Part shown: positions 1 to 36,882 of the stretch, in pieces
Numbering within the stretch: the stretch's first letter is position 1
Layout: the number at the start of each line of letters is the position of its first letter
Assembly: GCA_964456945.1 (NCBI GenBank)
Contig: CAYWDA010000007.1
Coordinates: 1 to 36,882, forward strand
Reading direction: 5' to 3'
Length of the DNA: 36,882 nucleotides
DNA from: an uncultured Syntrophomonadaceae bacterium
GTDB lineage: Bacteria; Bacillota; Dethiobacteria; DTU022
Notes under the pieces: generated by a model
What the model was told of the DNA's origin: nothing
Databases searched by the model: none
What the model saw: the letters and a program-made list of their open reading frames with translations, nothing else
Program-made: the position numbers and the translations under genes

Positions 1-25
1 AAATATTTTAATTTTTCTCCCTGAT

Positions 26-54
26 GAGGCAGCGTAGCCGCTGTCTCTTTTTTT
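26..54 (+). terminator. Rho-independent terminator immediately upstream of trkA
   Basis: A 9-bp stem pairs GAGGCAGCG (26-34) with CGCTGTCTC (39-47), including one G-U pair, around loop TAGC. It is followed by seven T (48-54). The trkA ATG lies only 25 nt downstream. Confidence 0.7.
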
Positions 55-78
55 AGCTGAAAGGAAGGGTTTTCATAA

Positions 79-1485
79 ATGCATATCATTGTTGTTGGCG
101 GTGGAGGGGTTGGTTACGAACTGGCCCGCAACCTTTCGGAAAAACAGCAGGATGTTGTCGTAATCGAAAAAAACGAGGTTAAAGCCAGGCGGTTTACTGA
201 ATCGCTTGATGTTATGGTTATTGAGGGAGATGGCGCTAATGCCGCTGTTCTTGAACAGGCAAACATTAAAGCGGCGAATATGCTGATTGCTGTAACCCAG
301 GTAGATGAAGTAAATATTATCGCCTGTATGGTGGCTAAGCAGTATGATGTGCCGATCACAGTTTGCCGCATTCGTAATTCCGGGTTTGCTGACGACACAT
401 CAGTGCTTACTCCGAAGCAGTTGGGCATTGATATCGTCATAAACCCTGAGCGGGTTGCCGCTATCGAAATCTCAAAAATGCTTCATTTTCCCGACGCCAG
501 CGAAGTGGAATATTTTAACAATGGTAAAGTTATGATGCTTGGAGTTATTGTTGGCGCTGAAGCCGATATTACCGGTGTTCCGCTGAACAAACTTCCGCTT
601 GGCAACGACAGTATTATTGTTGGTATCAGCGCCCCTGACGGTAAATTTATTATTCCCGGTGGTAATGATGTTGTTAATCCGGGCGATAAAATATATTTGC
701 TCGGCAGCAGCCGCACCCTAAAAGACATCAGTTCGCTTTTACACCATGAAAAAACCAGGATTAGCCAGGTTACAATTTTTGGTGGTGGTATGATTGGCTA
801 CCAGTTGGCTCTTCTGCTCGAAGAGAGTAAACAGCATTTTGATGTTAAATTGATTGAACAAAACGAAGAACGCTGTGAACATTTGTCCCGCCATCTTGGC
901 CGAACTCTGGTCCTGCAGGGCGATGCCACCGAGATAGCCATGCTTAAAGAAGAGGATACCGATAGGGCTGATGCAATAATTGCCGCTACAGGAGATGATC
1001 GCAGCAATATTGTTGCTGCTTTACTTGCCCGCCAGTTCGGGGTAAAAAAATTAATCTGCAAGGTAATGAAGCCCCAATATGTTCCGGTATACAATGCCCT
1101 TGGTATTGACAGCCTGATCAACCCGCGCTTGATAGCGGCTGCCCAGATTATCAGGTTGACCCGGCGTGAGGATGTAGTTGCCCTCTCAATTCTGCAGGGT
1201 GAAAAAGCGGAAGTAGTCGAAATAATCCTGCCTGAATCTGCCAAGGTTGCCAACAAAAAGGTTTCTGAAGCAGGGTTCCCCAGGGGAATGCTGATCGGCT
1301 CAATAGTTCGTAACGGCCAAGTTATCATACCCGGTGGAAATACATATCTGCTGCCCGATGATCACCTTGTTATTTTTGCCATTCCCAGGGTTAGCGCAAT
1401 AATGGATCGTTTTTTTACACCGGATGCTGATACCGAAGACAGAGAGTATATCCGCAGCAAGCTGATCCATTCCGAAGAGGCTTAA
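79..1485 (+). CDS. trkA: Trk-type potassium uptake protein TrkA (two tandem RCK/NAD-binding domains)
   Basis: The N-terminus reads MHIIVVGGGGVGYELARNL, a Rossmann GxGxxG. A second copy (IFGGGMIGYQLA) occurs mid-protein. The length is 468 aa, the SD AAGGAAGGG lies upstream, and a TrkH gene follows. Confidence 0.93.
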   Translation: MHIIVVGGGGVGYELARNLSEKQQDVVVIEKNEVKARRFTESLDVMVIEGDGANAAVLEQANIKAANMLIAVTQVDEVNIIACMVAKQYDVPITVCRIRNSGFADDTSVLTPKQLGIDIVINPERVAAIEISKMLHFPDASEVEYFNNGKVMMLGVIVGAEADITGVPLNKLPLGNDSIIVGISAPDGKFIIPGGNDVVNPGDKIYLLGSSRTLKDISSLLHHEKTRISQVTIFGGGMIGYQLALLLEESKQHFDVKLIEQNEERCEHLSRHLGRTLVLQGDATEIAMLKEEDTDRADAIIAATGDDRSNIVAALLARQFGVKKLICKVMKPQYVPVYNALGIDSLINPRLIAAAQIIRLTRREDVVALSILQGEKAEVVEIILPESAKVANKKVSEAGFPRGMLIGSIVRNGQVIIPGGNTYLLPDDHLVIFAIPRVSAIMDRFFTPDADTEDREYIRSKLIHSEEA

Positions 1486-1538
1486 GCACCCTTCATTTAA
1501 AATGATGGAACAAGGATAAACAGCAGGGGGGCTCACTT

Positions 1539-3014
1539 TTGCGCCGGTTTCGATTGTTCTACCTGGTCGGGATAATGTTGATCTTTCTGGCTCTGGCCAT
1601 GCTTATTTCATCCTTCTGGTCAATTGCCGGGCAAAGCCCTGAACGGATTGCTTTTCTGAAGGCAGTTTTTCTGACCGCTGCCAGCGGGCTGGCTCTCTAC
1701 TGGTTGTTTCGCAGCTATCGTACTAAAGAACTGAGCATTGTTGAAAGCTTTACCCTGGTTGCTGTGGCCTGGTTTATGGCCGGCATCTTCGGCGCTCTGC
1801 CCTTTCATTTTTATGGAGTTTTCAGTGGAACTTTTATCGATGCTTTTTTCGAAGCGGTTTCCGGTTTTACAACCACAGGAGCAACCCTTATCGTCGATAT
1901 TGAAGGTCTGCCCCGCAGTTTGCTCTTCTGGAGAGCTCTTACGCAATGGTTGGGCGGTATGGGTATTATTGTGCTATTCCTGGCGATATTGCCAAAATTT
2001 GGCTTTCGAAGTATGACTATGTTTAAAGCGGAACTACCCGGTCCGGTTGCCGAACGGGTTGTGCCAAGGGTTGTTGAAACTGCTCGCCGTCTCTGGATTA
2101 TCTATGCCGGTTTAACCCTGGCCCAGATGCTTTTATTAATGGCCTGTGGCCTCAGTTTTTATGATTCGCTTACTCATGCCTTTACTACCATGCCTACCGG
2201 TGGTTTTTCGAACTACAATGCCAGCGTGGCTGCCTTTAATAATCCACTGGCTGAATTGGTAATTATCATTTTTATGCTCTTAGCCGGGATTAACTTTGTC
2301 CTTTTCTTCCGTTTGTTTCGTGGAGACTACAGGGTTATTAAAAATCCCGAGCTGCGCTTTTATCTTACGCTAATTTTAGCCGGAATTGGTCTGGTTTCAA
2401 TCAATATCTACGATACCTTAGGTGGCGATCTGCTGCTCACCCTGCGTCAAAGCGCCTTTCAGGTCGTGTCAATAATAACTACTACCGGATATGCTACTGC
2501 AAATTTTGATGCCTGGCCTGGTTTTTCCCGTGCCCTGCTTCTTTTTATGATGTTTATCGGCGCCTGCGGTGGTTCAACTGGTGGTGCAATGAAACAGGTA
2601 CGCTTGATGCTTATGCTTAAATACTCTTTTCGCGAGCTCTACCGCCTGGTGCACCCTTCGGCAATTTCGACGGTAAAACTGGGCGATAGCTATGTTAACG
2701 AAGAGGTTTTACGGTCAATATTGGGTTTTGGTATTTTATATATTTTCCTGACAGTAATCGCTACTCTCTGTCTTGCCTTTATGGGTCTTGATTTCGAAAC
2801 CGCTTTTTCTGCAGTTGCAGCAACTATCGGTAACGTTGGTCCCGGTTTGGCGGCGGTTGGCCCCATCCATACCTACCAGGTTATTCCTCCTGTTGGCAAA
2901 GTGCTTTTAACTGTAATGATGATTGTTGGCCGGCTTGAAGTATATACTGTGTTGGTCATCTTATTACCTGAATCCAGAAGAATCTGGATGAGGGCAGTGA
3001 GGGAGAGAGCCTGA
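1539..3014 (+). CDS. trkH: Trk-type potassium transporter membrane subunit TrkH
   Basis: This 491-aa polytopic membrane protein carries repeated selectivity-filter-like TTTG/TGGFS motifs (GFTTTGAT, MPTGGFS, ITTTGYAT, GGSTGG). It starts at TTG with SD AGGGGGG 7 nt upstream and lies directly after trkA. Confidence 0.9.
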   Translation: MRRFRLFYLVGIMLIFLALAMLISSFWSIAGQSPERIAFLKAVFLTAASGLALYWLFRSYRTKELSIVESFTLVAVAWFMAGIFGALPFHFYGVFSGTFIDAFFEAVSGFTTTGATLIVDIEGLPRSLLFWRALTQWLGGMGIIVLFLAILPKFGFRSMTMFKAELPGPVAERVVPRVVETARRLWIIYAGLTLAQMLLLMACGLSFYDSLTHAFTTMPTGGFSNYNASVAAFNNPLAELVIIIFMLLAGINFVLFFRLFRGDYRVIKNPELRFYLTLILAGIGLVSINIYDTLGGDLLLTLRQSAFQVVSIITTTGYATANFDAWPGFSRALLLFMMFIGACGGSTGGAMKQVRLMLMLKYSFRELYRLVHPSAISTVKLGDSYVNEEVLRSILGFGILYIFLTVIATLCLAFMGLDFETAFSAVAATIGNVGPGLAAVGPIHTYQVIPPVGKVLLTVMMIVGRLEVYTVLVILLPESRRIWMRAVRERA

Positions 3015-3016
3015 CA

Positions 3017-4111
3017 TTGATCAATTACCATACTGCGTCAAAGCAGATTCAAGAAAAATCTTTCTTCCCTGTCTATCTCTTATACGGTGAAGAAAAATAC
3101 CTGCAGGAAGAATTGATCAGGCAGCTAACCATCTCATTTCTCGGCGCTGACGCCGATTTTGGCCTGGAAAAGATAGATGGTGGCAGTCAGTCTCTTGAGC
3201 AGATCGTGGCAATTCTTGGAGAATCGGGCCTCTTTACTAAAAGGCGTCTGCTGGTTGTTGACAACCCGCCTTACCTGAGGCCGCCGCGTAAAACTGAAGA
3301 AGCTGAAAATAGCGAAGTGGGTGAAGATAAAGGCCCTCGCGAAGAACCGCATGCAGATATTCTGAGCAGTTATCTCGAACAGCATGCTGCAGAGAGCGTT
3401 GAAAGTGTTCTTATTTTTTTAGCACCGAAGGTTGATCGTCGCAAAAGGCTCTATAAACTGATCGATAAACTGGGCGTCAGTGTGGAGTGTGATCTTTTGA
3501 AAGGTGATGCACTTTCGTCCTGGGTAAGGGAAAAGGCAAAAAGCCTTGGAAAAAAAATTGACCGGACTGCTATAGAGCGACTGCTGCTCGCTGGTGAACA
3601 AAACCTGCATTATCTTTCTGCAGAATTAGAAAAATATAGTACCTATTTAGCTCAGGATGAACAGGTTATTACTGCAAAAATAGTTGACACCCTTTTTTCC
3701 GGTGATGTGCAGGGCAACATATTTAAGCTGACTGACGCATTATCTGAAGGAGACCTGGCGGGAGCGCAGGATTTACTTTCTTTGCTGCTGAAAAAACGTG
3801 AAAAGCCTCTGCTGATTCTTTTCATGCTGGTTCGCCATTACCGCTTATTGCTGCAGGCATTTTGCCTGCATGATGAGGGGATGCCGCAAAAAGAGTTTAA
3901 CGAGGCACTTGGGGTTCACCCTTTTGTCGCCCGCAAGCTTAGGGATCAGGCCGCTTTACTGAGCCGGCATATTCTGGAGGAAGCCCTGCTCACCCTGCAG
4001 GACGCGGATCGGCAAATTAAGACCGGATTGATCGAACCTGCCCAGGCCCTGGCTCTAATTTTAAATCGGGTTGATTATGTCCAAAAAACTTCTGGTAGTA
4101 ATAATCATTAA
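3017..4111 (+). CDS. holA: DNA polymerase III delta subunit
   Basis: The N-terminal motif PVYLLYGEEKYLQEE is classic for HolA. The length is 364 aa. The position next to a divergent rpsT is typical of Firmicutes. The TTG start lies 2 nt after the trkH stop. Confidence 0.85.
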   Translation: MINYHTASKQIQEKSFFPVYLLYGEEKYLQEELIRQLTISFLGADADFGLEKIDGGSQSLEQIVAILGESGLFTKRRLLVVDNPPYLRPPRKTEEAENSEVGEDKGPREEPHADILSSYLEQHAAESVESVLIFLAPKVDRRKRLYKLIDKLGVSVECDLLKGDALSSWVREKAKSLGKKIDRTAIERLLLAGEQNLHYLSAELEKYSTYLAQDEQVITAKIVDTLFSGDVQGNIFKLTDALSEGDLAGAQDLLSLLLKKREKPLLILFMLVRHYRLLLQAFCLHDEGMPQKEFNEALGVHPFVARKLRDQAALLSRHILEEALLTLQDADRQIKTGLIEPAQALALILNRVDYVQKTSGSNNH

Positions 4112-4140
4112 CTTTTGGAAAAGAGAGGGGAGCGTTGGTT

Positions 4141-4668
4141 ATGAAAGGCAAATCAGATAGCGAGAGGGAAGAGATTATCAAGGCTGTATACCAGCGGGGC
4201 TTTGAACTCGAGCAGCGCTACTACGGTTGTGCACAATGTGTGGTTGCTTCTATTCAGGACTTTTTCCCGATGAACAGTGCCTTATTTAAGGCGGCTACAT
4301 CATTTTCCGGCGGATTTGCTTCCACCATCGAAGGTCCCTGCGGCGCCCTGACCGGGGGAATCATCGTCCTTAGTAATTTTTTCGGTCGTTCGAGAGAAGA
4401 TTATGCCAATATCGGCTTGCTGCGCCGCCCGGGGCCACTGGTTCGGGTTTACTGGGATCGTTTTATTAAAACTTATGGCGGTGACACCTGCCGGCAGGTT
4501 CAGAATCATCTTTTCGGTAAAGCATATCATTTTCTGGATAATGATGAGTACTGCGAGTATGAAGAGTTAGGCGGACATCGTGATAAGTGTCCGGCAGTCG
4601 TTGGGCAGGCTGGAGCCTGGCTTGCTGAGTTACTGCTTGATAATAATATTCCCTGCAAAAAAATATAA
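4141..4668 (+). CDS. C_GCAxxG_C_C family putative redox-active protein
   Basis: YYGCAQCVVAS matches the GCAxxG core, and there are additional Cys residues (GPCGAL, DTCRQV, DKCP). ATG 4141 has SD GGGGAG 8 nt upstream. The ORF-track TTG at 4135 sits too close to the SD. Confidence 0.65.
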   Translation: MKGKSDSEREEIIKAVYQRGFELEQRYYGCAQCVVASIQDFFPMNSALFKAATSFSGGFASTIEGPCGALTGGIIVLSNFFGRSREDYANIGLLRRPGPLVRVYWDRFIKTYGGDTCRQVQNHLFGKAYHFLDNDEYCEYEELGGHRDKCPAVVGQAGAWLAELLLDNNIPCKKI

Positions 4669-4687
4669 CTGGTTCAAAAAGGAGAAA

Positions 4688-5815
4688 TTGCGCCTGGTGA
4701 AAAGGCTTCTGGCCATAGTCTTACTGCTTTGTGTCCTGCTGATCATAGCAGTGACTACTTTTTGGGTTGGCCCGGGAGTTTATAGCAACGCTCTATCTCC
4801 CTATGGCACAACAACAGAAAACCAGCAATCCGGTGAAGCATCCGGTTTGTTCTGGTTGCTGGAGCATTTTACTGACAGCAATAGCTTGTCTGCAGAGACT
4901 TCGGTTGCCGATTCAGCAGTCACAGAACTGGCCATATCACTGACTGAAAATCTAAACAGCGACTACGAAAAAATGTCCGCAATCTACGATTGGGTTACAG
5001 AAAATATTGCCTACGATCTCGATAAAGCTAAGGACGTAACTGCTTATGGTTCCGGTGCAAAATATCTTTTAGAAAACAATCGCGGTGTTTGTCATGATTA
5101 TGCCGAACTGACCTTAGAGCTTCTTAAAGCAGTCGGTATCGAAGCAAGCTATGTAAAGGGAGAAGTAACTGTATCCTCTGGAAAAACCGAACTGCACGCC
5201 TGGAATAATGTTATTATTGGCGAGCAGCACTATGCCCTTGATACTACGTGGGGCGCAGGTTTTATTTTGAAAGATGGTTCAGGATTTCTGCAGAAACCGC
5301 GTCGTCTATACCTCACTACTCCGGAAGAACTGGCCTTACTGCACAGCGATCCTGATTACAAACAGTTAAGGGAACAGGAGTATTCTCGCTTAACTTCTGC
5401 GGCAGAGCCGGTTGTACACATTCCGGCTGAAGAAGCCTTATTACTGCAGATCATTAATGAAGATCGCTGGAATATAAATTTACCTCCCTTCTCTTCAGAA
5501 ATAAGACTCGACGACCTGGCTCGCAGCCATGCGGTCCGTCTGGCTGAAGAGGTTTGCGCCGGTGAGGAATTTTCCCTTGACCCTTTAAGCAGTGAGTTAA
5601 ATCGTCGGGCCGGTGATATGAATATTAAGTCTGCTGCTATTTATGGTCTTATTTACTGGTTTAACCAACCGTTTGCCAATGAAGAGCTTATCGGGAAAAT
5701 AAGAGCCGAACAGGCTGAAAATATTAGCAGTGAAAAGTGGGAATCGATCGTTGTCAGCATTGTAAGCAAAGGTGAATTGATTGTTATAGTAAACATCTAC
5801 CTGGAATACTTCTAG
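4688..5815 (+). CDS. Membrane-anchored transglutaminase-like cysteine protease domain fused to a C-terminal CAP/SCP (YkwD-like) domain
   Basis: There is an N-terminal TM helix (LLAIVLLLCVLLIIAVTTFW). The transglutaminase core shows a Cys-His-Asp pattern (GVCHDYAEL ... ELHAWNNV ... LDTTWG). The C-terminal stretch DDLARSHAVRLAEE looks CAP-like. The start is placed at TTG 4688 (GTG 4697 is an alternative) after SD AAAGGAG. The ORF-track start at 4580 would overlap the previous gene by 89 nt. Confidence 0.6.
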   Translation: MRLVKRLLAIVLLLCVLLIIAVTTFWVGPGVYSNALSPYGTTTENQQSGEASGLFWLLEHFTDSNSLSAETSVADSAVTELAISLTENLNSDYEKMSAIYDWVTENIAYDLDKAKDVTAYGSGAKYLLENNRGVCHDYAELTLELLKAVGIEASYVKGEVTVSSGKTELHAWNNVIIGEQHYALDTTWGAGFILKDGSGFLQKPRRLYLTTPEELALLHSDPDYKQLREQEYSRLTSAAEPVVHIPAEEALLLQIINEDRWNINLPPFSSEIRLDDLARSHAVRLAEEVCAGEEFSLDPLSSELNRRAGDMNIKSAAIYGLIYWFNQPFANEELIGKIRAEQAENISSEKWESIVVSIVSKGELIVIVNIYLEYF

Positions 5816-5819
5816 CTTG

Positions 5820-5865
5820 AAAAAAACAAACCGACCTTTTAGCCATGTCAATGGGTAAAGGTCGG
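5820..5865 (-). terminator. Intrinsic terminator of rpsT (hairpin shared with the convergent plus-strand gene)
   Basis: The stem pairs CCGACCTTT (5831-5839) with AAAGGTCGG (5857-5865), with inner pairing CCAT/ATGG. On the minus strand it is followed by TTTGTTTTTTT (plus-strand A-run 5820-5830). The plus-strand tail is poor in T. Confidence 0.75.
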
Positions 5866-5916
5866 ATCTTGGGTTACTGGTAAAGTAAACTTATTCAGAA
5901 TGGCTGTTTTTAGGAT

Positions 5917-6186
5917 TTAAACTGCTGCACTTTTACTGTACATCCGGCTCAAGCGCGATTTTTTACGGGCTGCGGTATTCTTATGCAAAATCCCTTTTGC
6001 CATTGCTTTATCAATCTGACGGACAGCCACATTCAGTTTTGTCTTGGCATCTTCATGGTCTCCGCCTGTTAAAGTCTCTTCAAAGCGACGGATTGATGTT
6101 TTTAACATGCTTTTAATCCGCCGGTTGCGGCTTTCACGCTTAATGTTTTGTCTGACTCTTTTTTCAGCCGATTTAATGTTAGGCAT
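5917..6186 (-). CDS. rpsT: 30S ribosomal protein S20
   Basis: The protein reads MPNIKSAEKRVRQNIKRESRNRRIKS... The ATG at 6186-6184 is preceded by SD GAGAGGAGG. The ORF-track N-terminal extension to 6285 has no SD and is not S20-like. Confidence 0.93.
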   Translation of the reverse strand: MPNIKSAEKRVRQNIKRESRNRRIKSMLKTSIRRFEETLTGGDHEDAKTKLNVAVRQIDKAMAKGILHKNTAARKKSRLSRMYSKSAAV

Positions 6187-6223
6187 AATCACTAACCTCC
6201 TCTCTATCCTGTAGGGCACTAAA

Positions 6224-6252
6224 ATATTACCATCCGGACTGATAAAATGCAA
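6224..6252 (-). promoter_or_regulatory. Sigma-A-type promoter of rpsT
   Basis: On the minus strand, TTGCAT (6252-6247) is separated by 17 nt from TAATAT (6229-6224), about 38 nt upstream of the rpsT ATG. Confidence 0.55.
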
Positions 6253-6381
6253 GCATTTGTTAGATTTATGATCATTTATGACCATATTAAATCAAAAGAA
6301 GCTATTTATCCTTCCTGATAACAGGAAGGAGTAAACCGAGTCGATACCGAAGTATTGAGAGTAAGGTATGCTCAAAGAAAG

Positions 6382-7980
6382 GTGGTTAATCCCCTGAAGA
6401 TATTAAGTAGTGCTGCTATGCGTGAGGTAGATCGGCGTACCATTGAAGAGTTTGGAGTACCTGGAGCCGTTTTAATGGAATCGGCCGGAATGAGAATAGC
6501 CGAATTTATTTTCTCTCGGTTCCCGAAAGAGTCAAGAATTGTTGTTTTAACCGGACCCGGCAACAACGGCGGTGATGGTCTGGTTGCTGCCAGGCTGCTG
6601 GCGCAGGTTGGTTACCAGGTCTCTCTCTGGAGCACAGTTAAGTCCGGAGGTTACAAAGGCGATGCCGCTCTTAATGATAAATACCTGCTCAAGACAAATT
6701 TCCCATACCGGCGCCTTTCACAATCTGCTGATATTGAGCAGTTCGGTCATGATTTAAACTCTGCCGATCTGCTTGTTGATGCCCTGCTGGGCATTGGAAC
6801 TGATCGGGATGTAGAAGGTTTACTGGCTGAGTTGATTGCGGCCATCAATAGTAACAGTGTTCCCGTGCTGGCGGTTGATATTCCTTCCGGGATCAATGCT
6901 GATAGTGGAAATATTATGGGTTGCGCGATTAAAGCTGACTGGACAGTTACCTTTGCAGCGCCAAAGACAGGTCTTATGGTTTACCCGGGAGCCGGAATGG
7001 CTGGTGAGGTAGTGATTGGCGCTATTAACATTCCCACTGCGCTCTTCGAGGATGAGCCATTTGAGATCGTCAATGCTTACTATGTAAATAAAGAGCTTCC
7101 GCTAAGGCCTATTGATGCTCACAAAGGCAGTGTGGGTCGTGTGCTTATTGTTGCCGGTTCTCCCGGTATGAGCGGCGCTGCCGCCCTGGCTGCCGAATCG
7201 GCTTTAAAAGGAGGAGCCGGGTTGGTTTACCTGGCCGCGCCGGCCAGCGCCTGTGCCGCACTGGAGGCGAAACTGACAGAAGTAATCACGATAGCTCTCC
7301 CTGAAATAAGCCCTGGTATTATTGATCTTTCTGCATCTGACATTATCATTGAAAAAGCCCGCTCGTGCGATGTTTTGGCTGTCGGGCCGGGATTGGATAC
7401 CGGTGAGGCAACTTCGGAATTGCTTAACAAGCTGGTTCAGTTAAGTCCGGTGCCGATGGTTTTCGACGCTGGAGCTCTTGTTGCCCTGCGTCAGACTATG
7501 AGTATGCTGCGTTCTGCAAGACATATTCCGGTCGTCACACCTCACCCTGGAGAAATGGCCCGTCTGGTTGGTAAGTCAACCGGCCAGGTGCAAAGCAGCC
7601 GTCTTGAAACAGTAATCAAATATGCCAACCTCTGGAACTGTATCGTCATGCTAAAGGGCCCGAATACGATTATTGCCACACCCGATGGCCGGGCGGCCAT
7701 TAACCCAACTGGCTGCACGGCTCTTTCTACCGCCGGTTCGGGCGACCTTTTAACCGGCCTGGTTGCTTCCTTTATAGCCCAGGGAATGACATCGGAAGCC
7801 GGGGCCAGATCCGGGGCGTTTGTCCACGGTCTTGCCGGGGACCTGATTACCCCCGGGAGAGGGCACATGGCCCGCGAAATTTTAGCCCGCTACAAGGAAA
7901 CTTTTCTTTATCTTGCCAAGTGTGATCAGGCAATTGAAGGCTATCCTTTCCTGACCAGGATTCGCCCGGTAAACAACTAA
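6382..7980 (+). CDS. nnr: Bifunctional NAD(P)H-hydrate repair enzyme (epimerase / ADP-dependent dehydratase, YjeF family)
   Basis: The N-terminal YjeF_N part includes GPGNNGGDGLVAARLL. The C-terminal carbohydrate-kinase-like part includes HKGSVGRVLIVAGSPGMSGAAALA and GSGDLLTG. The start is uncertain: the ORF opens at TTG 6355, and GTG 6382 gives the usual short lead before MREVD. Confidence 0.88.
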   Translation: MVNPLKILSSAAMREVDRRTIEEFGVPGAVLMESAGMRIAEFIFSRFPKESRIVVLTGPGNNGGDGLVAARLLAQVGYQVSLWSTVKSGGYKGDAALNDKYLLKTNFPYRRLSQSADIEQFGHDLNSADLLVDALLGIGTDRDVEGLLAELIAAINSNSVPVLAVDIPSGINADSGNIMGCAIKADWTVTFAAPKTGLMVYPGAGMAGEVVIGAINIPTALFEDEPFEIVNAYYVNKELPLRPIDAHKGSVGRVLIVAGSPGMSGAAALAAESALKGGAGLVYLAAPASACAALEAKLTEVITIALPEISPGIIDLSASDIIIEKARSCDVLAVGPGLDTGEATSELLNKLVQLSPVPMVFDAGALVALRQTMSMLRSARHIPVVTPHPGEMARLVGKSTGQVQSSRLETVIKYANLWNCIVMLKGPNTIIATPDGRAAINPTGCTALSTAGSGDLLTGLVASFIAQGMTSEAGARSGAFVHGLAGDLITPGRGHMAREILARYKETFLYLAKCDQAIEGYPFLTRIRPVNN

Positions 7981-8024
7981 GCTGGTGATGAGAGTAATTT
8001 TCGATTTGGTGAGGGGTGAATAAA

Positions 8025-9263
8025 ATGCTCGATTGCCTGATGACAGGTGAAGAAAAAAAACTGCGCGACGAAGTCCGCGCTTTCGTTAAGGAAGATGTGG
8101 ACAAGCAGCTGCTTCGTGATATGGATGAAGATAAAATTCGCTACCCGCGGGAATTTCTAGTAAAAGCGGCAGCCCGTGGTCTGCTGGGGTTGCGCTTTCC
8201 CAGGGATTATGGTGGCCGGGGCTTGCCCTGGGTCTCAGAAATAATAGCTCTTGAAGAAGTTGGCATTCTCGGCACATCGCTGGGTTGTCTTTACTCCCTG
8301 GTCAGTATTGTCGGCGAAGCAATTAATAAGTTCGGCAGCGACCATTTAAAAGAAAAATACCTGCGTCCGACCATCGAGGGCCGCCTGACTGCTGCGGAAG
8401 CCTTAACCGAGCCGCGTGGAGGATCAGATTTTTTCGGTGCAACCTGTTCTGCGAAAAAAGACGGCGATCATTACATTTTAAATGGCCAAAAACGCTTTGT
8501 CGTGGGGGCTGAAGGGGCAGACTACTTTATGGTTTATGCCCGGACTGACCCGGATGGCCCGCCGCATAAATCAATCAGCGCTTTTTTAGTCGACCGCGGG
8601 CCCTCAGTTAAGGTAGAATACCTCTATGGCCTGATGGGCACACGCGGTGGTGGAACCGGCCGTCTGGTGTTTAGCGATGTCCGTGTACCGGCAGAAAATC
8701 TTCTCGGTGAAGAGCATAACGGTTCAGCCATATTTTACCAGATGATGATTCCCGAACGGATGACCAGTGCAGGTGGCGCCGTGGGAATGGGCAGAGCTGC
8801 GCTTGATGTGGCAGCCCGTTACACTACCCGGCGGAAAGCCTTTGGACAGGAGATTAAAAACTTTCAGGCTGTCAGTTTCAAGGTGGCTGACAGCGTAACC
8901 CTGCTTGATACAGCCAGGGGCATGGTTTACCTGGCGGCCCGTTCTGTAGATGCCGCCGACCCGGCAGGCCGGTCGCGAAGACTTGTATCTGAAGCAAAAA
9001 AAGTTGCTACTGAGAATGCCTGGAAAGTAGTTAATAATGCCATGCAGGTGATGGGTGGCATCGGTTATTCCAATGTTTACCCAATAGAGAAATTGCTGCG
9101 TGATGTACGCCTGATCATGATCTGGACTGGAACCAATGAAATCATGGATCTGATTATCCAGCATGAGTATTACAAGGAATTGGCACAGGAAGGCTTCAAG
9201 GGCCGTGATATCGAGCTTGATGCCCTGGAGGCCGACCAGGTTGACGAAAAGATCTATGAGTAA
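8025..9263 (+). CDS. Acyl-CoA dehydrogenase family flavoprotein
   Basis: ACAD hallmarks are present: [22 protein letters not shown], and C-terminal [33 protein letters not shown] 8025 follows SD GGTGAGGGG. The ORF-track GTG 8016 lies inside the SD. Confidence 0.88.
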
Positions 9264-9284
9264 AAGGGGGCCCCGTAAAAATTA

Positions 9285-10574
9285 ATGGGCAAAGAAAATG
9301 TAAAAATCGGACTGATTGGTATGGGTACTATAGGTGCAGGAGTCGTTGAGTTATTTAAACAAAATGGAAGTCGCATCAGTGAACAGATTGATATGAACCT
9401 GATTCTGGAGAAAGTTGCCGACCGTGATCTTTCCCGGGCGCAGGGTTTTGACCTTGCAGATGGAGTGATGACTACAGAAGCTTCAGAGGTGATTGATAAC
9501 CCTGAAATTGATATCGTTATTGAATTAATAGGCGGTGTCGAGCCAGCCCGCGGTTTTATTACCAGGGCACTTGAAAACGGAAAATACGTGGTTACTGCCA
9601 ATAAAGATTTAATGGCCACTTACGGTGGAGAGCTCTTTGCACTGGCCCGCAAGTATAACCGCAATATTTTTTACGAAGCCAGTGTGGGTGGTGGTATTCC
9701 GCTTATCCGCCCCCTAAAACAGAGTCTTGTTGCCGACCGACTGCATCGTATTATCGGTATTGTTAATGGAACCACCAATTATATCTTTACAAGAATGACG
9801 ACAGATAACCTCGACCTGAAGGAAGCCCTCACCGAAGCGCAGAAACTTGGCTTTGCCGAGCCGGATCCGACAAACGATATTGAGGGTCGCGATGCAGTTT
9901 ACAAGCTGGTTATTATGGCCGGTCTGGCTTTTGGCCAGAGCATTGCTCCTGATCAGGTCTATGTGCAGGGCATTTCCGGAGTATCCTTCCAGGATATTAC
10001 CTATGCCCGAGAACTGGGCTATGCCATTAAGCTGCTGGCGATTGGCGAAAAACTGCCCTCCGGAATTGCGCTAAGAGTTCACCCTGCACTGGTTTCACAT
10101 GTGCACCCACTGGCTTCTGTCCGTAACGAGTTCAATGCTATCTTTATTGAAGGCGAGGCGGTAGGAGATGTAATGCTTTATGGCCGGGGGGCGGGCGCAA
10201 AGCCAACCGCTACTGCAATACTTGCCGACGTGGCAGAAGCAGCTCGTTCTATTTGCCATCAAACCAATGGTGGTGTAATCGAAAAAATTGCGATGCAGTC
10301 TGTTCCTGTGCCGATTACAGAGCTAACCTCACGTTTTTACCTGCGTATTCTGGCCGATGACCGGCCCGGGGTTTTTGCTTCTCTGGGTAATGCTTTTGGT
10401 GAAGAACAGGTTAGCCTTGACATGGTTATTCAGAAGCGCCGTGTTGGTACAATGGCAGAAATAGTCCTGGTGACTCATGATGTAAAGGAAGACGCTTTTC
10501 AAAAGGCTTTTTCAAGGGTAATGCAAATTCCTGCGGTTAAACCGGAGCCGAGCATGATTCGCCTGCTGGGCTAG
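9285..10574 (+). CDS. hom: Homoserine dehydrogenase with C-terminal ACT domain
   Basis: The N-terminal NAD-binding stretch is KIGLIGMGTIGAGV. The central region matches VTANKDLMA ... FYEASVGGGIPLI ... IVNGTTNYI. The ACT-like tail reads RFYLRILADDRPGVFASLG. Confidence 0.9.
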   Translation: MGKENVKIGLIGMGTIGAGVVELFKQNGSRISEQIDMNLILEKVADRDLSRAQGFDLADGVMTTEASEVIDNPEIDIVIELIGGVEPARGFITRALENGKYVVTANKDLMATYGGELFALARKYNRNIFYEASVGGGIPLIRPLKQSLVADRLHRIIGIVNGTTNYIFTRMTTDNLDLKEALTEAQKLGFAEPDPTNDIEGRDAVYKLVIMAGLAFGQSIAPDQVYVQGISGVSFQDITYARELGYAIKLLAIGEKLPSGIALRVHPALVSHVHPLASVRNEFNAIFIEGEAVGDVMLYGRGAGAKPTATAILADVAEAARSICHQTNGGVIEKIAMQSVPVPITELTSRFYLRILADDRPGVFASLGNAFGEEQVSLDMVIQKRRVGTMAEIVLVTHDVKEDAFQKAFSRVMQIPAVKPEPSMIRLLG

Positions 10575-10617
10575 TTTCTGTTTTAGTAGAGCAGCTTGTT
10601 GAAAGAAGGCGTGATTT

Positions 10618-11805
10618 TTGGTGCAGTCATATTTTTCCGTTCGGCCGGCCTGGACGGAGATTAATTTAGATAACCTGACTAATAATATCAGGCAGATAAG
10701 ACAGTTAATTGGTCCAATGACCGGAATCATGGCTGTCGTAAAAGCAGACGGTTATGGTCACGGAGCGGTTGCTATTGCCAGAACAGCCCTGAAATCGGGG
10801 GCTTCGAGCCTGGCAGTCGCTTTTGTTGAAGAAGCCATAGATCTTCGCAGGGCTGGCATTGATGCCCCAATCTTTTTACTCGGCTATACCGACCCTGCCC
10901 AGTTTACAAGCCTTGTTGAGTATAGTCTTACCCCTACAGTCTTTAGCCTTGATACAGCTATAGAGCTTTCTAAAATGGCTGTGGAGCGTGGAGTCAGCCT
11001 GCCGTTGCACCTTAAGGTTGATACCGGAATGGGACGTGTCGGGTTACTGCCTGAAGAAGCGCTTGAAGTTGTTTCCCGTATTATTCGCCTGCCCGGTCTG
11101 CGTATCGAAGGGTTGCTGACACATTTTGCCTCAGCTGAAGCAGAAGATCACTCCTATACAGATGGGCAGCTGCTCTTATTTAATAGAATAGTTGATCGCT
11201 GTCGCGAGAAGGGAATCAGCTTTCCAACAATTCACGCTGCCAATAGTGCCGCAGCGATTAAAACCCCCGTTGCCCGCTACAACATGATTCGTCTTGGCAT
11301 TGCCCTCTATGGCTGTTACCCTTCCCCTGAACTGAAAAAGTCCGGGCTGGAACTACTGCCGCTGCTAACTTTCAAAAGCAAAATTGTGATGGTTAAAGTA
11401 GTCCCTCCGGGAAGTTCTATCAGCTATGGCTGTACTTATCGCACTGAAAATGAAGCCTTAATAGCCACAATTCCGGTTGGTTATGCCGACGGTTACAGCC
11501 GACTTTTGTCGAATAAAGGCAAGGTATTGATTCGTGGACAGAGAGTGCCGGTGGTCGGGAGTATATGCATGGATCATTTTATGGTCGATGTCAGCAAAAT
11601 ACCCGGTGTGCGTCGCGGTGACGAGGTCGTGCTTTACGGGCACCAGGGCGCAGAAAAAATCATGGTAGAAGAAGTGGCTGGTTTGATCGGGATGACCCAT
11701 TATGAACTGCTTTGTGCTGTTGACAAGAGAGTGCCTCGCTTCTATTTCAGCGAAGGGCGCCTTTCATCAGTTCACGATTTTTTAGGCGATCTTGTCATCG
11801 ATTAA
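10618..11805 (+). CDS. alr: Alanine racemase
   Basis: The PLP-lysine motif is AVVKADGYGHGA. Other matches are HLKVDTGMGRVG and PVGYADGY (catalytic Tyr region). The length is 395 aa. The start is TTG 10618 or GTG 10621, after AGAAGG. Confidence 0.93.
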   Translation: MVQSYFSVRPAWTEINLDNLTNNIRQIRQLIGPMTGIMAVVKADGYGHGAVAIARTALKSGASSLAVAFVEEAIDLRRAGIDAPIFLLGYTDPAQFTSLVEYSLTPTVFSLDTAIELSKMAVERGVSLPLHLKVDTGMGRVGLLPEEALEVVSRIIRLPGLRIEGLLTHFASAEAEDHSYTDGQLLLFNRIVDRCREKGISFPTIHAANSAAAIKTPVARYNMIRLGIALYGCYPSPELKKSGLELLPLLTFKSKIVMVKVVPPGSSISYGCTYRTENEALIATIPVGYADGYSRLLSNKGKVLIRGQRVPVVGSICMDHFMVDVSKIPGVRRGDEVVLYGHQGAEKIMVEEVAGLIGMTHYELLCAVDKRVPRFYFSEGRLSSVHDFLGDLVID

Positions 11806-12922
11806 ACCAGAGCTTATTTGCCATCAGCTCAGCCATTAATGGAGGCAGCGAGGCAGGAAGGGCAATTGAACGAGCGTGCATCATAAAGGCACCGGCCAGG
11901 GATACGGCGAAATTACTGCGAAAATGGCTATTATATAAACTCTGGTAGATTGCAGCGACATCTGTTTGTTTTTCACGGGCTGCAATCAATGCCTCAATAG
12001 CTATGATGGCGCTTTTAAAAGAGTTGTAGATGCCTTCGCCGGAAAATGGCTCAATTAACCCGGCGGCATCCCCGACCAGCATTAAGTTTCCTGAAGCCGC
12101 CTTACTTAAAGGACCAAGAAAGGGCAGCGGCCAGTATAAAGGGTTTTGGTTTACAGCTGCGGCGTGAAAAAGTTTATGATAGGCTCGAAGTAACCGCCGG
12201 CGCCCTGCCAGCCCACCGACTCCCTGGTTGACCCAGCAATCCGGTCCGCTAAAAGCCCAGCCCATCCCTCCCAGGAGGGGCAGGGGATAAAATTTTAAGG
12301 TTCCCGGCTCGGCCACCTCCGCCTCGCATTGAACAAACCGTGTCAACCCCCATCCACGGAGCAGCGTATGCTTACTTCTTAGTTCATCAGGCAGAGAACA
12401 GCGTCCGGCTGCACCATCTGCGGCGATTACAAAACGTGATAAAAGATGGTTTCTATAATTGCCCGCATCTTCCAGCGAATAAAGATAGTCACCGGTCTTT
12501 CCGACACCTGTTTTTACTACTCTTGCTACCGGCCAATTTTCTATTAACTCTGACCCTTTCTCGCAGGCATAACGGGTCAGGCAACCGTCAAAATCTTTCC
12601 GTTTAATAACTACTCCTAGCCGACACTTGCTGTTGTAACGGTAGGCGGTTTTACCCTTAATAATGGCGATTTTGTTAATCACCTCAGCTTCCAGGCTCTT
12701 CAGTTCAAAATCTGACGGCAGAAAAGTTAGGGCTCGCTCCGAAATAAAGCCCCCGCAGATTTTTTGGCGGGGCAGCGTTTTTTGCTCAACGATCACTGTT
12801 GAAAAACCGGCATCAGCAGCCAGAGCAGCTGCTAAAGCCCCAGCCGGTCCTGCCCCGATCACAGCGAGGTCGAAAAATTTTCTACCGTAACCTTTTTTGA
12901 ATACATTCACCTTAATCGTCAT
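11795..12922 (-). CDS. Geranylgeranyl reductase family FAD-dependent oxidoreductase
   Basis: The N-terminal dinucleotide fold is DLAVIGAGPAGALAAALAADAG. A conserved CGG motif (QKICGGFIS) and LVGDAAGLIEPFSGEGI are present. The 3' end overlaps the alr 3' end by 11 nt (convergent). Confidence 0.72.
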   Translation of the reverse strand: MTIKVNVFKKGYGRKFFDLAVIGAGPAGALAAALAADAGFSTVIVEQKTLPRQKICGGFISERALTFLPSDFELKSLEAEVINKIAIIKGKTAYRYNSKCRLGVVIKRKDFDGCLTRYACEKGSELIENWPVARVVKTGVGKTGDYLYSLEDAGNYRNHLLSRFVIAADGAAGRCSLPDELRSKHTLLRGWGLTRFVQCEAEVAEPGTLKFYPLPLLGGMGWAFSGPDCWVNQGVGGLAGRRRLLRAYHKLFHAAAVNQNPLYWPLPFLGPLSKAASGNLMLVGDAAGLIEPFSGEGIYNSFKSAIIAIEALIAAREKQTDVAAIYQSLYNSHFRSNFAVSLAGAFMMHARSIALPASLPPLMAELMANKLWFNR

Positions 12923-13099
12923 CCCGTTTATCTGATTTGTTTTAATGCAATTATTTTCTTTGTTGGCTGTTTCGCTGACAGTCTCTAAGCGAAGCAGCAG
13001 CCCGGCACCTTTTCCTATTTCTTTTTTCCTTTTATATCTCCTGCCTGGGGGTTCTGTTACTCTTTAACCCATCTGTTGCTTTTTAATTGCCGGTCAGTC

Positions 13100-13128
13100 T
13101 TGACTCGATCATCAGTATAGATTAAAAT
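13100..13128 (+). promoter_or_regulatory. Sigma-A-type promoter driving the gatCAB leader
   Basis: TTGACT (13100-13105) is separated by 17 nt from TAAAAT (13123-13128). Confidence 0.6.
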
Positions 13129-13237
13129 TGTCCTGTGAAGCTTATAGTGGCAGAAAAAATCAGAACGGAGACACTGTGTTTAAGAACAGGTCTGAAAAAT
13201 AAACCTGCTGTTTTTTTACAGGTACCTTCAAACACTT

Positions 13238-13270
13238 AAGACCGGCTGAGGAAGCCGGTTTATTCTTTTT
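13238..13270 (+). terminator. Intrinsic terminator / attenuator hairpin inside the gatCAB leader
   Basis: ACCGGCT (13241-13247) pairs with AGCCGGT (13253-13259) around loop GAGGA, extendable by G-U and A-U pairs. The tail is TTATTCTTTTT (13260-13270). It ends 30 nt before the gatC ATG. Confidence 0.7.
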
Positions 13271-13300
13271 GCGCCTAGTGGTAGGACAGGGAGGTTTAAA

Positions 13301-13609
13301 ATGGCAATTGATTTTAGCAGAGAAGTAGATTATGTGGCCCGCCTGGCTCGCCTTACGCTCAGCCCGGAAGAAAAAGTGAAGATGGCCGGGCAATTGAGCA
13401 GCATTCTTGATATCGCCCGCAGTGTGCAGGAGCTAAATACCAAAAGTGTCGAACCGACGTCGCATATTATTTCAATGCCTGCTGTTTTGCGTGACGATCT
13501 GACCAGGCCTTCTCTCGCCAGGGAAAAGGCTCTGCAAAATGCTCCCCGGCGTAAGGAAGACTATTTCCGCGTTCCGAGCATTACTTCTGACGGGCAGGCT
13601 GATCTTTAA
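13301..13609 (+). CDS. gatC: Asp/Glu-tRNA(Asn/Gln) amidotransferase subunit C
   Basis: The GatC signature is EVDYVARLARLTLSPEEKVKMAGQLSSILD...VEPTSH. The length is 102 aa, SD GGGAGG is present, and gatA and gatB follow. Confidence 0.93.
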   Translation: MAIDFSREVDYVARLARLTLSPEEKVKMAGQLSSILDIARSVQELNTKSVEPTSHIISMPAVLRDDLTRPSLAREKALQNAPRRKEDYFRVPSITSDGQADL

Positions 13610-13660
13610 AGCCCGATCAACTTACCGGGTTAATAAACCTGCCAGAAACAGGGGGAAAAA

Positions 13661-15142
13661 ATGAATCTATATGAACTTAGCGCAGCTGAATTAAGCGTCC
13701 TGCTGCAGAGTAAAGAGGTCGGGGCAGTTGAAGTTGCTGAAAGTTTTATCGGGCGAATCGAATCGGTTGACCCGTTCCTTAAAGCTTTTATCAGCCACAC
13801 ACCGGATCTGGCTCTTGAGACAGCGCACACCGTAGACAAAAAAAGAATGCAAGGCACAGAACTGCACCCTCTGGCCGGTATACCGGTTGCGGTTAAGGAT
13901 AATATGTGCACCGATGGGTTGCGCACAACCTGTGCTTCACGAATCCTTGAAAATTTTATTCCTCCCTACGATGCTACTGTTGTGCTGAGGTTAAAACAAA
14001 TTGGTATGCCACTGCTTGGAAAAACTAATATGGATGAGTTCGCTATGGGCTCATCTACTGAAAACTCGGCTTTTTTTACAACCCGAAACCCATGGGACCC
14101 GAGCAGGGTCCCCGGCGGTTCCAGTGGTGGGTCTGCTGTTGCTGTGGCGGCAGGGATGGCTCCCCTGGCCCTCGGCTCCGATACAGGTGGCTCCATTCGC
14201 CAGCCCGCATCATTTTGCGGCCTGATTGGCCTGCGCCCGACTTACGGCCGTGTATCGCGCTATGGTCTGATCGCTTTTGCCTCCTCGCTCGATCAGATTG
14301 GACCCTTTGCACTGACCGCTCGTGACGGCGCGATGCTGCTTTCGGTTATCGCCGGTTATGACCCCCTTGATTCAACTTCGCTTTCCGAAGACGTTCCTGA
14401 TTACACTGCCGGTTTCGAAAATGATATACGTAAACTGCGGGTAGGGGTGATTAGCCAGGGCTATAAAGATGCCTTTGATCCTGAAATTAATGCTGCTGTT
14501 TTAAAAATGGTAGCCTTGTTGAAAGAAAATGGCGCAGAGGTAGGTGAGGTTACGCTGCCGCGCTCTGACTATGGACTGGCCGCCTATTACCTGATTGCTC
14601 CGTCTGAGGCGAGCTCAAACCTGGGCCGTTATGATGGTGTGCGTTATGGGCACAATGCCGGTGGCGACAATATCGAAGAGATGTTTAGCAAAACCCGGGG
14701 TGAAGGCTTTGGCGCTGAAGTCAAACGCAGAATTATGATTGGAACCTATGCTTTAAGCGCTGGTTACTATGATGCTTATTACCTTCAGGCCATGAAGATA
14801 CGTACACTTATCCGCCGTGATTACGAAGAGGCCTTTGAAAACTTTGATCTGTTGATCGGAGCAACTACGCCGACCGCTGCCTTTAAGATCGGAGAAAAGA
14901 CCGATGACCCTTTGCAGATGTACCTGTCAGACATCTGTAATATCACTGATGCGCTGGCCGGGCTTCCATCGATTTCTCTTCCCTGTGGGCTGCATTCCAA
15001 TGGGCTGCCACTTGGCGTTCAGTTGACGGCATCTCCGTTCCGTGAAGGGTTACTTTTTAGCACAACTAATTTCCTCGAACAGAGGCGGGAACCTCTGCCG
15101 CGACGGCCCCTGATAGAACTTTCCAAAGGAGGCCTGGTCTAA
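13661..15142 (+). CDS. gatA: Asp/Glu-tRNA(Asn/Gln) amidotransferase subunit A
   Basis: Amidase signature motifs are present: GIPVAVKDNM, GGSSGGSAVAVAAG, GSDTGGSIRQPASFCG. Confidence 0.95.
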   Translation: MNLYELSAAELSVLLQSKEVGAVEVAESFIGRIESVDPFLKAFISHTPDLALETAHTVDKKRMQGTELHPLAGIPVAVKDNMCTDGLRTTCASRILENFIPPYDATVVLRLKQIGMPLLGKTNMDEFAMGSSTENSAFFTTRNPWDPSRVPGGSSGGSAVAVAAGMAPLALGSDTGGSIRQPASFCGLIGLRPTYGRVSRYGLIAFASSLDQIGPFALTARDGAMLLSVIAGYDPLDSTSLSEDVPDYTAGFENDIRKLRVGVISQGYKDAFDPEINAAVLKMVALLKENGAEVGEVTLPRSDYGLAAYYLIAPSEASSNLGRYDGVRYGHNAGGDNIEEMFSKTRGEGFGAEVKRRIMIGTYALSAGYYDAYYLQAMKIRTLIRRDYEEAFENFDLLIGATTPTAAFKIGEKTDDPLQMYLSDICNITDALAGLPSISLPCGLHSNGLPLGVQLTASPFREGLLFSTTNFLEQRREPLPRRPLIELSKGGLV

Positions 15143-15144
15143 AG

Positions 15145-16578
15145 ATGCAATATGAAGTTGTGATCGGACTGGAAATTCATTTAGAGTTACAGACTAAATC
15201 TAAGCTATTTTGCGGGTGCAGCACCTCGTTTGGCAGAGCGCCGAATGTAAACTGCTGCCCTGTTTGCCTTGGTCTGCCCGGAACGCTGCCCGTCTTTAAC
15301 CGCCGGGCGATAGAACTGGCCGTGGCAGCCGCTCTGTCCCTGAATAGCAACGTTCAGGGCAAAAGCCGATTCGATCGCAAAAACTATTTCTACCCCGATC
15401 TGCCCAAGGCGTACCAAATCTCACAGTATGATCAACCGTTGGCACAGGGCGGCTATCTCGAGGTGGAAGTTGACGGTGAGAACCGGAAAATAGAACTGGA
15501 AAGAGTTCACCTTGAAGAAGAAGCCGGTAAGCTGATCCATTCCGGTGATTCGATCTTCGAATCTGATTATTCACTGGTTGATTATAACCGGGCCGGTATT
15601 CCCCTGCTTGAAATAGTTACCAGGCCTGCTATCCGTTCCGGCCGTGAGGCGCGTTTGTTCCTTGAAGATCTACGCTCCCTGCTGCTCTATTCCGGAGCAT
15701 CGGATTGTAAGATGGAAGAAGGTTCGCTGCGCTGTGATGCCAATATCTCCCTTCGCCCCTTAGGGTCAACCGCATTGGGCACCAAAGCAGAAGTTAAAAA
15801 CATGAATTCGTTCCGGGCTGTAGAACTGGCTCTAAACTTTGAAAGTAAAAGGCAGGAAGCAGTACTCTCATCTGGTGGAAAGATAATCCAGGAGACCTGC
15901 CACTGGGATGAAGAGAAGAAGGAAACCGTGCCTCTGCGCGGTAAAGAAGGGTCTTCCGATTATCGTTACTTCCCTGAGCCGGATTTACTTCCCTTGATCC
16001 TCGATAAAGCATTTATCACTGAAATTGCCGCTTCCCTGCCTGAAATGCCTCTGCAGCGTCGTAGGCGAATGGTTAAAGAATATGGTCTGGAAAGCAAGGA
16101 TGCTCTTCTGCTAACTGAAAATCGTGCTAGCGGAGACTTCTTTGAAGCTGCAGCGCGGGAATATGGCAACTACAGTAATTTAGCTAAATGGGTGCAGGGT
16201 GACCTGCTTTTCCAGCTTCGCGAAAGCGGAAAATCGGCAGAACAGGTGGAACCAGGGCTTTTAGTTGAACTGCTGACACTTCTCGATAAGGGCGAAGTAA
16301 ACCGGCCGGTAGCCAAAGAACTGCTTGCTGAACTGGTCAGGGTCGGTAAAAGCCCGCGTGAAATGCTGCAGGAAAAGGGACTGGGTCGTATTTCCGGTCG
16401 CCAACAACTGCTGCCCCTGGTTGAAAAGGCTATCGCCGAAAACCCTGATGCGGTTGAAAATTATCGTCAGGGTAAGGAAAAAGCCCTCAAGTTTCTTGTC
16501 GGTAAAATAATGTCTTATACCGGTGGAAGAGCTGATCCGCAGGAGTTAAACTTGCTGATTATAGAAAAATTGGCTTAA
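15145..16578 (+). CDS. gatB: Asp/Glu-tRNA(Asn/Gln) amidotransferase subunit B
   Basis: The protein starts YEVVIGLEIHLELQTKSKLFCGC and includes NVNCCPVCLGLPGTLPV and DRKNYFYPDLPKAYQISQ. It begins 2 nt after the gatA stop. Confidence 0.95.
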   Translation: MQYEVVIGLEIHLELQTKSKLFCGCSTSFGRAPNVNCCPVCLGLPGTLPVFNRRAIELAVAAALSLNSNVQGKSRFDRKNYFYPDLPKAYQISQYDQPLAQGGYLEVEVDGENRKIELERVHLEEEAGKLIHSGDSIFESDYSLVDYNRAGIPLLEIVTRPAIRSGREARLFLEDLRSLLLYSGASDCKMEEGSLRCDANISLRPLGSTALGTKAEVKNMNSFRAVELALNFESKRQEAVLSSGGKIIQETCHWDEEKKETVPLRGKEGSSDYRYFPEPDLLPLILDKAFITEIAASLPEMPLQRRRRMVKEYGLESKDALLLTENRASGDFFEAAAREYGNYSNLAKWVQGDLLFQLRESGKSAEQVEPGLLVELLTLLDKGEVNRPVAKELLAELVRVGKSPREMLQEKGLGRISGRQQLLPLVEKAIAENPDAVENYRQGKEKALKFLVGKIMSYTGGRADPQELNLLIIEKLA

Positions 16579-16596
16579 AGACAGGCGGTGTATTTG

Positions 16597-17904
16597 ATGA
16601 ATAAAGCGCGAAGTCTGGTTGTGGTTGGAGCCCAGTGGGGCGATGAAGGAAAGGGTAAGGTGATTGATCACCTTGCTGCTGAAGCTGACGTTGTAGCCCG
16701 CTTTCAAGGCGGTGATAATGCTGGTCATACCGTAGTCTACGGGGCAAATGTTTTCAAACTGCACCATGTGCCTTCAGGTATTCTTAATCCCGGAACCCTA
16801 TGCCTGCTCGGTAATGGAATGGTAGTTAATCCGCTGGTGCTGATCAAAGAATTGACAGAGCTTGAGAAACGCGGAATTGATACGGCAGGATTACGCATCA
16901 GCGGTAAGGCGCATCTGATAATGGCCTATCACAGGGTAATTGATGAAGCTAACGAAGAGTTACTTGGTGCAAAGAAAATCGGAACCACGGGGCGTGGTAT
17001 TGGGCCGGCTTATGCCGACAAAGCCCTGCGCCGCGGTATGCGTGCCTACGACCTGATCAGCAGTGAACGTTTTATTGAAAGACTGGCGGAAACGCTGCCC
17101 CTGCAGAATCGTTTTTTAAGAGAAATTTACGGCCACCCCGGTTATGAACTTGAAGAACTGGCTGAACTTTACCAGCCTGCTATTAGAAAACTTGGGCCAC
17201 TGATTACTGATGTAGCCTTACTGCTTGATGATCAAATCTCTGCTGGTAGTAAAATCCTATTTGAGGGAGCCCAGGGGGCGCTGCTCGATATCGACCATGG
17301 CACATACCCTTTTGTCACCTCTTCATCCACAGTGGCGGCAGCTGCTGCGTCAGGTACCGGGGTTGGGCCGCTTAAATTGCAGCATGTTCTGGGTGTAATC
17401 AAAGCTTATACGACGCGAGTCGGTGAAGGTCCGTTTCCCTCAGAAGATCTGTCGGGCGCGGGTGAACTTTTAAGGCAGCGAGGCAATGAATTTGGCACCA
17501 CGACCGGACGGCCCCGCCGCTGTGGCTGGTTTGATGCTGTAATTGCTCGCTACGCTGCTCGCATTAATGGTTTGACCGGCCTGGCGGTTACCAAACTTGA
17601 TGTACTCAGTGGCATGGAAGTGATTAACCTGGCTGTTTCTTACATGTGCCATGGAAATGAGACCGCTAATTTTCCGGCGAGCATCGAAGAACTCGAGGCC
17701 TGCAAGCCGGTCTACGAATCGTTTCCGGGTTGGGACGAAGACCTCTCAAAAGTTCGCAGGTTGGAAGACCTTCCGGCGGCAGCACGGCATTTCTTAAATG
17801 CTATCGAAGAGGCTGTTGGAGTTAAGGTAGAGTTGGTATCGGTCGGCCCTGATCGGTCCCAGACAATCATCTGCCCTGGCTCACAACTTGCTGGCTGGGC
17901 TTAA
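16597..17904 (+). CDS. purA: Adenylosuccinate synthetase
   Basis: Matches include VVVGAQWGDEGKGKVID, GGDNAGHTV, IGTTGRGIGPAY and TTGRPRRCGW. ATG 16597 is preferred over the ORF-track GTG 16588. Confidence 0.95.
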   Translation: MNKARSLVVVGAQWGDEGKGKVIDHLAAEADVVARFQGGDNAGHTVVYGANVFKLHHVPSGILNPGTLCLLGNGMVVNPLVLIKELTELEKRGIDTAGLRISGKAHLIMAYHRVIDEANEELLGAKKIGTTGRGIGPAYADKALRRGMRAYDLISSERFIERLAETLPLQNRFLREIYGHPGYELEELAELYQPAIRKLGPLITDVALLLDDQISAGSKILFEGAQGALLDIDHGTYPFVTSSSTVAAAAASGTGVGPLKLQHVLGVIKAYTTRVGEGPFPSEDLSGAGELLRQRGNEFGTTTGRPRRCGWFDAVIARYAARINGLTGLAVTKLDVLSGMEVINLAVSYMCHGNETANFPASIEELEACKPVYESFPGWDEDLSKVRRLEDLPAAARHFLNAIEEAVGVKVELVSVGPDRSQTIICPGSQLAGWA

Positions 17905-18000
17905 TCTTTAATATAAAGTTGTTAGAAAGAAGGATAATCGGTTGCGATAGTCGAATTAATATGCTCAATTCTAAAAATTTCATTTATGGAGGGATACCCA

Positions 18001-18501
18001 TTGCATAGTATTCGGGTGGCAGCAAAAATCATTATCGGCTTTCTCTTTTCTATGACGATTTTAATGACCTTTCTGGTTACCTCATTATTCGGGGTGAAAG
18101 CAGAGGATACTGTGCGCATTATAGTCACTGAAGCTACAGGGCTGCAGCGTGAAATGGTCATCTTTTATGCCGATCTTCAGCCGATGATCTTTCATGGTGT
18201 TTTCTGGCTCTGTCTGGCAACTTTTGGTTTTATGCTCATCTTTCTCTACTTTATAGATCATAGTTTCAGCGGCTTCATTGCCCCGGGTATGCTTTGCCTG
18301 GTAATCACAATTTTCCTGGTGGTTATGCTTGCTGTATCAAAAGACCATCTTTTCCTTTTTACCGGTCCGGCAACAGATCTATATATTCAAAGCGCCCTTG
18401 ATCGCTTTAGCCAGTCGGCTTACGGCATGACTGCCTTCGGCCTGGTCTTACTGGCCGCTTCGCAATGGGGTGATCGTCTTTTTAAAAAGAATCCAAAATA
18501 A
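18001..18501 (+). CDS. Small integral membrane protein, unknown function
   Basis: About four hydrophobic helices are visible (IIIGFLFSMTILMTFLVTSLF, VFWLCLATFGFMLIFLYFI, MLCLVITIFLVVMLAV, AFGLVLLAA). TTG 18001 lies 7 nt after GGAGGG. The ORF-track ATG 17986 overlaps that SD. Confidence 0.5.
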   Translation: MHSIRVAAKIIIGFLFSMTILMTFLVTSLFGVKAEDTVRIIVTEATGLQREMVIFYADLQPMIFHGVFWLCLATFGFMLIFLYFIDHSFSGFIAPGMLCLVITIFLVVMLAVSKDHLFLFTGPATDLYIQSALDRFSQSAYGMTAFGLVLLAASQWGDRLFKKNPK

Positions 18502-20581
18502 TTTTCTGAGGTTGGTAAACCCTGGCGCGGTAGAAGAGGATAAAAAAAGCCCGGTTTATTATGAAAAGTTGCTGCTTGTCTATCTGAACGGCGACCGCAG
18601 AGTTAATCTTCGTATACCGGGGCCGCCTGTTGGTGGGGTGTCTCTGCAGATCGATAATACACGACGCTGTCGCCATGGTTCGGTAGCGACCCTGATCCTT
18701 GATCTTCAAAATGATTCCGAACCGCTTAAGTTGCTTGACTTTAAACTCCAAATGCATCCGGCTTTATCCGCTGAGTGTAAAATGATGGTTAACGGCTTTC
18801 AATCATGGAGCCGCAGCGAAGAGATGGGGGCTGCCGATCGTATTATTCCCCTCTTTAAGCCTGTGCGTCCCCTGCTGGCGCCCTGTGGTGATACAAACTT
18901 CTATCGCTCTAGCGGCAGGCGGGGCAGGCTTCATTCCTGGAATTACACCTACTTTCGTAACCCGGATGACAAAACCCTGTTTATCGGTTCTCTCGATGAA
19001 AAAAGCGGCTATACATTGTTTGAATATGACTATGACCGTGACCGCCTGATCATTCGCAAAGATTGCCGTGGAGCAGCCGTTTCTTCCGGGTACCAGCTTC
19101 TGAATCTCTATATCGGTTGGGGCTACCCCGATCAGCTTTTTGAAGAATTTATGAGTTTATCAGGCCACACCAGGAATCCGGCCCCAAAAGCCTCGGGATG
19201 GTGCAGCTGGTATAATTATTACACAACTGTATCTGAAACAATTGTGCGGGAAAACCTGGCTGCCCTTTCTCAATCAAAGCTGCCCTTTGACTATTTTCAA
19301 ATTGATGATGGTTGGCAGAAATCGATTGGTGACTGGCTTGAAAGCAACGAAAAATTTCCAGCGGGCATGAAATCCATCTGCGAAGAGATTAAGTCATGCC
19401 ATTACCGGCCTGGGTTGTGGCTGGCTCCGCTAATCTGTGTGCCATCATCTGCTGTTTACCGTGAAAAACCTGAGTGGCTGCTTCGCGACCGGAAAGGAAA
19501 GCCGGTCAAAGCCGGTTTTAATCCCGGTTGGGAAGGTTATTTTTATGCCCTTGATTTTTATGCCCCCGGAGTAAAGGATTACCTGAGCCAGGTTTTTAAA
19601 AAAGTGCAGGGTGAGTGGGGTTACCGTATGCTCAAACTTGACTTTCTTTACGCTGCAGCTCTCGTTTCGCATTACGGAAAGTCAAGGGGTCAGATCATGA
19701 GTGAAGTAGTCGACTTCATTGATCAGGAAACCCGTGGCAGCATAGTCCTGGGCTGTGGCGTCCCGCTTGGTCCGGTTTTCGGCCGGGTAGACTATTGTAG
19801 AATCGGCAGCGATGTCGGACCCTACTGGGAAGATTATCTTAAACTGTTTAGTTATCCCGAGCGAGTTTCCACTGAAAATTCTCTTGCCTGCACCATCGGC
19901 CGCCGACATCTTGACCGCGCCGCATTCCGCAATGATCCTGATGTTTTCATTTTGCGTGACGGGGTGCCCGGTATTAATCAAAACCGGCTTAACGCGAACC
20001 AGCGCCTGACCCTTTTTTTCCTTAACAACCTGCTGGGAGGCCTTCTATTCTTTTCTGATCATCTGCCCGGGCTTACAGCAAACCAGCTGCAGCTTCTGCG
20101 CAGCTCCTTTCCACAGCGGGAAGTTGAAATAACCGGCCTGGATAGCTACAACAACCTCTATCATTTTGAATTTATCACTGCCGGAAAAAGCTATCTCGCC
20201 TATGCTAACCTGTCCTCTTCTGCGCGTACTGTCAGACTTCCCGGCGGGCAGTTTTATAGCCCTGACCACTTCATTTTACAGCCAGGGGAAACACTCACCC
20301 TTGAACCGTACCAGAGCGTCTGCTTTTACCGCATAGAGCCTCTATCTGGCTCCCTTTACCTGATCGGCGCTTCCGGGCATATCTTCCCCGGCTCCCAGAT
20401 CAACCTGCTGGAGGTGGATGGTGATCACGTAACACTGAGCTTACACCCGGACTCCTCGGCCGAAACGACAGTATACCTCTCTTTGCCTGAAGGAAAACAG
20501 GGGGTAAAGGTCAATGGCCAATTCTACAATGCCGAAATCACCGCTAATCTGAACCTGATCAGCATCAATTATTTGCATTAA
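18470..20581 (+). CDS. Glycoside hydrolase, GH36/GH27 clan-D alpha-galactosidase-like
   Basis: Motifs present are GWCSWYNYY, FQIDDGWQ, RPGLWLAP and YRMLKLDFLY (nucleophile-Asp context). No signal peptide is apparent. The start is unresolved: GTG 18470 overlaps the previous gene by 32 nt, and TTG 18512 and TTG 18569 are in-frame alternatives without a good SD. Confidence 0.7.
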   Translation: MIVFLKRIQNNFLRLVNPGAVEEDKKSPVYYEKLLLVYLNGDRRVNLRIPGPPVGGVSLQIDNTRRCRHGSVATLILDLQNDSEPLKLLDFKLQMHPALSAECKMMVNGFQSWSRSEEMGAADRIIPLFKPVRPLLAPCGDTNFYRSSGRRGRLHSWNYTYFRNPDDKTLFIGSLDEKSGYTLFEYDYDRDRLIIRKDCRGAAVSSGYQLLNLYIGWGYPDQLFEEFMSLSGHTRNPAPKASGWCSWYNYYTTVSETIVRENLAALSQSKLPFDYFQIDDGWQKSIGDWLESNEKFPAGMKSICEEIKSCHYRPGLWLAPLICVPSSAVYREKPEWLLRDRKGKPVKAGFNPGWEGYFYALDFYAPGVKDYLSQVFKKVQGEWGYRMLKLDFLYAAALVSHYGKSRGQIMSEVVDFIDQETRGSIVLGCGVPLGPVFGRVDYCRIGSDVGPYWEDYLKLFSYPERVSTENSLACTIGRRHLDRAAFRNDPDVFILRDGVPGINQNRLNANQRLTLFFLNNLLGGLLFFSDHLPGLTANQLQLLRSSFPQREVEITGLDSYNNLYHFEFITAGKSYLAYANLSSSARTVRLPGGQFYSPDHFILQPGETLTLEPYQSVCFYRIEPLSGSLYLIGASGHIFPGSQINLLEVDGDHVTLSLHPDSSAETTVYLSLPEGKQGVKVNGQFYNAEITANLNLISINYLH

Positions 20582-20662
20582 CCCTCATTTGATATTCTCA
20601 CCAAGCTAGACACCCCGGCCCAAAAGGCCTCTAATTTTCTGGTAAAGGAGAGCGGAAATCTC

Positions 20663-21733
20663 TTGAAAATACTGCATACAGCAGATTTGCATTTAACCGA
20701 AAAAGCCCCTGAGCGTTGGGAAGCCTTGGCACAAATAGTAGCTCTTGCCCGCATGCATCAAGTTTCAGCCCTGCTTATTGCCGGTGACCTGTTTGACCAT
20801 AATGTTGAAGCTGATAAACTGCGCCCCAGGCTGCGTGCAGTTCTTGCCGGGGCCGGTTTTCAAACGATTGTATTACCAGGCAACCACGATCATAAAGCGT
20901 ATCGCAGTGGTCTTTATTTTGGTGATAATGTAACAGTAATCAGCAGTTGTTCAGAGCCTGTGCGGTTCGGTGATCTGACTATATGGGGCTTGCCCTACGA
21001 AAAAATTAGCGGGGAAGATCTCGTTGGGTGCCTGCGCAGCATGGGAGCGCTTATGAACCCGAATGAGTACAATATCCTGCTCTATCACGGTGAATTGCTT
21101 GATGCCTATTTTTCCCGGCAGGAACTTGGCGATGAAGGTGATCAGCGCTATATGCCCGCCAGATTGTCATATTTTGAGCAGATGCCCCTGCAATATGTTT
21201 TAGCAGGGCATTTTCACTCCCGGTATTCCGAATGGCAGCTGCCAGGTGGCGGTCTTTTCATTTATCCTGGATCACCGGTGGCTGTAACCAGGCGCGAGAC
21301 AGGCAGGCGTGTAATAAATTTGCTTGACCTTGATAGTGCGCCGGTTGAAATACCCCTGGATAGCTACCATTATGAAGCAATAACCTTAGATCTTGATCCG
21401 TTCAGTGCAGCCGATCCGTTATTGCTTCTTGAGCAGCGTCTGCAGGGTATTCATTCAAAGGCAAAAGTACTCCTTACCGTGCAGGGCCTTTTTAACGGTT
21501 CAGCGCTCGGTATGCATGAGAGTGAACTCGCTTCCGCACTGCGTGAAAAAGCGCAAGACCGTCTGACTGGTGAACCGGTGGAAAACTTTTATGATGTACA
21601 GCATGTTCTGGAAGACGATCTCTTCAGGCAGTTTAAAACAAGGCTGGCTGAAAAGGACTGTTCTCCTGAGCAGATGGAGCAGGTCACTGAGATGGCCATT
21701 CGCGCTTTCAGGGTGGTGAAAGCATGTTCCTGA
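20663..21733 (+). CDS. SbcD/Mre11-like calcineurin-fold metallophosphoesterase (DNA repair exonuclease family, YhaO-like)
   Basis: Phosphoesterase motifs are present: MKILHTADLHL (motif I), LLIAGDLFD (II), LPGNHD (III) and AGHFH. It starts at TTG after AAAGGAG and overlaps the next gene by 10 nt. Confidence 0.8.
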   Translation: MKILHTADLHLTEKAPERWEALAQIVALARMHQVSALLIAGDLFDHNVEADKLRPRLRAVLAGAGFQTIVLPGNHDHKAYRSGLYFGDNVTVISSCSEPVRFGDLTIWGLPYEKISGEDLVGCLRSMGALMNPNEYNILLYHGELLDAYFSRQELGDEGDQRYMPARLSYFEQMPLQYVLAGHFHSRYSEWQLPGGGLFIYPGSPVAVTRRETGRRVINLLDLDSAPVEIPLDSYHYEAITLDLDPFSAADPLLLLEQRLQGIHSKAKVLLTVQGLFNGSALGMHESELASALREKAQDRLTGEPVENFYDVQHVLEDDLFRQFKTRLAEKDCSPEQMEQVTEMAIRAFRVVKACS

Positions 21734-24063
21734 AAGAATTCGCAATCAGGCGCTATGGCCCACTGCCGGATTCCGGCAAGCGGGTATTGGGAGCGTTTAA
21801 CCTCTTTTACGGGCCGAACGAAGAAGGGAAAACGCTGACTATAGATGCCATCCTGAAAATACTTTTTGGAAAAAGCGCAGCCCGCTATTTTGGCGAAATC
21901 AAAAGGGTGGAAGAAAACCCGGAAGGTTACCTGGTAATTGGGGAAAATAGCAACAAAGAAACTGTTCTTCCCGCAGAGGGTAATATTAACGAGCTTTTTG
22001 GTTATAGTATCGCTGAATTCAGTAATATCTTCATTATTCGCGACAGCGATCTGACCATTAACGATGAAGGCGATTTTTACCGCGGAATTACCGGCCGTCT
22101 GACCGGTATGCGCAGCGACGAGATCGCTAATATTAAAGACAGCCTCTGTGACCTGGGACGTATTACAGCGAGCGGTGAATATCAGAATACAGCGCCCCAT
22201 AAGTTAAAGGATCGCATCAGAAAAGTACAGGCCCTGCTTGCTAAGATTGATCCGCTTTCGGCTCGCCTGCTGGAAGAAGGTTTCAGCAACTTTGAAGAAG
22301 AACTGGCTAGCCTTGAGGCAGAGCAAAGTGAAACGGTAAATAAACTAAGCGATTTAAGGGCTGCGGCCAACCGCGATCGTTATTGCAAAGGCCGCGAGGT
22401 CTTAATAAAGCTGCAAGAAGCGCTTGCCTTTCTTGACGGACTTAAAACCTATAAGCGGGCTGACTATGAAGCCTGGCAGCGCGCTGAATTAAGCCTTGAA
22501 CATTTTGAGGATGATCACAGTCAGCTAAAAAGGGAAAACATTGAAAAGCAGGCAGCGCTGACTGTGGTGCGTAACGCTAAAAAAGAGCAGGAAATTGCTT
22601 ATAAATTAGCTGATAACAGGTTAAAAACTGCCCGGGAAAAAATTGAACCGCTGCTGGATGCTCATGATCCAGAGGAGGCCCTTGCCCTGAAAAGTGAGGT
22701 CTTTATTAATAACCCATATTACAACAGGGGTATTGTTCTGGTCGGACTCATTTTATTGATTTCGCTGGTCAGCGCTATTTTGCGCCCGTCCTGGTGGCTA
22801 TTTATTTTTCTCTCAGTCTCAGCGCTTCTGACACTGCTGGCGGGCTGGTTTCGTTATAATCTACTAGCCAGGCAAAGTCGGTTGGCCATAATCAGGGCAA
22901 AGACTTTCAGGGAGGCAGATATGTTGGGCCTTCCCGGTGGTGACATAGTTAAGCTCCGCGCCGCCCTGGGGCAATTAAATGTTGAAGCAGAGCTTCAAAG
23001 CGAGATGTTAAGTGAAGCTGAAAAAGAAGTCGAATGGCAGCAGAAAGAAGTTGATCGCCTAAACGCTGAGCTTAGAGATAAACTACAGCGCATTGCAGCC
23101 GTTAAAGAGCAGATTAACGAAATTAAGCTTACGCTGCAGCTTGATGCACTCGCTGATTTCGCAGCGCTTCTTAAAAGAAAAGATCAACTTGAAAACGACG
23201 TAGACAGGCAGGTAAGTATACTGGAGAGCCATTTTGAGCAGAAAGGCAATCTACTCTCACTTGAAAGACAGATTGATCTCTTTGCAGAACAGGTCGAAGA
23301 ATTGGCCTCCTACGCTCCGGCTGCACCGGGTGTAAAATTTGACCAATCTATCCTGAATAAACTTAATGAGAACCGCCAAAAGTTTGAAACGGCGATCAAG
23401 ATAATGCAGGAAAAGATGAAGGATAGCTCTGAAGAACTGCGCAACATAGAAAAAGAGGTCAATGAACTGCTTCATCTTGACAAGGAAGGTCATCTGCCCT
23501 GTCAGACCACACTTGACCTGGAAATGATTGGTAAACGCTTGCAAGATTGGCTTGATTGCCTTGAGACAGAAAGAAAAGCCGCCCTGCTTTCCCTCGAGAT
23601 TTTTAGCGAAATGGAGGAAGCGGAAGAGCAGAAAGTATCCGCTCTCTTCGGGCAAAACAGCCTGGTCAGCAAGTATTTTAGCATCATTACAAACGGGCGC
23701 TACAAAGAGGTTTGCTTCGACAGCAGGGATAACCCGATAAAAACTGTCCGCGCTGACGGCACAGCACTAAATGCTGCCAGTCTTTCCGGTGGTGCCTACG
23801 ACCAGCTCTATTTTGCAATCAGGCTGGCTCTCGGTGAGAAACTGCTTGAAGGAGAAAAGGGTTTTTTCATCCTTGACGATCCCTTTATCAAGGCCGATCC
23901 GGTGCGCTTACAAGCTCTTTTAAGCATGCTTTTTGAAATCTGCGCCAGCGGTTGGCAGATTCTCTACTTTAGTTCAAAGGGTGAAATTAAAGAGGCCCTA
24001 AATCACAAAATATCTGCAGGGGACGTATTAGAGTTCTCCATCAAACTGAACGACAGTAAATAA
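21724..24063 (+). CDS. SbcC/Rad50-like AAA/ABC-type ATPase with long coiled coils and a central two-helix membrane hairpin (YhaN-like)
   Basis: Walker A is FYGPNEEGKT (residues about 28-37). The C-terminal ABC signature is LSGGAYDQLYFAIRLALG and Walker B is FFILDDPF. Heptad-rich Glu/Lys/Leu segments flank two hydrophobic helices at residues about 336-376 (nt 22729-22851). There is no CxxC zinc hook. Confidence 0.8.
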   Translation: MFLKEFAIRRYGPLPDSGKRVLGAFNLFYGPNEEGKTLTIDAILKILFGKSAARYFGEIKRVEENPEGYLVIGENSNKETVLPAEGNINELFGYSIAEFSNIFIIRDSDLTINDEGDFYRGITGRLTGMRSDEIANIKDSLCDLGRITASGEYQNTAPHKLKDRIRKVQALLAKIDPLSARLLEEGFSNFEEELASLEAEQSETVNKLSDLRAAANRDRYCKGREVLIKLQEALAFLDGLKTYKRADYEAWQRAELSLEHFEDDHSQLKRENIEKQAALTVVRNAKKEQEIAYKLADNRLKTAREKIEPLLDAHDPEEALALKSEVFINNPYYNRGIVLVGLILLISLVSAILRPSWWLFIFLSVSALLTLLAGWFRYNLLARQSRLAIIRAKTFREADMLGLPGGDIVKLRAALGQLNVEAELQSEMLSEAEKEVEWQQKEVDRLNAELRDKLQRIAAVKEQINEIKLTLQLDALADFAALLKRKDQLENDVDRQVSILESHFEQKGNLLSLERQIDLFAEQVEELASYAPAAPGVKFDQSILNKLNENRQKFETAIKIMQEKMKDSSEELRNIEKEVNELLHLDKEGHLPCQTTLDLEMIGKRLQDWLDCLETERKAALLSLEIFSEMEEAEEQKVSALFGQNSLVSKYFSIITNGRYKEVCFDSRDNPIKTVRADGTALNAASLSGGAYDQLYFAIRLALGEKLLEGEKGFFILDDPFIKADPVRLQALLSMLFEICASGWQILYFSSKGEIKEALNHKISAGDVLEFSIKLNDSK

Positions 24064-24089
24064 CGCCAGCAACCTCGGAGGTGAAATAA

Positions 24090-24824
24090 ATGCAATTATC
24101 CATTCTGGGCTGCTATGGTCCCTATCCGCCGGCTGGAGGAGCCTGTTCCGGTTACCTGCTGCAAGAGAAAGGCTGCAGCATCCTTCTGGATTGCGGTAAT
24201 GGTGTGCTTAGCCGACTGCAGAGCTACTTACCATTTTGGCAGCTTGATGCCGTGCTGCTTTCCCACCTGCACGCTGACCATTTTTCGGATATTATGATCA
24301 TGCGCTACGGTTTAGAGATGGCTTACATCCGGGGCTTACGCACTGAACCACTGCCACTTTACACCCCTGCCGAGCCTATTTCCGAGTTTGAACGTCTGCC
24401 CTACAAAAATGCCTACAATGTTAAGAGTATAGCTAACAGTGAAAAGCTCATCATTGGCCCTTTCAGGATCAGTTTCAGGGCGGGCATCCATGCCGTGCCA
24501 TCACTCTCTATGCGTATCGAATCGCCATCTGCCACCCTGGTTTATTCCGGAGATACAGAATACTACCGGGGTCTTGAAAATCTGGCCGCTGGTGCAGATC
24601 TCTTTCTTTGCGAGGCCAATTATAGCGAAGCCGATCTTAACGCTGGTTTGCCTAACCATCTAAGCGCAGCCCAGGCTGCTCAAATTGCCGCCGCGGCCAA
24701 GGTAAAAAGATTAATGCTAACCCACCACCATCCCGAACGTAACCCGGACCTTTCTATATCCGCGGCAGCCAAACACTACCCGGACGTTCAATTAGCCACA
24801 GAGCAGTCAGTAATTGATCTATGA
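24090..24824 (+). CDS. MBL-fold metallo-hydrolase
   Basis: The HxHxDH motif occurs in LLSHLHADHFSD. GDTEY and a C-terminal LTHHHP are present. The length is 244 aa, with SD GGAGGTG. Confidence 0.8.
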   Translation: MQLSILGCYGPYPPAGGACSGYLLQEKGCSILLDCGNGVLSRLQSYLPFWQLDAVLLSHLHADHFSDIMIMRYGLEMAYIRGLRTEPLPLYTPAEPISEFERLPYKNAYNVKSIANSEKLIIGPFRISFRAGIHAVPSLSMRIESPSATLVYSGDTEYYRGLENLAAGADLFLCEANYSEADLNAGLPNHLSAAQAAQIAAAAKVKRLMLTHHHPERNPDLSISAAAKHYPDVQLATEQSVIDL

Positions 24825-24982
24825 TCAATATTTTAAAACTGGTGCGCGATAATTGCAGAAAGCTTTAATTAGCAAGAAAGGGAGTTTTTTAACGGAATAC
24901 TTATGGTGAAGTCGGGTAAGTGGTTTATCAGCTATGGTTCAATAGTATAATGATACTATAATTAAGACAGGGGGAACTTAAA

Positions 24983-25540
24983 ATGACCAAGCTAAAGCAG
25001 TCACTGCAAATCCTTTTGGGCCCGGTGCCATCAGCCCTGATCGCCTGTGGCCGTGACAATGAGCAAAACATAATAACCCTGGCCTGGGTTGGAGTAGTCA
25101 ACTCTTCACCGCCGATGATCTCTGCCGCTATACGCGCCAATCGCCACTCCTATGGCATCATAAAAGAAAATGGTGAGTTTACCGTAAACATACCCTCCGC
25201 AGATCAGGTTAAAATAGCAGACCTATGCGGCACCTTAAGCGGAGCTGATATTGATAAGTTTGTTCGCTTCAATCTCACCCCTGTAAAAGGCCTGCTTAAA
25301 AGAGCGCCGATGATTGAAGAGTGTCCGATCAGCATGGAATGTATAGTAAAAGATACTCTCAAATTGGGCAGCCATACTGTTTTTATCGGCCAGGTAATCT
25401 CGACATACTTGGCGGAAGAGATTTTAGACGAAGCTGGCAAGATTGATTTCAAACGTTTTTCGTTGCTTGGCTTCTGTGCTGGAAGTTACCTGCAGACTGC
25501 ACCGCTCGACCTCTCCCTTGGCTTTACCCTTAAAGAGTAA
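24983..25540 (+). CDS. Flavin reductase-like (FMN-binding split-barrel) domain protein
   Basis: Typical flavin_reduct family sequence is present: NIITLAWVGVVNSSPPMISAAIR ... FTVNIPS ... SHTVFIGQV. The length is 185 aa. Confidence 0.7.
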   Translation: MTKLKQSLQILLGPVPSALIACGRDNEQNIITLAWVGVVNSSPPMISAAIRANRHSYGIIKENGEFTVNIPSADQVKIADLCGTLSGADIDKFVRFNLTPVKGLLKRAPMIEECPISMECIVKDTLKLGSHTVFIGQVISTYLAEEILDEAGKIDFKRFSLLGFCAGSYLQTAPLDLSLGFTLKE

Positions 25541-25609
25541 AGCATAATTTGTTAGCATTTCTTAATTCATGATAAATATATGGCCCTGCTGCTGAAGAAA
25601 CCGATTAAG

Positions 25610-25639
25610 TTGCCAAGCGCCTTTTTAACTTGTTATAAT
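25610..25639 (+). promoter_or_regulatory. Sigma-A-type promoter with extended -10 upstream of selA
   Basis: TTGCCA (25610-25615) is separated by 18 nt from TATAAT (25634-25639), which is preceded by TG (TGTTATAAT). It lies 25 nt upstream of the selA start. Confidence 0.6.
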
Positions 25640-25664
25640 ACTAAAGAAAGGTGAGGTCAATATT

Positions 25665-27080
25665 GTGACTGATTTTCAGGCATTACTCAGGGAATTACCG
25701 GCGGTTGACCGCCTGCTGCGTGAACCGTTGCTGGATGATTTGGCGACCCGCCTGCCTCGCCGGGTAATTCTGCAGGCGGTTCAGGAAACGATCAACCTTT
25801 ACCGCAGTAGTATTAATGAACATAAATCAGATCCCCTAAAACTTGATCAGCTAAACCTTTCCCCGCTATCAATGGCTATGGAGGCGGCCTCGCTTGCCGA
25901 AAAACGGGCCGGGTCAAGTCTTAAACCGCTGATTAACGCTACGGGAATCGTGATTCACACCAATTTAGGGCGTGCCCCTCTGGCCGGATCTGCCGTTGAA
26001 GCACTATCAGCAGTTGCTGCAAACTACAACAATCTTGAGCTTTCGCTCGATGACGGAAAACGCGGATCACGCCAGGAGCACTTAGAAGCGCTGCTCTGTG
26101 AACTAAGCGGCGCTGAAGCAGCCATTACCCTGAATAACAACGCAGCGGCTGTCTTTTTAGCGTTGAAGGCACTGACGGACGGCCGTGAAGTAGTTGTTTC
26201 ACGCGGCCAGCTTGTAGAAATCGGTGGTTCATTCCGCATTCCCGAAATTATGGCGGCCAGCGGCGCTCACCTGGTTGAAGTGGGAACGACCAATAAAACA
26301 TATTTGCGTGACTACGAAAATGCGCTCACTGAAAACAGTGCCGCTTTTCTCAAGGTTCATAGCAGCAACTATCATATGGTAGGCTTTACCGCTGAAGTCA
26401 ATGTGGCCGACCTTGCAGCTCTTGCTCATAAACATAACCTGCTGGTGATCGAAGACCTTGGCAGTGGAGTTTTACTCGATCTTGAAAAATATGGTCTTCC
26501 CGCTGAGCCTCGCGTGCAGGACAGCATCGCTGCCGGAGTTGATCTGGTAACGTTCAGCGGTGATAAAATGCTCGGCGGACCCCAGGCCGGAATTATCGTC
26601 GGGCGCAAAGAACTGGTTGCCAGAATTCGAACCAACCAACTGGCCAGGGCGCTGCGTGTCGACAAATTCACTATCTCCGCCCTTGAAGCGACTCTTCGTC
26701 TCTACCTTGATGAAGAAAGAGCAATCAGCGAAATACCCGTGTGGCGCATGCTTACCGTCGACAATGAAGCCCTTCGAAAGCGCGCGCAGAATATTGCTAA
26801 CCGCTTCGAAGAAACATTTGGCGCAGACGCAATTTCAATTATGCAAGGCATCTCAAAGGTTGGCGGTGGCGCACTGCCCACAGCCGAACTGCCTACTTTT
26901 CTGGTTGGCATCAAGCTGCAGGAAGGCAGCCCTGAAGCGCTGGTTGAAAAACTACGTGCCGGAGACCCACCGGTAATCCTCCGCCTCCAGCAGGATACCC
27001 TGCTCTTTGACCCGCGCACCATCTTTGTAGAACAGGAAGACTCCCTGATTGAAGCTATAAGAACAGCTTACAAGGGTTAG
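25665..27080 (+). CDS. selA: L-seryl-tRNA(Sec) selenium transferase
   Basis: Matches include LRELPAVDRLL at the N-terminus, INATGIVIHTNLGRAPL, and the PLP-lysine motif FSGDKMLGGPQAGIIVG. The start is GTG after AAAGGTGAGG. Confidence 0.93.
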   Translation: MTDFQALLRELPAVDRLLREPLLDDLATRLPRRVILQAVQETINLYRSSINEHKSDPLKLDQLNLSPLSMAMEAASLAEKRAGSSLKPLINATGIVIHTNLGRAPLAGSAVEALSAVAANYNNLELSLDDGKRGSRQEHLEALLCELSGAEAAITLNNNAAAVFLALKALTDGREVVVSRGQLVEIGGSFRIPEIMAASGAHLVEVGTTNKTYLRDYENALTENSAAFLKVHSSNYHMVGFTAEVNVADLAALAHKHNLLVIEDLGSGVLLDLEKYGLPAEPRVQDSIAAGVDLVTFSGDKMLGGPQAGIIVGRKELVARIRTNQLARALRVDKFTISALEATLRLYLDEERAISEIPVWRMLTVDNEALRKRAQNIANRFEETFGADAISIMQGISKVGGGALPTAELPTFLVGIKLQEGSPEALVEKLRAGDPPVILRLQQDTLLFDPRTIFVEQEDSLIEAIRTAYKG

Positions 27081-27112
27081 CAGGTTATAGTTTGCATAGA
27101 GGAGCTGTCAGG

Positions 27113-29020
27113 TTGGAACAACTAATTATAGGCACAGCCGGCCATGTCGATCACGGCAAAACAGTGCTGATCAAAGCGCTTACCGGCGTTGATACTGATC
27201 GCCTGCAGGAAGAGAAAGAACGGGGCATTTCAATTGATCTCGGCTTCGCTCCCTTCAGGTTGCCCAGTGGCAGATTAGCCGGTGTTGTCGACGTGCCCGG
27301 TCACGAACGCTTCATCCATAATATGCTCGCCGGCGCTGCCGGAATGGATCTGGTTATGCTTGTTGTCGACGCAGTCGAAGGAGTTATGCCCCAGACCCGT
27401 GAACATCTCGATATTTTGCAGATCCTGGGCGTACAAAATGGCCTGGTAGTAATCACCAAGATTGACCTGGTAGAAGAAGAGTGGCGTGAAATGGTCCAGG
27501 AAGAGATCCGCGAAGAACTGACCGGTTCATTTCTCGAAAATGCTCCGATTATTGCTGTTTCGGCAATAAAAGGCGAAGGCATTGACGAACTTAAAACTCT
27601 GATTGATGATATGACTGCTGTTCTTGTTTCACGCAGTTCATCGGGCCCGCTGCGTCTTCCTGTTGACCGGTCTTTTGTTATTTCTGGCTTCGGTACTGTG
27701 ATTACCGGCACCCTGATTCAGGGCTCGGTGCACGTTGGTGAAACTGTGGCCATAGTGCCCCCTGGTCTTGAAGCGAGGGTGCGCAACGTTCAGGTGCACG
27801 ATGATGATGTTAAAGAAGCAAAGGCCGGGGCCAGGGTTGCTTTAAACCTTTCCGGCCTTGAGCGGGACGAAGTGCTGCGCGGCAGTGTTATCAGCACCCC
27901 CGGCTACTACCGGCAGACGGACCTGCTTGATGTTTCTGTAGAACTGCTGGCTCGCGCACCACGGCGCATTAAAAACCTTGATCCGGTACACTTCTTCCTG
28001 GGTACTGCCAGGGTTGTAGCCAGGCTGCTGCTTCTCGACCGCGACGAACTGAAACCGGGAGAAAGCTGCCCGGCCCAGTGCCGCCTTGACCGTCCCCTTG
28101 TAGCTGAGCGAGGCGATCCCTTTGTAATACGTTCTTACTCCCCGATGACCACTATCGGTGGTGGAAAAGTTTTAGATCCCTATCCGTCAAGGCACCGACG
28201 CTTTCGCAATGAAGTAATTGACCGTCTAAGCGAGCTGAAGCAAGATCCGACAGCAGGAGGCGATTCCGCTTTTGTCCGCCGCACTCTTGAAGAACTGGTA
28301 GCCGCCGATGCAGTTCGGCTGGCAAAAGAGACGCGCCTCGATCAAGAAAAAATCAATGCTATCCTCGAAGAACTTGTTGAGGCGGGCATGATTGAAAAAG
28401 TCGGCAGTTCGTATATCATTACTAAAATTTTGCACGAACTTGAAGCAAAACTGCAATCTGAACTGGAAAAATTTCACCAGAAATATCCGCTTTCGCCCGG
28501 CATTTCCCGTGCCCAGCTGAAGAGTTTTCTGCCTGGTTCATTCAATCAACGCGACTACGATGCCCTGCTTGAACGCCTGCAGAAAAGTGAAAAAGTTATG
28601 GCGAAAGGCGATCTTGTCACCCTGCACGGCTTTAAACCAGAGCCGGCGGCAAAAGACAGGCAGCAGCTCGACAAATTGGCAGAATTATATCGGGCAGGTT
28701 GGCTCCAGCCACCCTCTGTGCGCGATGCACTCGAGAAAGCCGGTTCAAACCCCGCCCGTAAAGATGAACTCTACACATTTTTAGTTAGCACAGGTATACT
28801 AATTAAATTAAACGAAGACCTCTATTACCACAGCGATGCCTACAACGAAGCGCTAAAGCTGCTGCACAGCCACTTCGCCGCAGAGAAACAGCTAACTTTG
28901 GCTCAATTTCGCGATATCACCGGCAGTTCCCGCAAATACGTCCAGGCTCTGCTTGAACACTTCGACCAGCTTAAACTAACTAAACGCGTTGAAGACCACC
29001 GCGTGGCTTTCAAACTTTAG
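27113..29020 (+). CDS. selB: Selenocysteine-specific translation elongation factor
   Basis: The G-domain motifs are [21 protein letters not shown] and TKIDL. A long C-terminal extension of winged-helix-like repeats is typical of bacterial SelB. TTG 27113 (8 nt after AGAGGAG) is preferred over the ORF-track TTG 27092. Confidence 0.9.
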
Positions 29021-29071
29021 GCTTTTTGAATAAGAAAGATAACAGCAGGCAAGTGAAAGGAAGGTGAAGAA

Positions 29072-30121
29072 ATGAGCCGCGACGAAATTCGCCTTACAAC
29101 ATTGACTGCCAGCGCCGGCTGAGCAGCAAAAATCGGGCCTGAGGCCCTGGCGCAGGTTCTGCGCCGTTTGCCCAAGTTTGACAACCCTGATTTTCTGAAT
29201 CGTGAACAGCATTTTTCCGATGCCGGCATTTATCGCATTTCTGCTACCCAGGCCCTCGTTCAGACGGTCGATTTCTTCACGCCCATTGTCGACGACCCTT
29301 ATACCTTCGGCCAGATAGCGGCAGCAAACTCACTAAGTGATGTTTATGCCATGGGTGGGAAACCTTTAACTGCCCTTAATATCATCTGTTTTCCGGTATC
29401 CTGTCAACCGCTTGAAGTGATGGAAGCTATTTTACACGGCGGTTACGATAAAGTAATTGAAGCGGGAGCAGTCGTTGTCGGAGGGCACAGCATTGAAGAT
29501 CCCGAACCTAAGTACGGTCTTTCCGTTACCGGCCTGGTCGAAATTGATCAGTTGATTACCAGCCACGGCGCCAAACCAGGTGATATTCTCGTCCTCACCA
29601 AGCCGCTCGGTACGGGCATAATTGCCACTGCGCTTAAAGGTGGTATGATTGCTGAAAAAGACGCAGTTGAAGCAGTCAGGGGTATGTCCCAGCTTAACGC
29701 TGCAGCTTCAGAAACAATGAGCGAAGTTGGCGTTACTGCCTGCACTGATGTAACCGGCTTCAGTCTACTCGGGCACCTCCGCGAAATGTTGATCACCAGC
29801 GCTGTTTCAGCCGAGATAGATTATCAAAAAGTTCCACTTTACCCGGCAGTAACCGAGATGATGGCCATGGGCATGATTCCTGCCGGAGCCTATCGCAACT
29901 TAGAATATATTCGGCCTCATGTAGACTGGCAGGGCAGCCCTGAGGCAAAAGAAGATGCACTAATTATTATGGCCGACCCCCAGACATCGGGAGGCCTGCT
30001 GGTAGCCCTGTCCCCGGAAAAAGTCGATCCTTACCTTGCCCTGCTAAACGAAAAAGGCACTGCCGGCCACCCGATCGGCCAAATTAGCGCTGACCAGGCA
30101 GGCAGAATAGTGATCAGGTAA
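29072..30121 (+). CDS. selD: Selenide, water dikinase (selenophosphate synthetase), selenocysteine-containing form; UGA at 29120-29122 decoded as Sec
   Basis: ATG 29072 follows SD AAGGAAGGTG. Translation gives MSRDEIRLTTLTASAG-U-AAKIGPEALAQVL, in frame with the tracked ORF at 29168. This aligns with E. coli SelD IRLTQYSHGAGCGCKISP, so Sec17 corresponds to Cys17 and Lys20 is conserved. Downstream motifs include DFFTPIVDDPYTFGQIAAANSLSDVYAMGGKP. Confidence 0.88.
29135..29165 (+). promoter_or_regulatory. Candidate bacterial SECIS region: two tandem hairpins downstream of the selD UGA
   Basis: Hairpin A pairs GGGCC (29135-29139) with GGCCC (29143-29147) and starts 12 nt after the UGA. Hairpin B pairs GGCGCAG (29149-29155) with CTGCGCC (29159-29165) around loop GUU. 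Confidence 0.5.
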
Positions 30122-30401
30122 AACCCTGTCAGGGCAAATTATCCGCCTTATAGTCGTTCCATAGGTTAATAGTTTCCCAGGGAAAATATTAAAGAATTTA
30201 AAAGTGAAGCAGGATAAATTAAAGGAAATGTCGAAATCCTCTAATATAGCCTGCTTTTATCGCAATTGTCCAACTATTCGTTACCATTGTAAAGGGAGGT
30301 GATCAGAAGGAACAGTTGTTTTATTTATTAATCCGGCAGACTGAATTATATTGCCGGGAAGCTTACTGTAAAACAATTTCTTTATGATGCGGGGTATGCT
30401 A

Positions 30402-31538
30402 ATGAGTACCGAAATCCAGACATTCACCGAAAAATATGATCTGCTTGGTTGTATCCAGTGTGGTCGCTGTACCGGTGGTTGCCCGGTTACCGTGCGGGCC
30501 GACCTGAATGTGCGCCGCTTTGTCAATGACGCCTACCATGAAGAAAAACTGGAAGAGTTGGCCAAACTGGCAGAGATCTGGGATTGCACGGCATGCCATA
30601 CCTGTGCTGTCCGCTGCCCCAAAGGTCTGAAACCACTGGAAGTTTTGCTTGGTTTGCGGGCAATGATTGTTGAAAGTGGCAAGGTTGAGCCTACTGTTCG
30701 CGATGCGCTGCAAAGTGTTCTACTTGAAGGAAACCCCTGGGAAAAATCGCGGGCAGCACGCAGCGATTGGATGGAGGGCCTTGACGTAAAAATCGCTGAA
30801 CCGGGTGTACCGGTCGAGAATCTCTTTTTTGTCTGCTGCACCATTGCTTATGATCCCCGGGTCCAGACGATTGCCAAGAACATGGTTAAGATTCTCAATA
30901 AAGCTGGTATCGATTATGCCTTTTTGGATGACAGTGAGAGCTGCTGCGGCAGCGAAGTATACACTCTTGGCGAAGAAGGCCTTTTCGAAATGCTTGTTGA
31001 AGACAATACCGAATACTTAAATGAATACTCCGCTCAGCGGATTGTTACCCTCTCTCCACACTGTTTTACCACTTACAAAACCCAATATCCGGATTTAAAA
31101 GCTCCGGTTTTGCACTACACCCAGCTATTAGATTTGCTGCTTAAAGAAGGCAAGCTAACCTGGAAGGGTGAATTGGGCAAAAAAATTGTCTTTCATGATC
31201 CCTGTTACCTTGGTAAACAGGGCGATGTTTACGACGAACCACGAAATCTGTTAAAGAATATTCCCGGTGCTGAACTGCTTGAATTTGATCGTTGCCGTGA
31301 GCGCAGCCTCTGCTGTGAAGGTGGTGGAGGGAAAATGTGGGTTGAATCACTGTCGAAGAAGGAAAGGCTTGCTGATACACGGATTAAAGATGCCAGGGCT
31401 CTCGGTGCTGATATCGTTGCAGTGGCTTGCCCCTTCTGCGTGTTGACCCTCGAAGATGCTATGAAAGGTCTCGGTTTTGAAGAAGAGATGCGCGTAGCCG
31501 AAATTATGGAACTTTTAGGAGAATTTGTAGAAGCATAA
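30402..31538 (+). CDS. HdrD/GlcF-like iron-sulfur protein: two [4Fe-4S] ferredoxin motifs plus two CCG domains; soluble
   Basis: The ferredoxin motifs are CIQCGRCTGGCP and CTACHTCAVRCP. CCG domain 1 reads FFVCC...SESCCGSE...SPHCFTT. CCG domain 2 reads HDPCYLG...LCCEGGGG...ACPFCVLT. No hydrophobic helices are visible. ATG 30402 was chosen (GGGG 7 nt upstream); the ORF opens at 30384. Confidence 0.8.
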   Translation: MSTEIQTFTEKYDLLGCIQCGRCTGGCPVTVRADLNVRRFVNDAYHEEKLEELAKLAEIWDCTACHTCAVRCPKGLKPLEVLLGLRAMIVESGKVEPTVRDALQSVLLEGNPWEKSRAARSDWMEGLDVKIAEPGVPVENLFFVCCTIAYDPRVQTIAKNMVKILNKAGIDYAFLDDSESCCGSEVYTLGEEGLFEMLVEDNTEYLNEYSAQRIVTLSPHCFTTYKTQYPDLKAPVLHYTQLLDLLLKEGKLTWKGELGKKIVFHDPCYLGKQGDVYDEPRNLLKNIPGAELLEFDRCRERSLCCEGGGGKMWVESLSKKERLADTRIKDARALGADIVAVACPFCVLTLEDAMKGLGFEEEMRVAEIMELLGEFVEA

Positions 31539-31574
31539 GCCTGTTTTATATTTATGTAGGAGGTGGAAAGAACA

Positions 31575-32363
31575 ATGAAAACTGTAGTTTGTATCAAGTA
31601 TGTGCCCGATACTTCCGAAGCGGAAGTAAAAGTAAACCCCGATGGCATAACAGTTGATGACAGTCGTTTTTCTTTCGATATTAACGATGCCGACAATTAT
31701 GCTGTTGAAGAATCAGTTCTGATTAAAGAAGCACAGGGCGGTGAAATTACCGTTGTCTCTATCGGGCCCAAAAAGTCGGATGTCATGATTCGTATGGCTA
31801 TGGCTAAAGGCTGTGACAAAGCCGTGCGTGTTGAAGATGAAAGAATTGCCGGCTATGACCCGCTAATGGTGGCTAAAGTGCTTGCCGGAGCTGTTAAAGG
31901 CGAAGAATTTGACCTGGTGTTGACCGGCTGTATGGCCAGTGATGACGGCCACATGTCAACCGGAGTAGCTTTGGCCGAAGAACTCGGAGTCAGCCATGCT
32001 TCAATGGTCAAAAAGGTGGAAGTGCTTGATGGCAAAGTGAGAGCTCACCGTGAACTCGAAGGCGGACTGATGGAAGTGGTTGAGATTGAACTTCCTGCAG
32101 TTTTAACCATCCAGACCGGTATCAATGAACCACGCTATGCTCCTATTCGCGGTATTCGCGAAGCACAGAAGAAAGAGCTAAAAGTGGTTAAACTTGAAGA
32201 TATTGCTGTTGATCCGGCATCCGTCGGAACTGATGCTTCACAGATTGTCCTGGAAACGCTCTATATTCCCGAAGTAGTTTCTTCTGCGGAATTTATTGAG
32301 GGCGAGCCGGACGAAAAAGCAGAAAAACTGGCGTCCATACTGGTTAAAGGAGGCTTGGTATAA
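31575..32363 (+). CDS. etfB: Electron transfer flavoprotein beta subunit
   Basis: The protein starts MKTVVCIKYVPDT and includes DLVLTGCMASDDGHMSTG and PRYAPIRGI. ATG 31575 lies 9 nt after AGGAGGTG. Confidence 0.9.
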   Translation: MKTVVCIKYVPDTSEAEVKVNPDGITVDDSRFSFDINDADNYAVEESVLIKEAQGGEITVVSIGPKKSDVMIRMAMAKGCDKAVRVEDERIAGYDPLMVAKVLAGAVKGEEFDLVLTGCMASDDGHMSTGVALAEELGVSHASMVKKVEVLDGKVRAHRELEGGLMEVVEIELPAVLTIQTGINEPRYAPIRGIREAQKKELKVVKLEDIAVDPASVGTDASQIVLETLYIPEVVSSAEFIEGEPDEKAEKLASILVKGGLV

Positions 32364-33337
32364 TGGGTAACGTTTTAGTTTTGGCTGAACACCGTCAGGG
32401 ATCTCTCAGGGATATCTCTTTTGAAATGCTTGCTGTTGCCCCGAAACTGGCTGCCGATATGGGCGGCGAAGCTGTTGGATTGCTGATCGGCAGCGGTATG
32501 GATGATATGGCCGCAAAAGTTGCTTCTTACGGGGTAAAAGTTCTGGTTGTTGACGACCCGCTCTTCGCAGATTTTAATGCTGATAAATACCAAAAAGTAT
32601 TAGCGGCGCTGATTGATGATCTTAAACCATCAGTGCTGATGACCGGTCACACCTCACAGGGTGTTGACTTTATGCCGGCCCTTGCTGTTGAGAAAAAGCT
32701 GCCCCTGGTAGCCGAAGCGGTCGGTCTGGAATTCGCCGGCGGAACCCTTAAGGCGACCCGCCAGCTATACTCGGGCAAAGTAAATGCCACCCTGGCTTTC
32801 AAGCCGGCAGATACCTACCTGGTGACCTTCAGGGAGGGCGCAGTTGAAGCTCCCGCACCCTCATCTGCAGGTGCAGTAGAGAAAGTTGATTCGCCCCTGA
32901 AGGAAGATCTTGCCTACCGTAAGTTCGTTGAATATATTGAAGCCGAAGTTGGCGATGTTGATATTACCCAGTCTGACATTTTAGTTTCTGTCGGTCGCGG
33001 CTTAAAAGAAGATAAGAACCTTGCTATAATCGAAGAACTGGCTAAGGCAATTAAAGCTGATATTGCCGGTTCGCGGGCAGCGACCGATGCCGGTTGGATA
33101 CCTCATGACCGTCAGGTCGGTACTTCCGGAAAAGCGGTTAAACCGAAACTCTATATTGCTATGGGTATTTCCGGCGCTTTCCAGCACGTTGCCGGTATGA
33201 AAGGCGCGAAGACAGTAGTAGCCATCAACAAAGATCCCGAAGCTCCGATCTTTGCCGTGGCCGACTATGCCATTGTCGACGACATGTTCAAGATTGTGCC
33301 CAAGCTGACCGAGAAGCTGAAAGAACTTAAAGGATAG
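32363..33337 (+). CDS. etfA: Electron transfer flavoprotein alpha subunit
   Basis: The C-terminal FAD-binding region reads VGRGL...[43 protein letters not shown]...[13 protein letters not shown]. The start overlaps the etfB stop (TAATG). There is no N-terminal ferredoxin domain. Confidence 0.9.
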
Positions 33338-33393
33338 TCAAAGTCAGCAGATCACAATTAAGGGTCAATCTTTGCGGGAGGATGAAAAACCAG

Positions 33394-35394
33394 ATGACGG
33401 AAAAACCAAAAGTGGGTGTCTACGTTTGCCACTGCGGAATTAACATTTCCGCAACGGTAGATGTGGATGCGGTTGCAGAATATGCGCAGACACTGCCCAA
33501 TGTGGCAGTGGCGCGCACCTATTCCTACATGTGTTCCGATCCCGGCCAGGCTCTGATCAGGAATGATATTCAGGAACAGGGCTTAAACCGGGTTGTTGTA
33601 GCTTCCTGCTCCCCCCGTATGCATGAACCAACCTTCAGAAAGGCGATCAAGAGCGCCGGGGTTAACCCCTACTTTCTTGAGATGGCCAACATCAGGGAGC
33701 ATTGCTCCTGGGTGCATGAAGATAAGGATGATGCTACGGCCAAAGCAAAAAAACTGGTTAAAGCTTCGGTGGCCAAAGTGCGACTGCTTGAAGCTCTTGA
33801 ATCAAAAGAGGTCGACTGCGAACCGGCAGCCCTGGTTATCGGGGCTGGTATTGCCGGTATCCAGGCCGCCCTTGATATTGCCGACGCCGGGTTCCAGGTC
33901 TACCTGGTTGAAAAGACTCCCTCCGTCGGCGGGCGTATGGCCCAACTGGACAAAACCTTTCCAACGCTTGACTGCTCGGCCTGTATTTTAACACCGAAGA
34001 TGGTCGACTGTGCCAACCACCCGAATATCGAACTCTTGAGCTACTCTGAGGTAGAAGAGATCAAAGGGTTTATTGGCAATTTTGATGTCAAGGTACGCAA
34101 AAAAGCGCGCTATGTTGATTTCGATAAATGCACCGGCTGCGGAGACTGTGCTTCTGAATGCCGGGTCAAGGACCGCATTCCCAGCGAGTTCGACATGGGT
34201 ATGGGTAAGCGTTCAGCAGTCTACCTGCCCTTCCCCCAGGCTGTTCCGGCCAAGTATACTATTGATCCGAAGAGCTGCCTTTTTCTGACCAAGGGGAAAT
34301 GCGGCAAAGCGCCGAAATGCCAGGAAGTCTGTCGCGCTGAAGCCATTAACTTCGACCAGGTGGACGAGATCGTCGAGTTTAAAGTCGGGGCAGTTATCGT
34401 TGCTACCGGTTTTGATCCCTTTGATGCATCACGCAAGCCGGAATACGGCTACAGTGACTATCCGAATGTGATCACCGGGATGGAGATGGAACGCCTCGTT
34501 TCAGCCTCGGGGCCAACCGGCGGCAAAGTTAAGGTTTTTAACGGTGAGGAAGAAATTGAACCGAAAGAAGTTGCTTTTATTAAGTGTGTCGGTTCCCGGG
34601 ATGCCAGCGTCGGTAATGAATACTGCTCCAGGGTCTGCTGCATGTATGTGGCAAAACAGGCCCACCTGGTCAGAGATAAGATGCCTGATGCCAACATTCG
34701 GGTTTACTACATGGATGTAAGAGCTTTCGGTAAAGGTTTCGAGGAATTCTATGACCGCGTGCGCCGCGAAAATGTTCGCTATATCCGCGGTAATCCTTCC
34801 GAGATCTTCAAACGGGGCAATAAACTGGTGGTTAAAGTTGAAGATACGCTTACCGCTACCCCTCTCGAAGACGAAGTCGATCTGGTTGTGTTGGGTGTCG
34901 GTCTTGAACCGCGTGCCGACATGCGTGAAGTTATGGATTTGCTCAGGCTTTCGCAGTCACCTGATCGTTTCTTCCTGGAAGCACACCCGAAACTGCGGCC
35001 CGTTGATACGGCAACCGATGGTGTTTTCCTCGCCGGATGCTGCCAGGGTCCGAAAGATATTCCCGATACGGTAGCCCAGGCCAAGGGAGCTGCCTCTTCG
35101 GCCATGATTCCACTGGCTCGCGGTAAGGTATTAATCAGCGCCCAGGTAGCCACTGTTAATGAGGCAACCTGCCGGGGTTGTGGTTTCTGCGTCAATATTT
35201 GCCCCTACACAGCCATTGAGCTGGTCACTGTCAACCGTTTCGGAAACGAGGTTGAAGTAGCCAGGGTCAACGAGGCTCTCTGTAAAGGTTGCGGTTCATG
35301 TTCAGCTGCCTGTCTCTCAGACTCAATTCAGCCGAAATCGTTCCGTGACCGCCAGATCCTACCGCAGATAGCGGCATTGGGGGTATTGAAATGA
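33394..35394 (+). CDS. hdrA: Heterodisulfide reductase subunit A-like FAD/FeS protein (Cys form)
   Basis: The N-terminal Cys cluster is VGVYVCHCGINIS ... ASCSPRMHE. The FAD fold is ALVIGAGIAGIQAALDIADAG. Other motifs are CTGCGDCASEC and CSRVCC, and the C-terminal 2x[4Fe-4S] reads CRGCGFCVNICP / CKGCGSCSAAC. ATG 33394 is preferred, because ATG 33382 abuts the SD GGGAGG directly. Confidence 0.88.
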   Translation: MTEKPKVGVYVCHCGINISATVDVDAVAEYAQTLPNVAVARTYSYMCSDPGQALIRNDIQEQGLNRVVVASCSPRMHEPTFRKAIKSAGVNPYFLEMANIREHCSWVHEDKDDATAKAKKLVKASVAKVRLLEALESKEVDCEPAALVIGAGIAGIQAALDIADAGFQVYLVEKTPSVGGRMAQLDKTFPTLDCSACILTPKMVDCANHPNIELLSYSEVEEIKGFIGNFDVKVRKKARYVDFDKCTGCGDCASECRVKDRIPSEFDMGMGKRSAVYLPFPQAVPAKYTIDPKSCLFLTKGKCGKAPKCQEVCRAEAINFDQVDEIVEFKVGAVIVATGFDPFDASRKPEYGYSDYPNVITGMEMERLVSASGPTGGKVKVFNGEEEIEPKEVAFIKCVGSRDASVGNEYCSRVCCMYVAKQAHLVRDKMPDANIRVYYMDVRAFGKGFEEFYDRVRRENVRYIRGNPSEIFKRGNKLVVKVEDTLTATPLEDEVDLVVLGVGLEPRADMREVMDLLRLSQSPDRFFLEAHPKLRPVDTATDGVFLAGCCQGPKDIPDTVAQAKGAASSAMIPLARGKVLISAQVATVNEATCRGCGFCVNICPYTAIELVTVNRFGNEVEVARVNEALCKGCGSCSAACLSDSIQPKSFRDRQILPQIAALGVLK

Positions 35395-35822
35395 GTAAAG
35401 ATTACGAACCAAATATCGTAGCCTTCCTCTGCAATTGGTGCTCCTATGCCGGAGCAGACCTGGCCGGAACAAGCCGGGTTCAGTACCCGGCCAATATCCA
35501 GGTAATCAGGGTAATGTGTTCGGGGCGTGTTAACCCGCTCTATGTTATGAATGCGCTGCAGCAGGGCGCAGACGGCGTACTTGTCTCAGGCTGCCACCCC
35601 GGTGACTGCCACTACATGGAAGGTAACTTCTATGCCCGGCGTCGCTTAGGTATTCTTAAAGACCTGATGGAGTATGTCGGGGTTGATCCCAAACGCTTTC
35701 ATATGAGTTGGGTGTCGGCATCCGAAGGGCACAAATGGAAGGAAGTAGTCGAAAAAACCGTCGAAGATGCAAGGGAAGCCGGACCGTTTGAAGGTTTCAG
35801 GCGCCGGCAGATCGACTGGTAG
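35391..35822 (+). CDS. mvhD: MvhD/FlxD-like [2Fe-2S] protein (methyl-viologen-reducing hydrogenase delta subunit family)
   Basis: Matches include IVAFLCNWCSYAGADLAG, IRVMCSGRV and GADGVLVSGCHPGDCHY. There is an ATGA start/stop overlap with hdrA. Confidence 0.88.
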   Translation: MSKDYEPNIVAFLCNWCSYAGADLAGTSRVQYPANIQVIRVMCSGRVNPLYVMNALQQGADGVLVSGCHPGDCHYMEGNFYARRRLGILKDLMEYVGVDPKRFHMSWVSASEGHKWKEVVEKTVEDAREAGPFEGFRRRQIDW

Positions 35823-35835
35823 GAGGGTTATTTAG

Positions 35836-36816
35836 ATGGATCTGGAACAATTACGCAAAACCGCGGCAGAGGTAGTGGCTCGTGATGATGTTAAGTACCT
35901 GATCGGTTGGAAACAAGGTACTTATGGCTACCGGGTCGCGCCGAGTTTTGTTGAAGATGCCGCCGGCGCTGCAGAGCTGATCTTTTCACCCCTCTGCACC
36001 GCCAACCTGGCCACCTATCTGACCCTGGTGGAAAAACCGCCGGTGCCACGTGGGCAGGAAGCTGACAGCCGCAAAGTCGCTCTTTTGGTTAAAGGGTGTG
36101 ACAGTCGGGCTGTAACCCAGTTGATTGTTGAAAAAGGTATTCACCGTGACCAGGTTGTTATTATCGGCTGCCCCTGCCCGGGGATGGTTGATCCTGCCCT
36201 GCTCGCAGAAAAGTATCCGGAAAGCGAAGCTGCCGCAGAAGTAGCATGGAACGGTGACGGTTTTACCATAATTAAAAGTGGCGAAGAAGTTAAAGTGGCC
36301 AGGGAAGAACTGCTGGCAGAAAAATGCCGTCTTTGCCGTTACCCCAATCCGGTAATCAGTGATATTATGCTTGGCGAAGCAGTTGAACCCTGGGAAACAT
36401 CCGAAGATAGCGGCGTGGCCGAGCTTGAAGCTAAGGATGTTGACGGCCGCGCAGCTTACTGGGAGGAGCAGTTTGCAAAGTGTGTGCGCTGTTATAGTTG
36501 TCGTAACGTTTGCCCTCTCTGCTACTGCCAGGACTGCATTCTTGATCGCCTTAACCCGACATGGGTAAATCGAGCAGTCAACTTTTCCGAGAATACAGCT
36601 TTTAATATTGCCCGGGCTTTTCACCTGGCCGGACGTTGTATAGAGTGCGGTGAGTGTGAGCGGGTTTGCCCGGCCAATATTCCCCTGGGTAAGTTAAATC
36701 GCAAACTGGCCCGGGAAGTGCGGGATAAATACGGTTTCGAACCGGGAGTAGATCCCGAGGGCGAGCCGTTCCAGGCCAGCTTTAAGCCTGATGATCCCGA
36801 GGACTTCATACTGTAG
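35836..36816 (+). CDS. Iron-sulfur protein, FlxC / sulfhydrogenase-beta (HydB)-like
   Basis: Cys clusters are GCPCPG, CRLCRYPNP, CVRCYSCRNVCPLCYC and CIECGECERVCP. It sits directly after the mvhD-like gene, as in flx-hdr loci. The family assignment rests on context and Cys pattern only. Confidence 0.5.
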   Translation: MDLEQLRKTAAEVVARDDVKYLIGWKQGTYGYRVAPSFVEDAAGAAELIFSPLCTANLATYLTLVEKPPVPRGQEADSRKVALLVKGCDSRAVTQLIVEKGIHRDQVVIIGCPCPGMVDPALLAEKYPESEAAAEVAWNGDGFTIIKSGEEVKVAREELLAEKCRLCRYPNPVISDIMLGEAVEPWETSEDSGVAELEAKDVDGRAAYWEEQFAKCVRCYSCRNVCPLCYCQDCILDRLNPTWVNRAVNFSENTAFNIARAFHLAGRCIECGECERVCPANIPLGKLNRKLAREVRDKYGFEPGVDPEGEPFQASFKPDDPEDFIL

Positions 36817-36827
36817 AGGTGGGTGAT

Positions 36828-36882
36828 ATGTCAGCGATGCTTTTAAACAAAGAAAAGTGGCCTGATTTTGTCGGAAAGTTGG
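36828..36882 (+). CDS. 5' end of a further gene of the cluster (possibly FlxB/AsrA-like), truncated by the window edge
   Basis: ATG 36828 lies after SD GAGGTGGGTG. Only 18 codons are visible (MSAMLLNKEKWPDFVGKL). Identity is inferred from position only. Confidence 0.3.
   Translation, partial: MSAMLLNKEKWPDFVGKL

Follow-up and report, generated by a model that had tools for sequence, protein, structure and literature searches.

A selD gene with an in-frame UGA that very probably encodes selenocysteine in an uncultured Syntrophomonadaceae bacterium

The selD gene of an uncultured Syntrophomonadaceae bacterium raises the question whether a UGA codon close to its 5' end terminates translation or is read as selenocysteine (Sec). 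The window, by which we mean the whole stretch of DNA that was analysed, measures 36,882 bp with a G+C content of 48.8% and represents an entire contig of a metagenome-assembled genome; the contig is present in aquatic and freshwater-sediment metagenomes of 2015-2016 and in a metatranscriptome of 2024. A mechanical list of open reading frames (ORFs) placed the gene at 29168-30121. For this contig, the only SelD entry among public proteins is the same truncated call of 317 residues; the full-length sequence, with X in place of Sec, is absent there. A sequence-only reading of the window had proposed instead that selD starts at an ATG at 29072 and contains an in-frame UGA at 29120-29122 that the ORF list had missed.

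The complete frame extended on the plus strand from the ATG at 29072-29074 to the TAA at 30119-30121, comprising 349 codons plus the stop, and was open throughout apart from the TGA at 29120-29122, which is codon 17. Its translation, MSRDEIRLTTLTASAG-UGA-AAKIGPEALAQVLRRLPKF..., matched the previously proposed peptide exactly, and the frame was conserved in related genomes. The proposed start was borne out as well. A Shine-Dalgarno-like AAGGTG was read from the sequence at 29061-29066 on the plus strand, 5 nt 5' of the ATG, and in the six closest relatives an ATG or GTG start codon was found at the same place, followed by the same N-terminal peptide. The relatives thus begin at the counterpart of 29072 and not at that of 29168, and the upstream part of the frame is conserved in them. 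The mechanical ORF does begin at 29168, as had been stated, but its first codon is not an internal Met: the plus-strand triplet at 29168-29170, from which both the ORF list and the public 317-residue call start, is TTG and corresponds to Leu33 of the full protein. In the 96 nt that lie outside the tracked ORF (29072-29167), substitutions with respect to the six closest relatives were distributed over the three codon positions as 25:11:71, and the other two frames contained stops in nearly all of the seven sequences (the window and these six relatives). By this pattern the 5' segment is real coding sequence.

The gene product was assigned to the SelD family by the equivalog model TIGR00476 (370.9 bits for the whole protein, cut-off 125) and by NF002098 (331 bits, cut-off 299). 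It showed the two AIR-synthase-like domains AIRS (PF00586, residues 49-156) and AIRS_C (PF02769, residues 168-347), and end-to-end matches were obtained with the solved structures of A. aeolicus SelD (2yye, E = 4e-72) and E. coli SelD (3u0o, E = 6e-71). By homology, the encoded protein is selenide, water dikinase (SelD), and the corresponding enzyme activity is predicted. The full frame covered positions 1-310 of TIGR00476 and scored 24 bits more than the truncated ORF, the 317-residue product of which covered positions 35-310 only; the N-terminal 54 residues by themselves matched the profile with E = 2e-6. The contention that the tracked ORF lacks the catalytic N-terminus therefore agrees with the first 34 profile positions being absent from it. 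In the alignments to 3u0o and 2yye, the UGA fell on Cys17 of the E. coli enzyme and on the equivalent Cys of the deposited A. aeolicus sequence, in keeping with the earlier assignment. U17 stood opposite Cys17, and K20, encoded by the AAA at 29129-29131 on the plus strand and representing the conserved Lys of the G-[U/C]-x-x-K loop, stood opposite Lys20; the motifs DFFTPIVDD, SDVYAMGG and TDVTGF were retained.

For a wider comparison, 80 related loci were collected from a scan of one genome per species, and the Sec column was located in each of them by locally aligning the N-terminal region. Opposite 29120-29122, 65 of the 80 relatives had TGA and the other 15 a Cys codon (TGT in 10, TGC in 5); no further codon occurred. 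Such a column is a classical Sec/Cys pair. The G-[U/C]-x-x-K motif, with the catalytic Sec or Cys and the Lys three residues on, was present in 80/80 relatives. The nearest species representatives, which are uncultured Syntrophomonadaceae or Bacillota genomes, shared 70-75% protein identity with the SelD of the window, and the closest relatives all had TGA at the Sec column.

These data bear on an alternative, namely that the UGA is a true stop. In that case selD would have decayed or lost its N-terminus, and translation from an internal start, for example TTG 29168, would give a protein without the catalytic loop. Such a gene would agree with two facts: neither the ORF list nor the public proteins include any form but that of 317 residues, and TGA serves as a normal stop elsewhere in the window. 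Its product, however, would be devoid of profile positions 1-34 and hence of both the essential Sec/Cys and the Lys, and inspection of the sequence ahead of TTG 29168 revealed no Shine-Dalgarno-like motif. In addition, the 48 nt 5' of the UGA are conserved as coding sequence and the start codon is kept in all close relatives, and a TGA confined to one column in 65 species, where it alternates solely with Cys codons, is unlike decay. Together with the restriction of the hairpins described below to TGA-type genes, this makes a true stop extremely unlikely in our estimation. A genetic code in which TGA is a sense codon was ruled out, too: the window has 28 long ORFs, four of which terminate with TGA, so that the organism does not generally read it as sense, and the sole internal TGA among the 28 is that of selD. 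A scan of the window for other recoded genes, in which a TGA would be flanked in frame by long open stretches, yielded nothing convincing.

The codon itself was well supported by independent data. Contigs from four public runs belonging to three studies (three DNA runs and one metatranscriptome) showed TGA at 29120-29122 without any difference. Three of these runs contained a strain variant, which differs by six SNPs at the 3' end of selB, and TGA was still found there. The six changes are transitions within 25 nt of selB (28930-28954), five of them at third codon positions, and the selD start region was otherwise identical in the runs that carry this variant. A sequencing or assembly error that turned a TGC or TGT into TGA would have to recur in all these independently assembled contigs, among them the three with the selB variant, none of which has a Cys codon at this site, as well as in the closest relatives; nothing was found in its favour, and we regard it as vanishingly improbable. 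The contig from the metatranscriptome spans selB into selD and is consistent with co-transcription of the two genes, DNA carry-over being possible in such libraries.

The genes for the Sec machinery were found directly 5' of selD, which is the last gene of a selA-selB-selD cluster. The product of selA, L-seryl-tRNA(Sec) selenium transferase (25665-27080, plus strand), reached 598.5 bits with TIGR00474 (cut-off 267.9), and that of selB, the Sec-specific elongation factor (27092-29020, plus strand), reached 377.1 bits with TIGR00475 (cut-off 242). At the C-terminus of SelB, Pfam identified the winged-helix SECIS-binding domains SelB-wing_2 (residues 456-511) and SelB-wing_3 (residues 594-638). 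A sigma-70-like promoter candidate precedes selA at 25610-25639 on the plus strand (TTGCCA, 18 nt spacer, TG, TATAAT); it is a consensus match only, with 11 of 12 hexamer positions and an extended -10 TG. Between selB and selD no terminator-like site was detected on the plus strand. Neither ARAGORN nor Rfam found a tRNA(Sec) gene within the 36.9-kb window and, as the window is the whole of one contig of a metagenome-assembled genome, selC, if encoded, should lie elsewhere in the genome. The gene order selA-selB-selD was found in the six closest relatives, in five of them followed by the same gene for a CCG-domain Fe-S protein. Many remoter Sec-type relatives (loci L011-L017 and others) have the order selD-selA-selB, which shows that the cluster was rearranged between lineages.

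The remainder of the window contained several further features. On the 3' side of selD, the region 30384-36816 is occupied by an electron-transfer cluster encoding a CCG-domain Fe-S oxidoreductase (HdrD/TfrB/GlpC-like), EtfB, EtfA, an HdrA-like flavoprotein, MvhD (FlpD) and an FrhB-like Fe-S protein. The identity of the CCG-domain protein in the relatives, 85-90%, is above that of SelD. No in-frame TGA is present in the HdrA-like and MvhD genes of the window; both families have Sec forms in S. wolfei. At 20663-24063 the gene for an SbcD/Mre11-like phosphoesterase of 356 residues overlaps the start of an ORF of 779 codons, which gave a weak N-terminal AAA_27 match only, no NCBIfam match, and is possibly a divergent SbcC/Rad50-like partner. 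Two further ORFs are candidate genes with provisional starts. The ORF at 4135-4668 (177 residues) had no NCBIfam match and is overlapped by the next ORF by about 90 nt, and the ORF at 17986-18501 (171 residues) had no Pfam match and an overlap of about 30 nt with the next ORF.

If the UGA is read as Sec, a SECIS element is expected behind it, and prediction indeed returned two hairpins on the plus strand. Hairpin H1 (29135-29147, GGGCC-UGA-GGCCC) has 5 bp, a loop 17 nt past the UGA and a folding energy of -9.3 kcal/mol. Hairpin H2 (29149-29165, GGCGCAG-GUU-CUGCGCC) has 7 bp, a loop 33 nt past the UGA and -12.8 kcal/mol. According to the published bacterial SECIS model, the loop has 3-9 nt and the stem 4-16 bp, a G occurs within the first two loop positions, the UGA and the loop are 16-37 nt apart and the MFE is <= -7.5 kcal/mol; N1-G-[G|U]-N-N2 is the preferred loop pattern (PMC13188914). 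Both hairpins lie within these limits, H2 with a spacing near the far end of the allowed range, and the preferred pattern is fitted by H2 (G-GUU-C) only, the H1 loop UGA deviating from it. When compared with shuffles of this G+C-rich stretch, the folding energies gave z = -1.8 and -2.3, by which neither hairpin is strongly distinct. The Rfam scan of the window returned no family at gathering score and no bacterial SECIS family; its matches at 29000-29300 were at chance level (E > 3) and are uninformative on SECIS either way. A terminator-like match on the minus strand (29147-29135) is H1 read backwards beside the Lys-Ile codons and was set aside as coincidence.

More informative was the comparison of the 60 nt from the UGA or Cys codon onwards in gapless alignments of 66 Sec-type and 15 Cys-type sequences. 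Paired cells amounted to 73% in the Sec-type and 42% in the Cys-type sequences. The covariation score of the Sec-type set was 0.271, compared to 0.162 for shuffles, 0/500 of which reached the observed value, and to at most 0.136 for slid partners. For the Cys-type set the score of 0.125 showed no excess, since shuffles gave 0.139, with 379/500 reaching 0.125, and slid partners up to 0.163. With per-sequence criteria in a fixed register (at least 4/5 pairs for H1, at least 6/7 for H2), one or the other hairpin was present in 66/66 Sec-type sequences, namely both in 13, H1 only in 27 and H2 only in 26, whereas neither was found in 14 of the 15 Cys-type sequences, the remaining one having H1 or H2. 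Fisher's exact test for this association gave 8e-15, a value that ignores relatedness, the Cys-type sequences being apparently drawn from few lineages as judged by organism names. The AA at alignment columns 10-11, which belongs to the Lys codon, was invariant in both alignments.

The individual pairs showed how the hairpins are maintained. In H1, pair 18-26 covaries (G-C 18, U-A 17, A-U 5). In H2, changes on both sides were seen in 6/7 pairs; between base 3 of the Gln codon and base 1 of the Leu codon we counted G-C 27, G-U 4, A-U 6 and A-C 0. With G, A, U or C as the wobble base of the Ala27 codon, position 31, four codons on, is Arg, Cys, Ser or Gly, in that order. There is no protein-level reason for linkage between the covarying H2 sites, and the need to keep H2 paired ties the amino acid at position 31 to this wobble base. 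A lower stem that closes H1 and H2 into a Y shape, taken from the MFE fold (columns 7-11 with 48-52), was rejected, as it was 44% paired and did not covary.

The loops differ between lineages. An H1 that occurs without H2 has, with few exceptions, a GGA or GGG loop, and lineages with H2 only have a GUN loop. The clade of the window retains H1 and H2, both covarying; here the H1 loop varies (UGA, CGA, GGA, UAA, CAA) and the H2 loop context is always G-GUN-C. Based on the constancy of the one loop and the variability of the other, H2 is more likely the hairpin that binds SelB in this clade, and H1 would be a conserved auxiliary hairpin. In the SelD family, SECIS-like hairpins are thus seen at two alternative places within the same 45 nt. 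The pair might act as a bipartite or tandem element, an idea that we put forward tentatively and consider rather unlikely. H1 could in that case serve as a spacer or pause element at the mRNA entrance while H2 binds SelB. If true, the tandem hairpins could tune the response of selD translation to the supply of Sec-tRNA(Sec) and thereby set the gain of the feedback loop discussed below.

A further possibility is that the ribosome passes the UGA without inserting Sec, by means of near-cognate Trp or Cys tRNAs or of Cys-tRNA(Sec) when selenium is scarce, so that some or all of the protein made would have Cys or Trp at this residue. In E. coli, Sec-UGA is known to be misread as Trp or Cys at a low level, which could bootstrap the loop. 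SelD enzymes of the Cys type are functional, and 15/80 relatives belong to this type. This does not explain, however, why dedicated selA and selB genes adjoin selD, nor why SECIS-type hairpins are under selection, the upkeep of which would be pointless unless Sec were the main product. We consider readthrough with another amino acid very unlikely. We therefore return to Sec: the in-frame UGA at 29120-29122 very probably encodes selenocysteine, with its actual insertion predicted from the conserved codon, the hairpins and the neighbouring genes.

The following sequence of events, which conforms to the established bacterial Sec pathway, would account for the arrangement. SelB, carrying GTP and Sec-tRNA(Sec), would bind the stem-loop in the mRNA through its C-terminal winged-helix domains, the stem-loop being H2 (29149-29165), H1 (29135-29147) or both. 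It would deliver Sec to the A site, and the UGA would be decoded as Sec17 instead of a stop, yielding a selenide, water dikinase of 349 residues. In this enzyme, Sec17 and Lys20, located in a flexible Gly-rich N-terminal loop, would capture selenide and carry it to the ATP site, where selenophosphate would be formed. With selenophosphate, SelA would convert Ser-tRNA(Sec) into Sec-tRNA(Sec). Since SelA needs selenophosphate for this step, the synthesis of SelD would depend on its own product, a positive feedback. The autocatalytic loop that had been postulated for this gene thus follows logically; it is not a new idea, the SelD loop having been a topic of the field from the 1990s on. It might be started by inherited enzyme, by misreading of the UGA at a low level or by a second, Cys-type selD.

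The main value of these results lies in the annotation. The public call of 317 residues, without the catalytic loop, would score as an odd or inactive SelD, and the corrected product has 349 residues with Sec17. The gene would mark this uncultured relative of the Syntrophomonadaceae as a user of selenocysteine, in which the synthesis of the Sec pathway itself is selenium-dependent. The pattern of tandem hairpins offers a small lead for SelB-SECIS recognition and for SECIS prediction. The alternative or tandem pair of hairpins is mildly new; it may already be covered by Inoue et al. 2024, a work cited in PMC13582414 for the variability of SECIS in Sec- and Cys-type SelD.

When compared to known systems, the gene resembles the Sec-containing bacterial SelD of A. 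aeolicus (2yye, 2zod, 2zau), H. influenzae and S. wolfei in family, domain layout and the single Sec position. The motif is SAG-U-AAKIGP in the window and SSG-C-AAKVGP in the deposited A. aeolicus SelD, the native gene of which has Sec where the deposited sequence shows Cys. The SelD of the window appears to differ from these proteins only in the species of origin, and no functional difference is apparent from the sequence. The E. coli enzyme (3u0o) aligns from residue 1 to 344 with residues 1 to 348 of the window's SelD, and Lys20 and the Asp-rich ATP/metal motifs are common to both. The E. coli selD gene, in contrast, has a Cys codon (TGC) at the UGA position, no SECIS, and no linkage to selA-selB.

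The hairpins invite comparison with the SECIS of E. coli fdhF, the reference element of bacteria, which has one hairpin, 11 nt past the UGA, with a GGUC loop and a bulged U. The likeness consists in a stem-loop within coding sequence directly after the UGA, in the apex of H2, GCAG-GUU-CUGC, which resembles the fdhF apex, GCAG-GUC-UGC, and in the start of the H1 loop about 17-18 nt after the UGA, as in fdhF. Unlike the one long bulged helix of fdhF, the window has two adjacent short hairpins with no bulged U evident, and the fdhF-like G-U loop is situated on the distal hairpin, 33 nt from the UGA, compared to about 18 nt in fdhF. The fdhF-type shape, in which one uninterrupted helix carries a bulged U and a G-U loop motif at about 18 nt, was thus not found here, nor was a conserved enclosing stem. 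The element would work like a SECIS but without the shape of that of E. coli fdhF.

In eukaryotes, the selenophosphate synthetase SEPHS2 (SPS2) carries Sec at the corresponding position and likewise depends on its own product (PMC4561486), whereas the eukaryotic SECIS, unlike the hairpins found here, lies in the 3' UTR, forms a kink-turn and is recognised by SBP2 and eEFSec. That Sec-containing SelD occurs in bacteria, as the sequence-only reading had stated, is well documented (PMC1794560, PMC4561486). It ranks as the second most widespread selenoprotein of bacteria. One study counted 38 Sec-SelD sequences and named SelD as one of ten selenoproteins in Syntrophomonas wolfei, a member of the family of the closest named relatives (PMC1794560). 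A 2015 study of SPS reported that 19% of prokaryotic SelD genes encode Sec, and 'always in the same position', and noted that Sec-type genes are routinely misannotated owing to the UGA (PMC4561486), and SelD is described as the second largest prokaryotic selenoprotein family in a 2026 review (PMC13188914). The Sec-type selD of the window is thus an ordinary member of a well-known class, the defining feature of which has long been known and is common in anaerobic bacteria.

Follow-up and report, generated by a model that had tools for sequence, protein, structure and literature searches.

A co-conserved eight-gene cluster of uncultured anaerobes that may encode an HdrA-based bifurcating complex with a non-bifurcating ETF as partner

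Introduction

A parallel to the locus described here has been reported from experiments on class II benzoyl-CoA reductase, in which BamE bifurcates electrons, BamD relays them, and an ETF serves as the high-potential acceptor (bioRxiv 10.64898/2026.04.10.717634). EMO/BamD-type proteins are reported to exchange electrons with ETF, in either direction, through their non-cubane clusters, to bind no heterodisulfide, and to have a closed substrate cavity (PMC13083937; bioRxiv 10.64898/2026.08.18.745454; bioRxiv 10.64898/2026.04.10.717634), and in EMO/EtfD it is at these clusters that ETF docks (PMC13083937; bioRxiv 10.64898/2026.08.18.745454). Other gene combinations have been reported, including hdrA-mvhD-hdrD-flxCBA with no etf in D. 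reducens (PMC4759654) and, in organisms related to the hosts of the present locus, a separate hdrA-mvhD-metVF cluster; the host clades are themselves reported to be Wood-Ljungdahl organisms (PMC7325909; PMC10608574).

Here, we analyze a 36,882-nt stretch of DNA (the window) and show the gene content of a cluster at its 3' end, the strict co-conservation of that cluster, and the homology of each subunit. We lean toward the view that its eight genes may encode one soluble HdrA-based bifurcating complex with three redox partners: NAD(P)H, ferredoxin, and a non-bifurcating ETF that the operon itself encodes. Bcd-EtfAB and FixABCX would be functional analogues of such a complex, which centres on HdrA rather than on a bifurcating Etf. 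The subunit combination appears not to have been described before: no characterised complex in the searchable literature matches it subunit for subunit, in agreement with the original prediction. If the proposal is correct, uncultured anaerobes would make strongly reducing ferredoxin from NADH via an eight-gene complex.

Results and discussion

Organization and conservation of the cluster

The window contains the following features:

30122-30401, + strand: leader/promoter region that separates selD from the operon (262-280 nt gap)
30402-31538 (alternative start 30384), + strand: CCG/HdrCB-fusion protein, soluble, of the EMO/EtfD/BamD type (Pfam: Fer4 dicluster and two CCG domains)
31575-32363 (alternative start 31563), + strand: EtfB (beta subunit), non-group-2 type (Pfam ETF)
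32363-33337, + strand: EtfA (alpha subunit, alpha-FAD domain), 324 aa, lacking a ferredoxin domain at its N-terminus (Pfam ETF and ETF_alpha)
33394-35394 (alternative start 33382), + strand: HdrA, canonical and full-length (match to 5odc_A)
35391-35822, + strand: MvhD/FlxD [2Fe-2S] adaptor, VhuD-like (Pfam FlpD, 2e-53)
35836-36816, + strand: FlxC-like FeS protein (Fer4 dicluster and a weak FrhB_FdhB_C match)
36828-36882, + strand: 5' end of a FlxB-like gene that continues past the window (18 codons, MSAMLLNKEKWPDFVGKL)

The run of seven co-directional + strand genes with gaps of 36, -1, 56, -4, 13, and 11 nt that had been claimed was reproduced exactly (starts 30402, 31575, and 33394), including the 4-nt overlap of hdrA and mvhD, and the EtfB and HdrA starts at 31575 and 33394 are backed by stop codons of orthologues 5' of the equivalent Met. 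The expectation that flxB and flxA would lie just past the window was borne out by three Mono Lake metagenome contigs (L001-L003), which encode proteins 99-100% identical to those of the window and extend past its end with, after flxC, genes for a FlxB-like protein (337 aa), a FlxA-like protein (280 aa), RseC_MucC, and asd. The last 18 codons of the window are identical to the N-terminus of the FlxB of L001 (9903-10916). The whole unit (n=8) thus reads CCG/"HdrD-like", etfB, etfA, hdrA, mvhD, flxC, flxB, flxA.

For conservation, the best 80 of 586 genome matches were inspected. All eight genes occur in the same order and on the same strand in 51 of these 80 loci, and the remaining 29 are cut by contig ends, leaving no exceptions. 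The 80 loci span two phyla, Dethiobacteria-type Bacillota and Actinomycetota, with orthologous proteins 46-97% identical and short intergenic gaps. Such an arrangement is far beyond chance. The combination of Etf, HdrA/MvhD, and Flx-type proteins with a soluble HdrCB-type fusion, predicted to form a single unit, is therefore co-conserved as such. The eight genes are one operon and not two that merely abut, since no terminator-like site was found on the + strand between the operon genes and the etf and hdrA-flx parts are co-conserved across these loci. The hosts carry the lineage labels Syntrophomonadaceae or Dethiobacteria and come from soda-lake sediments and digesters.

HdrA and the NAD(P)H module

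The window HdrA matches the HdrA of the solved heterodisulfide reductase/hydrogenase complex (5odc_A) over its full length with 840 bits, and comprises a predicted bifurcating FAD domain together with N-terminal, inserted, and C-terminal ferredoxin domains. K425 aligns with the N5 lysine K409 of 5odc_A, the Cys pair C194/C197 of that chain has its counterpart in C198/C201, and every FeS cysteine motif is matched. Against the NCBIfam HdrA2 model the protein reaches 892 bits, short of the 1100-bit cut-off. No in-frame TGA was found in mvhD in any orthologue.

FlxA and FlxB resemble the gamma and beta subunits of P. furiosus sulfhydrogenase I, the NADPH module of 9nez. The FlxA-like protein (L001 10919-11761) carries NAD_binding_1 and DHODB_Fe-S_bind domains and matches the gamma subunit (9nez_C) with 220 bits, and the FlxB-like protein carries Fer4_22 and matches the beta subunit (9nez_B) with 168 bits. 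FlxC is distantly paralogous to FlxB (23% identity, E 1e-6), and its C-terminal part is like FdhB of the Fdh-MvhD-Hdr complexes, with matches to 9t1s_M, 8rvu_E, and 7bkb_E.

The CCG protein

By sequence and by fold, the CCG protein is related to ETF:menaquinone oxidoreductase (EtfD/EMO) but soluble, with an HdrC-like N-terminus and an EtfD-like remainder. Its best PDB match is mycobacterial EtfD/EMO (9ojn_A, 1e-49), followed by HdrC, and 9ojn is also its top Foldseek match; the AF2 model of the protein is poor in the N-terminal third (pLDDT < 50, residues 1-124). No hydrophobic segment of the protein rises above the threshold, and five-TM EMO-like proteins make up 105 of its 150 nearest cluster representatives. 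Residues C23/26/29/33, C68/71/74/78, C151/152, C187/188, S224-P-H226-C227, C274, C310/311, and C349/352 are invariant in 17 orthologues. In the 'SPHC' motif, H226 is kept and S224 stands in place of one distal-cluster Cys, the same His ligand and Cys-to-Ser change as in EMO/BamD-type proteins; the likeness to BamD was drawn via the preprint's description of that protein. The original prediction had assigned the CCG site a substrate of unknown kind, and this is not supported by a protein of a type reported to relay ETF electrons and to have no thiol substrate.

Among soluble relatives of the CCG protein with 40-48% identity, etfAB adjoins in all four contigs whose length allows a judgement, and three of five have HdrA-like genes; one contig of distant relatives carries a different NAD(P)H module, GltD/HdrL-like. 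This pattern, too, speaks for the single complex proposed above. Two distant relatives (L090 and L091) combine etfAB with the CCG protein with no HdrA nearby; taken with the D. reducens cluster that lacks etf (PMC4759654), they indicate that the modules can exist apart. The operon might then encode two co-transcribed enzymes, EtfAB with the CCG protein as an ETF dehydrogenase that delivers electrons to another acceptor, and an HdrA-MvhD-FlxCBA enzyme of the NAD(P)H:ferredoxin type whose other high-potential partner is encoded elsewhere. We consider this improbable, as the eight genes are never apart in the 80 loci (best 80 of 586) from two phyla, HdrA needs a chain of HdrC-like clusters to release its high-potential electrons and the operon encodes no HdrC/B homologue other than the CCG protein, and BamE-BamD-ETF is a direct precedent for such coupling (bioRxiv 10.64898/2026.04.10.717634).

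The ETF

The beta-FAD motif of bifurcating Etfs is absent from the window EtfB and from all 77 orthologues: the window sequence reads TGCMASDDGHMSTG and the orthologues TG[CA][ML]AxDDG, whereas this motif is AGRQAIDGDTAQVG in two bifurcating references, CarD and C. difficile EtfB. The best PDB match of EtfB is the beta subunit of W3A1 ETF (1o94_C) at 178 bits, versus 88-119 bits for bifurcating EtfBs, and this closest solved relative contains AMP and is non-bifurcating. By motif and PDB match, then, EtfB falls outside group 2 in the proposed group 2 versus group 1 classification, and the second bifurcating flavin site, expected in Etf alongside that of HdrA, is not supported.

Some features do point the other way. 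The N-terminal 'VCIKYVPDTS' of EtfB resembles bifurcating EtfBs in its 'KYVPDT'; EtfA, which matches CarE, C. difficile EtfA, and W3A1 ETF alpha at 190-208 bits, scores slightly higher for the two bifurcating proteins than for W3A1; and both 'CC' doublets (C151/152 and C187/188) are kept in the first CCG domain of the CCG protein, unlike in EtfD. These would suit a complex with two bifurcating flavins, an Etf beta-FAD and the HdrA FAD, and a CCG site turning over an unknown thiol/disulfide or small molecule. Such a complex is nevertheless decidedly improbable given the missing beta-FAD motif, the AMP-type best structural relative, and a CCG protein that has the EMO/BamD-type His ligand and Ser-for-Cys change and EMO-like nearest relatives. 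A nucleotide site is already predicted on FlxA, and an NADH site on Etf would therefore be redundant. With no beta-FAD motif in EtfB and an EtfD/BamD-like CCG protein, the most likely role of Etf is that of HdrA's high-potential electron partner and not of a second bifurcator, and HdrA is probably the sole bifurcating site.

Proposed electron flow

In the HdrA-centred model that we favor, FlxA (FAD, [2Fe-2S]) would oxidise NAD(P)H, and FlxB and FlxC would carry the electrons over their [4Fe-4S] clusters to the [2Fe-2S] cluster of MvhD and on to the HdrA FAD, where they would be bifurcated. The low-potential electron would pass through the HdrA ferredoxin domains to ferredoxin, whereas the HdrCB-fusion, with two cubane and two non-cubane clusters, would hand the high-potential electron to EtfAB at its alpha-FAD. 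The reduced ETF might give up its electrons elsewhere, either to a membrane ETF:quinone oxidoreductase or to an acyl-CoA dehydrogenase that works as an enoyl-CoA reductase. The net reaction would be

2 NAD(P)H + 2 Fd(ox) + 2 electron equivalents ETF(ox) -> 2 NAD(P)+ + 2 Fd(red) + reduced ETF

The route from HdrA via the HdrD-like protein to ETF has a direct reported precedent in BamE-BamD-ETF, and for every interface of the model there is a solved or reported precedent. We infer physical assembly into one complex (from synteny alone), cofactor content, nucleotide specificity, electron direction, and what serves as the ETF sink.

With respect to direction, the same complex may instead confurcate in cells, such that reduced ferredoxin and ETF reduced by an acyl-CoA dehydrogenase or some other ETF-linked dehydrogenase jointly reduce NAD(P)+, and no sequence feature tells the two directions apart. 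ETF is normally oxidised by EMO-type proteins (PMC13083937; bioRxiv 10.64898/2026.08.18.745454), and confurcation would provide soluble ETF re-oxidation in syntrophic or fermentative oxidation with no membrane EMO needed. HdrA-type modules are reversible in principle, the Syntrophomonadaceae/Dethiobacteria labels of the hosts and their origin in soda-lake sediments and digesters would be compatible with such a role, and acyl-CoA dehydrogenase (ACAD) genes are present both in the window and beside etfBA in a distant relative. The standard potentials are -320 mV for NAD and ~-450 mV for Fd. With an ETF potential of ~0 to +16 mV (bioRxiv 10.64898/2026.04.10.717634), however, the mean donor, at ~-220 mV, would be too positive for NAD+ reduction except at a very low NADH/NAD ratio, and we regard confurcation as unlikely.

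Genomic neighborhood and leader region

None of the eight operon genes encodes an ETF re-oxidising enzyme, and the claim that no substrate dehydrogenase is adjacent was confirmed, with the closest acyl-CoA dehydrogenase gene 21 kb upstream (8016-9263). Hints of an acyl-CoA link come from the ACAD that adjoins etfBA in L091, the distant CCG-protein relative, and from genes upstream in Actinomycetota loci, which encode methylmalonyl-CoA-mutase-family, CoA-transferase, and Kce-like proteins. Rather than being a general NADH:Fd/ETF module, the complex might serve a single pathway step not encoded close by, for example the Wood-Ljungdahl methylene-THF reductase, in line with the reported metabolism of the host clades (PMC7325909; PMC10608574), or an ETF-using lactate/glycolate-type or amine dehydrogenase, as EtfB is closest to the methylotroph ETF that serves trimethylamine dehydrogenase. 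We judge a dedicated step of this kind highly improbable, as none of the 80 loci (best 80 of 586) shows a conserved gene for metF/metV, a GlcD-type dehydrogenase, or an amine dehydrogenase beside the cluster, and the separate hdrA-mvhD-metVF cluster is reported in related organisms (PMC7325909; PMC10608574).

The leader between selD and the operon (30122-30401) has no Rfam match, its RNA fold is not significant (z = -1.5), and a weak sigma-70-like site lies at 30126-30154. Sequence blocks within it are kept in 28 close relatives (TAATAGTT, GCAGGA...GGAAATGTCGAAAT, TATCGCAATTGTC, and GGGAGGTG), and a CCGGCA/TGCCGG hairpin is also conserved among them.

An eight-gene operon that runs past the end of the window

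The operon opens with the gene for the CCG protein, a fused HdrC-HdrB type ("HdrD-like") protein, and continues through etfB, etfA, hdrA, mvhD (equivalent to flxD), flxC, flxB, and flxA, as follows:

Genes of the operon in the window and on overlapping metagenome contigs (L001-L003)
30384 or 30402 to 31538, + strand: CCG protein, 378-384 aa; ferredoxin-type dicluster and two CCG domains
31563 or 31575 to 32363, + strand: EtfB
32363-33337, + strand: EtfA, 324 aa; without an N-terminal ferredoxin domain
33382 or 33394 to 35394, + strand: HdrA, 666-670 aa
35391-35822, + strand: MvhD/FlpD, 143 aa; FlpD match at 2e-53
35836-36816, + strand: FlxC-like FeS protein, 326 aa; Fer4 dicluster
36828-36882, + strand: 5' end of flxB; first 18 codons, matching the N-terminus of FlxB on L001
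Beyond the window, L001-L003: FlxB, 337-aa FeS protein; Fer4_22
Beyond the window, L001 10919-11761: FlxA, 280 aa; NAD_binding_1 and DHODB_Fe-S_bind

The original prediction had described seven co-directional genes with intergenic distances of 36, -1, 56, -4, 13, and 11 nt, all of which are reproduced exactly if the CCG protein, EtfB, and HdrA start at 30402, 31575, and 33394, respectively; the latter two starts are backed by stop codons located just 5' of the equivalent methionine in several orthologues. It had also expected flxB and flxA past the end of the window, and both are present on L001-L003, three near-identical contigs (two carry Mono Lake sample names) that encode a 326-aa FlxC-like protein identical in sequence to that of the window. 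On these contigs the operon genes are 99-100% identical to those of the window and are followed by FlxB, whose N-terminus corresponds to the last 18 codons of the window, FlxA, an RseC/MucC-family membrane protein, and asd. Because FlxB and FlxA follow FlxC there, the operon is treated here as an eight-gene unit. On L001, hdrA (6482-8466) is called at 613 aa with a gap before mvhD, compared with 666-670 aa in the window and on L002, which is probably the result of an assembly indel or frameshift.

None of the eight operon proteins has a convincing transmembrane segment, and no terminator-like site was found on the + strand between the operon genes. An internal promoter splitting etf from hdrA-flx was considered and rejected, as the two + strand hits within etfA (32910-33030) are at chance level (12 promoter-like hits found, compared with 7.4 +/- 2.9 expected by chance).

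Conservation of the operon across genomes

When one genome per species (GTDB representatives) was scanned with an alignment of the CCG protein, 586 stretches were found to encode a relative, and the best 80 of these were inspected, with the eight proteins located by tblastn. All eight genes are present in the same order and on the same strand in 51 of these best 80 of 586 loci, and the remaining 29 are interrupted by a contig end, leaving no exceptions. FlxA was found in each of the 51 loci free of a contig break, etfBA lie directly 3' of the CCG gene in 75-77 of the 80 (the rest being at contig ends), and a second CCG gene is absent from the operon in every one of these best 80 of 586 loci. 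The host labels cover Syntrophomonadaceae or Bacillota MAGs, many from soda-lake sediments, Dethiobacteria, including a MAG of Dethiobacter alkaliphilus (L047), and Actinomycetota (Ca. Geothermincola, Ca. Solincola, and Anoxymicrobiaceae), and identity to the window proteins is 59-90% for the CCG protein, 53-89% for EtfB, 70-93% for HdrA, 71-97% for MvhD, and 63-94% for FlxA.

The flanking genes follow lineage. Bacillota loci carry selA-selB(-selD) on the 5' side and RseC followed by asd or lysA on the 3' side, and some Actinomycetota loci carry a methylmalonyl-CoA-mutase-family pair, CobA, a Kce-like enzyme, and a CoA-transferase on the 5' side. These flanks are lineage-specific synteny, and the eight genes alone move as a set. 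The idea that the cluster consists of two operons that merely abut is therefore removed, as the flanks vary by clade while the eight genes stay together, with 51 of 80 loci complete and the other 29 at contig ends. No substrate dehydrogenase (Bcd/ACAD, GlcD-type Ldh, CarC, or FixCX) was found in the operon, none is conserved in the flanks of the best 80 of 586 loci, and neither dsrC nor adh is conserved near the operon in the same flanks.

Three of the loci call for comment. L084 (GCA_900198705.1, FZPS01000036.1; 3.3 Mb), a candidate for a lone CCG gene, proved to be an artefact made of ~2-kb pieces joined by 100-N runs, and it gives no synteny information. L033 and L052, binned as Desulfovibrio/Desulfovibrionaceae, have CCG and etf genes that are 69-80% identical to those of the window and resemble Bacillota loci; both end after etf, and L033 also has selD on the 5' side. 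They are probably mis-binned contigs rather than instances of the operon in Desulfovibrio.

More distant soluble relatives, which are CCG-protein homologues only 40-48% identical, were assessed from the neighbours on their contigs. In L087 the CCG protein is followed by etfB, etfA, a 903-aa FAD + Fer4_20 + Pyr_redox_2 protein, and a 557-aa HdrA-like protein; the 903-aa protein, which together with the HdrA-like protein spans locus positions 3512-7985, is a GltD/HdrL-like fusion, an NAD(P)H module standing in place of the Flx module. This replacement suggests interchangeable NAD(P)H inputs to the same ETF-linked HdrA system. In L088 and L089, etfA and etfB precede an HdrA that shares 33% identity with that of the window (E 1e-83) and the CCG protein, and in L086 (3 kb) two HdrA-like partial genes flank the CCG gene. 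Elsewhere, etfA, etfB, and the CCG protein adjoin an OYE-type reductase (L090), an ACAD precedes etfB and etfA with the CCG protein 2.3 kb further (L091), and a 522-aa TfrB-like neighbour adjoins a fumarate-reductase flavoprotein (L092). EtfAB genes lie near four of four distant soluble relatives. The ETF partnership is thus general in the soluble CCG clade, and the HdrA partnership recurs with other gene orders and other NAD(P)H modules, a recurrence across arrangements that favours functional coupling over inherited synteny.

The CCG protein as a soluble relative of EMO/EtfD

In databases the CCG protein is annotated as nothing more specific than "(Fe-S)-binding protein" or "Fe-S oxidoreductase". 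Its N-terminus is HdrC-like, and residues 65-377 match mycobacterial EtfD, a membrane ETF:menaquinone oxidoreductase (EMO; PDB 9ojn), at 1e-49; the AlphaFold model, confident in the CCG part only, likewise has 9ojn as its top Foldseek match, followed by LutA and HdrB. In the alignment with 9ojn_A, C274, C310, C311, C349, and C352 together with H226 map to the His-ligated non-cubane [4Fe-4S] cluster of EtfD, and C152, C187, and C227 map to its variable distal cluster, with S224 in place of C581 (ligands from PMC13083937). The SPHC motif is unchanged in 17 of 17 aligned orthologues. When 1.84 billion cluster representatives were searched exhaustively, even the closest to the CCG protein were only 32-51% identical to it. 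Of the best 150, 105 are more than 560 aa long, align through their C-terminal part, and have five hydrophobic segments at the median; these 105 are EMO/EtfD-like membrane proteins. The 378-384 aa CCG protein itself has no hydrophobic segment above threshold. Given the EtfD match and the EMO/EtfD-like nearest neighbours, we place it within the EMO clade as a soluble member.

This placement bears on the suggestion that the CCG site acts on a thiol/disulfide or some other substrate, which finds no support in an EMO/EtfD-type His ligand and a Ser-for-Cys distal cluster. In EtfD and in the Syntrophus EMO with EtfAB, the non-cubane clusters transfer electrons with ETF and are not catalytic (PMC13083937; bioRxiv 10.64898/2026.08.18.745454).

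HdrA, the Flx chain, and the ETF

Compared with the HdrA chain of PDB 5odc_A, HdrA reaches 840 bits across residues 7-664, with the full domain set and every FeS cysteine motif aligned. In residue numbers taken from the printed alignment, K425 corresponds to K409 of that chain, the lysine at flavin N5, and C198/C201 to C194/C197, the cysteine pair by the FAD, with these functional roles drawn in part from bioRxiv 10.64898/2026.04.10.717634 and PMC13083937. HdrA is a single, canonical, full-length protein of the methanogen type. On the input side, FlxB and FlxA score 168 and 220 bits against the beta (9nez_B) and gamma (9nez_C) subunits of P. furiosus sulfhydrogenase I, respectively, in line with how FlxB and FlxA are commonly described. 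The C-terminus of FlxC resembles FdhB of Fdh-Hdr complexes, and FlxC and FlxB are distant paralogues at 23% identity. The CCG protein, EtfB, EtfA, HdrA, and the Flx-like proteins all fell short of the cut-offs of NCBIfam equivalog models.

The best solved relative of EtfB is the ETF beta subunit of Methylophilus methylotrophus W3A1 (178 bits), an ETF that binds AMP, whereas bifurcating and mitochondrial-type EtfBs score 88-119 bits. At the beta-FAD/NADH-site motif the window EtfB reads TGCMASDDGHMSTG, compared with AGRQAIDGDTAQVG in the bifurcating CarD and C. difficile EtfB, and so departs from the reference motif of these two proteins, written G-R-Q-A-x-D-G-D-T-A-Q-V-G; all 77 of 77 EtfB orthologues have TG[CA][ML]AxDDGxxxxG at this position. 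Garcia Costas et al. in 2017 reportedly treated this EtfB motif as the defining mark of group-2 Etfs. The window Etf therefore looks non-bifurcating by its motif, a call that is less than absolute because the N-terminal KYVPDT segment is like that of the bifurcating references. With the group-2 motif missing from EtfB in the window and in 77 orthologues, the proposal of two bifurcating flavins, one in Etf and one in HdrA, is unsupported. A further objection to a new complex was that a clearly non-bifurcating Etf might simply partner a membrane ETF:quinone oxidoreductase. Half of this holds, as the Etf looks non-bifurcating and its partner is of the EMO family; the other half does not, as that partner is soluble and wired to HdrA. 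A soluble partner of this kind makes a new complex more likely, not less.

Proposed mechanism

The eight genes would together encode a soluble NAD(P)H:ferredoxin/ETF oxidoreductase. NAD(P)H would be oxidised at FlxA, and electrons would pass via FlxB, FlxC, and MvhD to the FAD of HdrA, the predicted site of bifurcation, from which one electron would go to ferredoxin and the other through the CCG protein to the alpha-FAD of ETF. We regard this model, taken as a whole, as somewhat probable, and we infer from the genes the assembly, cofactors, nucleotide specificity, direction, and ETF sink that it entails. The more specific claim, that this is an uncharacterised stand-alone bifurcating NAD(P)H:ferredoxin/ETF oxidoreductase in which a canonical HdrA bifurcates and a soluble EMO-like adaptor feeds a dedicated ETF, is put forward more tentatively.

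The NAD couple has a potential of -320 mV, and that of ferredoxin is about -450 mV. With an ETF potential near 0 to +16 mV (bioRxiv 10.64898/2026.04.10.717634), the forward reaction is comfortably exergonic, and confurcation, its reverse, would be feasible only if the NAD pool were very oxidised. By analogy, each proposed interface has a precedent: sulfhydrogenase for the NAD(P)H module and FeS chain, Fdh-Hdr for the contact of an FdhB-like protein with MvhD and HdrA, Hdr for that of HdrA with an HdrC-like domain, and BamD and EMO for the transfer between non-cubane clusters and ETF.

The operon contains no gene for an ETF sink. Candidate sinks would be an acyl-CoA dehydrogenase (ACAD) that works as an enoyl-CoA reductase and a membrane EMO that passes electrons to quinone. 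An ACAD gene is present at 8016-9263 in the window, another adjoins etfBA in L091, and Actinomycetota have acyl-CoA genes on the 5' side. The window ACAD (8016-9263, + strand) has the AcrC (acryloyl-CoA reductase) model as its best NCBIfam match, at 260 bits and under the cut-off, and lies amid housekeeping genes 21 kb 5' of the operon; it is a possible ETF partner in this host.

Relation to known systems

The combination of flx, hdrA, mvhD, etf, and CCG genes has no description in the searchable literature, where an earlier mention is nevertheless possible, and no characterised complex there matches it subunit for subunit; the nearest are the locus Dred_0137-0148 of Desulfotomaculum reducens, the Desulfovibrio Flx-Hdr, and BamDEF with ETF.

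FlxABCD-HdrABC of Desulfovibrio vulgaris is an NADH dehydrogenase/heterodisulfide reductase (Ramos et al. 2015, as cited in PMC6687939) with a reported role in ethanol metabolism. It shares with the window operon a FlxA-type NAD(P)H/FAD/[2Fe-2S] subunit, paralogous FlxB and FlxC, FlxD equivalent to MvhD, an HdrA presumed to be the bifurcating core, and a proposed flow from NADH to ferredoxin plus a high-potential acceptor. It differs in having separate HdrB and HdrC where the window has a fused EMO/BamD-type protein plus EtfBA, in gene order, which is reversed in the window (hdrD-etfBA-hdrA-flxDCBA), and in its acceptor, the DsrC disulfide as opposed to the ETF predicted here (PMC6687939). The host lineages of the window operon, moreover, are not known to reduce sulfate.

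Class II benzoyl-CoA reductase bifurcates at the HdrA-type BamE, and the high-potential electron passes via BamD to a non-bifurcating ETF, which docks on BamD through its alpha-FAD domain. BamD is a fusion of the HdrBC/HdrD-like kind in which the heterodisulfide site is blocked, the proximal cluster has a His ligand, and the distal cluster is altered by a Cys-to-Ser change (bioRxiv 10.64898/2026.04.10.717634). The window operon has the same sequence of modules, an HdrA-type bifurcator, a fused His-ligated/Cys-to-Ser protein (BamD being compared by its description), and a non-bifurcating ETF, with an MvhD-type adaptor feeding the bifurcating FAD (bioRxiv 10.64898/2026.04.10.717634). However, BamE is a fused double HdrA with permuted domains, whereas the window HdrA is single and canonical, and BamF is long and contains selenocysteine, whereas the window MvhD is 143 aa without it. 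The Bam input is BamGHI (NuoEFG/hydrogenase-like, confurcating ferredoxin and NADH) rather than FlxABC, its low-potential output is the tungsten enzyme BamBC rather than, presumably, free ferredoxin, and the ETF gene, which is inside the operon in the window, lies elsewhere in Geobacter. No AOR-family, NuoEFG-like, or double-HdrA genes were found in the cluster.

Among solved structures, EMO/EtfD (9ojn) comes closest to the CCG protein in both sequence (1e-49) and fold, and it too has an EtfAB partner (PMC13083937; bioRxiv 10.64898/2026.08.18.745454). Both have two cluster sites of the cubane type and two of the non-cubane type, and they also share the His ligand and the variable distal cluster. 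Unlike the soluble CCG protein, which is without transmembrane helices, EMO/EtfD has an N-terminal haem-b domain and five of them and passes electrons to menaquinone, and the CCG protein differs further in being encoded with HdrA and in keeping both CC doublets of the first CCG domain.

Bcd-EtfAB, CarCDE, Ldh-EtfAB, and FixABCX/EtfABCX resemble the window operon in predicted chemistry, from NADH to ferredoxin plus a high-potential acceptor via the ETF alpha-FAD, but bifurcation takes place there at the EtfB beta-FAD and is assigned here to HdrA, and the window operon is without a Bcd, Ldh, CarC, or FixCX partner. MvhADG/Fdh-HdrABC (5odc, 7bkb, 8rvu) provide close homologues of HdrA and MvhD, an FdhB-like counterpart of the FlxC C-terminus, and an HdrC-like domain, whereas the window operon is without a hydrogenase, a formate dehydrogenase, or a catalytic HdrB with an open heterodisulfide site, and CoM/CoB metabolism is absent in its bacterial hosts. 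By gene content, Dred_0137-0148 is similar in bringing together HdrA, MvhD, an HdrD-type protein, and FlxCBA-like proteins without HdrB/C; it has the order hdrA-mvhD-hdrD-FeS-FeS-FAD/NAD oxidoreductase, has been described and is uncharacterised, and, unlike the window operon, is without etfBA (PMC4759654). Set against these systems, the operon would encode an HdrA-based bifurcating complex whose combination of input and output modules is new.

Flavin-based electron bifurcation is the source of low-potential ferredoxin in many strict anaerobes. To our knowledge, only about a dozen types of flavin-based bifurcating enzyme have been characterised. If our model is true, it adds a new bifurcating combination of Flx input, HdrA core, and ETF output, and with it a third way from NADH to reduced ferredoxin, beside Etf-based Bcd/Fix and Rnf/Nfn, that serves Wood-Ljungdahl and fermentative anaerobes (Dethiobacteria and Geothermincolia-type Actinomycetota). 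It would also imply that the path from HdrA through a non-cubane adaptor to ETF, reported so far for benzoyl-CoA reductase only, is a general modular design that takes interchangeable NAD(P)H inputs, either Flx or GltD/HdrL-like, and would join HdrA-type (Hdr) bifurcation to ETF and acyl-CoA metabolism. A testable function would be provided for "(Fe-S)-binding protein" entries in soda-lake, serpentinite, digester, and subsurface MAGs, among them clades proposed as syntrophic acetate oxidisers, and energy-metabolism models of the host lineages would be sharpened. As the operon occurs in a MAG assigned to the cultured Dethiobacter alkaliphilus (L047), the hypothesis may be experimentally accessible.

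Leader and neighbouring genes

The operon leader (30122-30401) has several nucleotide blocks conserved in 28 close relatives, among them a CCGGCA/TGCCGG hairpin and, ~90 nt ahead of the start, a GGGAGGTG box, and it contains an ORF of 23 codons (30316-30387). A structured leader or riboswitch 5' of the operon was considered and rejected, as the fold is no better than shuffles (z = -1.5) and has no Rfam match; there were no Rfam matches across the whole window, and a search of 75 upstream regions for a Rex box gave nothing convincing.

The genes selA-selB(-selD) lie directly 5' of the operon in the window (25665-30121) and in loci L004-L059, Dethiobacter included, and among the best 80 of 586 genome loci selA, selB, and selD were found 5' of the operon in 37, 42, and 27, respectively. 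Because selA-selB-selD sit just 5', a selenocysteine codon in the operon was suspected; this was rejected, as an in-frame TGA is absent from all eight genes in every locus and selenocysteine occurs in SelD only. The sel neighbourhood may be inherited synteny. The window selD (29072-30121, + strand) has an in-frame TGA (translation MSRDEIRLTTLTASAG*AAKIGPEAL...) that puts selenocysteine at the catalytic Cys/Sec position, and since this TGA lies upstream of the listed ORF, the true start is the ATG at 29072 and not the TTG at 29168 chosen by the ORF finder.

On the 3' side, the RseC/MucC-family small membrane protein follows flxA on L001 (11912-12373) and in 34 of the best 80 of 586 genome loci, being present in Bacillota/Dethiobacteria loci (30-75% identity) and absent from Actinomycetota loci. 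RseC-type proteins are tied to Rnf/Rsx ferredoxin-dependent systems, and this one could be an anchor, maturation factor, or regulator of the complex.

In five Actinomycetota loci (L060, L072, L077, L082, and L085), a methylmalonyl-CoA-mutase-family large subunit, a B12-binding small subunit, and a CobA adenosyltransferase are encoded just 5' of the operon and co-directional with it, and a Kce-like beta-keto-acid cleavage enzyme and CoA-transferase subunits are encoded further 5' on the opposite strand. This hints at a link to short-chain acyl-CoA or lysine-type fermentation. Further 5' in the window (20663-24063, + strand), genes for a 356-aa calcineurin-like phosphoesterase and, after it, a 779-aa protein whose N-terminus weakly matches AAA_27 form a pair that looks like an SbcD/SbcC-type nuclease. 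The pair is also found on the 5' side in 13-15 close relatives, where a metallo-beta-lactamase-fold protein and a flavin reductase accompany it.
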